Positions 1 through 32,000 of a stretch of DNA of 32,000 nucleotides are shown here, piece by piece. How positions within the stretch are numbered: the first letter of the stretch is position 1; each line of letters starts with the position of its first letter. A model generated the notes under the pieces. It saw only the letters and a program-made list of their open reading frames with translations, was not told the DNA's origin and ran no database searches. Both the position numbers and the translations under genes were made by a program. Origin of the DNA: an uncultured Candidatus Brocadia sp. (lineage in GTDB: Bacteria; Planctomycetota; Brocadiia; Brocadiales; Brocadiaceae); NCBI GenBank assembly GCA_964490485.1, contig CAZBCT010000003.1, positions 35,280-67,279 on the forward strand, written 5' to 3'.

Positions 1-65
1 GTACAGGGATATGCCCGCGTCTTCGATGGTATTCCGGTACCCGACCCGATGATCGTCAATTCCAT
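1..65 (-). CDS. N-terminal fragment of a possible MBL-fold hydrolase (RNase Z-like), running off the left edge
   Basis: ATG at 65..63 on the minus strand gives MELTIIGSGTGIPSKTRAYPC. This resembles the GsGxxxP..R N-terminus of metallo-beta-lactamase-fold enzymes. Only 21 codons are visible. A plus-frame ORF ending at TAA 70-72 is an unresolved alternative. Confidence 0.3.
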   Translation of the reverse strand, partial: MELTIIGSGTGIPSKTRAYPC

Positions 66-151
66 TTTATAAAATTCTTACCACGAAACAGAAGGAAGTG
101 CTATTAATTCCAATAACAACCGATTTCCTTTTCGTGGAGGTATTCATAGCT

Positions 152-2077
152 CTATACTTTCATTCCAATCTCTACACCCTCAGCGATGGCCTCAAGGGCG
201 GTACGGCCTTCTGCGGCATCACCAACAGTGTAAACCGTAGGAATAAAGGGTTGGATAGAGACAGCGAGTGCGCTGTTCGGTTGATGGAGGGTGGGAATGA
301 CAATGGTATCAAACCCATCGAGTTTTTGATCTGCTTCCCGCCGGCGATTGATAATGATATAATTATGTCCAACCTCAACAACTTTTGTGTTGACGTACAA
401 TTGAGCTCCCATCTTCTTAAGACGTTCACAAACATGATACCGGGGGTGTGCAACGAGTCCCAATCCAAGCACACGCCTCATCTCTATGAGGGTAATCTTT
501 TTTCCTCTGGAAGCGAGAAAGTCGGCAAGCTCGCAACCCTCAGGACCTCCTCCAACGATGGCAATGTTGTTTCCAAGAGAATCTGAATTTACAAATGCCT
601 GCTTAACGTCGATCGTACCGTTATTTTGTGCACCGCCGATCTCAATATGCACGTTCCTGGCGCCATGTGCGAGAACAACTACGTCAGGGGAAAATTGTTT
701 GATTGCTTCCGCTGTTGCCTCTGTGTTAAGCTGAATCAAAGCGTCAGTTTTTTTAACCTGAAGGATTAAATAATCGAGAAATTTTCCTAAAGATTCCTTC
801 TTCGGCGCCAGTGATGCATAGCAGAAACTTCCTCCCAGCCGTGATCCTTTTTCCCACAGGGTAACTTTATGCCCTCGGCCTGATAATACCTGCGCGGCTG
901 ATAATCCTGCCGGTCCACCCCCGACAATGAGTATTCTTTTTGGGTGTGTGGTTTTCGTCGTGCGGTGAATATTTTCTTTACCAATAGAGGGATTGACCGT
1001 ACAGACAAGCCTTTTATTAGAGATACTTTCGATACACCGGTTACAGCTTATGCAGGTTCTTATATCATCGGGTCTGCCGTCTTTCACCTTATTAGGGAAG
1101 TGCGGGTCGGCAATAAGGGTACGCCCCAACACAATAAGGTCTGCCTTGTTTTCCTGTAATATGCTTTCAGCCATAGCGGGATTTAAAATCCTCCCAACAG
1201 CTAATACGGGTATTTTTACCACAGATTTGATCCCCGCTGCGAGATGGACAAAACAGCCTTCTTCTAGATAATAACAGGGTATATTGAAAAACGCGGATGC
1301 GTAGTTGCATGCAGAAACGTGAAGAGCGCTTGTGCCAGCCCTTTCAAGTATTTTGGCTATCTCCCTGCTTTCTTCCAATTTCAGCCCCGTATCAGTATAT
1401 TCGTCTGCGCTGATACGACAAATGACCGGATAATCCCCTGAAGCACACCTACGTATACCTTCAACAATTTCCTGCGCAAATCGTGAACGACGGGCAGTGC
1501 TTCCCCCGTAATCGTCTGTGCGCGTATTAGATTCCGGGGAAAGAAATTGATTCGCCAGATATCCGTGCGCCATGTGAATTTCAACACCATCAAATCCTGC
1601 GCTTATGGCACGAACAGCGCCTTGAATAAATTTGTTGATTATGTCCCTGATTTCTTCAGCCGTTAATTCTCTGGGCATTTCTTTGGTTAAAGGGCTCGGA
1701 ATAGCAGACGGGGCTACCGGCTTCAAACCGGTAAAGTATGGCAATGCCTCTTTCCCTGCATGACTTAATTGAATAACAATTTTTCCGCCTGCGGCATGGA
1801 TGCAATCCGTGAGTTTTTTAAAGCCTGGAATATATTTGTCATCATGGATGCATAACATGCCGTCATTGACCCTGCCTGCAGGGTCGACGGCTGTATTTTC
1901 CAGGGTAATATACCCCACTCCTCCCACAGCACGCTCTTTGTAGTAAACAATAAGCTCCTCAGTCACAAAACCCTCTGTATCGCATAAATGCGTCTCCATA
2001 GGGGACATTACCATGCGATTCTTTACGCTCAGAGAGCCTAGCTTAAATGGACTGAAGAGTTTTGGAAAAGCATTCAT
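152..2077 (-). CDS. Old-yellow-enzyme-type FMN oxidoreductase fused to an FAD/NAD(P)-binding domain (2,4-dienoyl-CoA reductase FadH-like)
   Basis: 641-aa ORF. The N-terminus [19 protein letters not shown]...IQLSHAGK is a typical OYE TIM barrel. A Cys cluster ([10 protein letters not shown]) follows, then the dinucleotide-binding motif [14 protein letters not shown] and a second motif [12 protein letters not shown]. Confidence 0.85.
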
Positions 2078-2163
2078 TATTTATAAAACCTCCACCTTGG
2101 TATTGGGTTGAATTATTTGTTGTTTGGCGCCTGAAATATGACGTTTTTCTGCATTATCTGCGA

Positions 2164-3279
2164 CTATCGTGTCTGGGCTAATGCCCTTTTTCTTCTTACG
2201 GGGTTATAGAGTGTGTTCCGTTCAACGGGTTCACGGCCAGCCTCTTTGATGAGTTTGATGATTTCACGGGCAGACAATGCCTCCGGCGTTTCGGCCCCTG
2301 CGGCGTGGGTGATTTTTTCCTCTTGTACCGTGCCGTCGATATCGTCCACGCCGAAACTGAGAGAAACTTGGGATAGCTTGATTCCCAGCATAATCCAATA
2401 TGCCTTGATGTGGTCAAAGTTGTCGAGCATCAACCGGCTTATTGAAATGACTTTTAAATCTAACATAGCGGTAGTACCCGTACTGTTTGACAGTTCAGTA
2501 TTTTTTGGGTGAAATGCAAGCGGAATAAAGGCCAGAAATCCGCCGGTCTCGTCTTGAAGCTCCCGCAACTTCACAAGATGGTTGATTCTGTCTTCGGGTG
2601 TTTCGACATGACCGTAAAGCATAGTTGCATTGCTTCGTAATCCCAGGGCATGGGCCTCACGCATTACCTGTAACCATCCCTCGCCGCTGAGTTTTTCAGG
2701 ACATAATTGCTCACGAATTTTTGGAGAAAATACCTCAGCGCCGCCGCCCGGTAATGAACCCAACCCTGCCTCGCTGAGTTCTCTTAGTGTTTGCCGCACG
2801 GAAAGCCTTGCTATTTGTGACAAGTGTTCGATTTCTACTGCAGTAAATGCCTGGATGTGTACATCAGGACAATTTTCGTGAATCTCACGGATCATTCTTA
2901 GATAAAAATCGAATGGTAGGTCTGGGTGCAATCCGCCTACGATATGGAGTTCTGTTGCGCCTTCTTCTACCGCAGCCATGGCTTTATCAAGAATTTCTTC
3001 CAAGGCCATCTCATAGGAGCCTGCCTCTTCTTTGTCTCTGCTAAAGGCGCAGAACTTGCACCGGTTCTTGCAGATATTGGAGTAGTTGATATGCCGATTA
3101 GTAATATAGTATGCCTTATTGCCATTTTTCCGTTCACGGACGATATTTGCTATATGTCCGATGTGAAGGATATCGTTGGACTTGAAGAGTCGCACGCCAT
3201 CCTCGAAGCTCAGGCGCTTACCATGCTCAACCTTTTGAAGGATATCATATATGGGCGACAATCGTAGTAATTTTTCCAT
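2164..3279 (-). CDS. mqnE: Radical SAM enzyme of the futalosine menaquinone pathway, aminofutalosine synthase MqnE-like (MqnC not excluded)
   Basis: 371-aa ORF with the radical SAM motif CKNRCKFCAF. It also has LHPDLPFDFY, LPGGGAEVF, HIKAYWIMLG and IDGTVQEEKITHAAGA, which I recall as MqnE/MqnC/CofH-family blocks. Confidence 0.7.
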   Translation of the reverse strand: MEKLLRLSPIYDILQKVEHGKRLSFEDGVRLFKSNDILHIGHIANIVRERKNGNKAYYITNRHINYSNICKNRCKFCAFSRDKEEAGSYEMALEEILDKAMAAVEEGATELHIVGGLHPDLPFDFYLRMIREIHENCPDVHIQAFTAVEIEHLSQIARLSVRQTLRELSEAGLGSLPGGGAEVFSPKIREQLCPEKLSGEGWLQVMREAHALGLRSNATMLYGHVETPEDRINHLVKLRELQDETGGFLAFIPLAFHPKNTELSNSTGTTAMLDLKVISISRLMLDNFDHIKAYWIMLGIKLSQVSLSFGVDDIDGTVQEEKITHAAGAETPEALSAREIIKLIKEAGREPVERNTLYNPVRRKRALAQTR

Positions 3280-3338
3280 TTTATGAAAATATCAGAATTT
3301 GACGTCAAAATCAAGAAATATGTCCCGCTACTGGTGAT

Positions 3339-3492
3339 GTAAGGGTTCTCGTTTTTCGACAGGATTTGCAGGATGAAAAGAGCTTCTTCCCTCTGCTCAG
3401 AATGACATGTATACACTGTCATTCTGAATGAAGCCGAGCGAAATGAAGAATCTATAAAGGTTTTACCAAAGAGGCATTTCAAAAAGCTAAAT
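3339..3492. repeat. Degenerate relative of the MITE family seen at 9585-9745 and 20841-20990
   Basis: It ends with TTTCAAAAAGCTAAATT (3477-3492), which matches the right terminal repeat of the MITE. The left end gtaagggttctcgtttttcga only weakly resembles the left TIR. The core is a different perfect hairpin, TCAGAATGACA/TGTCATTCTGA (3397-3427). Confidence 0.35.
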
Positions 3493-3538
3493 TAGTACCA
3501 TCACGGACTTGATCGGATATTTTATCATCATATCCATA

Positions 3539-3566
3539 TTGACAAATTGGTCTCCTTTATTATATT
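3539..3566 (+). promoter_or_regulatory. Sigma70-type promoter candidate upstream of the first plus-strand cassette
   Basis: TTGACA (3539-3544), a 16-nt spacer, then TATATT (3561-3566). It lies 63 nt upstream of the GTTCGCC core and about 80 nt upstream of the ATG at 3647. Confidence 0.5.
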
Positions 3567-3646
3567 GTATCACGATAAATTTTTATGATATCTGTAATAA
3601 AAGACAACATATAGGCTGTGTAATCCATGTTCGCCAGGAGAAGAAA

Positions 3647-4408
3647 ATGACCGAATCAAAAGAAATGTACGAACGATGTGAAGGATCACTAGCCTCAGTC
3701 CTCGGGCTTGCTATTCATTTCCTTGAAACGCTTCGCTTCAACCGAAAAAATCCGCAACAACTATATTCCGTTTGCCTTTACGCACGCTTACTTGAACTTG
3801 CTACTGCATGCAAAGCCCTTCTTGAAAAAAATGCAATGGTCGGCATCCCCATCCTTCTGCGTAGTATGTTTGAAGCAGACATCGATCTCACCAACTTGAT
3901 GAAGTGTTCGGATTATTACAAACGCATGTATGCTTCATTCCTCCAAGCGAAGATTCGTTTGACCAAAGAAGCTGCATCATCCAGACCAAATCCGTTTCTC
4001 GCAGAAATAAGGGCAAATCGAAATCATAAAAAGGACCTTTGCGAGACACAGGCGGAACTAGACAAACTCATTGCTGAAAAGAATGGCCCTATTAATATCC
4101 GATGTTGCGCTGAATTCGCGGGCAAACTGGATGAATACCTGTCAAATTATAATAGCCTTTGCCTCGACACCCATAACAACATCCGCTCTTTAGAGGAATG
4201 GTACATCCAGAAGCTTGCGGCTGAAGACTATCGTGTTGTCGTGTTCAAACAGTCCAAGGTGGACATTGTTCCCGCACTCATGTACATCTCGCATATCTTA
4301 CTTATTCAAACAAAATCCCTTGCTGATTTCCTTGGAACCACGGGCATTGAATTTGATAGGTACTTCACTGAATTGCAGGAGCTTGCAGATTCAGCAACGG
4401 GCGACTAA
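3647..4408 (+). CDS. Hypothetical all-alpha protein (cassette A)
   Basis: ATG 3647 is preceded by AGGAG (3636-3640). The product is 253 aa and starts MTESKEMYERCEG. The ORF-track TTG start at 3509 would read through the promoter-like region and looks too long. No motif was recognised. Confidence 0.6.
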   Translation: MTESKEMYERCEGSLASVLGLAIHFLETLRFNRKNPQQLYSVCLYARLLELATACKALLEKNAMVGIPILLRSMFEADIDLTNLMKCSDYYKRMYASFLQAKIRLTKEAASSRPNPFLAEIRANRNHKKDLCETQAELDKLIAEKNGPINIRCCAEFAGKLDEYLSNYNSLCLDTHNNIRSLEEWYIQKLAAEDYRVVVFKQSKVDIVPALMYISHILLIQTKSLADFLGTTGIEFDRYFTELQELADSATGD

Positions 4409-4420
4409 AAAGAGTGAAAC

Positions 4421-4473
4421 GGCGAACCATAAGATTGACCAGAATTTCGTCTTGTCATCCACATCTGTTATTT
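4421..4473 (+). other. attC-like element after cassette A (short, weak palindrome)
   Basis: It runs from GGCGAAC to GTTATTT over 53 nt. Partial pairings are AAC/GTT, AGAT/ATCT and TGAC/GTCA. It is shorter and less palindromic than canonical attC sites. Confidence 0.3.
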
Positions 4474-4542
4474 GGCTATAAATGCCGACAATCTTCGTGA
4501 TTATTTATGTGTATTTTTGGTATTGATGTGGGGGGAAATTTT

Positions 4543-5175
4543 ATGGATTCAATTATTACTGCTTTAGCTACCTTAGCTGCTGCATATTTTGGTGCCTTAT
4601 TTGCCTTTAAATTTCAAGAAAGAAAAGAAGAACGAAAAATTCGAACTAACAATATTGCTGCTGGGAATCGTGCTATGTTTTTACTATTCAGGCAATTCAA
4701 TGAATTATCTGGTATTCAAAAACAAATAATTGAACCTGCCAGAACACATCCGGCCAAATTTGTTGTTATGCGCCCAGCTCTTCCTTTGAATTATCAGAGT
4801 TTAAGATTTGAGGTAAGCAACTTAAGCTTCCTTCTCGAAACAAAACATCGGCAAGTTTTAATGGATTTATTAATAGAAGAAGGTAGATTTCATGCGGCAG
4901 TGCAAACTCTAAATGAGCGTTCAAAAATGCATCTCCATGATGTACAACCAGTTTTGGAAAAAGCAGGAATGGTCGAGGGCGGTGATTATTCACTGTCTCA
5001 ACTTGAAGAAGCCATGGGCAATCGTTTATTTGTACAACTTAACCGAGCTACAGATCAGATGATAGACCATATCGATGATAGTATTAAATCTCTTCTGCAA
5101 ATGAGTGATAAATTATATGAAGTATTAAAAGAATTATATCCTGGTGAAATATTTATTAAATTTAAAGCCACATAA
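4543..5175 (+). CDS. Hypothetical protein with one N-terminal transmembrane helix (cassette B)
   Basis: ATG 4543 follows GGGGGAA. The 210-aa product has the N-terminus MDSIITALATLAAAYFGALFAFKF followed by a basic stretch and a helical remainder. The gene is visibly more AT-rich than its neighbours. Confidence 0.6.
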   Translation: MDSIITALATLAAAYFGALFAFKFQERKEERKIRTNNIAAGNRAMFLLFRQFNELSGIQKQIIEPARTHPAKFVVMRPALPLNYQSLRFEVSNLSFLLETKHRQVLMDLLIEEGRFHAAVQTLNERSKMHLHDVQPVLEKAGMVEGGDYSLSQLEEAMGNRLFVQLNRATDQMIDHIDDSIKSLLQMSDKLYEVLKELYPGEIFIKFKAT

Positions 5176-5304
5176 CAATTGCGTGCACTTGAACGAGTGC
5201 CACAGGACGCTTTTTCGGCATATGGTTGGTTTAAGGAGTGTAAAACAATTTTTGGGCAAGCTAGGGTGATGCAGTGGCACTCGTCAGTGACGCTGGCGTT
5301 CGAC
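5170..5304 (+). other. attC-like imperfect palindrome after cassette B
   Basis: 135 nt. ACATAAC overlaps the TAA stop and the element ends in GTTCGAC. The left arm gcgtGcactTgaAcgagtgccac (5181-5203) pairs with gtggcactcgtcagtgacgc (5274-5293) over 20 bp. Three single-base bulges all fall on the stop-proximal arm. Confidence 0.5.
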
Positions 5305-5339
5305 GGAAAGAGAACAGATAGCATACGTATCGGTGATAG

Positions 5340-6335
5340 ATGACTGACAGTACTGGAAAAAACAATGCCATTGTCCCAGCGCAACCACAACAGCTAGCGG
5401 TGCGTCATGTATGGCTCATCGAGAGAGGCATTCATTCGCTCCCAATTCTAGGAATAACCGAGAGCCGTGTTAAGGAATTTTGTTCAATCCTTGAGGATTC
5501 TGACTTTCTTAACCGCGAAATAACACTGAAAACAATAGTAGATATTGGGACTCACATCAGGTCATGCAGACGGCACCTTGACTCGCTCATCTTTCCGTTA
5601 GTTAAAAACTTTTACTTTTGTTTCGAAGAATCAGAGCGTGAAAGTCGTGCCAGCGGTCACGAACCTCACCCTAGAGAGCGTGAATACACTAAGCTTTCTT
5701 TCGCGGCACTGGAGGCGTTAGTCGGCCCTTTAATGAGTCCCGATGAGGCGATAATGGATATTGTATACTTTGGAACGACTGCCTCGCGCATACGTGCTAT
5801 CGACTGGCTCTCAGATAATAAACAAAGACTTACTACAGCTACCCATGACTTATTCTCTGATTATTTGCGCACGATGCTCCTTTCCACTATACAGAGCACA
5901 CCGTTATTTCTTGCACTGAAATATGCGGATGCAGAGATACACGATCATATTGAGGAAGCCATATACTTTTTTATAGACAAGATTATTCTTGAGAACATAC
6001 CACCGGACGAGCTTAAGGAAAAGGTCGGATGTTACGTTTGTGGTTTATCTTACAACGAGAAAGCCTCCCAAGAGGCTGTAATCTATGCTCTTGGCAAGTT
6101 AGCAGAATTGGGTGATCCCACATATGTGGAATGTGCCTGTGAGATGTTCTTTGTGATAGCGGAAAAGTATAGAGATTTAGACAGGTACTCTGACGATGAA
6201 CTGGAAATGATTTCCTGTGCGTATAAGAAATGTATGAAAGCCCTTTTCGCGCGGTTTTCATCTAACGGACTTGAAGTATACAAATACAAGGAACTTGTTA
6301 TGGAAGAGCTCAAACGTCGAGGATTGCATGGGTGA
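5340..6335 (+). CDS. Hypothetical alpha-helical protein with HEAT-like repeat signature (cassette C-D, first gene)
   Basis: 331-aa ORF. Segments such as AVIYALGKLAELGDPTYVE resemble HEAT/PBS-lyase-type repeats. The stop (6333-6335) overlaps the next gene's ATG (6328). Confidence 0.55.
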   Translation: MTDSTGKNNAIVPAQPQQLAVRHVWLIERGIHSLPILGITESRVKEFCSILEDSDFLNREITLKTIVDIGTHIRSCRRHLDSLIFPLVKNFYFCFEESERESRASGHEPHPREREYTKLSFAALEALVGPLMSPDEAIMDIVYFGTTASRIRAIDWLSDNKQRLTTATHDLFSDYLRTMLLSTIQSTPLFLALKYADAEIHDHIEEAIYFFIDKIILENIPPDELKEKVGCYVCGLSYNEKASQEAVIYALGKLAELGDPTYVECACEMFFVIAEKYRDLDRYSDDELEMISCAYKKCMKALFARFSSNGLEVYKYKELVMEELKRRGLHG

Positions 6336-7113
6336 ATATATGAGCGGGAGCGCACAAGGACGGCAAACGCCGGAAGATATCGAACTTGAGAGAAAACAAG
6401 AGGATCTTCGTGAACTCGAAGCAGAGTTTGCTGAAAAGGAACTTAGGCTTGCTACTTTACGCGCCGAACTGCATCACTTTGATATGCGATACATCAGGCA
6501 TGTCGGAAGCTTGTATACGGTTCTTGATGACTTGGAAGCGCAAATTGCCGAAGAGGTAGCACGCAAGCACCCTCGAAATGAACGTGCAAGGAAAATGGCA
6601 GAACATGCCCGCTCCAAAGCGCGAAAATCGGCGTCTGAAGCAACGCCATCCGATGAAACGTATGTTTCAGGAGACGAATTCAAGCCATCTGAAAGGTTGA
6701 AGGCACTTTACAGATCAGCAGCAAAGGCCATCCATCCTGACCTTGCCAGCGATAATGCCGATTGTGCGCGTCGCCACAAGGCGATGGCATCAGTAAATGA
6801 AGCATACGAAAAGGGAGACGAGAAGCGCATTAAAGCCATCATTGAGGAGTGGGAGTCTAGCCCTGAATCGGTGAAAGGCGAGGGAACTGCTGCCGGGCTT
6901 GTCCGAATAATCCGGCGTATTTCTTTAATCCGCAAGAGGCTTGACAGTATTAGAAATGAGATTGACCACCTCCAGAGTAGCTCTCTGGCACTATTGAAGC
7001 GGAAGGTTGATGCGGGACTCGCTCAAGGACGGGACATATTGAAGGAAATGGCAGTCGGAATTCAGGCAGAAATCCAGGAAGCGGAAGAGCGACTTGCTCA
7101 GATATGTCAATAG
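6328..7113 (+). CDS. Coiled-coil protein with a J-domain (HPD motif)
   Basis: LKALYRSAAKAIHPDLASDNADCARRHKAMASVNEAYEKGD is a J-domain helix II-HPD-helix III signature. It is flanked by heptad-like charged coiled-coil segments. The start is ATG 6328 (overlapping the upstream gene) or ATG 6340. Confidence 0.7.
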   Translation: MGEYMSGSAQGRQTPEDIELERKQEDLRELEAEFAEKELRLATLRAELHHFDMRYIRHVGSLYTVLDDLEAQIAEEVARKHPRNERARKMAEHARSKARKSASEATPSDETYVSGDEFKPSERLKALYRSAAKAIHPDLASDNADCARRHKAMASVNEAYEKGDEKRIKAIIEEWESSPESVKGEGTAAGLVRIIRRISLIRKRLDSIRNEIDHLQSSSLALLKRKVDAGLAQGRDILKEMAVGIQAEIQEAEERLAQICQ

Positions 7114-7119
7114 AAAATC

Positions 7120-7163
7120 GTCGAACCAGGAGCGCAGACAGATGCGGACAAACTGTGTTACTG
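7120..7163 (+). other. Short attC-like element after cassette C-D
   Basis: GTCGAAC (the exact reverse complement of the GTTCGAC that starts the cassette) lies 7 nt after the stop. Nested pairings are CAG/CTG, CGCA/TGCG and GT..AAC/GTTAC. At 44 nt it is shorter than typical attC sites. Confidence 0.3.
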
Positions 7164-7414
7164 AACTATGATGCAAAAAACGATTTTTTTCTAATGCTCA
7201 TTCTTGCATATTTTCAAAGTCAAGCCCCAGCCTTTGCAACAGCAAGTGTTTTTCCATTGATTTTCTTTGTCTTCTCTGTCTTAATATTTTTACGATATCT
7301 AACTTTAAGCAAACGAATAACCAAAGTTCCTTTCCAAGGTTAAATACATTTCTTCAATATAGCAGTTCTGTGTTTAAGGGTTGACAACGCTTTTGTTGTT
7401 TACGGAGGAAAATT

Positions 7415-8509
7415 ATGAGGAGTAAGGTCTATTTTATTAAAGTAGAAAAAGGTGAGAATGTTTCTTCCATTGCAAAAAAGACGAAACAGCTTTTTAATTT
7501 TGCTGGCTTTGCAGATGCGATCCGTAAAAACGACATGGTAGCAGTAAAGACCAGCTTTGGCGAAAAAGGGAATATTGGACATCTCAAGCCACCGATTATA
7601 AAGGCCGTTGTGGACAAAGTAAGGGCGTGTCATGGCAAACCCTTTTTGATAGAGACAAACACCCTGTATGTCGGCCGACGTACCAATGCCGTTGATCATA
7701 TCTCACATGCCCACGATCACGGTTTTGGATATGAAAATATCGGTGCTCCCATTATTATTGGAGACGGGCTCTTTGGTGAGCATGGCGTGCAAGTAGAGAT
7801 CAACCAGAAATTGTGCAAATATGCATATGTAGCTGGTGTAGCGCAAGCAGCAAATACCATCGTCTCAATAGCGCATGTGACAGGGCATCTGGCAACGGGT
7901 ATGGGAGCCACGCTGAAGAATATTGGGATGGGGCTCTCATCACGCGGCGGAAAACTTGCCCAGCACTCTGGTGTAATCCCTCAAATCCTGAAGAAACGGT
8001 GCAATGCCTGTGGTGCGTGCGGCAAATGGTGCCCGGTGGGGGCAATCCAGATGGATGATCAGTATGCCGTTATTGATCCAAAGATATGCATCGGGTGCGG
8101 GGAATGTTTGGCCGTATGTCAATTCGGTGCTGTGAAAATTGCCTGGGACGAAAATACGGTTAATCTTCAAAAAAAGGTTGCAGAATACTGCCTTGCCATT
8201 TTAAAAGGAAAGAACGGCAAGGCGGTCTTTTTCAATTTTCTGACCCATATTACCAAGCACTGCGATTGTATGGGCAAACCGTTTCAGGCTGATATTGCAG
8301 ATATTGGCATCGTTGCATCCATTGATCCCGTTGCCATTGAAAAGGCAACTGCGGATATTATTCAGGACCACACCGGAAAGGACTTCTTTAAAGATGCCTG
8401 GCCACACATTGATTATACCATTCAAATTGCCTATGCACAGGAGATTGGTCTGGGCAGTATGGATTACGAATTGATACCTTGTGGACAGGATGCCGGCGTT
8501 GTAGTTTAG
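7415..8509 (+). CDS. DUF362-family protein with two 4Fe-4S ferredoxin-type clusters
   Basis: 364-aa ORF with GGAGG 7 nt upstream. It contains CNACGACGKWCP and CIGCGECLAVCQ ferredoxin motifs inside a DUF362-like frame (KTSFGEKGN..., HCDCMG). Confidence 0.85.
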   Translation: MRSKVYFIKVEKGENVSSIAKKTKQLFNFAGFADAIRKNDMVAVKTSFGEKGNIGHLKPPIIKAVVDKVRACHGKPFLIETNTLYVGRRTNAVDHISHAHDHGFGYENIGAPIIIGDGLFGEHGVQVEINQKLCKYAYVAGVAQAANTIVSIAHVTGHLATGMGATLKNIGMGLSSRGGKLAQHSGVIPQILKKRCNACGACGKWCPVGAIQMDDQYAVIDPKICIGCGECLAVCQFGAVKIAWDENTVNLQKKVAEYCLAILKGKNGKAVFFNFLTHITKHCDCMGKPFQADIADIGIVASIDPVAIEKATADIIQDHTGKDFFKDAWPHIDYTIQIAYAQEIGLGSMDYELIPCGQDAGVVV

Positions 8510-8578
8510 ATGAAATGGTAAGGATTGCCCATCTCTGAGTTATTCCGTAGGTTTATCATCTTTTCGGAAAAGGATCAT

Positions 8579-9256
8579 CTAAAAAGAACTCCCTTGTACT
8601 ATGGTATCCAGAAGACGCAGGAGTTCCGTTGGCCTTTTGATCAAGAGCCGCGCGCCATTTTCCAGAAGTTCTTGTCCCGAGCGGAAGCCCCAGAGGGCTC
8701 CCACGGGATACATACCCGCCGACACGGCGGTCTTCATGTCGATGGCGGTGTCGCCAAGGTAGACAAACTGTGATGAAGAGATATTGAGGAAGCGGGAGAT
8801 TTCCAATGCCCCTGATGGGTCTGGCTTGAGAGGCACGGAGTCACGCTGCCCCAGCACGAGATCAAATGTCCATTGGGGAAAATATTCACTTACACACCGC
8901 TTGGTAAAATCATCCGGCTTGTTTGATAAAACAGCCATTTTCACGTCGTGTGCCGCCAGCGCATTAAGCATTTCTGCCACCCCCTCGTAGGGTCTTGTCT
9001 TTATCTTCCATTCTCGTTCATATTCTGCACGGAATGCCTGGACACAATCATGGATAGTAACATCACTCCGTCTGTCCTCAGGCAGTGCACGCCTCATCAG
9101 CACAACCGCACCATCACCCACCATGTAACGATATGCATTCATATCATGCGTGGGAAATCCGTTCTTCTCAAGAACACGATTTGCAGCGCTCGCCAAATCT
9201 TCCAAAGTGTCAAGGAGTGTTCCATCGAGATCAAAGATTATAGCTTTAAATGGCAT
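8579..9256 (-). CDS. HAD-superfamily phosphatase (phosphoglycolate phosphatase-like)
   Basis: It has the FDLDGTLLDT motif I, LSNK motif II and YLGDTAIDM motif III. The likely start is MPFKAIIFD at 9256; the ORF track's 9277 is possible. Confidence 0.85.
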   Translation of the reverse strand: MPFKAIIFDLDGTLLDTLEDLASAANRVLEKNGFPTHDMNAYRYMVGDGAVVLMRRALPEDRRSDVTIHDCVQAFRAEYEREWKIKTRPYEGVAEMLNALAAHDVKMAVLSNKPDDFTKRCVSEYFPQWTFDLVLGQRDSVPLKPDPSGALEISRFLNISSSQFVYLGDTAIDMKTAVSAGMYPVGALWGFRSGQELLENGARLLIKRPTELLRLLDTIVQGSSF

Positions 9257-9584
9257 AGCTCTATCTTTAAAAACCATCCGGGTCTGTATTATTTAACAAT
9301 AAAAGGGGACAGGATGCTTTTGGCATCATGCTGTTGATTGTGTGTTAACATCCTTTAATATATACAATACCATGCTGACAATGCGAAAATAAAGATAAAA
9401 ATGAATGGTTAAGAAACTCCTTGAGACTGATAACTCAAGGTCAGTCTTGAAAGTGACATTGGTTTTTTATGTCGGTGTAATGGTAATTCTATTTCACCCC
9501 TTCAGGCTTTTTTACCGTATAGTGGATTTTGTTTTTATTGCGTGTGAATGCCTTCAGGTACGTTGCACCTACAGAGAAAGGTGT

Positions 9585-9745
9585 TTTTCAAAAAGCTAAA
9601 GTATTACGTTTTTTGAAAATGTAGGGGCGAAGCATTTGCCGGCTTGTGTATGAGCGCATGTATACCAACGATAGCAAATGCTTCGCCCCTACACTGTGCG
9701 GTACACATCGCCATTAATTGGTTCTTTTCAAAAAACTAAATTGTT
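9585..9745. mobile_element. MITE copy A (partly decayed left end, extra solo terminal repeat)
   Basis: The inner 19-bp perfect inverted repeat GTAGGGGCGAAGCATTTGC (9621-9639 / 9674-9692) has a 34-nt loop. The right TIR is TTTTCAAAAAACTAAATTGTT (9725-9745). The left TIR is shortened (9609-9619). An additional TIR-like TTTTCAAAAAGCTAAA sits at 9585-9600. Confidence 0.65.
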
Positions 9746-9933
9746 GTCAATCTTCATATAAAACATACACCGTTAGGCAGAAAATATATAAAATCACCCA
9801 TAAAAACTCAAAGATATAGTGCCGAAAAATGAGGCACTAAAATTGCAACTTATTGAGTTACTGAAGATTCGATTTTTACTTGTTGAACTTGGGTTATGAT
9901 CGGCTATTTATTTTGTGGTAGATTCGCATACGC

Positions 9934-11166
9934 TTAATCCATTCTGCTTATCACAAGACATGAATTATTTCCATCATAATCCATGGTATTTATTATGACG
10001 TTCCGGATTTCTTTTTTAAAGGGTCTTTCAAGGATAAGATTCAGATTAATCTCCGGGTCTTTGTTGCAGTGATTCATGATGTGAGGTATTTGGCCTGTGT
10101 TTATTGACATGATTGATGAAATGATTTGTGCTGCACCGGCGGTTCCGTACGATTCGCCGATGGTCGATTTTATTGCAGATACCGGAATACGAACATTCCC
10201 TGTGTCGAATAACGATTGGATAGCCTTTGCCTCAACCGCATCCTGCATCTTGCATCCGTTTGCATTAGCGCTGATAAAATCAAGGTCTTCCCTTTTTACT
10301 CCAGAGTCTTCCAGCGCTTCATGCATGGCCTTTTCGGCACGACGCACCCGTATATCCGCCGAATGGTCTTTACCGCCCACGAAGGTATTCCCAAGTCCCT
10401 TTACCTCCGCATAGATATGGGCGCCCCTGTCCAGGGCGTGCTGAAGTTCTTCCAGAATAACCACGCAACTGCCTTCTGCCATGACAAAACCGTTTCTCTC
10501 TTTATCGAAAGGCAGGCTCGCCTCTCTTGTACCATCAAGACCGGACAACAAACCGCGCAGGTAAAATATGAGATACAGATCAATGGATATCTGCTCGACA
10601 CCGCCTGTCACGATTACCTTTGCCATATCGCGCTGGATCATTTTGAATGCATCTCCTATGGCATCGGTGCTTGATGTGAAACCAGCAGAAATGGTGCGCG
10701 CAAGCCCCTTCATCTTAAAGATGACCGATACGTAATTGATGGAAGAGTTTAAAGCCACATCGTAACTGAGCATGGGCGACAATTCGGAGGGATTATTTCG
10801 TATGATTTCATAAAAGTAATCGGTGGTCTCGGAAAAATTTCCCAGCGATGAACCGATGACAATGCCCATTTTCTCCGACAGGGAACCATCCGTCGGGAGC
10901 CTTGCATCGTCAATGGCCATCTTGGAAGCAGACCCCAAAAATCGTGTGCCTTTGTTCAGATACTTTAGACCTTTACTACCAAGGTATATCTCGGGTTTAA
11001 GGTCTCTTACTTCCCCGCCGAGCTTGCATTTATACGGAGAAAGGTCAAGAGAGGCCATCGGCGCAATGCCAGATTTCCCGGCGATAAGATTATCCCAAAA
11101 AACCTCTTTTCCGCATCCAAGAGGGGATACGACACCTAAACCGGTAATAACGACTCGTTTTTTCAT
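9934..11166 (-). CDS. Beta-ketoacyl synthase paralogue lacking the Cys-His-His catalytic triad (chain-length-factor-like partner)
   Basis: The product has a KAS fold (MKKRVVITGLGVVSPLG...). Aligned to the adjacent KAS, Cys becomes Phe (ISAGFTSS vs LNACSSG). His becomes Asn (ISANANG vs INAHGTG), and the second His becomes Glu (STIGESYG vs SMIGHLMG). The likely start is ATG 11166. Confidence 0.85.
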   Translation of the reverse strand: MKKRVVITGLGVVSPLGCGKEVFWDNLIAGKSGIAPMASLDLSPYKCKLGGEVRDLKPEIYLGSKGLKYLNKGTRFLGSASKMAIDDARLPTDGSLSEKMGIVIGSSLGNFSETTDYFYEIIRNNPSELSPMLSYDVALNSSINYVSVIFKMKGLARTISAGFTSSTDAIGDAFKMIQRDMAKVIVTGGVEQISIDLYLIFYLRGLLSGLDGTREASLPFDKERNGFVMAEGSCVVILEELQHALDRGAHIYAEVKGLGNTFVGGKDHSADIRVRRAEKAMHEALEDSGVKREDLDFISANANGCKMQDAVEAKAIQSLFDTGNVRIPVSAIKSTIGESYGTAGAAQIISSIMSINTGQIPHIMNHCNKDPEINLNLILERPFKKEIRNVIINTMDYDGNNSCLVISRMD

Positions 11167-11251
11167 TGCACACCCGACAAAACACGGACAAACAAAGTTT
11201 ATCCGTACCACCCAAAAAACCGCTTAAATAAAATGAAAATTCCTCTTTGCT

Positions 11252-11363
11252 GGTTCAATCGTCCTCGATTGAACCGAAACATTTGGTATAATTCCGTCTC
11301 ACTGCACAAGTTCACGCTTTAGAGTAACATTCAAATATATGGTTCAATCTGCAAGATTGAACC
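11252..11363. repeat. Two related hairpins in the KS-KS intergenic region
   Basis: GGTTCAATCG-tcct-CGATTGAACC (11252-11275) and GGTTCAATCT-gca-AGATTGAACC (11341-11363). Both are perfect 10-bp stems sharing GGTTCAAT. Confidence 0.6.
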
Positions 11364-11407
11364 AGCCTTGAGGTTTGCTTCGTCCATTCGGCAAGCTCAG
11401 GACATGC

Positions 11408-12619
11408 TTAACCCATCCTACTAAATATTGTAGTTGCATTGTTTCCGCCGAAGGCAAAGGAATTATTTAATACGTGATCCACTTTTACCTCGCGCATCAC
11501 ATTGGGTACGTAATCAAGGTCGCATTCCGGATCGGGGGTTTCGTAATTAATCGTCGGAGGAATTACTCCATGTCTCAATATCAGACAGCAGACGACTGAT
11601 TCCACGGCACTCGCTGCGCCCATAAGATGACCAATCATCGATTTGGTGGAACTGCAGGGAATCTTATATGCGTCTTCGCTAAATACGCGTTTTATAGCGG
11701 TTGTCTCGGTCTTGTCATTGTGCGGAGTTCCTGTGCCATGTGCATTGATGTACCCAATTTCCTGGGGAGAAAGCCTTGCCATCTTCAACGCATCGCTCAT
11801 GCACTTCACCGCCCCGTCACCTTCGGGATGGGGTGCGGTCATATGAAATCCATCGCAGCTTAACCCATAACCTGCCAGCTCAGCAATAATCGGTGCCCCG
11901 CGTTTTTTGGCAAATTCGTATCGTTCCATGATCAGTATCCCTGCCCCTTCGCCTATCATGAGTCCCTGGCGGTTTTTGTCGAAGGGTTGACAACGCTCAG
12001 GAGCTAAGGCCTTGAGATTATGAAAGTGGGTAAATTCCGTCTGAGGGATCATGTCACCGCCACCGACCATTACCACGTCAACCTTATTATCCACCAGGAG
12101 GTCATATGCCCAGGAAATGGCGTGATTGCCCGACGAGCAGGCGTTCAGCGAGATCATGGTTGGGCCTTCAAAATCAAAGTATTTAGACAGGACATTGGCG
12201 ATCGAATTGGGTGGGTAAACGGCAGCAACGATTTTATCGAAACCGTTATCTTTTCTCGAGGTGTCTAACCGCAAGAGTCTCTCAAACGGTGTCAATTCGG
12301 CTGCCAAGGTTCCTATGGCAATACCAAATCGCTCCCGGTTGAATTTTTTATCACCTAACAAACCACTTTCTTGCAACGCTTCCCTGGCTGCATAGTAGAC
12401 ATATTTATGGATTGTGTTTTCTTTGATCTGATTTTCTAGTTCAAAGTCCCATTGAAAATTTTTTACTTCGCAGGAACGATGCACCTTATATTTTGAGGTG
12501 TCGAAGGACTTCATTTCGTTGGCGCCGTTCCTGCCCTGGATGAATGATTCCCAGCTTTGTTTAACGCCAATCCCAATAGGTGTGACCAATCCCAATCCTG
12601 TAATTACGACCTTTGACAT
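11408..12619 (-). CDS. Beta-ketoacyl-ACP synthase, FabF/FabB (KAS I/II) type, catalytically intact
   Basis: The Cys-His-His triad is present as NACSSG, YINAHGTGTPHND and SSTKSMIGHLMGAASA, with a C-terminal FAFGGNNATTIF. The likely start is ATG 12619; the ORF track begins at TTG 12628. Confidence 0.9.
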   Translation of the reverse strand: MSKVVITGLGLVTPIGIGVKQSWESFIQGRNGANEMKSFDTSKYKVHRSCEVKNFQWDFELENQIKENTIHKYVYYAAREALQESGLLGDKKFNRERFGIAIGTLAAELTPFERLLRLDTSRKDNGFDKIVAAVYPPNSIANVLSKYFDFEGPTMISLNACSSGNHAISWAYDLLVDNKVDVVMVGGGDMIPQTEFTHFHNLKALAPERCQPFDKNRQGLMIGEGAGILIMERYEFAKKRGAPIIAELAGYGLSCDGFHMTAPHPEGDGAVKCMSDALKMARLSPQEIGYINAHGTGTPHNDKTETTAIKRVFSEDAYKIPCSSTKSMIGHLMGAASAVESVVCCLILRHGVIPPTINYETPDPECDLDYVPNVMREVKVDHVLNNSFAFGGNNATTIFSRMG

Positions 12620-12731
12620 ATATTTCAATCTTTAAACAAGAAAGGTCAACTATTCACATTAATTAATCCAACGAATATGTTGACCTTACAAACAATGCTT
12701 AACCCTCCAAAGAAAGGAGGAATTTCCGCTG

Positions 12732-14213
12732 TTAAGACGATGTCTCAATCGGCGTCAATTGTACCTTTTTCCCTGATTTTTTCGATTGTTGATATCGTTT
12801 TAATGCCTCGTCATAGAATCCTGATGTCTGCAATTCTTTGAGATTTTGGATCAGGTGTTGGTAAACGGACTGCCAATCCAGATTGACCCTGAATGCAAAC
12901 ATGGCGGCATTCATGTTATCTTTCAGCACCTCTTTCGCATTTTGGAATCTCTGCCGCAATACCTCGGTGGCATAAATTCTGTCATACAGATATTGAAATC
13001 CATCGATAAGTTCCTGAAGGGACATGTTTTTCAGGACATAGGTGAGATGATGAGACGTGTAATACTTCCAATCCTCCGGAAAGTTTGTCCTGAAAAGCCT
13101 TCCTTCGCCGTTTAACCGGTGATACAGCGGCGTATTAATGAACGGACACAAAATACCGCAGGTCATGATGTCGACATGGGAATCCAGGACAAAATCGGCA
13201 ACCTGCTTAAAGGTATCGGGGGTATCGGCATCATTGCCAAAGACCATGGTCCCCCACACGGCAAGTCCGTGTTTGCGGATATTGGCTATCGCCTCAAAAT
13301 AATTTTCAATGGAGATGCGCAAATTTACGTTCTTGTTCATCGTCTTCAATGCCTCTTCATTGATGGATTCAATCCCAATGAGCATCCCGACGCACCCGCT
13401 TTTTTTCATATATTCAAGGGTTTCATCATCTTTATAGATATTGAGCGAGGTAAACCCGAACCAGTTCTGGTAAATACCCCTTTCCACCATACCCTTGAAA
13501 AGGTCCCGAACACGCTCATTAGACTTTTTGCTGTGTCCGTAAAAATTTTCATCTGTCAGGATCAAACCGCGATATTGACCCTTGATGGATTCGAATTCAT
13601 CAAGGACGTCTTCAATAGGTCTTTCACGATATTTCCTGCCCTGAAACTGAGGCACAGAGCAGAACTCACAGCTAAACGGGCATCCGGCGGTAGTTATAAT
13701 GCCTGAATACCGGTATTTATATTTATCCTTCAAATATTTTCTATCAGGCCGCAACCCCTGATACAACTCCATGGGCGTCAGGACGCCGTCGTATCTTTTC
13801 TGGAGACACCCTTTTTCAAAATCACCAACGATTTTTTCCCAGGTAGTAACAGCTTCCCTCGTAACGACGCAGTCCACATATTTTGCCGCCTCTTCCGGAT
13901 AACTCGTTGCGTGAATACCGCCCATGATTACCGGTATGCCCCGCTTCCGGCAGGCAGTAGCTATCTGATAAGCCCGGTGGGCCTGATAACTTACCGACGT
14001 GATACCGACCAGGTCGGCTCCACCAAAGGTAATATTTCCTGTATTTTCGTCAAGTGCAAGTTCCTGGGTTTCATCGATGATATCGACTTGCCAGTGTTTT
14101 GGAGTCAATACCTTCAGATAGCCGAGATTTACCGGCATTTGATTTAATACGGAGACATTCTCCTCGCCAACATTTCCAATCGGATGTGGATTGATTAATA
14201 CAAGTCTTTTCAT
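12732..14213 (-). CDS. B12-binding-domain radical SAM enzyme (class B type)
   Basis: 493 aa. The N-terminal cobalamin-binding-like Rossmann segment (LVLINPHP...DLVGITSVSYQ...PVIMGGIHAT) is followed by the CPFSCEFC radical SAM motif and a long C-terminal helical extension. Confidence 0.9.
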   Translation of the reverse strand: MKRLVLINPHPIGNVGEENVSVLNQMPVNLGYLKVLTPKHWQVDIIDETQELALDENTGNITFGGADLVGITSVSYQAHRAYQIATACRKRGIPVIMGGIHATSYPEEAAKYVDCVVTREAVTTWEKIVGDFEKGCLQKRYDGVLTPMELYQGLRPDRKYLKDKYKYRYSGIITTAGCPFSCEFCSVPQFQGRKYRERPIEDVLDEFESIKGQYRGLILTDENFYGHSKKSNERVRDLFKGMVERGIYQNWFGFTSLNIYKDDETLEYMKKSGCVGMLIGIESINEEALKTMNKNVNLRISIENYFEAIANIRKHGLAVWGTMVFGNDADTPDTFKQVADFVLDSHVDIMTCGILCPFINTPLYHRLNGEGRLFRTNFPEDWKYYTSHHLTYVLKNMSLQELIDGFQYLYDRIYATEVLRQRFQNAKEVLKDNMNAAMFAFRVNLDWQSVYQHLIQNLKELQTSGFYDEALKRYQQSKKSGKKVQLTPIETSS

Positions 14214-14596
14214 GAACCTTCCTCTTTTTTGGGCACCAATAATACCTGGGCAATGGCATAGTCCTGGCAGTGGGATAAGGATACAGAAATATTATCAATA
14301 TGTTTCTTATCTGCCATTTCTTTTACACTTCCATACAGATTCAAATAGGGCCTGCCCATTTCGTCATTTAAGAGTTCAATATCCGTCCATTTCATTTTAC
14401 CGACCCAGCCAGTCCCCAGCGCCTTGAACAGGGCCTCTTTTGAGGCGAAACGAGCTGCAAAATGCTGATATTTGTTCTTCCTTTGTTTGCAGTATTCCAC
14501 CTCTTTTTCTGTATAAATCCTTCGCAAGAAATCCTCATTGGCGGAGAACAATTTTTCAATCCGTTTTATTTCTATAATATCAATACCAACATACAT
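14210..14596 (-). CDS. acpS: Holo-ACP synthase (4'-phosphopantetheinyl transferase)
   Basis: 128 aa with MYVGIDIIEIKRIEK...FAARFASKEALFKALGTG, typical of AcpS. Its stop overlaps the radical SAM start by 4 nt (ATGA). Confidence 0.9.
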   Translation of the reverse strand: MYVGIDIIEIKRIEKLFSANEDFLRRIYTEKEVEYCKQRKNKYQHFAARFASKEALFKALGTGWVGKMKWTDIELLNDEMGRPYLNLYGSVKEMADKKHIDNISVSLSHCQDYAIAQVLLVPKKEEGS

Positions 14597-14671
14597 AAAT
14601 GATACCCAGTGTCTGGCAATTTCAGTTATTGTAACTACTTACATCATAAGTATCTATTTGGAGAAAAGAGC

Positions 14672-14700
14672 ATTTTACAGGGTTGCAAAATTAATGTCAA
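14672..14700 (-). promoter_or_regulatory. Sigma70-type promoter candidate for the acpS operon
   Basis: On the minus strand, TTGACA (14700-14695) is followed by a 17-nt spacer and TAAAAT (14677-14672). It lies about 75 nt upstream of the acpS ATG. Confidence 0.5.
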
Positions 14701-14970
14701 CGACAATTTACCACCCGACAATTGCCATATAACGGACAAGGGGAGAAGGTTTGCCACCTGTTTACAGGTATAGGTAAATTCTGAATTGTTTTGAATTCTC
14801 CATAATCGCAGGGAAAGGAACTCGACGAGAATGCAAGAGAAGTCTGGAGAATTTCGACAACAAACTTCGTTCAATACCGAAAAAAAAACCTTAATGCAAA
14901 AACAGGAAACAGCTCACCCCTCTGGAGTGAAAGAAATAAATAAATTCATAGGGATATTTTTAAGAGATAG

Positions 14971-15074
14971 CCCGACTTTCGTAATTCGCACTCAAAAACG
15001 GTTGTTTTTGGGCAGGTATTGCCGGAAACCGTCGATTTTCAAGGGATGAATTTCTAAAAACGACTTGTAGTGCC
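14971..15074 (+). repeat. Copy 1 of a ~105-bp repeat (inverted partner at 20645-20749)
   Basis: cccgactttcgtaattc...gggatgaatttctaaaaacgacttgtagtgcc aligns at roughly 80% identity to the reverse complement of 20645-20749. Confidence 0.7.
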
Positions 15075-15217
15075 AACCTTTTTATATGGTTCCTTGAATA
15101 TGCTGGCTTAGCGGCTTGCCTACCCTTCGAATTTTGAAGATTGGGTTAGCGTCACCTTGCAACCCGCGATGCCCGGGCGGAAATGCTGTAAAATAAGCTG
15201 CCAAGAGGTTCCGCTGA

Positions 15218-15996
15218 AAAGCCAAGCATCTTGTCGTAACTCTTCATCCGGCAGCAATCAGCCAAGCTTGCAAACTTCGCGATGAGGCAATCACTGCCGC
15301 AGGGCTTCGCAAGGCGCTATCGGTATTATTGGTGGCCGAGCCAGGTCTTGATGCGGAAAAGACAGCAGAGGTCCTCGGAACAAGCCGCCGAACAATTTTT
15401 CGCAAACGAGAGGAATTTCGCCATCAAGATGATGCATCGAGAAATTCTTGGGGTGGGGGTGGGCGTCGCCGTTTCTCTCTATCTATAGGGGAGGAACGGG
15501 AATTCCTTTCAGCATGGGAAGCAGCGGCAACAGCAGGTGGTGTTCTTTCTGTGCCTGCTGGGCGCCATCGCCCCACAGGCCAGTGGTTAGTCTTGCCCTG
15601 GTACGGGAGTTTAGGTATGAGTATGCAGCGGTAAGTCCGTGGGACGGAGAGATTGATCGTATGACAAGAGAAAAGATGAATACTGAAAGTATGAGTTGTT
15701 TTCTAAAACAGGTAAGTAAGGCACATCCGAATGAGTTTGATGTTATGATTGTTGATGGTGCGTCATCCCATAAAGGCAAAGAACGTAAAATTCCAAAAAA
15801 CATGGCGCTGGTGTTTTTGCCGTCATATCCTCCTGAATTGAGCCAGGCAGAGCAGATATGGAATATACTTCGGCGCGACTATTTTGCTAACAGGGTATTT
15901 GATTCTCTGGATGCAGCGACAGGGCAGGCAAAGCGGGGATTTACTATTATGGTGAAAAACAAAGAGGCAGTAAGAAATTTGACAAATTGGCATTGA
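15218..15996 (+). pseudogene. IS630-family transposase remnant (5'-truncated, internally deleted or frameshifted)
   Basis: One frame gives an HTH part (LVAEPGLDAEKTAEVLGTSRRTIFRKREEF...GGGGRRR) with no start codon. A second frame gives the DDE C-terminus (MIVDGASSHKGKE...FLPSYPPELSQAEQIWNILRRDYFANRVFDSLD). The middle of the catalytic domain is missing. Confidence 0.7.
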
Positions 15997-16048
15997 ATTG
16001 GCGACATCTTGATTGCATAATGGAATAAGATGCATTCAAATGAATACT

Positions 16049-16267
16049 AACAATCCAGTCGAAGCCTGCTATCCCAGCGACTTTTTTCTCGTCATTTTCC
16101 AGTGTCACCAAAGTGTCCATCCGTATGTCCTCAACTGCAGCCATACTATCAAACACTTTGTTCGCAAACCACTTCTCGCATATCTCATCCCAGAGATGTT
16201 CCACCGGATTGCATTGTGGGCTATAAGCGGGCAACCAAACCAACCGCATGTTTTGAGGGATTTTCAC
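16049..16267 (-). pseudogene. Second IS630-family transposase C-terminal fragment
   Basis: LVWLPAYSPQCNPVEHLWDEICEKWFANKVFDSMAAVE...GFDWIV is the C-terminal about 70 aa of an IS630-type DDE transposase. A stop lies immediately upstream. It sits tail to tail with the plus-strand remnant. Confidence 0.65.
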
Positions 16268-16448
16268 TACGTTTACTCTTTTTACCAGGATGACTACGAG
16301 ATCTTTTCAATCCTCTTGTCATACGCATCTGTCGCCTATCTCGCTCTTCACGTTGATCGTGTTGCCCATCATTTCACAGAAGCTTTTGGTCATAGCAAGC
16401 CCAATCCCGCGCCACGATATTTGCTGTGCAATCAAACCCGATGTTGTA

Positions 16449-16718
16449 TCAGTGTGTTGGTGTAATTCTTTCGATTTCATCGCCGTGCGGCGTGGTCAGA
16501 TGGACACGAATAGGCACGCCGGAAGCAGCTGCGGTCTGCAGTTCTCGCAGCGCAACCTCGTGCGTAGGGTTGTGGTGCAACAACCGGTAGATACGCGCAC
16601 TTTCAAAAAACATTACTTCGGTGTGACCCTTGGCTTCGCGCACGCGCGCGACAGTCATCCATCGCTCGCAACTGTCTTCTTTGATCAAGTTACCCTCAAC
16701 AAGTGGCCAAATTGGCAT
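16449..16718 (-). CDS. Small protein paralogous to the N-terminal domain of the adjacent protein-glutaminase homologue
   Basis: The 89-aa segment WMTVARVREAKGHTEVMFFESARIYRLL...LRELQ...PIRVHLTTPHGDEIERITP aligns at about 30% identity to residues about 9-77 of the upstream protein (ILTVAAIRSTKGAVTEILFHERQRIYTLS...LYRLQ...PVKVSLNLRRGEIERTSEP). Its start overlaps the upstream gene's end by 23 nt. Confidence 0.65.
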   Translation of the reverse strand: MPIWPLVEGNLIKEDSCERWMTVARVREAKGHTEVMFFESARIYRLLHHNPTHEVALRELQTAAASGVPIRVHLTTPHGDEIERITPTH

Positions 16719-17649
16719 AATTGATCAGGGTGGCCTCGGTGCTAACGTAGTTCGGATCGGTACTGAATCCCCCGCCATAGGACGGTGCGTACGCTGTGCC
16801 TGGCTGTATCGAGTAACTAGTAACGTGTGCATTGGCATGACAGTTCTTATTCTCCTGCGCCGCAAGCCAAGTACTAAGTAACACCGGTTTATCGAACATG
16901 CCGGGGTCGATTACCATCGCCAGCGTCAGCTTGACCGACGGCAAGCTTCTCGGTAATTTAAGCTGAAGCCGCACACGCAGCAACGGAGCTACATGGTACC
17001 ACCAGGTTACACAACAACCGCCCCATTTGTCCGCCTTTACCGCCAGCTTGTCGTTGTTAGCGGTGGCGAAGCTGAACACCTTCTCAACACAATAACCCCA
17101 TCGCTTCAGGATAATTCGCCGCATCTGGTGTGCGCGTGCATAGCAACCATCGCGCACATACTGGAACGGAATGCACGGCGGTTCTGCAGGTGGACCGGCG
17201 AGGTGACACGAAAGTTTCGCACAGAAATCGAAAATCTCCTTAGCCTTCGCGTAGTTTGGTACGATCTTCTCGCACAGCTTAAATACTGGCCACTTCAGGT
17301 ATAGGTCGGCTAAATTGAAGGTTATCGGGTCGATCTTCTCTAGCTCAATCGGCACAATTTTTTGGGGCTTCTCAAGGGGTAGGCGCTCACGTACGAGGAT
17401 TTCAAGTTCCTTTACGGACGGTTCGGACGTGCGCTCGATTTCTCCACGCCGTAGGTTTAAGCTGACCTTGACCGGCTGCTGCTTTTTGAGCGCTTCTTGC
17501 AGCCGATATAGGATTTGCTCGTCTTTGACTGTCCGTGCACTCAGCGTGTATATACGCTGTCTCTCGTGGAATAGAATCTCCGTTACTGCCCCTTTAGTAC
17601 TACGAATTGCGGCAACGGTTAAAATGTCCGATTCACGCTGGGTAGCCAT
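16696..17649 (-). CDS. Protein-glutamine glutaminase (protein-glutaminase / papain-like deamidase) homologue with a novel N-terminal domain and no signal peptide
   Basis: PCIPFQYVRDGCYARAHQMRRII, CCVTWWYHVAPLL and MVIDPGMF match, from memory, the Chryseobacterium protein-glutaminase blocks PCITFRYPVDGCYARAHKMRQIL, CCVAWSYHVAILV and IIDPSLF (Cys-His-Asp triad). A strong RBS GAGGGGAGG precedes the ATG at 17649. Confidence 0.8.
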   Translation of the reverse strand: MATQRESDILTVAAIRSTKGAVTEILFHERQRIYTLSARTVKDEQILYRLQEALKKQQPVKVSLNLRRGEIERTSEPSVKELEILVRERLPLEKPQKIVPIELEKIDPITFNLADLYLKWPVFKLCEKIVPNYAKAKEIFDFCAKLSCHLAGPPAEPPCIPFQYVRDGCYARAHQMRRIILKRWGYCVEKVFSFATANNDKLAVKADKWGGCCVTWWYHVAPLLRVRLQLKLPRSLPSVKLTLAMVIDPGMFDKPVLLSTWLAAQENKNCHANAHVTSYSIQPGTAYAPSYGGGFSTDPNYVSTEATLINYANLATC

Positions 17650-17704
17650 GTCTTACCTCCCCTCGAATAAATGATAGGAATTTGCTTTTTTAGCTTCGAA
17701 AAGT

Positions 17705-17733
17705 ATTTAATCCAAAAGCGAAAAAGATGTCAA
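17705..17733 (-). promoter_or_regulatory. Sigma70-type promoter candidate inside cassette 5, upstream of the glutaminase gene
   Basis: On the minus strand, TTGACA (17733-17728) is followed by a 17-nt spacer and TTAAAT (17710-17705). It lies about 55 nt upstream of the ATG. Confidence 0.45.
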
Positions 17734-17797
17734 GGTTTTTAATTCATTGATGCTACCATTTTGAAATATTAATAGTTACACAAATGTTGCGCATAAA

Positions 17798-17926
17798 ATA
17801 TAACACGGGTGTCACCTGCGCGAAAGGGAAAGAGTACTGAACGTTCCGAAAGCACAAAACTTGAAAAATGCACTGAACTCTGAAATTACGCTACTGCTTT
17901 TGCATCAGGTGGACGCATTGTTAGAT
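17798..17926 (-). other. attC-like imperfect palindrome after the PIN cassette
   Basis: Read on the minus strand it runs from ATCTAAC to GTTATAT over 129 nt. The outer arms ATCTAACA/ATATAACA pair, a mismatched stretch of about 7 nt follows, and then the inner box CACCTG/CAGGTG pairs. Confidence 0.5.
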
Positions 17927-18105
17927 GCTGCTGTTTGTACGGTTTTTGAAGGTAAAGATTTGATTGGATGTCCGTACTTCTGGCCGTACTCCTTTTCTTT
18001 CTTTTTTAAATCTGCACAAATCGCGCGCAAGTCAAAATTGAATCGCTGGGCATGTTTCTTGCGGGCTTCACGTACTTCTTCTACTATTGGGTCTTTCATC
18101 GTCAT
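17905..18105 (-). CDS. Putative antitoxin partner of the PIN protein
   Basis: 66 aa, MTMKDPIVEEVREARKKHAQRFNFDLRAICADLKKKEKE. Its ATG overlaps the PIN stop (ATGA). It resembles, from memory, small proteins encoded downstream of this PIN subfamily. Confidence 0.55.
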   Translation of the reverse strand: MTMKDPIVEEVREARKKHAQRFNFDLRAICADLKKKEKEYGQKYGHPIKSLPSKTVQTAASNNAST

Positions 18106-18575
18106 TCTCCTAATAACTCTTCTGGTGAACATATTGTTGGACACTGATACCCTTCGGCTTCAACCAGCGATATTATCTTTGCTTTCATTTGAGCGTTGTT
18201 TATATGTGTAAAGTTCCACGTCAAAAGATAGTCCATCCCGTTTATGGTTGCCACGGCAATATGAAGTGCATCTTCGGGGTACTGCTTCGGTATTGGCCCA
18301 TCTTTTATTAATAGCGAAGCTAAATGTTCTGCTTCATTGCTTATGGACAGAACGGGTATCTTCGAAATCGCTGATAATCTCTTCTGGGCCGCTTCGGCAT
18401 CCCCATACTCGGCTTCTTGAACAACCAATGCGGAGATATGCGGCTCAAATATCTTGAGAATCTCAGGCCATTTCTCTCGAGTAATCTCCTGACGTCCGGC
18501 TATAACCAAATCTCTGCTTGGTTTCGACGTGTAGTAGCTTACTACGCTCGTTTCGATGTAAACCGTTTCTTTCAT
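18102..18575 (-). CDS. PIN-domain (VapC-like) toxin
   Basis: 157 aa. MKETVYIETSVVSYYTSKPSRD...QEAE...EDALHIAVATINGMDYLLTWNFTHI shows a PIN-like acidic residue pattern. Confidence 0.75.
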   Translation of the reverse strand: MKETVYIETSVVSYYTSKPSRDLVIAGRQEITREKWPEILKIFEPHISALVVQEAEYGDAEAAQKRLSAISKIPVLSISNEAEHLASLLIKDGPIPKQYPEDALHIAVATINGMDYLLTWNFTHINNAQMKAKIISLVEAEGYQCPTICSPEELLGE

Positions 18576-18607
18576 ACATCCTTTGGTTTAAGAATCTGTT
18601 TCTACAC

Positions 18608-18677
18608 AGTTAACGAGAAAGCTCACTGGCGGCAATGGAGCACAGCGGAATTGCCGTCTGGTACAGCGTTGTTAGGT
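18608..18677 (-). other. attC-like element after the ParE cassette
   Basis: Read on the minus strand, ACCTAAC (overlapping the TAA stop) to GTTAACT, 70 nt, with a central 7-bp stem CGGCAAT/ATTGCCG. Confidence 0.45.
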
Positions 18678-18968
18678 TTTGATTCTGTTAATCCAATACA
18701 TTGGTTCACGGTGTAAGTGTGCAATAGCAATAACATAAATATGGCCTTTTTCAATAGAGTATAATACTTTGTAAGGAAACTTATGAAGAATATACCTTCT
18801 AATATTTTCACTTTCCTGAGAACCAATTCCTGGCATTTTTTTGATAATATTAATGGCTCTTTTGACTTCTTGTTCAAATCTTTTTCCCAAACCTGTTACT
18901 TCAATTTCATAATATTCTTTTCCATCATCAAATTCTTTTTTAGCCAATTCGTCGAATATCACTCTCAT
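18672..18968 (-). CDS. RelE/ParE-family toxin
   Basis: 98 aa. The pattern ...RRYILHKFPYKVLYSIEKGHIYVIAIAHLHREP is typical of the plasmid-stabilisation ParE/RelE fold. Confidence 0.8.
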   Translation of the reverse strand: MRVIFDELAKKEFDDGKEYYEIEVTGLGKRFEQEVKRAINIIKKMPGIGSQESENIRRYILHKFPYKVLYSIEKGHIYVIAIAHLHREPMYWINRIKT

Positions 18969-18973
18969 AAAGC

Positions 18974-19177
18974 TTATCTAAATACCTCTTCTGCAGGTAT
19001 CCCTTGTGTTTTACCTGCTCTGTAATTTTTAAGTCTTGATTCAGCTTCCTGTATCCATTTTTTTGATATCTCCGGATCTGGCTTGTCTAAGCTGGTTACC
19101 AAAGCCTCAATTAATATAATTTTGTCCTGCGGTTTTAATGCCAATGCTTTTTCAATTAATGTGTTATTAACTGACAT
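18974..19177 (-). CDS. Addiction-module antitoxin (TIGR02574-like putative addiction module component)
   Basis: 67 aa, LALKPQDKIILIEALVTSLDKPDPEISKKWIQEAESRLKNYRAGKTQGIPAEEVFR. It lies 5 nt upstream of the ParE-like gene. Confidence 0.75.
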   Translation of the reverse strand: MSVNNTLIEKALALKPQDKIILIEALVTSLDKPDPEISKKWIQEAESRLKNYRAGKTQGIPAEEVFR

Positions 19178-19206
19178 ACTTGTATTCCTTTCTAGTAATT
19201 TTTTAC

Positions 19207-19266
19207 ACCTAACGGTTTAAATCAATGGTGACTTTTTTTACCGTCCGCTGGATTTGATTGTTATAC
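19207..19266 (-). other. attC-like element after the DUF4258/DUF2283 cassette
   Basis: Read on the minus strand, GTATAAC (overlapping the TAA stop) to GTTAGGT, 60 nt. The inner pairing AATCAA/TTGATT plus GAC/GTC is weaker than in the other sites. Confidence 0.4.
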
Positions 19267-19488
19267 GATTTTTTTTAATTTAAGTATTTTGGCTTGTGAT
19301 GATTCCAATATTGAATCGCGGAGAAAAGAACTTGCCTCTAATATTTCTATACCAATTAATTCACCGCTTTCATTCAACTCAGCCGTAATATTTGGGCTTA
19401 ACTCAATGCTATCTGCTTCTTTTTCCTCAGAAATAACTATATGCAGAATATCTTCATCTTTAAAATATGCCATCTTCGTTTTATCCAT
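19261..19488 (-). CDS. DUF2283-family small protein (putative antitoxin)
   Basis: MDKTKMAYFKDEDILHIVISEEKEADSIELSPNITAELNESGELIGIEILEASSFL shows the typical DUF2283 pattern. Its start overlaps the upstream gene's stop by 8 nt. Confidence 0.7.
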   Translation of the reverse strand: MDKTKMAYFKDEDILHIVISEEKEADSIELSPNITAELNESGELIGIEILEASSFLRDSILESSQAKILKLKKIV

Positions 19489-19768
19489 ATATGAACCTTC
19501 CTGTTTTAAGTCGAAAATTAATTTGTTGACGCGTAGTAGCATGAATTGAGACAGGGATTATTTCACCTCTAAGTTGCTCATATGGAATTATAACCAGCCT
19601 ATCATCATGTTTACCTACTGCAATAAAACGTTGGGTTGCAGTATCGAAGTATATTTCTCCTGAATACCGTAATATATTTTCAATTTTTGGAAGTTCAAAT
19701 CCTCTTAATTCTGTTCTATACTTCATATAGTCAGTCCATACGATCTTTGACTCTTCAGGGGTTCTCAC
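19481..19768 (-). CDS. DUF4258-like small protein (putative toxin)
   Basis: 95 aa with a GTG start at 19768 after GGAGGGG. The assignment rests mainly on pairing with a DUF2283 protein. The family call is from memory and tentative. Confidence 0.5.
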   Translation of the reverse strand: MRTPEESKIVWTDYMKYRTELRGFELPKIENILRYSGEIYFDTATQRFIAVGKHDDRLVIIPYEQLRGEIIPVSIHATTRQQINFRLKTGRFIYG

Positions 19769-19799
19769 ATCCCCTCCAATATGTTATATTTAATTTACC

Positions 19800-19859
19800 G
19801 TATAACGCCGGCGCTCAGTGGCGCGGCTTTTTCGCGTTCGCTGCAGCGCTCTGTTAGAC
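19800..19859 (-). other. attC-like element after the 141-aa cassette
   Basis: Read on the minus strand, GTCTAAC to GTTATAC, 60 nt, GC-rich palindrome. The stop-proximal arm GCGCT-G-CAG carries one extra G relative to its partner GCGCTCAG. An extra G in that arm is a known feature of attC sites. Confidence 0.55.
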
Positions 19860-19876
19860 GCTTCTATGTTAGTTCA

Positions 19877-20302
19877 CTAGCTCGGCGGCATCATTATCGG
19901 CTCTCCGGGCACCGTCCCCTGCGAAGGAACACGTTTGTTCTTTCGTGATCTTATTTCTTGACCATTCGAAAGACGCACCCGACCGAGGGTGAATATCTTC
20001 TCTCCAAGATCTGAGGGAAGGCTCTCAGCTTCTACCCATGTTTCCCATGTCTCATCAGGTCTCAATCGCTTCGGTAGGGGACGGTCATGAGTCTGCGCGT
20101 GGATTTGAGAATCCGCTGCAAACCACACATGAGTAATTTCGACTTCCCGGTCACGTGACAAGTTCGTGACATTTAGGAAATAGCACGATCTTCTTGTTTG
20201 AGTGAAATATGCATGGTGCACCATAAGCATCACTCTTCTCCTTCCGGAGACCATCTCCCAAAGGCGTTGGGGAATCCACGTGATCAAGCCAGAGATTTCC
20301 AT
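19877..20302 (-). CDS. Hypothetical protein (single-gene cassette)
   Basis: 141-aa ORF with no recognisable motif. It is bracketed by the perfect 10-bp inverted repeat TGTTAGACGC (19852-19861) / GCGTCTAACA (20320-20329). The ATG lies only about 20 nt from the 5' core. Confidence 0.55.
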   Translation of the reverse strand: MEISGLITWIPQRLWEMVSGRRRVMLMVHHAYFTQTRRSCYFLNVTNLSRDREVEITHVWFAADSQIHAQTHDRPLPKRLRPDETWETWVEAESLPSDLGEKIFTLGRVRLSNGQEIRSRKNKRVPSQGTVPGEPIMMPPS

Positions 20303-20352
20303 AATGCACCTGAATCTATGCGTCTAACAATGTTATTGGCAGGTTTTCCATA

Positions 20353-20380
20353 AATATACAAATAGTATAGCGTAAATCAA
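20353..20380 (-). promoter_or_regulatory. Sigma70-type promoter candidate upstream of array 2
   Basis: On the minus strand, TTGATT (20380-20375) is followed by a 16-nt spacer and TATATT (20358-20353). It lies 25 nt upstream of the first GTTAGAC core. Confidence 0.4.
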
Positions 20381-20644
20381 GATATAATTGACATACAAAA
20401 TCTCACTACCATAAGTTCTGACTTGTTATCATTACAAATTGAGTGATATTAAGAAAATAGGCTAAGTATTCATAAATAAATATCCCTGGGAATTTGACGT
20501 TATACCACCCTTTGTCCGCTAACCCGGCGGCTCTCTGCCACACTCCAATACCGGTGGGTTTTCCCATCTTTCGTTCGTGATTTTACACGGTGATACATGC
20601 AAGTATTTTCGCAGTTTCTCCTGCATGCGCCAATAGGGCAGAGC

Positions 20645-20749
20645 GGCACTACAAGCCGTTTTTAAAATTCATCCCTTTAATACCAAGGGTACCCCGGTCA
20701 TACCTGCAAAAAAAATAACCGTTTTGGGAGGTGAATTACGAAAGTCGGG
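20645..20749 (-). repeat. Copy 2 (inverted) of the ~105-bp repeat
   Basis: Its reverse complement aligns end to end with 14971-15074 at roughly 80% identity. Confidence 0.7.
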
Positions 20750-20840
20750 TTAGGGGAGGGTGATCTTTCCTCTCTCACCCCACCTTAACCTAGGGGGGAG
20801 GAACTCTAACTTGAAATTCCTACATCACGTTAAAATCATC

Positions 20841-20990
20841 GTAACAATTTAGTTTTTTGAAAAAGTAGGGGCGAAGCATTTGCCCGTTTTGGTATGAGTG
20901 CGTTCATGACAATTATAGCAAATGCTTCGCCCCTACCCTGCACGACAAATATCACAATTATTGGAAATTTTCAAAAAACTAAATTGTTAC
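20841..20990. mobile_element. MITE copy B, intact
   Basis: 150 bp. It has perfect 23-bp terminal inverted repeats, GTAACAATTTAGTTTTTTGAAAA (20841-20863) and TTTTCAAAAAACTAAATTGTTAC (20968-20990). The inner 19-bp perfect inverted repeat lies at 20865-20883 / 20918-20936. It is flanked by the 8-bp direct duplication AAATCATC (20833-20840 and 20991-20998). The element has no coding capacity. Confidence 0.8.
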
Positions 20991-21001
20991 AAATCATCGC
21001 A

Positions 21002-24000
21002 TCATCGTCGAACCGCTTCGTAATTCGTTCCGTCCATGTCAGTAATCATCATATGGTTACGATCTACAAATTCATACCACATGGTGGTAATTTCGCCCGA
21101 CTCATCGCACATCATGATTTGACCGCTGGAAGTATTCGATCCACCCTGTGTCCTATTCCTTGTCTGCTGAACAGCTACTTTTCCCCGGAGCGTTGAACCT
21201 TCGCTTTGGGATGCGATCGCGAAATTGGCGTTCGACTCGATGGTCAGGGTCTTCTTCCGAGGCAGGAATTTATTGTCAGGAGACATCTCCCAGACGCCAA
21301 CCAACTCCGGAACTACTTTTGCTTGAGATGCAAAATGCTGTAATACCACCTGCTGACGTTTACGGTGCTGCTGATTTTGAAGATCTGCATAAGTGCGTTG
21401 TTCCTGACTCATACCGGCGTACGGTTCCTGTTCCTGCACCTGCTGCTGTCTCTGAGAATGTGCCCGTGCAATGGCCATATTGAGCTGATTGAGATCGTTT
21501 CGGAGGTGTTCAGGAATCGTTCTCCCTATTTCGTAAAGGGCGCGGCTGGCGCCCTCCGTGTCACCTTTAGCTAAAAGGGACTGCGCCAGGTAAAATGATG
21601 CCTCAGAGGCTGGCGCTCCGGCTAATCCGCCAAAGTTCGTGTCGCCCTGCGCATTCCCTACCATAGGAATGCCGGCCATACGCTGCGGACCCAACCGGGC
21701 TGCATCCGAAAACTGCTGTATCGCTTCGTCCTGTTTGCCCATGGATGCAAGGAGCTTGCCGGCATTCAGGTGCGCTTCGGCTATTAACGTGGCTGCATTT
21801 ATCGGGGCAATCATCATGGCGCCTTTCTCGGGTTGCTGATCCGGCAGCATGGCGGTGAACATTTGCCAGGACTCCCAACCCAGGAGCATTCTCGGCTCAT
21901 ACCTGAGAGATGCAAGGTACTGATCAAGCCCCTCCTTCTGCTTTCCCGCCTGTTCCAGGAGATGCGCAAGATGGAAATAAGACTGGATGGCAAGCCCGAA
22001 ATCAAGGGGATCGCGAGTCATAGGCGTTCCACTCTTCACGAAAGGTTCATCGAGGAGAAGACGCGCTTCCTCCAGCACCAGTGCAACCCGGAAAGCGGCG
22101 ATTGCCTCTTTGGTCTTGCCTTCCTCTTCGTAAGTCACCCCAAGATAAGCGGGAATCCTGGCGTCAACCGGATCAAGCTGGTGGGCAGCCGCAAGCCTGC
22201 CCTTTGCTCCCTGCCAGGCGGTTTTGGTAATTTGGTCCCAGGCCAGGCGGAGCATGGGTGCTGCGGTGGTGTGGATCAGCTTACGGGCAATAGCCTGCTG
22301 TTCCTCTGCCTTCTCTTTTTGTCCGGTCTTTGCATAAAAGTCAACCAGGGTATCCTGAGCTTCCAGAGAATCGGGATACCCGTTGACAGCATCCACAAGC
22401 GTTTGCCGGGCAGCGTCATAATCGCCTGACCACACATGGAGGTCGGCCTGGATAAGATATCTGTCTGCCGTACCCCTGGCAGCCTTGACAGCAGCCTCCA
22501 TGGCGGAGCGCGCCTTCTCGCGTAACCCGGTGGCCGCAGCGTCGAGTTGATTAGCCCGCTCCAGATCGACAGGGGAGGGCGGATAACACGTTGTCGTCGT
22601 AACTTCATAGATACCGTCGTATCGCGTTTCCGTGGAGGTAGAGCTTGTGCACTCCGTCTGCCTGAGGCTCGATGCCTCAGCAGAGTACTGATTTGCCCTC
22701 ATGGAACGAAATTTCGCATAGAGACGCAGCGCATCAGGATCATTCCCTGACAACTCCAATGCCTGATCCGCAAGTTGTTCAGCCTCGTCGTAACGCTTGA
22801 GCATACTCAATGCAATGGCCTTCTGAATCATCGCCTTTACGTGTTTCGGATTAAGCGCCAAAGCGCGGTCGAGGATTTCTACCGCCCGAAGCCGTTCTTT
22901 TTCCTTCGACTCCTGCCAGCGGTAGTAGAGCAACCCCCGCCTGGGCTCGACGGATTCCCCCCGATTGTCAGATTCGGCAAGCATATATTCGGCAAGGTTG
23001 ACCAGATTGTCTGGATTCTTGGGACGGGCACGCACGGCATCTTCGAGGATGCGGAGTTTATCCTGATACGTCTCATCATAGCGCAGTCGTTGCACTCCCG
23101 TAGCCTTGTGAACCTTGACGGCAAGGCTCACGAGCTGATCCAAAGGTGCATCAGCCTGCGCCGCCTGCTCCAGGGCAGTCAAAAGGTGATCAGGGGAACC
23201 ATCGACCTGTTGTTTTTTGAGTTCATTCTCAATGGAGGATCGGGTTTTTTTTGTGGCTGAAGCATCCAGTTTAGCGGCAATTTCCAGATCAGCGCGGGTT
23301 CTTCTGGCATCCCCCCATCGTGCAGCCGCCATGGCCCGGCCAAGGTAGGCAGCGGCAAAGTCAGTGCGGCCCGTGAGGGCAATGGTAAATTCACGACGGG
23401 CGGTAGCCGGACGGCCAAGAGACAGCCAGCTATCCGCAGAAATATACAGCATGTCCGGATCAGACGGGTAAGCTGCACGGACGAACTCAATTTCCCGCAG
23501 GGCGGCATCGAATTGCCTCGATTCGTGCAGCTGTTTCGCGCGGGCGAAATGAGCGGGCGCCAGATCCGGACGTTTTAAAAAGCGTTTCGCAAACCAACGC
23601 CCCGCTTTTGCCATGGCCTCGCGAACGGGGCCTGTTTTCGTGTTGCCTCCGCTCTGCCGCGCTTTTCCATAAGAACTTGCCATCTCATAATAGACAAATG
23701 ATGCATAGGCCGTTGGGTAGTCATCCCGCCCCTGAATCATGTGTCCGGGAATTGAAACAAAGCTGTATTCTTGCCCCTGCGGCGAATCCGCAGATACTCC
23801 TTCTCTGCCCTGAAGGCTCCGGGGACCCGAAATACCATGTCCCGGAGTTGCGATGCCGCTCATTGCTTCTGCAACATACGTCCAGAGTTCAGCCTCGCGT
23901 CCCTTTCCGCCAAGACGCTGGAATCGTTCAAAATCTTTCTTTGCCGGTTGAAATTGTTCGGCAAGAGTCTCAGCAACTCCCCGCGCAAGCACATAATTTG

Positions 24001-24202
24001 GATCATCGCCACTGGCATCAAGGGCTCGGGAGAACGCTGCAACGGCTTCAGGAAATTGTCCCTGGGTTAATGCGTCCAGCCCTTCAAGGTAGGCCATAAG
24101 CCCTGGAGTATTCCCGCTCGAAGGTGGAGCAGCCTGGATCTTTAACGGTAATACGCCAAAGCAAATACATACAAGCATGATTTTTACAAAGGTGTGCGGC
24201 AT
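21002..24202 (-). CDS. Large secreted tetratricopeptide-repeat (TPR) protein
   Basis: 1066 aa. The signal-peptide-like N-terminus is MPHTFVKIMLVCICFGVLPLKIQAAP. Many A/L/Y-rich 34-residue-type repeats follow (for example YDEAEQLADQALELSGNDPDAL), and there is a non-repeat C-terminal domain of about 150 aa. Confidence 0.8.
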   Translation of the reverse strand: MPHTFVKIMLVCICFGVLPLKIQAAPPSSGNTPGLMAYLEGLDALTQGQFPEAVAAFSRALDASGDDPNYVLARGVAETLAEQFQPAKKDFERFQRLGGKGREAELWTYVAEAMSGIATPGHGISGPRSLQGREGVSADSPQGQEYSFVSIPGHMIQGRDDYPTAYASFVYYEMASSYGKARQSGGNTKTGPVREAMAKAGRWFAKRFLKRPDLAPAHFARAKQLHESRQFDAALREIEFVRAAYPSDPDMLYISADSWLSLGRPATARREFTIALTGRTDFAAAYLGRAMAAARWGDARRTRADLEIAAKLDASATKKTRSSIENELKKQQVDGSPDHLLTALEQAAQADAPLDQLVSLAVKVHKATGVQRLRYDETYQDKLRILEDAVRARPKNPDNLVNLAEYMLAESDNRGESVEPRRGLLYYRWQESKEKERLRAVEILDRALALNPKHVKAMIQKAIALSMLKRYDEAEQLADQALELSGNDPDALRLYAKFRSMRANQYSAEASSLRQTECTSSTSTETRYDGIYEVTTTTCYPPSPVDLERANQLDAAATGLREKARSAMEAAVKAARGTADRYLIQADLHVWSGDYDAARQTLVDAVNGYPDSLEAQDTLVDFYAKTGQKEKAEEQQAIARKLIHTTAAPMLRLAWDQITKTAWQGAKGRLAAAHQLDPVDARIPAYLGVTYEEEGKTKEAIAAFRVALVLEEARLLLDEPFVKSGTPMTRDPLDFGLAIQSYFHLAHLLEQAGKQKEGLDQYLASLRYEPRMLLGWESWQMFTAMLPDQQPEKGAMMIAPINAATLIAEAHLNAGKLLASMGKQDEAIQQFSDAARLGPQRMAGIPMVGNAQGDTNFGGLAGAPASEASFYLAQSLLAKGDTEGASRALYEIGRTIPEHLRNDLNQLNMAIARAHSQRQQQVQEQEPYAGMSQEQRTYADLQNQQHRKRQQVVLQHFASQAKVVPELVGVWEMSPDNKFLPRKKTLTIESNANFAIASQSEGSTLRGKVAVQQTRNRTQGGSNTSSGQIMMCDESGEITTMWYEFVDRNHMMITDMDGTNYEAVRR

Positions 24203-24363
24203 GGGTGACCTCCTTAAAAATATGAAATTTCTGTTGCAAAGGCACCGTAAAATAAGCTAATTTGTCAATAATTGAGATACTATTTGCCATAGTATATCGT
24301 TGTCAATTGGCAATTAGCAACGAGAATTTTACCGGCCGCTGGCTGTATACTATTTAACGCACG

Positions 24364-25266
24364 ATGTCACTGAACATCCCGAATCTGGAAAGAAATAAAC
24401 CCTTAGCGCCGTTCACAACATACAAAATCGGTGGATTGTCCGATTTTTTTATCGAAGTCCGTACCATCGACGAACTGATGCATGCATTATGTGAGGCCCG
24501 GCGGAATGCCATGCCCTTTTTTTTGCTTGGTTGCGGGGCTAATATTTTGATTACGGATAAAGGGTTTAGAGGTTTGGTTATTCACAATGTGGCAAATAAA
24601 GTTACTTTCTTCGATAACGAGAAAGTGGTAGCCGAAAGTGGCGCAATTGTTGCGGATCTTGTAGGGCAATGCTGTAGCCGCGGATTATCTGGTTTCGAGC
24701 ACTTTGCCGGCATTCCAAGTACGGTAGGTGGCGCCATGTGGCAGAACTTACACTTCCTTTCTCCCGACAGACAGCGAATGGTTTTCGTAGGGGAAATCGT
24801 TCGTTCAGGCCGTATTTTTACGGAAGAGGGACATATTAGCACCGTCGGGGTTGATTACTTTCAGCTTGGCTATGACATGAGTATTTTGCAGAAGCGAAAA
24901 GATATTGTCCTCGATGTGACCTTTCAGTTGAGTGCAAAGCAGAAAGGCGAAATACGGGCTATTATGGATGCAAATATGGCATGGCGCAATGCCAAACAGC
25001 CTCAATTAGAGGAATATCCCAGTTGTGGTTCGGTATTTAAAAAAATTAAGAATATCGGGGCCGGAAGATTGATAGAACAGGCAGGACTTAAAGGTGCCCG
25101 CATTGGAGAAGCTGAGGTATCAAGAAAACACGCAAATTTCATCGTCAATAGAGGCAATGCAACTGCCCGTGATGTTTTACAATTGATTCAGCATGTGCAA
25201 AATGAGGTAAAACGGAAATTGGGATATGATTTGGAAACGGAGATTACGGTAGTTGGTGAGCTGTAG
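24364..25266 (+). CDS. murB: UDP-N-acetylenolpyruvoylglucosamine reductase
   Basis: 300 aa with PLAPFTTYKIGG, LGCGANILI, GIPSTVGGAMWQN, GSVFKK...AGRLIEQAGLKG and SRKHANFIVN blocks typical of type II MurB. Confidence 0.9.
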   Translation: MSLNIPNLERNKPLAPFTTYKIGGLSDFFIEVRTIDELMHALCEARRNAMPFFLLGCGANILITDKGFRGLVIHNVANKVTFFDNEKVVAESGAIVADLVGQCCSRGLSGFEHFAGIPSTVGGAMWQNLHFLSPDRQRMVFVGEIVRSGRIFTEEGHISTVGVDYFQLGYDMSILQKRKDIVLDVTFQLSAKQKGEIRAIMDANMAWRNAKQPQLEEYPSCGSVFKKIKNIGAGRLIEQAGLKGARIGEAEVSRKHANFIVNRGNATARDVLQLIQHVQNEVKRKLGYDLETEITVVGEL

Positions 25267-25830
25267 ACGGAGTATTGCCATGTTGCGAAGCTGGAAAAGT
25301 TACGAAGAAAGAGGATGAGAAGCTGGAATCTCTCCATCCTCCCATCCTCATATCTTCCCAAACAGACGATTCGTGCGATCTCGTCAGATGTCCAGATAAT
25401 CTGTTCTGGACAGTAACTATTCAGTGTATATTCGCTCATAATTGCTATGAGCGGACAAAATCAGGCAATTTCGCCGTGAAATAGCATCTTTAATGCCTGT
25501 CTCAAATTTACCCCTTGTTTTCGACAAGTTGAGAGGTAGCTGCGGATGCGACAGAAAATCCTGGTTCCGTCCAATGAACGCTAACAGCCCTGCATGTACC
25601 GTTAATCTCTTCCCGTTCATCTCCGTCTCGATTTTTGGTTGTTTTCTTTCCTTGATTTGTGCTATATTCTTCATTGAAAAGGCGAACCTCCTTTTAGGTG
25701 TTTTTATTCTCAAAATACCATCAAATCCCTCGGAGATTCGACCATTTCTGGCCTAATCCTACAACAAGGCAGGAGTTAGGTAGAATTCTTTCAACAATAC
25801 TTTTTTGATATAAGATATGAGATATTGTTT

Positions 25831-26286
25831 ATGGATAGAAGAAAAAAGAGGATAATCAAGGAGATTGGTGATAATGCACAACCCTGGTATACAGCGGGTC
25901 TGAGGTTCGAATGCCAGCGATGCGGCAGGTGTTGCCGCGGCGAACCTGGTGTGGTATGGGTTAACAGAAAGGAGATTAAAGAGATATCGTCGTTTCTAGG
26001 CATTACAGAGAACGCATTTGCCAAAAGCTATTTGAGGAGTGTTAACGACCGGTTCAGTCTCCTGGAATACGGGAACGGTGATTGTATTATGTATGATAAT
26101 GGTTGTAAGATTTACGATGTTAGACCCTGCCAGTGCAGGTCCTTTCCGTTCTGGACATCAAATTTAGAAAACAGGTCTGAGTGGGAAAAATTGAAGAAGA
26201 CGTGTCCTGGTGTAGATAAAGGAAAGTTGCGTACCCTCAAGGATATAGAAGACAATGTAAGGATATATGAAAGGCGTTTTGGCTAA
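25831..26286 (+). CDS. YkgJ-family (CxxCxxCC) cysteine-cluster protein
   Basis: It contains the ECQRCGRCCRGEPG motif and downstream Cys residues (CIMYDNGCKIYDVRPCQCRSFPFW). The likely start is ATG 25831; the ORF track begins at TTG 25825. Confidence 0.75.
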   Translation: MDRRKKRIIKEIGDNAQPWYTAGLRFECQRCGRCCRGEPGVVWVNRKEIKEISSFLGITENAFAKSYLRSVNDRFSLLEYGNGDCIMYDNGCKIYDVRPCQCRSFPFWTSNLENRSEWEKLKKTCPGVDKGKLRTLKDIEDNVRIYERRFG

Positions 26287-26289
26287 GGT

Positions 26290-26736
26290 ATGATAACGAA
26301 AGGACCTTTGACACAGAATCTTTATTCGGACTTGAGAACAATCTATCAACATTTGGAAAAAGAGTTAATGTTGCTAAATCCAGGTTGTAATAAGTGTGGG
26401 ACGTGTTGTAATTTTACCGCATTTGATCATGTCCTTTATGCAAGCAATATCGAGGTCGATTTTATTGTGCAAAACGTGAAAGTGCCGGACTTCAACGTTT
26501 CGGACAATGTGTGTCCTTTTCTTAAGGATAATCAGTGCAGTATCAGGGATTTCCGAACGCTTGGATGCCGGGTTTTTTATTGCGACCCTCAGTACAAAGA
26601 AGTTTTGCCTACCCTCTACGAGAAGTGCTATCGATTGATCAAAGATTTGAGCAAAAAATATAACACTCAATGGGAATACCTTCCTTTTCTTGGTCGATTG
26701 GCTGAATCCAAAAAGAAAACAAATATCGGCTGTTGA
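26290..26736 (+). CDS. Second YkgJ-family cysteine-cluster protein
   Basis: It contains the CNKCGTCC motif and CPFLKDNQCSIRDFRTLGCRVFYC. It starts 3 nt after the previous stop. Confidence 0.75.
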   Translation: MITKGPLTQNLYSDLRTIYQHLEKELMLLNPGCNKCGTCCNFTAFDHVLYASNIEVDFIVQNVKVPDFNVSDNVCPFLKDNQCSIRDFRTLGCRVFYCDPQYKEVLPTLYEKCYRLIKDLSKKYNTQWEYLPFLGRLAESKKKTNIGC

Positions 26737-27141
26737 GAATACGACCCTGCCCCAGTTTGTATGTTGAATCCCCGGAGAAAAAGTTTGACTTAAGTTGGAA
26801 AAATATTATACTTAAACTGATTGAGACTCAATTTCAATAATTCTTGTTCCATAAAGTGGAGATTACTGTTTGTATCGCGCAAAGAAGTTTTTCTGTTAGT
26901 TTTTGTACATGAAAAGCTACTATAGTAAACGTATGAAATAAGCTGGCATGTGCTGGTTATTGTGAGCATATTCGCTTTGCTCAGTGTAAACTCCGCGAAG
27001 TAATCCCAATAGAGAGATTGCTTCGGGCAAGCGACCTCCCAGTGGTAACTTCTTTATGCGCTAACTATAAAAGCAAAGTGTGAAACGTTCGGCTGTGTGT
27101 TCACGGCAAAGTCCAAACACCCTTAAAAACGAGTATTTATT

Positions 27142-29418
27142 GTGAAAACGGCTAAACAAATGCACGGAGAAGATATTGATACTTATAAGGTTGCCCTGGT
27201 GGGAAATCCAAATGTCGGGAAAAGCGTGATATTTGGTTTACTAACCGGGAAATACGTGACCGTGTCGAACTATCCGGGGACAACCGTAGAGGTCTCCCGT
27301 GGGGTATGCAATGGCTTGAATGGAGGTGTTGAAGTCGTAGATACACCGGGGGCAAATAGTCTTATTCCTCTTTCTGAAGATGAGAGTGTCACAAGGGATA
27401 TGCTTTTGGAGGAGTGCAAGAAGCACGTTGTCCAGGTGATGGATGCAAAGAATCTTCGTCGTGGCTTGTTGATTACCACGCAACTTGCAGAGATGGGGCT
27501 GCCTGTGGTGATAACGTTGAATATGTGGGATGAGCTTTTAGACAGGGGAATGAATATTGATGTAAATGTATTACAGGAAAAGTTGAGTCTTCCTATCATA
27601 AAAACTATTGCTACCCACAGGGTGGGAGTAAGCGCACTATTTAGTTCCATACCGAATGCAAAAGTCCCCAATCTTTACGTTGATTACGGGAACTTCATTG
27701 AAGAGGGCATTTCTAAGATAGAGAAAATATTGCAGGGCAACACGACCGTGAATGAAAGGGCGCTGGCTATAATGCTTTTGTCGGGCGATAGCGCTCTTGA
27801 AGAGAAATTGCGAAAGCAACTTTCTGATCATGCGCTTGATGAAGTGCAAAGCATTCGGAATAATATCCAGGCGCATTTTGGCAGTCCGTTGAGTTATGTA
27901 ATCAATATCAAGCGGGCAAATTATGTGGATGCGTTGGTTGAGGCAGTAACATCCAATCTCAAAAAAGAAAAGGAAACTCATCCGGTTTTGAGGAAAATGT
28001 TTTTTTATTTTCTTATGCCGGCAGTTTTTTTTTTCATGGGTTATAAGCTCATGGCTTTATTAATGTATCTCATTTCATCCGGTAGTGTTTTTGCTTCTCT
28101 TTTACCGTTTGTTGTTGGCGGTATCTCATCGATATGGTTTTCGCTGCACCTCTATGTGAAAGAATACAAGGCGAAGAGTACCATTGCAGGGATATTGGGG
28201 CGTATTACCATGCATCCGGTGGCAGCATTTCCGCTCCTGGTTATTATTTTATGGATTGTTTATAAGCTGGTGGGAGAGTTTGGCGCGGGAACATGTGTAG
28301 ATTTCTTTGAAGAAAAGGTCTTTGGCCGATCATTGATACCTTCAGGTGGCTTTGATTTATGCTTATATATACCCTTTATTCAGAAGTCATATGTTATTAC
28401 CCATGTGAATTTTCAAGGGTTCAATTATTATTTCGGACTGCTTGCACAAAAATTGGTGGATAAAGATAATATTATCTTTGAGTTATTTTTGAATGAACAA
28501 TCCGGGCTAATACGAGTGGGGCTCACCTATGCAATTGCCATTGTTTTCCCCATCGTTGGGTTTTTCTTTCTGGCATTTGGCATTATGGAAGATAGTGGAT
28601 ATCTTCCACGTCTTGCTGTTATGGTGGATAAGATATTTAAACGCATAGGGCTAAACGGGAAAGCCGTTCTTCCGATGGTGCTGGGTCTGGGTTGTGACAC
28701 CATGGCAACCCTGACAACCCGCATCCTGAATACAAAAAAGGAGAGGATTATTGCTACGTTGTTATTGGCATTGGCCATCCCGTGTTCTGCCCAGTTAGGG
28801 GTTATTTCGAGTGTACTAGGCAGGGTTTCGGGGATATATTTTGCCATTTACGTTTTTGTTATTTGTACCCAGCTTCTCCTTGTTGGTTATTTATCGTCTA
28901 AGGTCTTGCCTGGGGCTCCTTCGGATTTTTTGATGGAGATACCTCCGTTTCGGATGCCTAAACTATCGAATATTTTTGTCAAGACATTTTACCGGGTACA
29001 TTGGTTCTTAAAGGAAGCGGTGCCCTTATTTATGCTGGGTACCCTTGCATTATTCGTGGCAACGAAGGTAGGGCTACTCTCTATTGTGGAGAGAATGGGT
29101 GCGCCAATTACCCGGAATTTTTTAGGACTCCCCGAAGAAACAACGCATGGGTTTATCCTGGGATTCTTAAGAAGGGATTACGGCGCTGTGAGCATCTTTA
29201 AGACATTGGAAGAAAAAGGAGGAAGCGCAGGAATTGACCCCAAACAATTGTTAGTCTCGCTTGTCGTGATTACGTTGTTTATACCGTGCCTTGCCAATTT
29301 TTTAGTGATGATCAAAGAGCAAGGGGCTAAAAACGCATTCCTCATGTTTGCCTTTATATTTCCATATTCGGTGCTTGTTGGCGGTATTTTGCGGATCATT
29401 TTACAGCAGTTTTCATGA
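27142..29418 (+). CDS. feoB: Ferrous iron transporter FeoB
   Basis: The N-terminal G-domain (VALVGNPNVGKS, NYPGTTVE, VDTPG) is followed by a polytopic membrane domain. The start is GTG 27142 or ATG 27160. Confidence 0.9.
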   Translation: MKTAKQMHGEDIDTYKVALVGNPNVGKSVIFGLLTGKYVTVSNYPGTTVEVSRGVCNGLNGGVEVVDTPGANSLIPLSEDESVTRDMLLEECKKHVVQVMDAKNLRRGLLITTQLAEMGLPVVITLNMWDELLDRGMNIDVNVLQEKLSLPIIKTIATHRVGVSALFSSIPNAKVPNLYVDYGNFIEEGISKIEKILQGNTTVNERALAIMLLSGDSALEEKLRKQLSDHALDEVQSIRNNIQAHFGSPLSYVINIKRANYVDALVEAVTSNLKKEKETHPVLRKMFFYFLMPAVFFFMGYKLMALLMYLISSGSVFASLLPFVVGGISSIWFSLHLYVKEYKAKSTIAGILGRITMHPVAAFPLLVIILWIVYKLVGEFGAGTCVDFFEEKVFGRSLIPSGGFDLCLYIPFIQKSYVITHVNFQGFNYYFGLLAQKLVDKDNIIFELFLNEQSGLIRVGLTYAIAIVFPIVGFFFLAFGIMEDSGYLPRLAVMVDKIFKRIGLNGKAVLPMVLGLGCDTMATLTTRILNTKKERIIATLLLALAIPCSAQLGVISSVLGRVSGIYFAIYVFVICTQLLLVGYLSSKVLPGAPSDFLMEIPPFRMPKLSNIFVKTFYRVHWFLKEAVPLFMLGTLALFVATKVGLLSIVERMGAPITRNFLGLPEETTHGFILGFLRRDYGAVSIFKTLEEKGGSAGIDPKQLLVSLVVITLFIPCLANFLVMIKEQGAKNAFLMFAFIFPYSVLVGGILRIILQQFS

Positions 29419-29826
29419 ATGCAAATACGAGGGAAGATCATATCCATTTCATGCAATGTTGCAGAGGTGTGCATCATCAGAGAAAACACCGCATGTGAAA
29501 GTTGTTCCGCCTGTCCAAAAAAGATGGGCATACGGGACATTATAACAGTGGCGGCGATCAATGGAATTCGGGTTGGACAGGAGGTTGTCTTACGTGAAAC
29601 CAGGAATTGGTTTACAAAAAATAAAATTGTGATTGCGCTGCTTGCCTTTGTGTTTGGAATCATATTGACCGAGTCAATATCGACAATAGTATCATTCGGT
29701 ACGTATCGTACAGAGATTGACTTGCTTGGCGGTGGTTTGATAACAATCATTATGGTGATGGTATTAAGGATCAAGCGTCCACGATATCTTTTTAAGATAG
29801 AGTTGACAGAAGTGGGAAAGGATTAA
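29419..29826 (+). CDS. RseC/MucC-family (SoxR-reducing-system-like) small membrane protein
   Basis: 135 aa. An N-terminal beta segment with CESCSAC is followed by two hydrophobic helices. The ATG directly abuts the feoB stop. Confidence 0.6.
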   Translation: MQIRGKIISISCNVAEVCIIRENTACESCSACPKKMGIRDIITVAAINGIRVGQEVVLRETRNWFTKNKIVIALLAFVFGIILTESISTIVSFGTYRTEIDLLGGGLITIIMVMVLRIKRPRYLFKIELTEVGKD

Positions 29827-29828
29827 GT

Positions 29829-30479
29829 ATGACTGAGCCTAGTCAAGAGGAAATTCTGGAATTAATATGGACAATAGATGAAGAGAAGGGGGTGGTCGAA
29901 AGAGAGTCATTAATAAAAAAGATACGCCTCCCCTCAGCTGAACAGGTATTAAACACCCTCATTCACGAGGAGTATGTGACAATATCAGATAGCAAAGTAG
30001 CGTTAACCAAAAAAGGCTTGGCAGGCGCGCGATTAGTCATTAGAAGGCACCGACTGGCTGAAAGGTTGTTGAATGATGTACTCGATGTAAAAGAAGATGC
30101 CATGGATTCCAGCGCATGTAAATTTGAGCATATCCTGGATGAGGAAGTCACGGCCAGTATATGTACTTTGTTAGGGCATCCGGTAACCTGTCCTCATGGA
30201 AAGGCTATCCCGCCGGGAGAGTGTTGTGAGAAGGCAAATAAGGAGATAAGGCCTGTGGTGATGCCGTTATCAGATTTAAAATCCGGGGATGGGGCGAAGA
30301 TAGCATATATTGTAACAAAATATCATGGCAGGCTCGATAGGCTCTCATCTATGGGTTTATTGCCCGGCGTTCAAATCCACCTGCATCAGCGTCAACCGAC
30401 CTATGTCATCCAGATGGGTGAGACACAAATCGCCCTAGATACTGCTATTGCGCGGGATATTTATGTGCGTCTCTTGTAG
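29829..30479 (+). CDS. DtxR/MntR-family metal-dependent regulator with C-terminal FeoA (SH3-like) domain
   Basis: A winged-helix N-terminus is followed by RRHRLAERLLNDVLD and a metal-site region (CKFEHILDEEV, CPHG). The FeoA-like tail is DLKSGDGAKIAYIV...LGLLPGVQIHL. Confidence 0.85.
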   Translation: MTEPSQEEILELIWTIDEEKGVVERESLIKKIRLPSAEQVLNTLIHEEYVTISDSKVALTKKGLAGARLVIRRHRLAERLLNDVLDVKEDAMDSSACKFEHILDEEVTASICTLLGHPVTCPHGKAIPPGECCEKANKEIRPVVMPLSDLKSGDGAKIAYIVTKYHGRLDRLSSMGLLPGVQIHLHQRQPTYVIQMGETQIALDTAIARDIYVRLL

Positions 30480-30872
30480 TCTCGCTAAACGATGACATTA
30501 TTTAGTCTATGGATAATTTCAAGAAAATGAGCACTTTCTTGTTTTTGTTTATTCTTCCTGCTGCTTCCTCTTAAATATAGTATTTCATAAGTTTCTCTTA
30601 AAATAGCTTGTGAAATATCCCCATTTGTTGGTCCTCAACGATTTTCAAAACATCTGAATTGTTTAAAATTTTTACAAAAGTATAAAAAACACACAATAAA
30701 TGTTTTCTTCCTTAATATTTTTAAATGCTAAAAAAGGTAAATAATTCGTAAACAGGTATAAATATTTAAGGTATTTTAATCGTATTTTTTCATATATCAA
30801 CGAGATGTGTATACATATTATGTGAATATTGACAGGGATTTGACTTTTGTAAAAGTCAGCGAGAGTTAACGA

Positions 30873-30886
30873 GGCATATTATTTGC
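30873..30886 (+). promoter_or_regulatory. Possible sigma54 (-24/-12) promoter upstream of motA
   Basis: aGGCAtattatTTGCg has GG and GC at the canonical spacing (GGCA-N6-TTGC). It lies about 200 nt upstream of motA. About one such match is expected by chance in a window of this size. Confidence 0.3.
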
Positions 30887-31022
30887 GTTTTATAGGTTAC
30901 AAATTGGATATTAAAAAATGGTTCTGCGCAATAATTACGTTCTAACGAAACGTTTTTAGTACCTATTTGTAATAAAGAAATGTTGTATAAGAAAAATTTG
31001 TTTGGTTTTGAGATCCAAAACT

Positions 31023-31051
31023 AACCCTGATTTTTCAGGAAAATCAGGGTT
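31023..31051. other. Perfect 12-bp hairpin in the motA leader
   Basis: AACCCTGATTTT-tcagg-AAAATCAGGGTT lies 35 nt upstream of the motA ATG. It is preceded by a smaller hairpin GTTTTG-agatc-CAAAAC. No T-run follows it. Confidence 0.5.
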
Positions 31052-31085
31052 GTAGACAACCTTAATTTACGGAGAGTTTGAAATT

Positions 31086-31886
31086 ATGGATCCAGGTGCA
31101 CTGATTGGAATGATTATTGGTGGCGCATTAATCTTGGTAGCTATTATATTTGAAGGTGGCGCTTCAGCAATACCGGGATATATTAACATGCCGGCAATGA
31201 TGATTACTATTGGGGGAACGCTGGCAGCAACTCTCATAAGGTATCCGATCCCCATGGTAGTTGGTGCAATTGCTGTGGTTAAAAAGGCTATCTTTGTGAA
31301 GATTGGGGTGGCTGAGGAAATGATCAGGCAGTTGGTTGAGTATTGTAAGGTTAGTCGTCGCGAAGGTCTTTTAGGGCTGGAGAAAGAAATCGAAAAGATT
31401 CATGACGAGTTTCTGATCAAAGCGATACGATTATTGGTTGACGGCTCTGATTCAGATACTCTGAGGAGTATTCTGGGGACAGAAATTGATAATGTTCGAC
31501 AAAGGCATGGAGCGGGCAAGGGTATCGTTGAATTTGCTGGTACCATATTTCCCGCTTTTGGTATGATTGGAACTGTGTTGGGACTTATTGCAATGATGAG
31601 AAAACTTGATGACCCGTCGCATATCGGGGAAGCTATGGCTGTGGCCTTTATCGCCACGTTTTATGGTGTTACCTTTTCAAATCTCGTCTTATTGCCGCTT
31701 GGCGGGAGGTTGGACACCCTAAGCAAAAAGGAGCTTTTCTTGAAAGAGATAATTATGGAAGGGGTAATCTCCATTCAAAAGGGCGATTCTCCTATGATAA
31801 CAGAGGATAAACTGAAGTCCTTTCTGCAGCCAAAAGCAGCGAGCAAATTATCCTTAGGTTCTAAAGAAAAGGAAAAATCCTCATGA
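31086..31886 (+). CDS. motA: Flagellar stator protein MotA/PomA (MotA/TolQ/ExbB proton-channel family)
   Basis: 266 aa with four TM segments and the conserved C-terminal channel region (FPAFGMIGTVLGLI...ATFYGV). Confidence 0.85.
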   Translation: MDPGALIGMIIGGALILVAIIFEGGASAIPGYINMPAMMITIGGTLAATLIRYPIPMVVGAIAVVKKAIFVKIGVAEEMIRQLVEYCKVSRREGLLGLEKEIEKIHDEFLIKAIRLLVDGSDSDTLRSILGTEIDNVRQRHGAGKGIVEFAGTIFPAFGMIGTVLGLIAMMRKLDDPSHIGEAMAVAFIATFYGVTFSNLVLLPLGGRLDTLSKKELFLKEIIMEGVISIQKGDSPMITEDKLKSFLQPKAASKLSLGSKEKEKSS

Positions 31887-32000
31887 GTGATGAGGGCGGT
31901 TCTTCAGGAGGGCACGGTGGCCCGGTATGGTTGCTTACCTACTGTGATTTAATTACGTTACTCGTAGCCTTTTTTGTCATGATGATCAGCTTTTCTACAA
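31883..32000 (+). CDS. motB: Flagellar stator protein MotB, N-terminal fragment (runs off the right edge)
   Basis: The ATG overlaps the motA stop (ATGA). MSDEGGSSGGHGGPVWLLTYCDLITLLVAFFVMMISFST has the MotB W..TY.DL.TLL..FF plug/TM signature. Confidence 0.75.
   Translation, partial: MSDEGGSSGGHGGPVWLLTYCDLITLLVAFFVMMISFST

Follow-up and report, generated by a model that had tools for sequence, protein, structure and literature searches.

A small array of gene cassettes from a Candidatus Brocadia-like anammox genome, very probably what is left of a chromosomal integron

Four consecutive genes (A to D) on the plus strand of a Candidatus Brocadia-like anammox genome raise the question of whether they constitute an ordinary operon or a chain of integron cassettes. 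The first-pass annotation of the 32,000-nucleotide stretch of DNA that we analysed (hereafter the window) had favoured a chain of three units, A, B and C-D. An integron cassette consists of an ORF and, downstream of it, an attC site. When the bottom strand of attC folds, it forms a hairpin made up of an R box, a spacer that stays unpaired, an L box containing extrahelical bases, and a variable loop. The integron integrase cuts between the G and the TT of the R' core, and cassettes are excised by this enzyme as circles or inserted at attI or at another attC. We consider that positions 3499-7179 of the window very probably represent a chromosomal integron remnant from which the integrase gene has been lost, and that comprises, in order, a 17-nt integrase relic, a promoter-like site, an attI-like site and the cassettes A, B and C-D, all three in the plus orientation. 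Comparison with other loci shows that the boundaries lie exactly at G|TT, that the sites have attC architecture, that each cassette occurs independently in other arrays, and that B was precisely gained or lost once.

The pairing of each cassette start with its own R'' core was considered first. The heptamers GTTCGCC (3629-3635) and GGCGAAC (4421-4427) for A, and GTTCGAC (5298-5304) and GTCGAAC (7120-7126) for C-D, are located where they had initially been reported and are complementary at 7/7 positions, and GTTATTT (4467-4473) and ACATAAC (5170-5176) of B match at 6/7. Exact complementarity between a start-proximal GTTNNNN and a post-stop heptamer is found for A, for C-D and for three cassettes of a second array on the minus strand of the window, and none of the 16 housekeeping genes in the window attains 6/7. 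For random pairs of 60-nt windows, the probability per gene is 0.0035 for 7/7 and 0.04 for at least 6/7. As the first-pass annotation had cautioned, not all cores fit RYYYAAC/GTTRRRY strictly, and scans with a simple attC grammar gave as many hits in shuffled sequence.

Gene B is followed by an attC site of 135 nt (5170-5304, plus strand) that includes R'' ACATAAC, a variable loop of about 70 nt and R' GTTCGAC. Folding agrees with the hairpin first described, with a stem of 20 bp (5181-5203 with 5274-5293) interrupted by three single-base bulges, each of them on the stop-proximal 5' arm (R''-L''). Its inverted-repeat score of 41 is the fifth in the window, the best scores of shuffled 32-kb sequences being 38-49, and its folding z-scores are only -1.4 to -1.8; this hairpin is therefore not unusual genome-wide, and it is unusual at its exact place. 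Two home-made covariance models, R1 and R2, were built from sites picked by eye, R2 from two attC of unrelated cassettes. The attC model scan that had been proposed as a check of 5170-5304 gave a full-length match to home-made model R2 (61 bits, E 1.3e-14). R2 also picks up sites of the minus-strand array, with E values of 0.011 and 0.15, and R1 misses two long control sites of that array. Covariation supports the attC L helices: in five sites of the class of about 132 nt, pairing holds for 96.8% of L-helix cells, and compensatory changes are seen at 7 pairs. Rfam gave no match.

A comparison with a related contig, L011, bears on the mobility of cassette B (4468-5298, plus strand, 831 nt: gene B and its attC). 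L011 has the same flanks together with A, C and D, and is missing exactly 4468-5298, that is gene B and the 135-nt hairpin; the alignments pair window 2190-4469 with L011 7628-9961 and window 5297-7277 with L011 9958-11937. The L011 junction reads ..CCACGTCCG|TTCTACGG.., i.e. G|TTCTAC, and GTT is present at both junctions when the B-containing and B-lacking alleles are compared. Such a G|TT junction is the outcome that integrase-mediated recombination predicts, and the crossover for B would, on these alignments, lie between G and TT. Gene B itself (4543-5175, plus strand) encodes 210 aa assigned to no family, with an N-terminal hydrophobic stretch that was recognised by eye as a putative membrane anchor. 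Cassette B has 17 homologues and recurs, its ends being the same, in other arrays: in L096, L097 and L102 the unit begins G|TTATGT, complementary at 7/7 positions to its own R'' ACATAAC. The unit shares this R'' and the L arms with cassette B of the window, and has a variable loop and, as R', GTTGGGC; in L102 a further attC lies immediately upstream of it.

The 831-nt difference could also be ascribed to a microhomology-mediated deletion or to another mobile element, for instance a small transposon with a 3-bp target duplication, given that only GTT is common to both ends and that many processes could use GTT. We regard this as highly improbable: the B unit is without terminal inverted repeats, has a hairpin at one end only, complements its own R'' core with its first six bases, and recurs with the same ends in unrelated arrays, where it is bounded by canonical attC sites.

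Cassette A (3630-4467, plus strand) contains gene A and most of its attC. Gene A (3647-4408, plus strand) encodes a DUF5677 protein of 253 aa (Pfam E 2e-16). In class 1 integrons, an attC site opens with R'' and a 5-nt spacer; L'', which has an extrahelical base after its third position, is separated from L' by a loop, and a spacer of 5-7 nt leads to R', where the crossover is G|TT. The 53-nt attC of cassette A (4421-4473, plus strand) has this canonical layout, with R'' GGCGAAC, a 5-nt spacer, L'' GAT(T)GACCAGA, a loop, L' TCTTGTCATC, a 7-nt spacer and R' GTTATTT. Its L stem is of 10 bp with one extrahelical T, and is a perfect 10 bp in L011. The home-made model R1 gave it a weak score (13.0 bits, E 0.49), with exact boundaries and rank 4 in the window. 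Homologues of A in L103 and L105 start with G|TTCGCC and end with GGCGAAC and an attC of 38.2 and 37.5 bits, and in L109 and L110 A is the first cassette beside an integrase remnant. The attC layout of the Brocadia array is the one known from mobile class 1 integron cassettes such as that with the aadA7 attC, to which L099 2599-2656 bears an apparent resemblance; unlike mobile class 1 integrons, the array lacks resistance genes, an integrase and any Tn402 or plasmid context.

Cassette C-D (5299-7173, plus strand) is a two-gene unit that recurs in different surroundings. Gene C (5340-6335, plus strand; 331 aa) has an all-alpha repeat fold and gene D (6328-7113, plus strand; 261 aa) a coiled coil and a J-like domain with HPD, both according to predicted structures; the two genes overlap by ATGGGTGA. 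The pair is kept in L011, L092, L093, L094 and L095, the surroundings of which differ. In L092 the unit starts with G|TTCGAC and ends with GTCGAAC and a canonical 60-nt attC (GTCGAAC..GTTGGGT; R1 33.9 bits). Alignment to this site indicates that the stretch after gene D (7120-7179, plus strand) is a decayed attC fossil: it retains R'' GTCGAAC, its L boxes have eroded, and GCAAAAA stands in the place of R'. Neither R1 nor R2 matches it in the window and its fold is not significant; the hairpin architecture is absent here and present in the L092 homologue. The R' that had been proposed for this element, GTTACTG at 7157-7163, was misplaced, since homology with the L092 attC puts the true R' at 7173-7179, where GTT has been lost.

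These comparisons bear on the alternative of an ordinary operon, in which the 7-mers and the hairpin would be due to chance or would act as transcription signals, for example by terminating transcription or stabilising the RNA. The four genes do lie on one strand behind one promoter, C and D do overlap, fold z-scores are weak, and the grammar scans do no better than on shuffled sequence. However, B is missing in L011; elsewhere, homologues of A, of B and of C-D are each found in arrays that lack the other two units, and keep their own G|TT start, R'' core and canonical attC; for the plus strand, terminator prediction gave none with a U-tract; and neither the 61 bits of the R2 match nor a core-pairing chance of 0.0035 per gene is expected of an operon. 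The comparative data already refute this explanation, which we hold to be practically untenable. A conserved syntenic block of four genes, the observation that had been named as decisive against cassettes, is not what is found, and the boundaries first given for the three units hold for A, B and C-D, as judged by the homologous units found elsewhere and, for B, by the L011 allele.

If the units are cassettes, it can be asked whether they ever belonged to an integron with its own integrase. A complete integron was rejected: tblastn with an IntI1 query detected no integrase gene in the 32-kb window, and no fragment of one longer than the 17-nt relic (3499-3515, minus strand). This relic, corresponding to the 5' end of an integrase gene (codons ..DQVRD..), is an exact match (E 2e-5) to L110 3791-3807, a segment that sits within an IntI N-terminal remnant (MKLLDQVRDVIRKKHYSIRTEQAYVNW..) recognised with the same query. 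Downstream of it, the attI-like site (3591-3635, plus strand, with the crossover G3629|TTCGCC at its end) shows 35/46 identity, resting on one other integron locus, to the stretch before the first cassette in L109/L110. The two stretches share the crossover end G|TTCG(A/C)C, and the attI-like site holds two TGTAAT-like repeat copies, as read from the sequence. Between relic and attI-like site lies the sigma-70-like promoter predicted from the outset, TTGACA-16-TATATT (3539-3566, plus strand), which matches 11/12 consensus positions and is kept in L011. From this position it is plausible that 3539-3566 is an integron Pc. The locus L012, which is without a cassette array, has a similar promoter (TTGACA-17-TATTAT) at the same distance from the mqnE-like gene, so that 3539-3566 may be a host promoter and not Pc.

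These observations allow a different origin to be envisaged, namely that an integrase inserted the cassettes into a secondary GTT site which lay behind a promoter of the host, and that the cluster never had an integrase or attI of its own, the relic and the attI-like match being coincidental. Insertion at secondary sites is among the listed origins of integrase-less clusters (PMC4889954), and is in keeping with the failure to find an integrase gene nearby, with the promoter of L012, with a relic of only 17 nt and with an attI-like match of 35/46 to a single other locus. We nevertheless judge it unlikely: the exact match falls in codons for the integrase N-terminus and has both the order and the orientation expected from the attI-like match, with which it is colinear and which ends at the same crossover. 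On the reading as an integron remnant, both relic and attI-like site seem to have survived, so that the loss of the integrase may be argued directly. The promoter 3539-3566 would then drive the array, recombination would have been carried out by the lost integrase or by one encoded elsewhere, and the attC of A and of C-D would be eroding because the local integrase is gone.

The cassette array found here is a known type of element in a little studied host. Clusters of attC sites without an integron-integrase are defined as CALIN by IntegronFinder, and integrons have been described in Planctomycetes (PMC4889954). With at least two attC within 4 kb and no integrase nearby, the array corresponds to a CALIN, the starts of the attC of A and B being 749 nt apart, as judged by our home-made models and not by IntegronFinder thresholds. 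As in CALIN, the attC sites lie on one strand of an integrase-less, small array (three cassettes), the cargo of which has no assigned function and is unrelated to resistance cassettes. By contrast with CALIN, the Brocadia array seems to keep a short integrase relic and an attI-like site, and two of its three attC sites are weak or decayed. With sedentary chromosomal integrons, such as the Vibrio cholerae superintegron, the array shares a chromosomal location and a cargo of hypothetical proteins and, in the neighbouring minus-strand array, toxin-antitoxin cassettes. It differs from them by its three cassettes, the missing integrase and heterogeneous attC (53, 135 and about 60 nt) as against a uniform repeat family. 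Sedentary integrons are recognised by their presence in all genomes of a species or by more than 19 attC sites, and by homogeneous attC (PMC4889954). This class was rejected, as the three attC are unlike each other and the neighbourhood differs in L012, which is the closest species representative. An intI gene of the anammox bacterium Kuenenia stuttgartiensis has been cited, in an integrase group with Treponema, Blastopirellula and Chlorobium (PMC3607928). The host studied here belongs to the same anammox group as Kuenenia, and in L092 and L093 a C-terminal integrase fragment shares the strand of the cassettes, unlike the integrase relic of the window and of L110, which is divergent from the cassettes.

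As to the cargo, the likeliest guess is a role in phage defence or addiction, given the company that these cassette families keep elsewhere: in other arrays, the A, B and C-D families are found next to restriction-modification, Abi and toxin-antitoxin genes, and the second array of the window carries PIN, ParE/antitoxin and DUF2283 cassettes. Restriction-modification and Abi cassettes, as in the related arrays, have been described for sedentary chromosomal integrons (bioRxiv 10.1101/2024.07.02.601686). Gene D scores 18.0 bits against Pfam DnaJ PF00226, below the 27.8 cut-off; its HPD motif is invariant among 50 homologues, some of which have a precomputed PF00226 match or the NCBI name DnaJ. 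The putative coiled-coil J-domain family to which it belongs has more than 800 members with an invariant HPD, and the partner of the J protein varies: it is ARM/HEAT-like in the window, whereas L111 has an LRR protein and L115 a WD40 protein in its place; in L113 and L114 a homologue of the J protein lies within an island of AbiE, DUF4145 and restriction-modification genes. It is conceivable, on a quite speculative footing, that C-D is an undescribed mobile two-gene module of phage defence or addiction, carried from place to place as an integron cassette, in which the J protein would couple target recognition by an interchangeable repeat-scaffold partner to the host Hsp70. DUF5677, the B family and the C-D pair may be retained as candidate defence families.

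The locus would offer the view of an integron in mid-decay, where a relic is all that is left of the integrase and erosion has reached two of the three attC sites. Comparative presence and absence settled here what folding energies could not. In wastewater plants as in the ocean, nitrogen removal is driven by anammox bacteria, which are available neither in pure culture nor with genetic tools. The recurrence of the same cassettes in other metagenomic arrays, and the precise gain or loss of one of them between related strains, indicate that these bacteria take part in integron cassette exchange.

The plus-strand array at 3499-7179 is an integron cassette array without integrase, for which the term of IntegronFinder is CALIN (PMC4889954), and it shows signs of descent from a complete integron. 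Integrons in Planctomycetes (PMC4889954) and intI in Kuenenia (PMC3607928) are on record, so that arrays of this kind were already known. The first-pass annotation, which had proposed a cassette-like array from the raw sequence, was right in substance, the amendments concerning the terminal site, a weak site after gene A and the missing integrase, and all its coordinates were borne out on reading 3300-7500. The cassettes A, B and C-D carry, all on the plus strand, gene A (3647-4408), gene B (4543-5175, with the ribosome-binding site GGGGGGA 8 nt upstream), gene C (5340-6335) and gene D (6328-7113), the last overlapping gene C by ATGGGTGA.

Comparison with L011, a related contig that has the same flanks and genes A, C and D (C protein 89% identical) and from which gene B is missing, delimits the central cassette. 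Window 2190-4469 aligns with L011 7628-9961 and window 5297-7277 with L011 9958-11937; the junction reads ..CCACGTCCG/TTCTACGGAAAG in L011, whereas the left junction in the window is ..CACATCTG/TTATTTGG and the right one ..GCTGGCG/TTCGACGGAAAG. Judging from these alignments, 4468-5298 (831 nt, gene B with a 135-nt element) is one discrete unit with GTT at either end, and the first six bases of cassette B are complementary to its own R'' core (6/7 positions), R'' and R' being the core sites of attC. GTT ends and a start complementary to R'' are the hallmark of an integron cassette that has been inserted, or excised, at the G/TT crossover.

The cassette reading of the first pass implied that A, B and C-D should occur independently between such cores, and this was seen in contigs L092, L096, L097, L102, L103 and L105. 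Gene B has 17 homologues, which lie in other arrays next to methylase/HATPase/Vsr, NgoFVII and HinfI restriction-modification genes, Abi_C, AbiEii and RES; in L096, L097 and L102 the unit starts with G/TTATGT, 7/7 complementary to R'' ACATAAC, and has the same L arms, a variable loop and the 3' end R' GTTGGGC, with a further attC immediately upstream in L102. Homologues of A, recovered by metagenome scan, start with G/TTCGCC in L103 and L105, where GGCGAAC and a canonical attC close the unit; another canonical attC lies just upstream in L103. In L109 and L110 an integrase remnant adjoins the A homologue, which there is the first cassette. The overlapping C-D pair is kept in every case in L092-L095, in different surroundings, and the L092 unit starts with G/TTCGAC and ends in a canonical 60-nt attC (GTCGAAC-CAAGC-GCT(C)CAGCGG..CCGCTGAGC-TTTATC-GTTGGGT). 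No contig was retrieved for P0010, the C homologue of Kuenenia. A conserved operon of A, B, C and D is ruled out by these separate occurrences, and with B absent from L011 the four genes form no conserved syntenic block.

Rfam scans for attC sites, at gathering and permissive thresholds, gave nothing relevant, and two hand-written attC grammar scanners were dropped because shuffled sequence gave equal numbers of matches and true sites were missed. A raw MAFFT alignment left the 3' arms of the attC sites out of register, so that RNAalifold found no structure in it; trimming of the variable loops brought the alignment into register. Sixteen attC sites from other arrays are built alike: the 7-nt R'' is followed by a 5-nt spacer, 3 bp, a single extrahelical base, 6 bp or more, a variable loop and the return arm, after which come a spacer of 5-6 nt and R'. 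From 14 of these, with loops trimmed, we built the covariance model R1, in whose training sites covariation is strong: 94% of the L-box cells pair, with double changes in 6/9 L-box pairs, a figure biased by the choice of sites by eye. On untrained sites R1 gave 29.5 bits for a minus-strand site, 38.2 and 37.5 bits for the attC after A homologues and 33.9 bits for that after the L092 D homologue; in the window it found the site after A (4421-4473) with exact ends, but at only 13.0 bits (E 0.49). R1 is blind to long sites and missed B together with two controls, so that its miss was not counted against B. A second home-made model, R2, was built from two attC sites of about 132 nt from unrelated cassettes (L096 5283-5414 and L102 1-131); it matches 5170-5304, which the first pass had singled out as attC-like, over its full length (61 bits, E 1.3e-14) and also detects two minus-strand sites. 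Among five sites of the long class, pairing holds for 96.8% of the cells of the L helix (19 pairs), compensatory changes occur in seven pairs and the three bulges lie at identical places. This class of about 132 nt (L096 993-1124 and 5283-5414, L102 1-131 and 829-960, window 5170-5304), with three conserved extrahelical bases and a partly conserved loop, is common to unrelated cassettes in different metagenomes.

The site after D is a decayed, fossil attC, with R'' GTCGAAC retained and the L boxes eroded. Its R' core had been placed at GTTACTG (7157-7163), wrongly, since the homologous position is 7173-7179, which reads GCAAAAA (GTATAAA in L011). The proposal of three cassettes with attC sites thus stands in substance, with a strong site at B, a weak one at A and a decayed terminal one at D.

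The fold predicted for 5170-5304 was reproduced: its stem has 20 bp, and the three single-base bulges all lie on the 5' arm. Folding energies compared with shuffles were significant for none of the three elements, and in an inverted-repeat scan of the whole window the B hairpin did not surpass the best hairpin that chance gives in 32 kb. The pairing of the cores is far stronger evidence: a start-proximal GTTNNNN has its exact complement past the stop codon in A, C-D and three minus-strand cassettes, 0/16 housekeeping genes of the window reach even 6/7, and the chance of a 7/7 pairing is 0.0035 per gene. The strongest hairpins of the window belong to copies of a palindromic repeat containing GTAGGGGCGAAGCATTTGC, at 9620-9693 and about 20870-20940 (inside a large inverted repeat, 20841-20990), which looks like a dispersed REP- or MITE-like element.

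No integrase was found in the window by tblastn with an IntI1 sequence that serves as a lead and not as a reference; the same search located integrase remnants in four contigs, N-terminal and divergent from the first cassette in L109 and L110, C-terminal in L092 and L093. All 17 nt of 3499-3515, which cover the DQVRD codons, are identical to the L110 remnant (E 2e-5), 3591-3635 shows 35/46 identity to the part of L110 running up to G/TTCGAC of the first cassette, and the two matches are colinear. Between them lies the promoter candidate of the first pass (3539-3566), which agrees with the consensus at 11/12 positions. In a rival reading, a secondary GTT site downstream of a host promoter received the cassettes; a similar promoter is present in L012 (Candidatus Brocadia sp. 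WS118, the closest species representative), which has no cassettes. We consider it fairly probable, from the matches to L110, that the left end consists of an integrase relic, an intergenic region with a promoter-like site and an attI-like site, as in an integron whose integrase was deleted.

The array is flanked by an FMN/FAD oxidoreductase family gene (152-2077; Oxidored_FMN and Pyr_redox domains, seen on the L011 orthologue), a minus-strand radical-SAM gene (2164-3279; Radical_SAM and CofH_C domains), read as mqnE-like, and a DUF362/ferredoxin gene (7415-8509). These genes and the 93% identity to WS118 over window 92-3329 place the window on the chromosome of an anammox bacterium. No empty site for the whole array was found among the closest species representatives (L012-L016, L024), whose neighbourhood beside the mqnE-like gene differs from that of the window; in L012 it holds a dodecin-like gene (read from translation) and a 228-aa gene, followed by a stretch free of ORFs that is taken as an rRNA operon. 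Four same-strain assemblies (Logan contigs L001-L004), starting at window position ~3286, all break at one point, near the limit of WS118 homology (3329), and this common break point suggests that co-existing strains differ in the DNA adjoining the mqnE-like gene. Between that gene and the integrase relic, 3397-3427 forms a hairpin, TCAGAATGAC(A)..(T)GTCATTCTGA, with a perfect 11-bp stem that is also found in L011 (~8877-8905) with a different loop, the adjoining sequence not being alignable.

The window holds a second array, on the minus strand (17798-20345), with canonical attC sites at 19859-19800, 19266-19207, 18677-18608 and 17926-17798, exact (7/7) core pairing in three cassettes and no adjoining integrase. 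Its cargo (PIN, ParE with an Unstab_antitox antitoxin, DUF2283) is typical of chromosomal integrons, and this array with its toxin-antitoxin cassettes supports the same integron picture. A DDE_3 transposase fragment (15448-15996, Pfam E 6e-13) lies between this array and lipid-synthesis genes, and no intact reading frame surrounds it. Four minus-strand ORFs at 9934-14596 are read, from translation only, as two ketosynthase-like genes, one B12-type radical-SAM gene and one ACP synthase, a gene set of the kind linked in anammox bacteria to the making of unusual lipids.

PADLOC, NCBIfam and PHROGs gave no functional call for the cargo, and in the viral contigs searched B is absent and D nearly absent. 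Gene A encodes a DUF5677 protein (Pfam, E 2e-16); this cassette gene carries a frameshift in each of two independent arrays (L011 9138-9891 and L110 3980-4797), which suggests that selection on this cargo may be relaxed. DUF5677 is enriched near defence-linked recombinases and is not among the five of nine tested genes that reportedly gave protection (bioRxiv 10.1101/2025.10.07.681051). Gene B, whose sole match is a PHROG of unknown function and which falls in no family, has an N-terminal hydrophobic stretch, by eye a putative membrane anchor. Gene C is modelled as an all-alpha solenoid (pLDDT 78), whose matches in a PDB fold search are weak and ARM/HEAT-like (best E 0.008), and the good model of gene D (pLDDT 87) shows a J-like domain with a long helix on the N-terminal side and further helices on the C-terminal side; PDB fold searches gave nothing at E <= 0.001 for either and no useful match for D. 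In sequence searches D has weak J-domain matches among solved PDB chains (best E 0.09) and scores under the threshold of Pfam DnaJ, and HPD is invariant across 50 homologues.

The D family, coiled-coil J-domain proteins of about 260 aa, has more than 822 members. Its partners, each tightly linked, are the ARM-like C in the window, an LRR protein among PIN and HicAB genes in L111 (5001-6595), a WD40 protein in L115 (446-2851), a 195-aa protein inside an AbiE/DUF4145/restriction-modification island in L113 (4001-5367) and L114, and a 537-aa protein; the loci often lie among toxin-antitoxin, Abi and restriction-modification genes. The D family with its variable partner may be an undescribed two-gene module. 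From the neighbourhood, our guess is that the cargo serves defence or addiction, which fits reports that defence systems are frequent among the cassettes of chromosomal integrons (bioRxiv 10.1101/2024.07.02.601686).

Follow-up and report, generated by a model that had tools for sequence, protein, structure and literature searches.

A Brocadia orthologue of the kuste2802-2805 operon, a candidate module of a specialised fatty-acid pathway in anammox bacteria

Four adjacent genes of Kuenenia stuttgartiensis, kuste2802 (acpS), kuste2803 (B12 radical SAM), kuste2804 (FabF) and kuste2805 (a non-canonical ketosynthase, KS), were nominated in 2009 as candidates for ladderane lipid synthesis (Rattray et al. 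2009, Biol Direct 4:8; PMC2649909). When they were expressed in E. coli, the protein was for the most part insoluble and no novel fatty acid was formed (Javidpour et al. 2016, PLoS One 11:e0151087; PMC4790861), and the ladderane pathway is still described as unresolved, in agreement with the initial annotation of the locus presented here, by a review of August 2026 (PMC13459092) and by a preprint of May 2026. A second anammox cluster, Cluster I (kuste3603-3608; PDB 9S5H/9S5I; Granatino et al. 2026 preprint), likewise combines an active KS, a KS without the catalytic triad and a B12-type radical SAM enzyme, and it lacks acpS and has additional genes for an ACP, FabZ and a phytoene-desaturase-like protein. 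[quoted passage not shown] An active KS adjacent to a Cys-less homologue is also found in the KS-alpha/KS-beta pairs of type II polyketide synthases (PKS; actinorhodin 1TQY; ishigamide Iga11/Iga12 6KXD), in which the inactive subunit shapes the acyl tunnel.

The window (i.e. the whole stretch of 32,000 nucleotides that was analysed, from an uncultured Candidatus Brocadia sp.) carries a minus-strand operon in which promoter, acpS, radical SAM gene (rSAM), active KS (KS1) and dead KS (KS2) follow one another in the order, and at the coordinates, at which they had initially been annotated:

14672-14700, minus strand: sigma-70-type promoter TTGACA-17-TAAAAT, approximately 75-105 nt 5' of the acpS start codon
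14210-14596, minus strand: acpS, holo-ACP synthase (AcpS-type 4'-phosphopantetheinyl transferase), 128 aa, single domain (PF01648 E 5.7e-20; TIGR00516 104.2 bits, cut-off 59.8)
12732-14213, minus strand: B12-binding radical SAM (rSAM), 493 aa (PF02310, PF04055 and DUF4070)
11408-12619, minus strand: KS1, active beta-ketoacyl-ACP synthase, 403 aa, Cys-His-His (NF005589 412 bits, cut-off 387)
11242-11373, no strand assigned: nested palindromic repeat element in the KS1-KS2 spacer (inverted repeats, RNA fold)
9934-11166, minus strand: KS2, dead ketosynthase paralogue, 410 aa, Phe/Asn/Glu replacing Cys/His/His

The claimed overlap of 4 nt between acpS and rSAM can be read directly in the sequence as ATGA. 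The gaps between rSAM and KS1 (112 nt) and between KS1 and KS2 (241 nt) leave the operon without tight packing; in most other anammox genomes the comparison of loci found KS1 and KS2 abutting or overlapping. The likely start codons of the two ketosynthases are ATG 12619 (KS1) and ATG 11166 (KS2), the mechanical ORFs beginning at TTG 12628 and GTG 11211, respectively. Fragments of IS630-type transposases lie upstream.

Judged by gene order, by Tables 1 and 2 of Rattray et al. (2009) and by loci of the genus Kuenenia, the window operon is the Brocadia orthologue of kuste2802-2805, and it is therefore one of the already known clusters of FabF paralogues and radical SAM enzymes to whose nomination the initial annotation had referred. 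The four genes, their order and the dead-KS residues are the same (at the positions of Rattray Table 2 the window KS2 reads F-N-N-C-K-E-Q, and Kuste2805 Phe163/Asn298/Asn300/Cys302/Lys328/Glu333/Gln342; PMC2649909), the same operon is present in the Kuenenia loci L028 and L031 (rSAM 83-84% identical to that of the window), and the differences are confined to the species level (the 241-nt palindrome-bearing KS1-KS2 spacer and the upstream IS630-type fragments). The order acpS-rSAM-KS-deadKS recurs in more than 40 anammox loci, distributed over Brocadia, Jettenia, Kuenenia, Loosdrechtia, Wunengus, Scalindua and Subterrananammoxibius, with gene order, dead-KS residues and promoter conserved across all genera sampled and acpS heading the operon in nearly all cases; in Anammoxibacter no acpS ORF was detected upstream. 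The anammox origin of the DNA, which had been left undecided, is indicated by the KS2 protein, which is 100% identical to one from a Candidatus Brocadia sp. MAG, and, among the matches listed, all 120 of the best KS2 homologues bearing an organism name (120/120) come from Brocadiales/Planctomycetota MAGs. We hold, with moderate confidence, that the operon constitutes one module within an ACP-dependent pathway of specialised fatty-acid synthesis in anammox bacteria, a pathway widely suspected of making ladderanes, and we infer ladderanes as the product to which the operon would contribute.

The first gene of the operon is assigned as the orthologue of kuste2802 and evolves under purifying selection (dN/dS 0.04-0.09). 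Since kuste2802 is listed, without paralogues, as the sole acpS of K. stuttgartiensis (Rattray Table 1, PMC2649909), its window counterpart is probably not the dedicated phosphopantetheinyl transferase that had been proposed. The accompanying statement that the operon contains no ACP, KR, DH or ER gene was borne out here, both for the operon and for the rest of the window (tblastn with E. coli and Scalindua ACP, FabZ, ECH and SDR; Pfam on the neighbouring genes), but it does not extend to Scalindua, where the genes directly 3' of KS2 encode an OYE/FadH-type flavoprotein, a member of the enoyl-CoA hydratase family and an SDR; the flavoprotein is also found 3' of KS2 in Jettenia, Subterrananammoxibius and some Brocadiaceae. 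As a self-sufficient pathway needs these four functions, their lack in the window counts against our main reading.

Aligned to E. coli FabF, KS1 keeps the canonical Cys163/His303/His340, and KS2 has lost all three catalytic residues (C->F, H->N, H->E) and retains Lys335, exactly as a direct alignment of the two neighbours had suggested. Among the anammox orthologues of KS2, Phe, Lys335, Glu and Gln are present in all and Asn303 in all but two, and the outgroup orthologues keep Phe (Trp in L084), Glu and Gln; the remark that Phe stands in place of the decarboxylating Gln holds for all anammox orthologues, and the Cluster I chain-length-factor-like subunit lacks Gln as well. So complete a loss of the triad, together with a 241-nt spacer bearing a terminator-like hairpin ahead of the gene, could be taken as the mark of a decaying, non-functional duplicate, in which case the grouping with acpS would be incidental and the locus would amount to a housekeeping acpS accompanied by a redundant FabF. 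The dN/dS of KS2, however, is 0.047-0.092 (12 comparisons), similar to that of KS1 (0.025-0.099), and such purifying selection argues that KS2 is not a pseudogene; moreover, its reading frame is uninterrupted in almost every complete locus, the replacement residues are conserved in anammox and mostly also in outgroup orthologues, and the homologous dead subunit is needed for the activity of the Cluster I pair (bioRxiv 10.64898/2026.05.19.726425). Decay, which the initial annotation had regarded as fatal to its proposal, is effectively refuted by this selection analysis, and we assign it a vanishingly small probability.

The relation of this pair to Cluster I is a close one. We place KS1 as an orthologue of kuste2804 and paralogue of amxFabF2, and KS2 as an orthologue of kuste2805 and paralogue of amxFabFmut: the best PDB match of KS1 is 9s5h chain B (amxFabF2; 420 bits vs 311 for the next, 47% identity), and that of KS2 is 9s5h chain C (amxFabFmut; 296 bits vs 248 for the next, 38% identity). 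In the KS trees (neighbour-joining only, with some weak internal nodes and bootstrap values of 64 and 42 for the KS1-type clade in two of them) the dead ketosynthases form one clade and their active partners another (bootstrap 100 each), and within each clade the Cluster I sequences and the window-type sequences form separate branches. The rSAM tree mirrors this topology, the window enzyme sharing 51-53% identity with its counterpart in the Scalindua cluster ACP-FabZ-KS-deadKS-PDH-rSAM. KS1, KS2 and rSAM are each paralogous to the matching Cluster I protein. Since the Cluster I KS pair is a crystallised heterodimer (9S5H), its paralogues KS1 and KS2 probably heterodimerise as well, the association being experimental for Cluster I and predicted for the window. 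The dead subunits of both types have Lys335, His340Glu and Glu349Gln in common, and they differ at the Cys position (Val or Thr in Cluster I, Phe in the window KS2) and in the acyl tunnel, where, by sequence alignment only, positions 135/138/139 read F/T/V throughout the Cluster I sequences and S/V/A throughout the window-type sequences of anammox bacteria, the tunnel residues of the active subunits being identical in the two types. A simple charge count over the interface helix-loop-helix failed to recover the electrostatic asymmetry that has been published, and it failed for the crystallised pair as well.

The pairing of an active KS with a neighbouring homologue that lacks the catalytic Cys, which had been likened to a KS/chain-length-factor arrangement and with which the alignment agrees, is also the architecture by which type II PKS and aryl-polyene systems are recognised. 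The operon could thus belong to a cluster of that kind, producing a pigment or protective polyene unrelated to core membrane lipids, and it is in line with this possibility that amxFabF2 has its closest structural homologue in the ishigamide ketosynthase (6kxe; bioRxiv 10.64898/2026.05.19.726425), and that the FabZ-like proteins of outgroup superclusters match ApeP-like and ApeI-like Pfam families. We nevertheless consider such a product improbable, as the dead KS carries Phe rather than the Gln seen in the chain-length factors of type II PKS, as cyclases, aromatases and aryl-polyene-specific genes are absent from the window and the superclusters, and as both ketosynthases score far higher on FabF than on PKS models (NCBIfam). 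Against PDB sequences, KS2 reaches 155 bits to 1tqy_B vs 248 bits to B. subtilis FabF. Furthermore, conservation in all anammox lineages, strong purifying selection and a position behind the only acpS of Kuenenia fit a core function.

The rSAM is assigned as the orthologue of kuste2803, and its description as a class-B-type enzyme is upheld by an N-terminal B12-type domain (PF02310, 36.3 bits vs a cut-off of 32.1), by PF04055 (E 2.7e-20) and by an intact CxxxCxxC motif (C178/C182/C185, invariant in the alignment). It is 95-97% identical to the proteins of Brocadia species loci and 71-97% across anammox genera (dN/dS 0.02-0.04). No NCBIfam model reached its cut-off; because TIGR04072 ('lipid biosynthesis B12-binding/radical SAM protein', rSAM_ladder_B12) scored 82.8 bits vs a curated cut-off of 360, we assign the window protein to a different sub-family, and a nearer relative (P0124) gave only about 83 bits against the same model. 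The AF2 model (pLDDT 89.8) contains the B12 domain fold and resembles most closely B12-radical SAM structures (AprD4, the best match, MgmA, TsrM, CysS and TokK; Foldseek probability 1.0, TM up to 0.68, 13-18% identity), the best sequence identity to any PDB entry being 17%, and among characterised enzymes it has no close relative, which speaks against assigning it a reaction. AprD4 has a B12 domain and is not known to use cobalamin, for which reason the use of B12 by the window enzyme can only be presumed. The protein has in common with TsrM, CysS, TokK, MgmA, BchE, HpnJ and OxsB the B12-type Rossmann domain, the CxxxCxxC barrel and the helical C-terminal domain; unlike these characterised class B enzymes, it passes no NCBIfam equivalog and belongs to a separate clade (bootstrap 100) of three sub-families, each tied to KS/dead-KS pairs.

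Mid-chain methyl-branched fatty acids are abundant in anammox bacteria, and the operon might make, or help to make, a specialised fatty acid of this or another kind in place of ladderane rings. The rSAM would then serve as a cobalamin-dependent C-methyltransferase for an unactivated carbon, with the KS/dead-KS pair extending the branched intermediate. Such a role would suit the fact that characterised class-B radical SAM enzymes are mostly methyltransferases (MgmA, TsrM, CysS and TokK being methylases), but at 13-18% identity the structural matches leave the type of reaction unconstrained, class-B enzymes that do not methylate are known (e.g. BchE, HpnJ and OxsB; PMC9204698), and three paralogous radical SAM enzymes with two KS pairs seem excessive for a single methylation. 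On balance we judge this alternative unlikely, albeit the most credible of those considered.

It gains some ground from the occurrence of the modules outside anammox bacteria. Three non-anammox genomes/contigs (L074, L084 and L086) have the two modules joined head to tail within a single co-directional string of genes, and on account of this fusion we consider the window operon and Cluster I to be functionally linked; in Scalindua the two clusters are approximately 0.5 to 80 kb apart on the same contig. The genomes with fused clusters bear the labels Blastocatellia and 'delta proteobacterium', groups without reported ladderanes, so that these strings conflict with the claim that only ladderane producers possess Cluster I and fit a non-ladderane product equally well. 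A broad distribution with an assigned product, which the initial annotation had named as evidence against its proposal, was not encountered: the related modules outside anammox are rare and without assigned product.

Returning to the specialised anammox fatty-acid pathway as our preferred explanation, we envisage that AcpS, probably the only transferase of its type in the genome, would convert apo-ACP to holo-ACP, loading ACPs (an anammox-specific one included) that are encoded elsewhere. KS1 and KS2 would assemble into a heterodimer like that of amxFabF2/amxFabFmut, in which KS1 would carry out the decarboxylative Claisen condensation of malonyl-ACP with acyl-ACP and KS2, performing no chemistry of its own, would form one wall of the acyl tunnel. 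Since KS2 has Ser/Val/Ala at the chain-length gate positions occupied in Cluster I by Phe135/Thr138/Val139, we predict that the pair takes longer or bulkier acyl chains than the Cluster I pair, which prefers C6-C8. The rSAM may modify the chain while it is bound to the ACP, by a radical reaction that could be C-C bond formation, a rearrangement or a methylation, and the module as a whole would work together with its duplicated sister, Cluster I (ACP, FabZ, KS, dead KS, phytoene-desaturase-like protein and rSAM).

As regards expression signals, TTGACA-17-TAAAAT at 14700-14672 is the best sigma-70-like match of the region (11/12), in which promoter-like sites as a whole show no excess over chance. 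We take the promoter initially annotated there as real because the site is conserved 5' of acpS across genera: in the form TTGACA/TTGACT-17-TA[A/C/G]AAT it is kept approximately 100 nt upstream in Brocadiaceae (Brocadia, Jettenia, Loosdrechtia and Kuenenia) and approximately 209 nt upstream in Scalindua loci, among sequences whose synonymous sites are saturated. The KS1-KS2 spacer holds a strongly folding palindrome (RNA fold z = -4.0), in which two hairpins have a common stem GGTTCAATC/GATTGAACC (chance expectation 0) and which includes the terminator-like hairpin at 11364-11340. The element is not present in relatives with abutting KS1 and KS2, and its motif recurs in intergenic positions in four further loci (L010, L027, L052 and L053).

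The minus-strand operon is a real feature, and the initial annotation described and interpreted it correctly; its genes, assigned to families with Pfam and NCBIfam models, are as follows.

Genes of the operon in the window
14210-14596, minus strand: acpS, 128 aa (acpS model 104 bits, cut-off 59.8)
12732-14213, minus strand: radical SAM gene with N-terminal B12-binding domain (rSAM), 493 aa (PF02310, PF04055 and DUF4070)
11408-12619, minus strand: ketosynthase KS1 (FabF subfamily model 412 bits, cut-off 387)
9934-11166, minus strand: ketosynthase KS2 (strong FabF-model matches, all under cut-off)

As had been claimed, acpS overlaps rSAM, stop and start codon sharing an ATGA, and alignment to E. 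coli FabF places an intact Cys163/His303/His340 triad in KS1 and Phe, Asn and Glu at the same positions in KS2 (a 'dead' KS, in which Lys335 is kept). The proposed promoter at 14700-14672 (TTGACA-17-TAAAAT) is the top match of its region, its hexamers being kept ~100 nt 5' of acpS in Brocadiaceae and ~209 nt 5' in Scalindua, and the reported absence of ketoreductase, dehydratase, enoyl reductase and ACP genes from the operon extends to the rest of the window. Neither Rfam nor tRNA scanning gave a structured-RNA match in the window, so that no riboswitch was detected in the leader. The 241-nt spacer between KS1 and KS2 reflects a small palindromic repeat inserted at this site, which yields a terminator-like hairpin; the same repeat is found in intergenic positions of this operon in several Brocadiaceae (L010:13515-13627, L027:4810, L052:970-1080 and L053:11523; L numbers denote genomic loci with relatives of the window rSAM). 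A second palindromic element lies 3' of KS2, and one of its arm sequences recurs in L007 and, terminally, in L001 and L002.

Palindromic elements in the window
11242-11373: intergenic hairpin repeat, stem GGTTCAATC/GATTGAACC
9580-9745: nested element 3' of KS2, perfect 20-nt arms (9620-9639/9674-9693) with a second inverted pair flanking

KS2 has a 100% identical counterpart in a Candidatus Brocadia sp. MAG, and the best 120 KS2 relatives listed belong to Brocadia and Jettenia (76-100% identity), which places the source among the anammox bacteria. Exact-sequence look-ups gave no match for the rSAM protein and only 1.5-kb contigs for protein P0001, neither adding genomic context. Judged by sequence, the operon is the orthologue of Kuenenia stuttgartiensis kuste2802-2805, and window KS2 matches exactly all seven residues recorded for Kuste2805 (Phe163, Asn298, Asn300, Cys302, Lys328, Glu333 and Gln342; Rattray et al. 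2009, PMC2649909). The initial annotation was accurate in stating that Rattray and colleagues had nominated such clusters for ladderane synthesis, and the operon itself is thus already known: ladderane biosynthesis is an important question of some twenty years' standing, and what we describe is the rediscovery of one of its published candidates, hence no new object. The kuste2802-2805 genes were termed a complete cluster by Javidpour et al. 2016 (PMC4790861), whose expression of them in E. coli gave mostly insoluble proteins and no new fatty acid; Kuste2803 was put forward in 2022, in a review on cobalamin radical SAM enzymes (PMC9204698), as a potential cyclobutane-forming catalyst, and according to a review of August 2026 (PMC13459092) the ring-forming enzymes of ladderanes are still unknown. 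One element of the initial annotation is probably to be corrected, namely the dedicated phosphopantetheinyl transferase: kuste2802 is the sole acpS of K. stuttgartiensis (Rattray et al. 2009, PMC2649909), and the window acpS is probably a housekeeping enzyme.

Searching one genome per GTDB species with the window rSAM protein as query produced 80 loci, in which the order acpS-rSAM-KS-dead KS was present in every anammox lineage with sufficient sequence (Brocadia, Jettenia, Kuenenia, Loosdrechtia, Wunengus, Scalindua, Subterrananammoxibius and a further Brocadiales MAG), the synteny proposed as a check thereby being found in Kuenenia, Brocadia, Jettenia and Scalindua alike; in Anammoxibacter no acpS ORF was detected 5' of rSAM-KS-dead KS. 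At eight diagnostic FabF positions the KS1 orthologues always read C-H-T-T-K-H-E-F and those of KS2 F-N-N-x-K-E-Q-[Y/L], two Brocadiaceae KS2 orthologues (L030:10968-12203 and L052:2733-3968; F-H-N-C) keeping a His at position 303 where Asn stands elsewhere. Nei-Gojobori dN/dS values against the window were 0.047-0.092 for KS2, 0.025-0.099 for KS1, 0.020-0.037 for rSAM and 0.041-0.087 for acpS. Such low ratios show strong purifying selection on KS2 and exclude the reading of this triad-less gene as a decaying pseudogene, which the initial annotation had raised as a possible refutation and which finds little support. The flanks of the operon vary among Brocadia species around a constant four-gene core, and transposase fragments lie beside it in the window.

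Mobile-element remnant in the window
15329-16267: IS630-type (DDE_3) transposase fragments, in opposite orientations, just 5' of the operon promoter region

The four-gene content holds for the window, where flavoprotein, enoyl-CoA hydratase family (ECH) and SDR genes are all missing directly after KS2; in other lineages the operon extends further. In overlap with the KS2 stop, Scalindua carries a 675-aa OYE + Pyr_redox_2 flavoprotein gene (an architecture like that of 2,4-dienoyl-CoA reductase), after which come an ECH-family gene and then an SDR gene (L035:14073-17788; also L022, L023, L033-L050, L076 and L077), and in Jettenia and some other lineages the flavoprotein alone follows KS2. A flavoprotein of the same domain composition, encoded elsewhere in the window, was considered as the displaced counterpart and rejected as a different paralogue (34-43% identity, mostly ~36%).

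Flavoprotein gene in the window
152-2077, minus strand: OYE + Pyr_redox_2 (OYE/FadH-like), 641 aa, 8 kb 3' of KS2

The closest characterised relatives of the two ketosynthases are found in Cluster I of K. stuttgartiensis (kuste3603-3608), which encodes an ACP, FabZ, a KS, a dead KS, a phytoene-desaturase-like protein and a B12 radical SAM enzyme. Neither of its ketosynthases, amxFabF2 (kuste3605) and amxFabFmut (kuste3606), is active by itself; the two co-purify, and as a pair they decarboxylate malonyl-amxACP, with acetoacetyl-ACP appearing, crystallise as a heterodimer and prefer C6-C8 probes, Phe135 and Val139 of amxFabFmut lining the tunnel near substrate C8, where mutations alter the preference (bioRxiv 10.64898/2026.05.19.726425, in which kuste2804 and kuste2805 go unmentioned). 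The top PDB match of KS1 is amxFabF2 (9S5H chain B; 420 bits vs 311 for the next, 47% identity) and that of KS2 is amxFabFmut (9S5H chain C; 296 bits vs 248, 38% identity), while KS1 and KS2 share just 27% identity. A polyketide or aryl-polyene cluster, whose paired-ketosynthase logic the initial annotation had recognised in these genes, receives little support. In neighbour-joining trees (100-200 bootstraps) all dead KSs formed one clade (bootstrap 100) and all active partners a separate one (bootstrap 100 in one tree, 95 in another), each splitting into two branches, one of Cluster I and one of window-type sequences, and the rSAM tree took the same shape. Furthermore, the dead KSs of both families have Lys335, His340Glu and Glu349Gln in common, and the second rSAM of Scalindua (51-53% identical to that of the window) lies within an ACP-FabZ-KS-dead KS-amine oxidase-rSAM string, which is the layout of Cluster I. 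The simplest history suggested by these trees would be that the KS/dead-KS/rSAM trio arose once and was later duplicated as a unit. Scalindua has its window-type operon and its Cluster I on one contig (L056 with L076 on JAANXD010000001.1, L035 with L059 on JAIQZU010000039.1, L041 with L063, and L046 with L070), ~0.5 to ~80 kb apart and far closer than is visible in Brocadia.

On account of this homology with the crystallised pair, and of KS1 and KS2 genes that abut or overlap in most genomes, we consider it likely that KS1 and KS2 form a heterodimer. Net-charge counts over residues 110-140 and 196-206, a crude measure of the electrostatic asymmetry published for the heterodimer interface, failed to separate the subunits of the crystallised pair as well and so carry no weight either way. 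The tunnel residues contributed by the active subunit are identical between Cluster I and window-type proteins, and those at three dead-subunit positions are, by alignment, F/T/V in every Cluster I sequence and S/V/A in every anammox window-type sequence, a replacement that predicts a wider or longer acyl pocket in the window-type pair; whether its substrate range would also be shifted toward longer or bulkier chains is, in our estimation, an even bet. What the analysis adds to the ladderane question is thus, in the first place, a predicted second heterodimer of the KS/chain-length-factor-like kind, with gate residues differing from those of the crystallised pair.

Outside anammox bacteria, orthologues of both candidate clusters were found in co-directional strings (GC 50-69%; one of the four sets being partial), the supercluster order being ACP, FabZ, KS, dead KS, (phytoene-desaturase-like), rSAM, rSAM, rSAM, KS, dead KS, ECH, SDR.

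Superclusters outside anammox bacteria
L074:2317-16859, one strand: supercluster in a MAG labelled 'uncultured delta proteobacterium' (1.8-Mb contig, 69% GC MAG)
L084:3954-18974: supercluster in GCA_037446155.1 (506-kb contig JBBIJE010000001.1, 65% GC)
L086:2119-14797: L074-like string including the desaturase-like gene
L051:7466-13800: partial set (KS, dead KS with Phe, rSAM, rSAM) in a Blastocatellia-labelled MAG

The L074 string opens with amxACP-like and amxFabZ-like genes and a KS paired with a dead KS that has Glu in place of the Cys; a phytoene-desaturase-like gene and three tandem rSAMs come next, and then a KS, a dead KS (Phe), an ECH-family gene, an SDR gene and a fourth rSAM. L084 repeats it without the desaturase-like gene, and beyond it lie a further ACP, FabH, an ACPS of its own and one more KS. 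ECH and SDR thus lie 3' of the window-type KS pair here as well, and in the trees every outgroup gene sits beside its matching anammox clade. Besides GCA_037446155.1, the records with superclusters include MFD00822.bin.1.250 (CAWFFN010000005.1) and SRR13254584. As ~eleven 90%-identity clusters of non-anammox relatives rank ahead of the anammox proteins in a search with an L074 rSAM, the modules are rare yet real outside anammox bacteria, and their presence there means that the statement, in the preprint's abstract, of Cluster I being unique to ladderane producers (bioRxiv 10.64898/2026.05.19.726425) is not strictly correct as worded. The searchable literature (subscription journals lying outside its coverage) held no report of the superclusters; antiSMASH 'ladderane' clusters, which in many non-anammox bacteria contain a FabF-type ketosynthase (3-oxoacyl-ACP synthase II; PMC11968836), were considered as earlier reports and rejected, as they are not orthologues. 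A locus labelled Thermodesulfobacteriota (L038, CAXMPV010000029.1) has an acpS-rSAM-KS1 operon of Scalindua type (40% GC; rSAM 77% identical to that of the window) and is probably a mis-binned Scalindua contig.

The gene fusion seen in the superclusters links the window operon functionally to Cluster I, and we regard it as likely that the two act in a shared pathway. The three tandem outgroup rSAMs fall into three clades, namely the window type, the Cluster I type and a third type that in Brocadiales is a stand-alone gene.

Third-type rSAM genes in Brocadiales
L087:8001-9443: adjoins a DUF1858/ScdA_N gene and futalosine-pathway (menaquinone) genes
L088:3080-4516: adjoins a DUF1858/ScdA_N gene
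L053:9992-11425: adjoins futalosine-pathway genes
L057:6512-7957: third-type rSAM

Its position between the other two types in the outgroup superclusters makes the third paralogue a further pathway candidate. Two proteins (P0360 and P0347) ~50% identical to the L074 query rSAM were considered as the Cluster I rSAM of Brocadiaceae and rejected, as they belong to this stand-alone type.

The window rSAM itself reached no curated family threshold (82.8 vs 360 bits for TIGR04072, a model named for ladderane-type lipid rSAMs), and assignments of it or its nearest representatives to HpnJ, BchE, PhpK, HpnR or TIGR04072 were rejected, all scoring under the NCBIfam cut-offs. An AlphaFold2 model from a 32-sequence alignment was confident (pLDDT 89.8, pTM 0.88), and Foldseek matched it in the PDB to AprD4, MgmA, TsrM, CysS and TokK, followed by the MiaB/RimO group (TM up to 0.68). 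The modelled architecture is that of class B enzymes, with matches whose 13-18% identity does not allow the reaction to be read; cobalamin use we infer from the domain alone. The main rival to a ladderane pathway bears on this enzyme: the rSAM would be a C-methyltransferase and the product another specialised lipid. We rate the chance that the product is a ladderane at about one half.

On the ladderane side, the window trio, the Cluster I trio and the third rSAM may be dispersed parts of one ancestral pathway, of which a few non-anammox bacteria would have preserved the undivided supercluster. The wider tunnel of the window-type pair would let it elongate ring-bearing or long intermediates beyond the reach of the C6-C8-limited Cluster I pair, and the three rSAM paralogues would build or rearrange the rings. 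Taken jointly, this whole reading is a tentative and rather improbable one; if true, ladderane-like cyclised lipids would also be made outside anammox bacteria, in organisms that may be simpler to cultivate or to use as a source of genes for expression. The duplication history and the gene fusion tie the operon to Cluster I and bring the third rSAM paralogue onto the candidate list, and for lipidomics and heterologous expression the fused superclusters offer other organisms, or high-GC genes that behave better.

Elsewhere in the window we observed a TPR-repeat protein gene whose GC content (53-56%, vs ~44% for the whole window) suggests that it may have been acquired from elsewhere, together with a ferrous iron group and two CxxCxxCC-domain proteins.

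Other features of the window
21002-24202, minus strand: TPR-repeat protein gene, 1066 aa
25825-26736: two CxxCxxCC-domain proteins
27142-30479: group for the uptake and regulation of ferrous iron (FeoB, RseC/MucC-like protein, fusion of a DtxR-type repressor with FeoA)

Follow-up and report, generated by a model that had tools for sequence, protein, structure and literature searches.

An integron gene-cassette array with an attI-like site, lacking an integrase gene in a 32-kb Candidatus Brocadia window

Organisation of the locus

The window, that is, the whole 32-kb stretch of DNA from an uncultured Candidatus Brocadia sp. that was analysed, carries a series of small genes on its minus strand that is interrupted by imperfect palindromes. 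In window coordinates and in the order of the minus strand, the region comprises the following features.

20841-20990, strand not assigned: MITE-like element with 23-nt perfect terminal inverted repeats
20329-20488, minus strand: attI-like platform, corresponding by homology to the intI-proximal intergenic region of a Brocadia integron
20322-20328, minus strand: putative attI × attC junction core GTTAGAC, with the G from attI and TTAGAC from cassette 1
19806-20327, minus strand: cassette 1, 522 bp, 51% GC, with a 141-aa ORF (19877-20302) and attC E1
19213-19805, minus strand: cassette 2, 593 bp, 33% GC, with a 95-aa ORF (19481-19768), a DUF2283 protein (19261-19488; Pfam) and attC E2
18614-19212, minus strand: cassette 3, 599 bp, 34% GC, with Unstab_antitox (18974-19177), ParE (18672-18968; both Pfam) and attC E3
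17804-18613, minus strand: cassette 4, 810 bp, 43% GC, with a PIN-domain protein (18102-18575), a 66-aa partner (17905-18105) and attC E4
16394-17803, minus strand: downstream flank, with a Gln_deamidase_2 protein (16696-17649) and an 89-aa partner (16449-16718)
15448-16267, strand not assigned: two IS630-family transposase fragments, taken as the downstream boundary of the region

The four cassettes thus span 522–810 bp, with a GC content ranging from 33% to 51%. Three of them are two-gene modules resembling toxin–antitoxin pairs, clear family support being limited to the antitoxin/ParE pair of cassette 3; the Pfam match of the PIN-domain protein in cassette 4 was weak and slightly below the cutoff. 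The 141-aa product of cassette 1 had 127 homologues and matched no Pfam or NCBIfam family.

The preliminary description had counted the glutaminase pair as a fifth cassette ending at a core ATACAAC (16449-16443), which the data did not support, and the array consists of four cassettes. Model R2 (see below), run with its filters off, found no attC in this segment, and the supposed core has no attC behind it and reads ATGCAGC in the copy from B. carolinensis. There, a 90% identical glutaminase module (L032) occupies a different locus without attC sites, and its homology ignores the proposed boundaries, spanning 17778-16394 and thereby starting 26 nt inside the supposed start and running past the supposed end. 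The IS630 fragments farther downstream, both partial, were recognised by NCBIfam transpos_IS630 (E = 1.4e-20 and 2.1e-9) and Pfam DDE_3. Logan contigs of the same strain end at these fragments.

The attC elements and the mobility of the cassettes

Each cassette ends in one of the following elements, whose cores are denoted R'' (5') and R' (3').

19800-19859, minus strand: attC E1, 60 nt; R'' GTCTAAC (19859-19853), R' GTTATAC (19806-19800)
19207-19266, minus strand: attC E2, 60 nt; R'' GTATAAC (19266-19260), R' GTTAGGT (19213-19207)
18608-18677, minus strand: putative attC E3, 70 nt; R'' ACCTAAC (18677-18671), R' GTTAACT (18614-18608)
17798-17926, minus strand: attC E4, 129 nt with a long variable loop; R'' ATCTAAC (17926-17920), R' GTTATAT (17804-17798)

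Two covariance models were trained without any window sequence, R1 on 20 attC sites of class 1 plasmid integrons and R2 on 30 plasmid sites plus seven anammox sites from other genomes. Both serve as surrogates for the attC model of IntegronFinder, whose retention limit is E ≤ 1. The best four matches of R2 in the 32-kb window were E1–E4, each at full length, on the minus strand and at exactly the coordinates given above; covariance scores in the reverse orientation were far lower. Under the same modelling, divergent bona fide attC sites score 30–37 bits. With R1 and R2, respectively, and with E-values that are rough throughout, E1 scored 33.2 bits (E = 3.8e-7) and 35.0 bits (E = 6.5e-9), E2 23.7 bits (E = 2e-4) and 27.6 bits (E = 1.9e-6), and E4 14.2 bits (E = 0.11) and 19.2 bits (E = 1.4e-3). 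E3 was missed by R1 and reached a noise-level 12.7 bits with R2 (rough E = 0.22); given this marginal score, orthology and position suggest that it is an attC. Its orthologues score 31.2 bits in Kuenenia and 16.5 bits in B. sinica, the changes with respect to them sit in the L'' box, and the L box is out of register in E3, which is partly decayed.

The lengths given in the preliminary description (60, 60, 70 and 129 nt) were correct and lie within the range of canonical attC sites, which are about 57–141 nt long and placed 3' of an ORF with the coding strand as top strand; on the minus strand, each element lies behind the final ORF of its own cassette or overlaps with it. All 10 core motifs quoted there, from 20328 to 16443, were likewise found at the positions given. 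Each element opens with nnnnAAC and closes with GTTnnnn, the R'' cores of E1, E3 and E4 fit the consensus RYYYAAC, and GTATAAC of E2 as well as several R' cores depart from the consensus (RYYYAAC/GTTRRRY) at one or two degenerate positions. Three cores had been said to overlap a stop codon, which holds for R'' of E2 and E3 but not for the others, as R'' of E1 is 17 nt downstream of the stop and that of E4 lies within the 3' end of its ORF.

Because cassettes recombine at G|TT, the TTnnnn with which a cassette opens is complementary to the nnnnAA in the R'' of that cassette. This complementarity was reproduced as first described, with 10, 8 and 7 contiguous nucleotides for cassettes 1–3, 5/7 for cassette 4 (opening GTTAACT) and 6/7 for the proposed fifth pair. 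Over the four variable core positions, cassette-wise pairing reached 14/16, the best among 24 permutations, compared with 9/16 for pairing within sites. The junction of cassette 4 has possibly decayed.

With regard to folding, E1 and E2 share the length of the class 1 aadA1 attC (60 nt) and exactly its register, R''-5 nt-L''(bulge)-loop-L'-6 nt-R', including both unpaired bases, and the class 1-trained model detects the two; beyond the cores, however, their sequences are unrelated to it, and their hairpins are much less stable (–13 and –5 vs. –19 kcal/mol). Like aadA1 attC, the bottom strand of E1 (–13.1 kcal/mol) has a pair of one-base bulges on the 3' arm at a distance of 6 bp, and in E2 top-strand C16 and A23 are unpaired, leaving G and T on the bottom strand. 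The extra G reported for E1 is present on the top strand, so the extrahelical base of the bottom strand is C rather than G; in E2 and E4, the model alignment places a canonical top-strand C, and hence a bottom-strand G, as a bulge at the canonical position. The bottom-strand folds reproduced the aadA1 bulge pattern in E1, but the energies of E1–E4 did not differ significantly from those of shuffled sequences (z = –0.45 to –1.24; aadA1 control, –4.9). The L-box pairs covary over 20 attC sites of these genomes, with compensatory changes in six of nine pairs and a covariation score of 0.43, compared with 0.16 in shuffles, in an alignment that was itself fitted to the model.

Mobility at the level of single cassettes is documented by copies of cassettes 1, 2 and 3 in other genomes, namely Brocadia sinica, Kuenenia, Scalindua, Loosdrechtia, a Nitrospirota MAG and a soil contig, where nucleotide homology begins and/or ends at the GTT cores or no more than a few bases away. 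The closest homologue of the cassette 1 product (77% aa identity) is encoded in a GC-rich metagenome array (L093–L095); in the soil contig L093, homology starts exactly at GTTAGAC (window 20328 = L093 1420), and the copy directly follows that contig's own attC. Cassette 2 has copies with 85–92% nucleotide identity in Ca. Loosdrechtia (L105), a Nitrospirota MAG (L109) and Ca. Scalindua japonica (L110), each with an attC at the same 3' position; the right boundary is exact in all three genomes, homology stopping at the R' GTT (window 19211), and the left one falls at or within ~20 nt of the R' core (19809 in L109, 19800 in L105 and 19788 in L110). For cassette 3, nucleotide identity is 90–95% with the copies of the B. 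sinica integron (L112), L115 and Kuenenia (L116); homology extends from R' core to R' core (19214/19213 to 18610/18611), both boundaries being exact in all three genomes, and the flanks are unrelated.

The attI-like platform and the missing integrase

A complete integron is present in Candidatus Brocadia sinica JPN1 (BAFN01000001.1, ~647–656 kb; loci L111–L114), and its IntI is full length (323 aa; TIGR02249, 353 bits vs. a cutoff of 265). The region upstream of cassette 1 in the window (20325-20488) shares homology with the intergenic stretch next to intI in this integron, at variance with the initial statement that no clear attI was present. BLASTN returned 73–76% identity over 177 nt (E = 1e-24 to 5e-29) with L112 2972–3146, which in B. 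sinica sits between intI/p110 and the first cassette, and with L115 2556–2730. The alignment is kept up to ...AATAAYATTGTTA and diverges thereafter; the three genomes part right after the common ...ATTGTTA, and the first cassette differs in each. The homology ends at ~20325, at the junction core. Homology and junction pattern mark window 20325-20488 as an attI-like site, which is predicted to function as attI. It includes a promoter-like TTGATT-16 nt-TATATT (20380-20353) directed into the array, which may act as a promoter, a function we infer only, since promoter-like sites were not enriched over shuffled sequences in the promoter scan.

Searches of the window with IntI1 and B. sinica IntI by tblastn gave a best E-value of 0.08, and none of its ORFs encoded a Phage_integrase domain, so that the intI gene adjacent to the array in a complete integron is missing from these 32 kb. 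Where it would be expected, between the platform remnant and a TPR gene, lies the MITE-like element, which occurs in multiple copies and both orientations at other Brocadia loci. L115 carries a truncated intI at the orthologous locus, which indicates that integrase loss does happen in this lineage.

The locus is confirmed as a genuine integron gene-cassette array, with an attI-like site and four cassettes, each terminated by an attC. The integron-type array with attC sites and without an integrase in the window that had been proposed was borne out, and it withstood every check suggested at that stage: scoring with an attC covariance model, comparison with shuffled and permuted controls, and a look for variation of whole cassettes at the G/TT junctions of related genomes. 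Very probably, it is what is left of a chromosomal integron of the Brocadia type whose integrase gene was lost. In IntegronFinder terms it is a CALIN, a class defined by at least two attC sites separated by less than 4 kb and lacking a nearby intI, with four attC sites within 2.1 kb, spaced 0.5–0.8 kb apart in the orientation of the ORFs, all on the minus strand, and no intI nearby in the 32-kb window. This reading must assume relocation, because the array is outside the guaA locus that houses the B. sinica integron.

The same displacement from guaA would suit a CALIN built de novo, in which a trans-acting integrase inserts cassettes at a non-att site (attG, GWT consensus), followed by stacking. 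IntI does insert cassettes at GWT genome sites, which has been proposed as the origin of small CALINs and SALINs (Loot et al., 10.1101/2022.09.11.507474), and the Kuenenia copy of cassette 3 resembles a solitary insertion of this kind in that an upstream attC is missing. For the window this origin is nonetheless improbable, as the 160 nt upstream of the first cassette are homologous to the intI-proximal attI region of B. sinica and L115, with the junction at the same ...ATTGTTA position, and a random genomic target would lack homology to an attI platform. A complete and active integron with intI just beyond the examined region is less credible still: intI adjoins this platform in Brocadia relatives, and the window covers 32 kb of an 82-kb source contig, but in B. 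sinica the gene starts ~450 nt from the platform, whereas in the window platform homology stops at 20488 and the next 11.5 kb are taken up by the MITE and by genes for the TPR protein, MurB and housekeeping functions, and contain nothing resembling IntI. Finally, ordinary inter-operon palindromes (terminators or REP-like) with coincidental cores, an extremely improbable reading that the weak fold z-scores and the frequent hairpins between toxin–antitoxin operons might favour, are already contradicted by attC model matches down to a rough E of 6.5e-9 at exact coordinates and by homology breakpoints elsewhere that coincide with GTT cores, and also conflict with the lack of T-tracts after the stems and with complementarity between cassettes rather than inside each site.

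Relation to known integrons and proposed mechanism

Integrons in Planctomycetes and anammox bacteria are already known, attC models for Planctomycetes exist, and the array is a well-documented example of a known element type. The novelty claimed for it in the preliminary description was overstated, as integrons and CALINs are on record in Planctomycetes (PMC4889954, PMC8352920), the intI of Kuenenia stuttgartiensis has been included in published IntI phylogenies (PMC3607928), and B. sinica has a complete integron. Like the CALINs surveyed by Cury et al. (2016; PMC4889954), the window array is small, carries unknown-function and toxin–antitoxin cargo, has IS elements nearby and is without an intI, both within 4 kb and across the 32 kb as a whole. 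A recognisable intI pseudogene lies within 10 kb of only ~5% of CALINs (PMC4889954), and the window has none either; here, however, the attI-side platform survives and ties the array to the intI-bearing integron of a congener. With the latter it shares the homologous attI/promoter platform, the ...ATTGTTA junction, and the antitoxin/ParE cassette (95% nucleotide identity) with its orthologous attC. The B. sinica integron, in contrast, has kept intI, lies next to guaA and has an acetyltransferase first cassette, whereas the window array is without intI, in another chromosomal neighbourhood and with other attI-proximal cassettes.

Sedentary chromosomal integrons such as the Vibrio cholerae superintegron likewise have small promoterless or self-expressed cassettes, many toxin–antitoxin pairs, and in each cassette an R'' corresponding to the R' remnant with which that cassette begins. 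The window array differs in having four cassettes rather than ~180, heterogeneous attC sites rather than a uniform repeat family, and no integrase; unlike class 1 mobile integrons, it has no resistance cargo.

As to mechanism, the array is proposed to work as in the established integron model, with recombination of E1–E4 by IntI being predicted. On the minus strand, the ~160-nt platform leads into the attI/cassette junction G|TTAGAC (20328) and from there into the four promoter-distal cassettes. The bottom strand of each attC (the plus strand of the window) would form an imperfect hairpin in which an unpaired spacer separates the R box from the L box and some bases are extrahelical. The tyrosine recombinase IntI would recognise this hairpin and cut its R' core between G and TT; excision of cassettes would then take place by attC × attC and insertion by attI × attC recombination. 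With no intI in cis, the array would rearrange only with IntI from elsewhere in the genome or community, and would otherwise be a frozen record. Toxin–antitoxin cassettes of sedentary chromosomal integrons are thought to stabilise the array, and the toxin–antitoxin-like pairs of the window would do the same and bring their own expression signals.

Sites of the attC type also occur beside the conserved KAS-KAS-radical SAM-ACPS lipid cluster in genomes of several Brocadiaceae (L018, L024 and L073, and the window), and the flanks of this cluster could be a preferred landing zone. At the platform, B. sinica has a full-length intI and L115 a truncated one, and the window has none. Tentatively, and with considerable doubt, the anammox bacteria (Brocadia, Kuenenia, Scalindua and Loosdrechtia) may share a lineage-typical chromosomal integron system whose cassettes are traded with unrelated phyla from shared habitats and whose platform repeatedly loses intI. 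If so, the exchange partners would include Nitrospirota and GC-rich soil bacteria, and the cargo would consist mostly of toxin–antitoxin-like pairs and orphan genes.

attC models, matches and site architecture

Two covariance models, R1 and R2, were built from foreign attC sites as surrogates that stand in for the published IntegronFinder and Ghaly attC models. R1 was trained on 20 bona fide attCs cut by hand from eight plasmid class 1 integron arrays (cassettes aadA1, aadA2, aadA5, aadB, aac(6')-Ib, aac(6')-IIa, arr-3, dfrA12, dfrA27, blaIMP-4, blaVIM-1, qacG2, catB3, cmlA5, estX, psp, qacL and others), with a structure of 7 R-box pairs, 9 L-box pairs and the canonical bulge. R2 was trained on 30 plasmid and 7 anammox attCs, with the window sequence excluded. 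The four elements that the preliminary description had proposed as attC sites were all matched by the surrogate models, with identical end points and with E3 marginal:

19800–19859, minus strand: attC E1, closing cassette 1 (R1 33.2 bits, E = 3.8e-7; R2 35.0 bits, E = 6.5e-9)
19207–19266, minus strand: attC E2, closing cassette 2 (R1 23.7 bits, E = 2e-4; R2 27.6 bits, E = 1.9e-6)
18608–18677, minus strand: attC E3, closing cassette 3 (R2 12.7 bits, E = 0.22)
17798–17926, minus strand: attC E4, closing cassette 4 (R1 14.2 bits, E = 0.11; R2 19.2 bits, E = 1.4e-3)

With filters off, E1, E2 and E4 were the best three R1 matches in the 32-kb window, full length and on the minus strand, and all remaining matches had E > 1. 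The top four R2 matches in the window were E1, E2, E4 and E3, followed by E1 in reverse orientation. R1 also detected attCs outside its training set (blaOXA-2, 29.9 bits); the divergent training attCs of arr-3, IMP-4 and dfrA27 obtained 34–38 bits, and E1 thus scores as genuine attCs of divergent sequence do. The noise level, estimated from about 280 kb of other loci with filters off, reached ~12–15 bits, so E3 is marginal on the model alone. Rfam gave zero matches in the window at the gathering threshold. Across 1.18 Mb of other anammox loci, R1 yielded six clear attCs (comparison loci L018, L024, L055 and L073); a tyrosine recombinase in L055, considered as an IntI (31% identity to IntI1), proved to be XerD.

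Each motif quoted in the preliminary description is present on the minus strand where it had been placed, and the element lengths of 60, 60, 70 and 129 nt are correct. The complementarity between the GTTnnnn opening a cassette and the nnnnAAC closing it was likewise reproduced, over 10, 8 and 7 contiguous nucleotides for cassettes 1–3, then at 5/7 and 6/7. At the four degenerate core positions, cassette-wise pairing reached 14/16, the unique maximum among 24 possible pairings, and pairing within sites reached 9/16; with four pairs only, the permutation p-value has a floor of 1/24, and further weight comes from the extended matches.

The layout of E1 and E2 coincides position by position with that of the 60-nt aadA1 attC, in the order R'' (the nnnnAAC end core, 7 nt), 5-nt spacer, L'', loop, L', 6-nt spacer and R' (the inverted GTTnnnn core), with unpaired L'' bases at positions 16 and 23. 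For the E1 bottom strand (window plus strand), the fold has an energy of -13.1 kcal/mol; its 3' arm carries two bulges of one base each, separated by 6 bp, the same bulge topology as in the aadA1 control. The bulged top-strand base of E2 and E4 is C, giving the canonical bottom-strand G; the extra G noted earlier in E1 does exist, but it lies on the top strand, and the bottom-strand base is therefore C. In all four elements the bottom strand folds slightly better than the top strand. The folding energies do not discriminate from shuffles (z-scores -0.45 to -1.24; aadA1, -4.9), and thermodynamics alone would not have picked out these attC sites. Among 20 attCs from these genomes, compensatory changes were found in 6/9 L-box pairs (covariation score 0.43 vs 0.16 shuffled), in an alignment that was itself fitted to the model; the outer R-box positions frequently lacked a pairing partner, a pattern that hybrid array sites would be expected to show.

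Cassettes and their copies in other genomes

Cassettes 1–4 measure 522–810 bp and have GC contents of 51, 33, 34 and 43%, differences in size and composition that are consistent with independent acquisition. Cassette-level variation at core junctions, which had been set as a check, was found in other genomes, where cassettes 1–3 recur with breakpoints at or near GTT cores.

Cassette 3 encodes an antitoxin and a ParE toxin, the latter 96% identical to the copy in Brocadia sinica JPN1 and 89% identical to a Kuenenia stuttgartiensis protein. Nucleotide identity of the cassette is 95% to L112 (B. sinica), 95% to the contig L115 and 90% to L116 (Kuenenia). The homology spans window positions 19214/19213 to 18610/18611, with the GTT of the E2 R' at one end and the GTT of the E3 R' at the other; outside these limits the sequence flanking the cassette on either side is unrelated in each of the three loci. 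The E3 orthologues score 31.2 bits in Kuenenia and 16.5 bits in B. sinica, and E3 departs from them mainly in the L'' box. Because of this core-to-core homology, the scoring orthologues and the L'' changes, E3 is read as a genuine attC that has partly decayed.

Cassette 2 (a 95-aa ORF plus DUF2283) has copies with 85–92% nucleotide identity in Ca. Loosdrechtia (L105), a Nitrospirota MAG (L109) and Ca. Scalindua japonica (L110), each followed at the same position by an attC (33.7, 37.9 and 23 bits, respectively). Homology starts at window positions 19800 (L105), 19809 (L109) and 19788 (L110), at or no more than about 20 nt from the R' core GTTATAC (19806–19800), and stops at 19211, in the GTT of R' (Scalindua). 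The Nitrospirota MAG (JBFLZS010000083) carries an array at 1572–5774 with at least four attCs, whose cargo comprises a TIR-domain protein, the cassette 2 homologue and a PIN pair; this locus shows that cassettes are common to anammox bacteria and another phylum.

Cassette 1 encodes a 141-aa orphan ORF with 127 homologues and without a family. Its nearest copy (77% amino-acid identity) lies on L093, a metagenome contig of high GC content, where an attC (1325–1426) immediately precedes it, and homology begins exactly at GTTAGACGCATAG, window position 20328 corresponding to L093 position 1420.

Of the five cassettes initially proposed, four were retained. The fifth, a Gln_deamidase_2 glutaminase gene with an 89-aa partner (16449–17649), was rejected: R2 with filters off found no attC behind the pair, and a 90% identical module, without attCs, occupies another locus in B. 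carolinensis (L032 7801–9187, AYTS01000195). The homology (window 17778–16394) ignores the proposed boundaries: the first 26 nt of the proposed cassette fall outside it, and it continues for 50 nt beyond the proposed end. The proposed core ATACAAC reads ATGCAGC in the B. carolinensis copy. Beside the L032 module, and on the opposite strand, lies a remnant of group II intron domain V/VI (L032 9425–9499; RF00029, 38.4 bits, just below the gathering score of 40).

The attI-like platform, related integrons and flanking sequence

Searches of the window with class 1 IntI1 and Brocadia IntI as queries returned no IntI-like coding sequence, in agreement with the earlier reading. The accompanying statement that the window has no clear attI does not hold: positions 20325–20488 form an attI-like platform homologous to the intI-proximal intergenic region of B. 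sinica (73–76% over 177 nt, E = 1e-24 to 5e-29). In a four-way alignment the platform is conserved to ...AATAAYATTGTTA and divergent beyond, continuing with GTTAGAC in the window, GTTAATC in B. sinica and GTTATGC in L115, each into a different first cassette; such a pattern is what an attI × attC junction would be expected to give. The conserved platform contains a promoter-like TTGATT-16-TATATT (20380–20353, minus strand); promoter-like matches are not enriched in the region, and the predicted promoter is only a suggestion.

B. sinica JPN1 (loci L111–L114) carries a complete chromosomal integron adjoining guaA:

L112 (BAFN01000001.1 647490–655786), locus coordinates 1565–4355: B. sinica integron

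Its order is a divergent 323-aa intI (TIGR02249 'integron integrase', 353 bits vs a cutoff of 265), the intergenic platform, an ArsN1/PAT-like acetyltransferase cassette with its attC (29.2 bits) and, as second cassette, the ParE toxin–antitoxin cassette. The integron also includes a 110-aa ORF with a weak SAM-like integrase N-domain, and in its last attC the R' is mutated to GATAAAC. Synteny between L115 (ENA ERZ25039461 contig_180531) and B. sinica extends to either side of the integron (guaA; a 580-aa protein; a dCache protein). The L115 integron region (locus 1966–4363) retains only the C-terminal third of intI, 107 residues; its first cassette differs (FRG domain) and its second is identical. 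L115 represents a naturally occurring variant in which the integrase is truncated and a cassette has been replaced, and its comparison with B. sinica indicates that integrase loss occurs in the lineage and that attI-proximal cassettes turn over while the toxin–antitoxin cassette persists. In Kuenenia stuttgartiensis (L116–L119, CP049055.1, about 747–756 kb), the antitoxin–ParE cassette stands alone (locus 3758–4363) and has a strong attC of 31.2 bits; a GGDEF gene and a short-chain dehydrogenase flank it. No attC was detected upstream in these loci, and it looks like a single inserted, SALIN-like cassette.

Two sets of mobile-element scars bracket the array in the window:

15448–16267, opposite strands: two IS630-family transposase C-terminal fragments, downstream of the array
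20841–20990: MITE-like element of 150 bp with 23-nt perfect terminal inverted repeats, upstream of the platform

These scars offer a plausible route by which the array may have been parted from intI. In short-read assemblies of the same strain, contigs end at the IS630 fragments. The MITE-like element has an internal 19-nt inverted repeat and copies in both orientations in Brocadia loci L008–L012 and L034. Between the platform and this element, window positions 20490–20752 align with a Brocadiaceae MAG (L080 4166–4426; 260 nt at 77% identity); the stretch occupies the expected intI position and contains a fragment of a small conserved ORF (…SRTKDGKTHRYWSV…) that has no family match. Family searches gave no support for the ORF at 20500–20649 as a transposase N-terminal remnant. 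Downstream of the array, a histidine-kinase-like fragment (16319–16420) is weak (HATPase_c, 15 bits, E = 0.035).

The window belongs to a Candidatus Brocadia (anammox Planctomycetota) genome; its exact proteins are found again on an NCBI contig of 82,167 bp and on short Logan contigs of identical sequence. Conserved synteny, assessed from 79 anammox loci around the B12-radical SAM gene (12732–14213; 95–97% protein identity to Brocadia MAGs), is confined to 9933–14912. It includes a KAS-KAS-radical SAM-ACPS block (9934–14596) that is conserved across anammox genomes and that we take to resemble the proposed ladderane-lipid cluster. attCs or small arrays also lie a few kb from this cluster in L018 (7977–8899), L024 (17374–17440) and L073 (7741–9803), on the KAS side; the window array is on the ACPS side. 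This proximity could be coincidence, given that these neighbourhoods alone were sampled. A lower-GC stretch (about 40%) at 3509–7113, with four poorly characterised genes (a DUF5677 protein, two domain-less ORFs and a coiled-coil protein), may be another accessory island.

Classification and significance

The array falls under the operational definition of a CALIN, an attC cluster without intI nearby (PMC4889954), and behaves like small sedentary chromosomal integrons with toxin–antitoxin cassettes. CALINs have been discussed as products of integron decay or of insertion at GWT genome sites (10.1101/2022.09.11.507474). Because of the platform homology, decay or rearrangement is favoured here over de novo genome insertion. 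The preliminary description stands for the attC sites, four cassettes and the intI-less array, and fails on the fifth cassette, the absence of attI and novelty. The last was overstated, as Planctomycetes integrons and attC models have been published (PMC4889954, PMC8352920) and IntI phylogenies include the Kuenenia stuttgartiensis intI (PMC3607928). The literature searched nowhere combined integron, attC and Brocadia, so the specific Brocadia case appears undescribed, within a well-known kind of element.

The case leaves the understanding of integron mechanism unchanged; it illustrates that an integron array can be correctly recognised from raw sequence alone. To our knowledge, anammox bacteria cannot be grown in pure culture. 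Their mobile gene pool has been little described, and the array provides a clean, comparatively documented case of integron decay and cassette turnover in these bacteria. Anammox bacteria and Nitrospirota co-occur in nitrogen-removal reactors, and cassettes common to anammox genera and Nitrospirota could therefore mark horizontal exchange in these systems.

Follow-up and report, generated by a model that had tools for sequence, protein, structure and literature searches.

What is the purpose of a free copy of an enzyme's own N-terminal domain, encoded directly behind the gene for that enzyme? The question is raised by a two-gene cassette of 1.39 kb (16394..17778, minus strand, as are all features given below) in the window, the 32,000-nucleotide stretch of DNA from an uncultured Candidatus Brocadia species that was analyzed. 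The cassette comprises a promoter region, a gene for a relative of protein-glutaminase (PG), a small gene and some 55 nt of 3′ flank.

A cytoplasmic relative of protein-glutaminase

The first gene (16696..17649) encodes a 317-aa protein of zymogen-like architecture. Its relationship to PG, proposed from the letters alone, is borne out by a Pfam match to PF18626, Gln_deamidase_2 (E=1e-21; 77.5 bits against a cutoff of 25), and by a HMMER match to the pro-protein-glutaminase entries 3a54/3a56 of the PDB (E=4e-23). The catalytic domain, as delimited by PDB alignment and conservation among homologues, spans residues 126-317 (16699..17274). Within it C169 of DGCYARAH, H219 of YHVA and D248 of IDP (codons 17143-17145, 16993-16995 and 16906-16908) align exactly with pro-PG chain residues 156, 197 and 217, and Cys156/His197/Asp217 is the published PG triad (PMC4214742). 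All three residues are invariant in 81 enzyme homologues, and so the triad picked out by the sequence-only reading stands. The protein belongs to the PG family and is a predicted deamidase of the papain/transglutaminase fold with a Cys-His-Asp triad. An ATG that is preceded one codon upstream by a stop (the stop-to-stop ORF has 318 codons) and a hydrophilic N-terminus together rule out a signal peptide, as had also been noted.

The AF2 model of the enzyme (pLDDT 91.4, pTM 0.90) was compared with known structures by Foldseek, a check that had been suggested for both proteins. It matches full-length pro-PG 3a56 over 317 columns (E=8e-20, TMt 0.79), and mature PG alone with a TMq of 0.49. The predicted fold is that of full-length pro-PG including the pro-region, and the likeness of the N-domain to the characterized pro-region, earlier only surmised, thereby has a structural counterpart.

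The N-terminal domain and its loop

Residues 1-76 (17422..17649) form an OB-like pro-domain that shares homology with the PG pro-region as well as with the product of the small gene. Between its second and third β-strands is the loop HERQR (17554..17568), placed by HMMER alignment to 3a54 and by AF2 secondary structure, whose Gln31 (17557-17559) aligns with pro-PG Ala47, 3a54 itself being the A47Q mutant. We take Ala47 to be a residue of the inhibitory loop that lies over the catalytic pocket. Hashizume et al. in 2011 reportedly obtained crystals of A47Q mutants of pro-PG in two states, an enzyme-substrate complex and an S-acyl intermediate; the PDB titles of 3a54/3a55 establish only that such a mutant exists. 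Among 81 enzymes the column equivalent to Ala47 has Q in 53, E in 19, A in six and H in three. The cytoplasmic enzymes carry Gln or Glu there, with Gln at 40 of 53 cytoplasmic loci and at none of 11 exported ones, and exchange between Gln and Glu has occurred at least five times among close relatives.

These loop data may fit, together with the Ala of the trans copy described below, a rather speculative view to which only modest weight can be given. In the cytoplasmic enzymes Gln31 would be a built-in substrate that is either deamidated to Glu or held as a thioester on Cys169, and that step would alter the grip of the cis pro-domain on the cleft. The result would be a single-turnover switch or timer, after which control passes to the Ala-bearing trans paralogue or the enzyme is released onto cellular targets, and the cassette would be a horizontally mobile, deamidation-gated effector-immunity module.

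Residues 71-130 of the enzyme are modeled with a pLDDT of 90-95 and no low-confidence linker, and residues 100-126 are highly conserved in the 81 homologues. Because a confidently folded, conserved segment is present instead of a linker, the cis N-domain is perhaps never cleaved, and this may count against access of a trans copy to the enzyme cleft.

A stand-alone copy of the pro-domain

The longest ORF of the small gene begins at ATG 16718 and would give the 89 aa and 23-nt overlap first described for it. In Candidatus Brocadia carolinensis (L001) that ATG is replaced by ACG while a TTG at 16688 is matched by GTG, and for this reason TTG 16688 is the likeliest start; database gene calls for the small protein also have 79 aa. 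On this comparison the gene most likely runs over 16449..16688, with a 7-nt gap after the enzyme stop and thus no overlap. Its RBS, GAGGG (16693..16697), overlaps the enzyme TGA.

Paralogy with the enzyme N-domain is closer than the figure of about 30% estimated by eye, with 40% identity over 67 aa in BLASTP (E=8e-10) and a probability of 95.9% in hhalign (E=5e-9). An HMM of the small family aligns with residues 38-96 of pro-PG (3a56) with 28 bits (E=7.6e-11), and the best PDB match of the AF2 model (pLDDT 89.1) in Foldseek is the pro-PG pro-region (TMq 0.78-0.79, rmsd 1.6-2.5). That the small protein is a stand-alone copy of the N-domain is therefore upheld, and it is predicted to be a well-folded OB-like domain. 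No recognizable DNA-binding or antitoxin domain was found in it with Pfam, NCBIfam or PADLOC.

The small protein has its own version of the loop, E-S-A-R (16593..16604), which aligns with LTAQ of 3a56 so that its Ala, residue 31 of the small protein, is at the position of Ala47. In 67 sequences the Ser is invariant and the Ala is present in 64; among database representatives 119 of 130 have Ala and none has Gln or Glu. The loop is the best-conserved segment of both the enzyme N-domain and the small protein.

Kinship to a substrate-mimicking loop, and the adjoining position of the genes, bring up the thought that the small protein is itself the physiological or a decoy substrate of the enzyme. 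No column of the small family, however, has Gln in more than 13 of 67 sequences, and at the loop position it never occurs; lacking a conserved Gln, the family was rejected as a substrate, for which the chances must be put very low.

The same loop bears on whether the partner need be inhibitory at all. It could instead be a folding helper acting in trans, or a structural or hetero-oligomer subunit tuning substrate choice, and its OB-like fold, which in Foldseek resembles the oligomerizing B subunits of AB5 toxins, would suit such a role, as would a cis domain that seems non-cleavable and the strict co-occurrence and co-localization dealt with in the next section. But that the best-conserved part of the small protein should coincide with the loop that pro-PG inserts into its active site would be odd for a scaffold, and the systematic Ala of that loop, where neither Gln nor Glu occurs, agrees with a pseudo-substrate that cannot react. 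A purely non-inhibitory partner is on balance rather doubtful.

Pairing across genomes and compartments

At 65 of 68 homologous loci the small gene is 3′ of the enzyme gene, on the same strand and at a distance of 0-200 nt. Of the other three, one (L063) has a diverged copy, one (L027) has the small gene 2.9 kb downstream, and one (L015) stops at the enzyme stop codon and was left out. In all 67 testable loci, from more than 10 phyla and including versions encoding lipoproteins and a Chryseobacterium PG locus, the enzyme gene has the small gene behind it. The survey of co-occurrence that had been proposed thus gives a value of essentially 100%, and the possibility that the small ORF is not conserved with the large one falls away. 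No third conserved gene was detected at the homologous loci by clustering of flanking ORFs; clusters present in 63 and 20 loci were discarded as shadow ORFs lying antisense to the enzyme gene.

This Chryseobacterium PG locus has the same small partner gene just downstream, its product being a 103-aa lipoprotein. It matches a ‘hypothetical protein sharing a promoter with PG’, consisting of a 22-aa signal peptide and 80 aa, for which a role in secretion was the guess of the genome paper (PMC6132073). No description of the enzyme and small gene as a pair was found in the literature, and the universally linked partner gene of PG has so far gone unrecognized as a paralogue of the pro-domain. Signal peptides are concordant between the two proteins, with neither having one at 53 loci and both having one at 11. 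The exported enzyme relatives bear lipoboxes, and some loci encode both proteins as exported lipoproteins. By signal-peptide comparison the enzyme and its partner share one compartment in every lineage. Since the pairing is family-wide, the small protein is more likely to be a dedicated inhibitor or partner than part of a toxin-antitoxin system.

The cassette and its neighborhood

The cassette is 90% identical to one in B. carolinensis (L001:5679-7065), where its position and orientation relative to a common KAS/radical-SAM cluster are different. Across phyla its identity is 58-72%, and some metagenome-assembled genomes have two copies (L007/L008, L010/L011). Upstream of the enzyme gene is the promoter-like TTGACA-17-TTAAAT (17705..17733; TTGACA at 17733-17728 and TTAAAT at 17710-17705), followed by the RBS GAGGGGAGG (17656..17664), 6 nt before the enzyme ATG. 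Both are in a stretch that is about 100% conserved in B. carolinensis, and for the RBS this confirms what had been proposed. The assignment of a promoter holds in part: the motif is present and identical in the second species, but a consensus promoter scan returned no sites, TTGACA-17-TTAAAT failing its criteria for the -10 element. A terminator scan gave none 3′ of the small gene, shuffled sequence folds as well as the 3′ flank of the cassette (z = 0.7), and an Rfam scan of 16250-17900 yielded no match. The likeness to integron cassettes is not borne out, as no attC-type imperfect inverted repeats were found at 16394 or 17778 and no integrase among the scanned ORFs of the window.

In this window the cassette is within an AT-rich island that also harbors PIN, ParE and DUF2283 modules as well as fragments of IS630, and the adjoining toxin-antitoxin pairs that had been reported have Pfam support (PIN, ParE with Unstab_antitox, and DUF2283). 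A toxin-antitoxin-like or defense module, in which a growth-arresting deamidase toxin is restrained by its own domain in cis and by a labile small antitoxin or immunity factor and is freed on stress or infection, was the framing initially given to the locus. It is in keeping with these surroundings, with a compact and tightly coupled two-gene operon and with the evident mobility of the cassette, which lies at different places in two Brocadia species, is found across phyla and can be doubled. Against it, the flanks of the 68 homologous loci encode 122 diverse proteins, mostly of housekeeping families, with no enrichment of toxin-antitoxin, defense or mobile-element genes among the immediate neighbors and no such family recurring; the toxin-antitoxin and mobile neighborhood is seen in this window only. 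PADLOC, applied to the enzyme, the small protein and three neighboring ORFs, gave no match. Pairs that are two exported lipoproteins, and a pair beside the secreted Chryseobacterium enzyme, are also contrary to such a module, as are the position of the enzyme gene first in the order, the absence of a third conserved gene, and a small protein that looks to be a stable folded domain with no DNA-binding module. The framing has no support beyond the neighborhood of this one window and is unlikely.

Proposed regulation in cis and in trans

The explanation that best accommodates these features, and one that we think probable though by no wide measure, is that the enzyme is a zymogen-like deamidase and that its operon also encodes a propeptide-like protein, which acts on it in trans as an inhibitor or regulatory subunit. 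The OB-like N-domain would pack on the catalytic domain in the way the pro-region does in Chryseobacterium pro-PG, with Gln31 of the HERQR loop above the catalytic pocket, in the place of pro-PG Ala47. A free paralogue of that N-domain would come from the 79-aa gene, which is translationally coupled, and the ESAR loop of this paralogue, with Ala as in the crystallized inhibitory loop, would bind the same cleft in trans. Sequence and fold alignment both put Gln31 and the ESAR Ala at Ala47 of 3a56. Both loops may reach into the active site, and the small protein would most likely attach to the enzyme in trans and inhibit it. It would then be a dedicated inhibitor or regulatory subunit restraining the deamidase in the enzyme's own compartment.

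Behavior of the PG propeptide is pertinent, in that after cleavage it remains bound to the mature enzyme and its removal takes 4 M urea (PMC13139226), which by analogy with this relative would lend indirect support to binding in trans. A pro-domain need not inhibit strongly in every case, since the pro-PG of Bacteroides helcogenes is active with no cleavage (PMC13139226).

Protein-glutaminase is a commercial food enzyme, and a natural dedicated inhibitor or helper of PG, if that is what its partner proves to be, would be of consequence for how the enzyme is produced and controlled. The contrast between Gln or Glu in cis and Ala in trans provides a simple handle on enzyme regulation. We know of no targets for this predicted intracellular, zymogen-like protein deamidase, which is spread both widely and horizontally.

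Comparison with known systems

The nearest characterized enzyme is pro-PG of Chryseobacterium proteolyticum (3a56, 3a54, 2zk9; EC 3.5.1.44), with which the window enzyme shares the catalytic domain, the exact triad and the fold and placement of the pro-region. It differs in having no signal peptide, in being only ~25-33% identical, in having Gln rather than Ala in the loop, and in an inter-domain segment that is conserved and confidently folded, with no obvious cleavable linker. It scores 121.9 bits against NCBIfam NF040782, below the equivalog cutoff of 250 for PG of the Chryseobacterium type.

With type II toxin-antitoxin systems the cassette has in common that it is a small, bicistronic and horizontally mobile unit, here situated among toxin-antitoxin genes. 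In contrast to them, a DNA-binding domain is missing from its small protein, the enzyme has a putative inhibitory domain in cis, the pair also occurs in exported form, and its neighborhoods elsewhere are not linked to defense or mobile elements.

Single operons that encode both a cysteine-hydrolase zymogen and an inhibitor dedicated to it are known for staphopain with staphostatin and for Bacteroides Bfp with Bfi, the latter two both being predicted lipoproteins or exported (PMC2873492). Unlike the partner of PG, the inhibitors of these pairs are of lipocalin-like type and have no kinship with the pro-region.

The locus had been thought to have no precedent, but this overlooked SpeB and Spi of Streptococcus pyogenes, where a C10 papain-like protease is adjacent to, and co-transcribed with, the gene for an inhibitor that is a propeptide analogue (PMC2873492). 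SpeB is secreted, and Spi is thought to guard the cell from misplaced protease (PMC2873492), whereas PG enzymes and their partners occupy the same compartment. The window enzyme is, moreover, a predicted deamidase of another enzyme family and not a protease. Common to the two systems is an enzyme with its own pro-domain beside a small homologue of that domain, in the present case a putative inhibitor, and the logic of regulation would be the same. If this is correct, the arrangement of a propeptide-like inhibitor encoded beside its enzyme extends from proteases to protein deamidases.

Enzyme related to pro-protein-glutaminase

The minus-strand ORF called at 16696-17649 encodes an enzyme of 317 aa with more than 1000 database relatives, and its recognition as a protein-glutaminase (PG) homologue is upheld by matches to Pfam PF18626 (Gln_deamidase_2; E=1e-21, 77.5 bits, cutoff 25) and to the solved pro-protein-glutaminase (pro-PG) 3a54/3a56 (E=4e-23); on the NCBIfam Chryseobacterium PG equivalog it scores only 122 bits (cutoff 250). 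The Cys-His-Asp triad proposed by the sequence-only reading is C169, H219 and D248, which have no variation among 81 homologues and align in 3a54/3a56 with chain residues 156, 197 and 217, the PG triad being Cys156/His197/Asp217 (PMC4214742). The N-terminus is hydrophilic and an in-frame stop lies one codon 5′ of the ATG, so a signal peptide, whose absence had also been claimed, is impossible. Within residues 126-317 (16699-17274) the non-catalytic C126, C148, C159, C187, C212, C213, C270 and C317 are invariant in the 81 homologues and C143 nearly so, bringing the conserved non-catalytic cysteines to nine. Most have counterparts in the secreted enzyme (3a54/3a56 alignment), and for the supposedly cytoplasmic one disulphides, metal binding or another cytoplasmic role are all conceivable.

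The AlphaFold2 model of the enzyme, from an input alignment of 81 sequences (pLDDT 91.4, pTM 0.90), is without a disordered linker. Its top PDB match is pro-PG at full length, 3a56 (TMt 0.79 over 317 columns, E=8e-20), with pro-FBPG 8z3i also among the best, whereas mature PG alone covers only half of it (TMq 0.49); judged by predicted fold, the enzyme is thus a pro-PG homologue lacking a signal peptide. Residues 22-81 align weakly with pro-PG residues 38-96 (HMMER). Residues 71-130, from N-domain to catalytic domain, are conserved and confidently folded in the model, which argues against cleavage between the two domains.

Small downstream gene and its product

The product of the next gene had been read as 89 aa with a 23-nt overlap, but the ATG at 16718 which that requires lacks an RBS, and Ca. 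Brocadia carolinensis has ACG in its place. Comparison with this relative, together with gene calls, instead places the start most probably at TTG 16688 (GTG there), preceded by a GAGGG that overlaps the TGA stop of the enzyme gene. The gene then ends at 16449 (minus strand), its product has 79 aa, as in public gene calls, and the gap to the enzyme gene is 7 nt; the two are probably translationally coupled.

Paralogy with the enzyme N-domain, put at about 30% by eye, is firmer than that: in BLASTP the enzyme and the small protein share 40% identity over 67 aa (E=8e-10), and profile-profile comparison with the N-domain yields a probability of 95.9% (E=5e-9). An HMM from 67 small proteins directly matches the pro-region of the crystal structure (28 bits, E=7.6e-11 as a single comparison), scoring higher on it than does the enzyme's own N-domain. 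The AF2 model (pLDDT 89.1) has the strand-helix order of the N-domain, and in the Foldseek comparison that had been suggested its top PDB matches, like that of the enzyme, are pro-PG chains (TMq 0.78-0.79, rmsd 1.6-2.5 Å). The small gene thus encodes the enzyme N-domain, or pro-region, as a free copy. No Pfam or NCBIfam model was found for it; its family has 240 representative clusters, the best 150 of which are without exception stand-alone proteins, 50-140 aa long.

Pairing across the enzyme family

Among 68 genome loci from Planctomycetota, Proteobacteria, Verrucomicrobia, Chloroflexi, Nitrospirae, Acidobacteria, Actinobacteria, Cyanobacteria, Gemmatimonadetes, Chlorobi and Bacteroidetes, the small gene is 0-200 nt 3′ of the enzyme gene on the same strand in 65. 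One of the others, L015, stops at the enzyme stop codon and so falls outside the test, L063 has a diverged copy, and in L027 the small gene is 2.9 kb 3′ and not adjacent, perhaps through an insertion. This last locus (6936-9975) is from Pyrinomonadaceae and its small gene sits at the contig end. The pairing, which the sequence-only reading needed, is a property of the whole enzyme family, and no third conserved gene was found around the cassette at the 68 loci.

Signal peptides or lipoboxes are present on both proteins in Bacteroidetes and at two deltaproteobacterial loci; elsewhere neither has them. At a Chryseobacterium PG locus (L069) a 103-aa lipoprotein with the loop ISAQ is encoded 70 nt downstream of PG and matches the small-family HMM (E=3e-10), in agreement with the 'hypothetical protein sharing a promoter with PG', of a 22-aa signal peptide plus 80 aa, that was attributed to secretion (PMC6132073). 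The PG there is called as two ORFs with a 13-nt overlap (3693-4651), a 106-aa lipoprotein (pro-region) then 216 aa (catalytic domain), which suggests a frameshift, pseudogene or sequencing error. The upstream neighbour of the exported pair carries a Por_Secre_tail (T9SS sorting) domain in five Bacteroidetes loci (L059-L064). Two betaproteobacterial MAGs each have two cassette copies on separate contigs (L007/L008, L010/L011), equal within each pair in identity to the query and in small-protein score, consistent with recent duplication or a mobile carrier.

The loop at the Ala47 position

Position 47 of pro-PG, an Ala in 3a56, is replaced by Gln in the 'A47Q' mutant 3a54. Hashizume et al. in 2011 reportedly placed Ala47 just above the catalytic pocket as a substrate mimic, and their A47Q crystals are said to have caught the substrate complex and an S-acyl intermediate. 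In both the enzyme N-domain and the small protein, no segment is better conserved than the corresponding loop. In the enzyme this loop is HERQR, between strands 24-27 and 33-36 of the AlphaFold2 model, with Gln31 aligned to position 47 (HMMER); in the small protein the small-family HMM aligns the Ala of E-S-A-R. Small proteins have Ala there in 64/67 sequences and in 119/130 representative clusters, the latter never having Gln or Glu. The cis loop of the 81 enzyme homologues has Gln in 53, Glu in 19, Ala in 6 and His in 3. Gln occurs in 40/53 cytoplasmic loci and 0/11 exported ones, which have Ala or Glu instead (Fisher p=3e-6, counting loci as independent of phylogeny). As the nearest relative of Glu variants is often a Gln variant, at up to 93% identity, the alignments imply repeated Gln/Glu switching. 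A more speculative reading is that self-deamidation of Gln31 acts as a regulatory switch.

Genomic setting

The cassette is a 1.39-kb unit (16394-17778), 90% identical to its counterpart in Ca. Brocadia carolinensis, where it is found on the opposite side of a shared KAS/radical-SAM cluster and in opposite orientation to it. Of the claimed promoter and RBS, the sequence is present and about 95 upstream nt including both are about 100% conserved in that relative, but TTGACA-17-TTAAAT fails a consensus promoter scanner. Aligned with 5679-5810 of the B. carolinensis locus, the promoter region and 5′ UTR (17640-17778) are about 100% identical, against 90% for the coding region, and may include a conserved regulatory element; Rfam has no match there.

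With a GC of 0.52-0.55, the cassette adjoins degenerate IS630-type transposase fragments (Pfam DDE_3) directly downstream, at 15448-15996 (plus) and 15947-16267 (minus), overlapping at 15947-15996, and an AT-rich minus-strand run of small modules (17905-19768, GC 0.31-0.44). The latter comprises PIN (18102-18575) ahead of a 79-aa ORF (17905-18144), an order opposite to that of most vapBC pairs, ParE (18672-18968) with Unstab_antitox (18974-19177), and DUF2283 (19261-19542) with a 95-aa ORF (19481-19768). An 18-nt inverted repeat (14942-14959/20478-20495, 89% complementary) flanks the whole accessory island of about 5.5 kb and could mark its ends or be chance. Beside it, 9934-14596 is a lipid-type biosynthetic cluster (two ketoacyl synthases, B12-binding radical SAM enzyme, 4′-phosphopantetheinyl transferase), 87-88% conserved with B. 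carolinensis.

The cassette's neighbourhood in this window, with its mobility, is all that recommends the earlier framing as a toxin-antitoxin or defence module. Among 122 immediate neighbours at the 68 loci no toxin-antitoxin, defence or mobile-element family recurs, diverse housekeeping genes being found instead; PADLOC has no match for the cassette, and the exported enzyme/partner pairs weaken the framing further. It is not supported.

Propeptide-like partners

Best supported is a zymogen-like deamidase carrying a pro-region-type N-domain in cis; the small protein would act on this enzyme in trans as a propeptide-like inhibitor or regulatory subunit. Homology and fold (BLASTP, HMM and AF2/Foldseek matches to the pro-region) support the original idea of inhibition in cis and in trans. 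Binding of a free PG pro-domain to mature enzyme is supported, since the cleaved propeptide co-purifies with the latter and its removal takes 4 M urea (PMC13139226). The model is weakened by the folded, conserved residues 71-130 and by the activity of at least one uncleaved pro-PG (PMC13139226). That the small protein is a substrate is rejected, as its family has no conserved Gln.

The pairing of an enzyme, in this case a protein deamidase, with a paralogue of its propeptide is family-wide here and had gone unrecognised. SpeB-Spi has the same arrangement, and staphopain-staphostatin and Bfp-Bfi the same pairing logic, but with unrelated inhibitors (PMC2873492).
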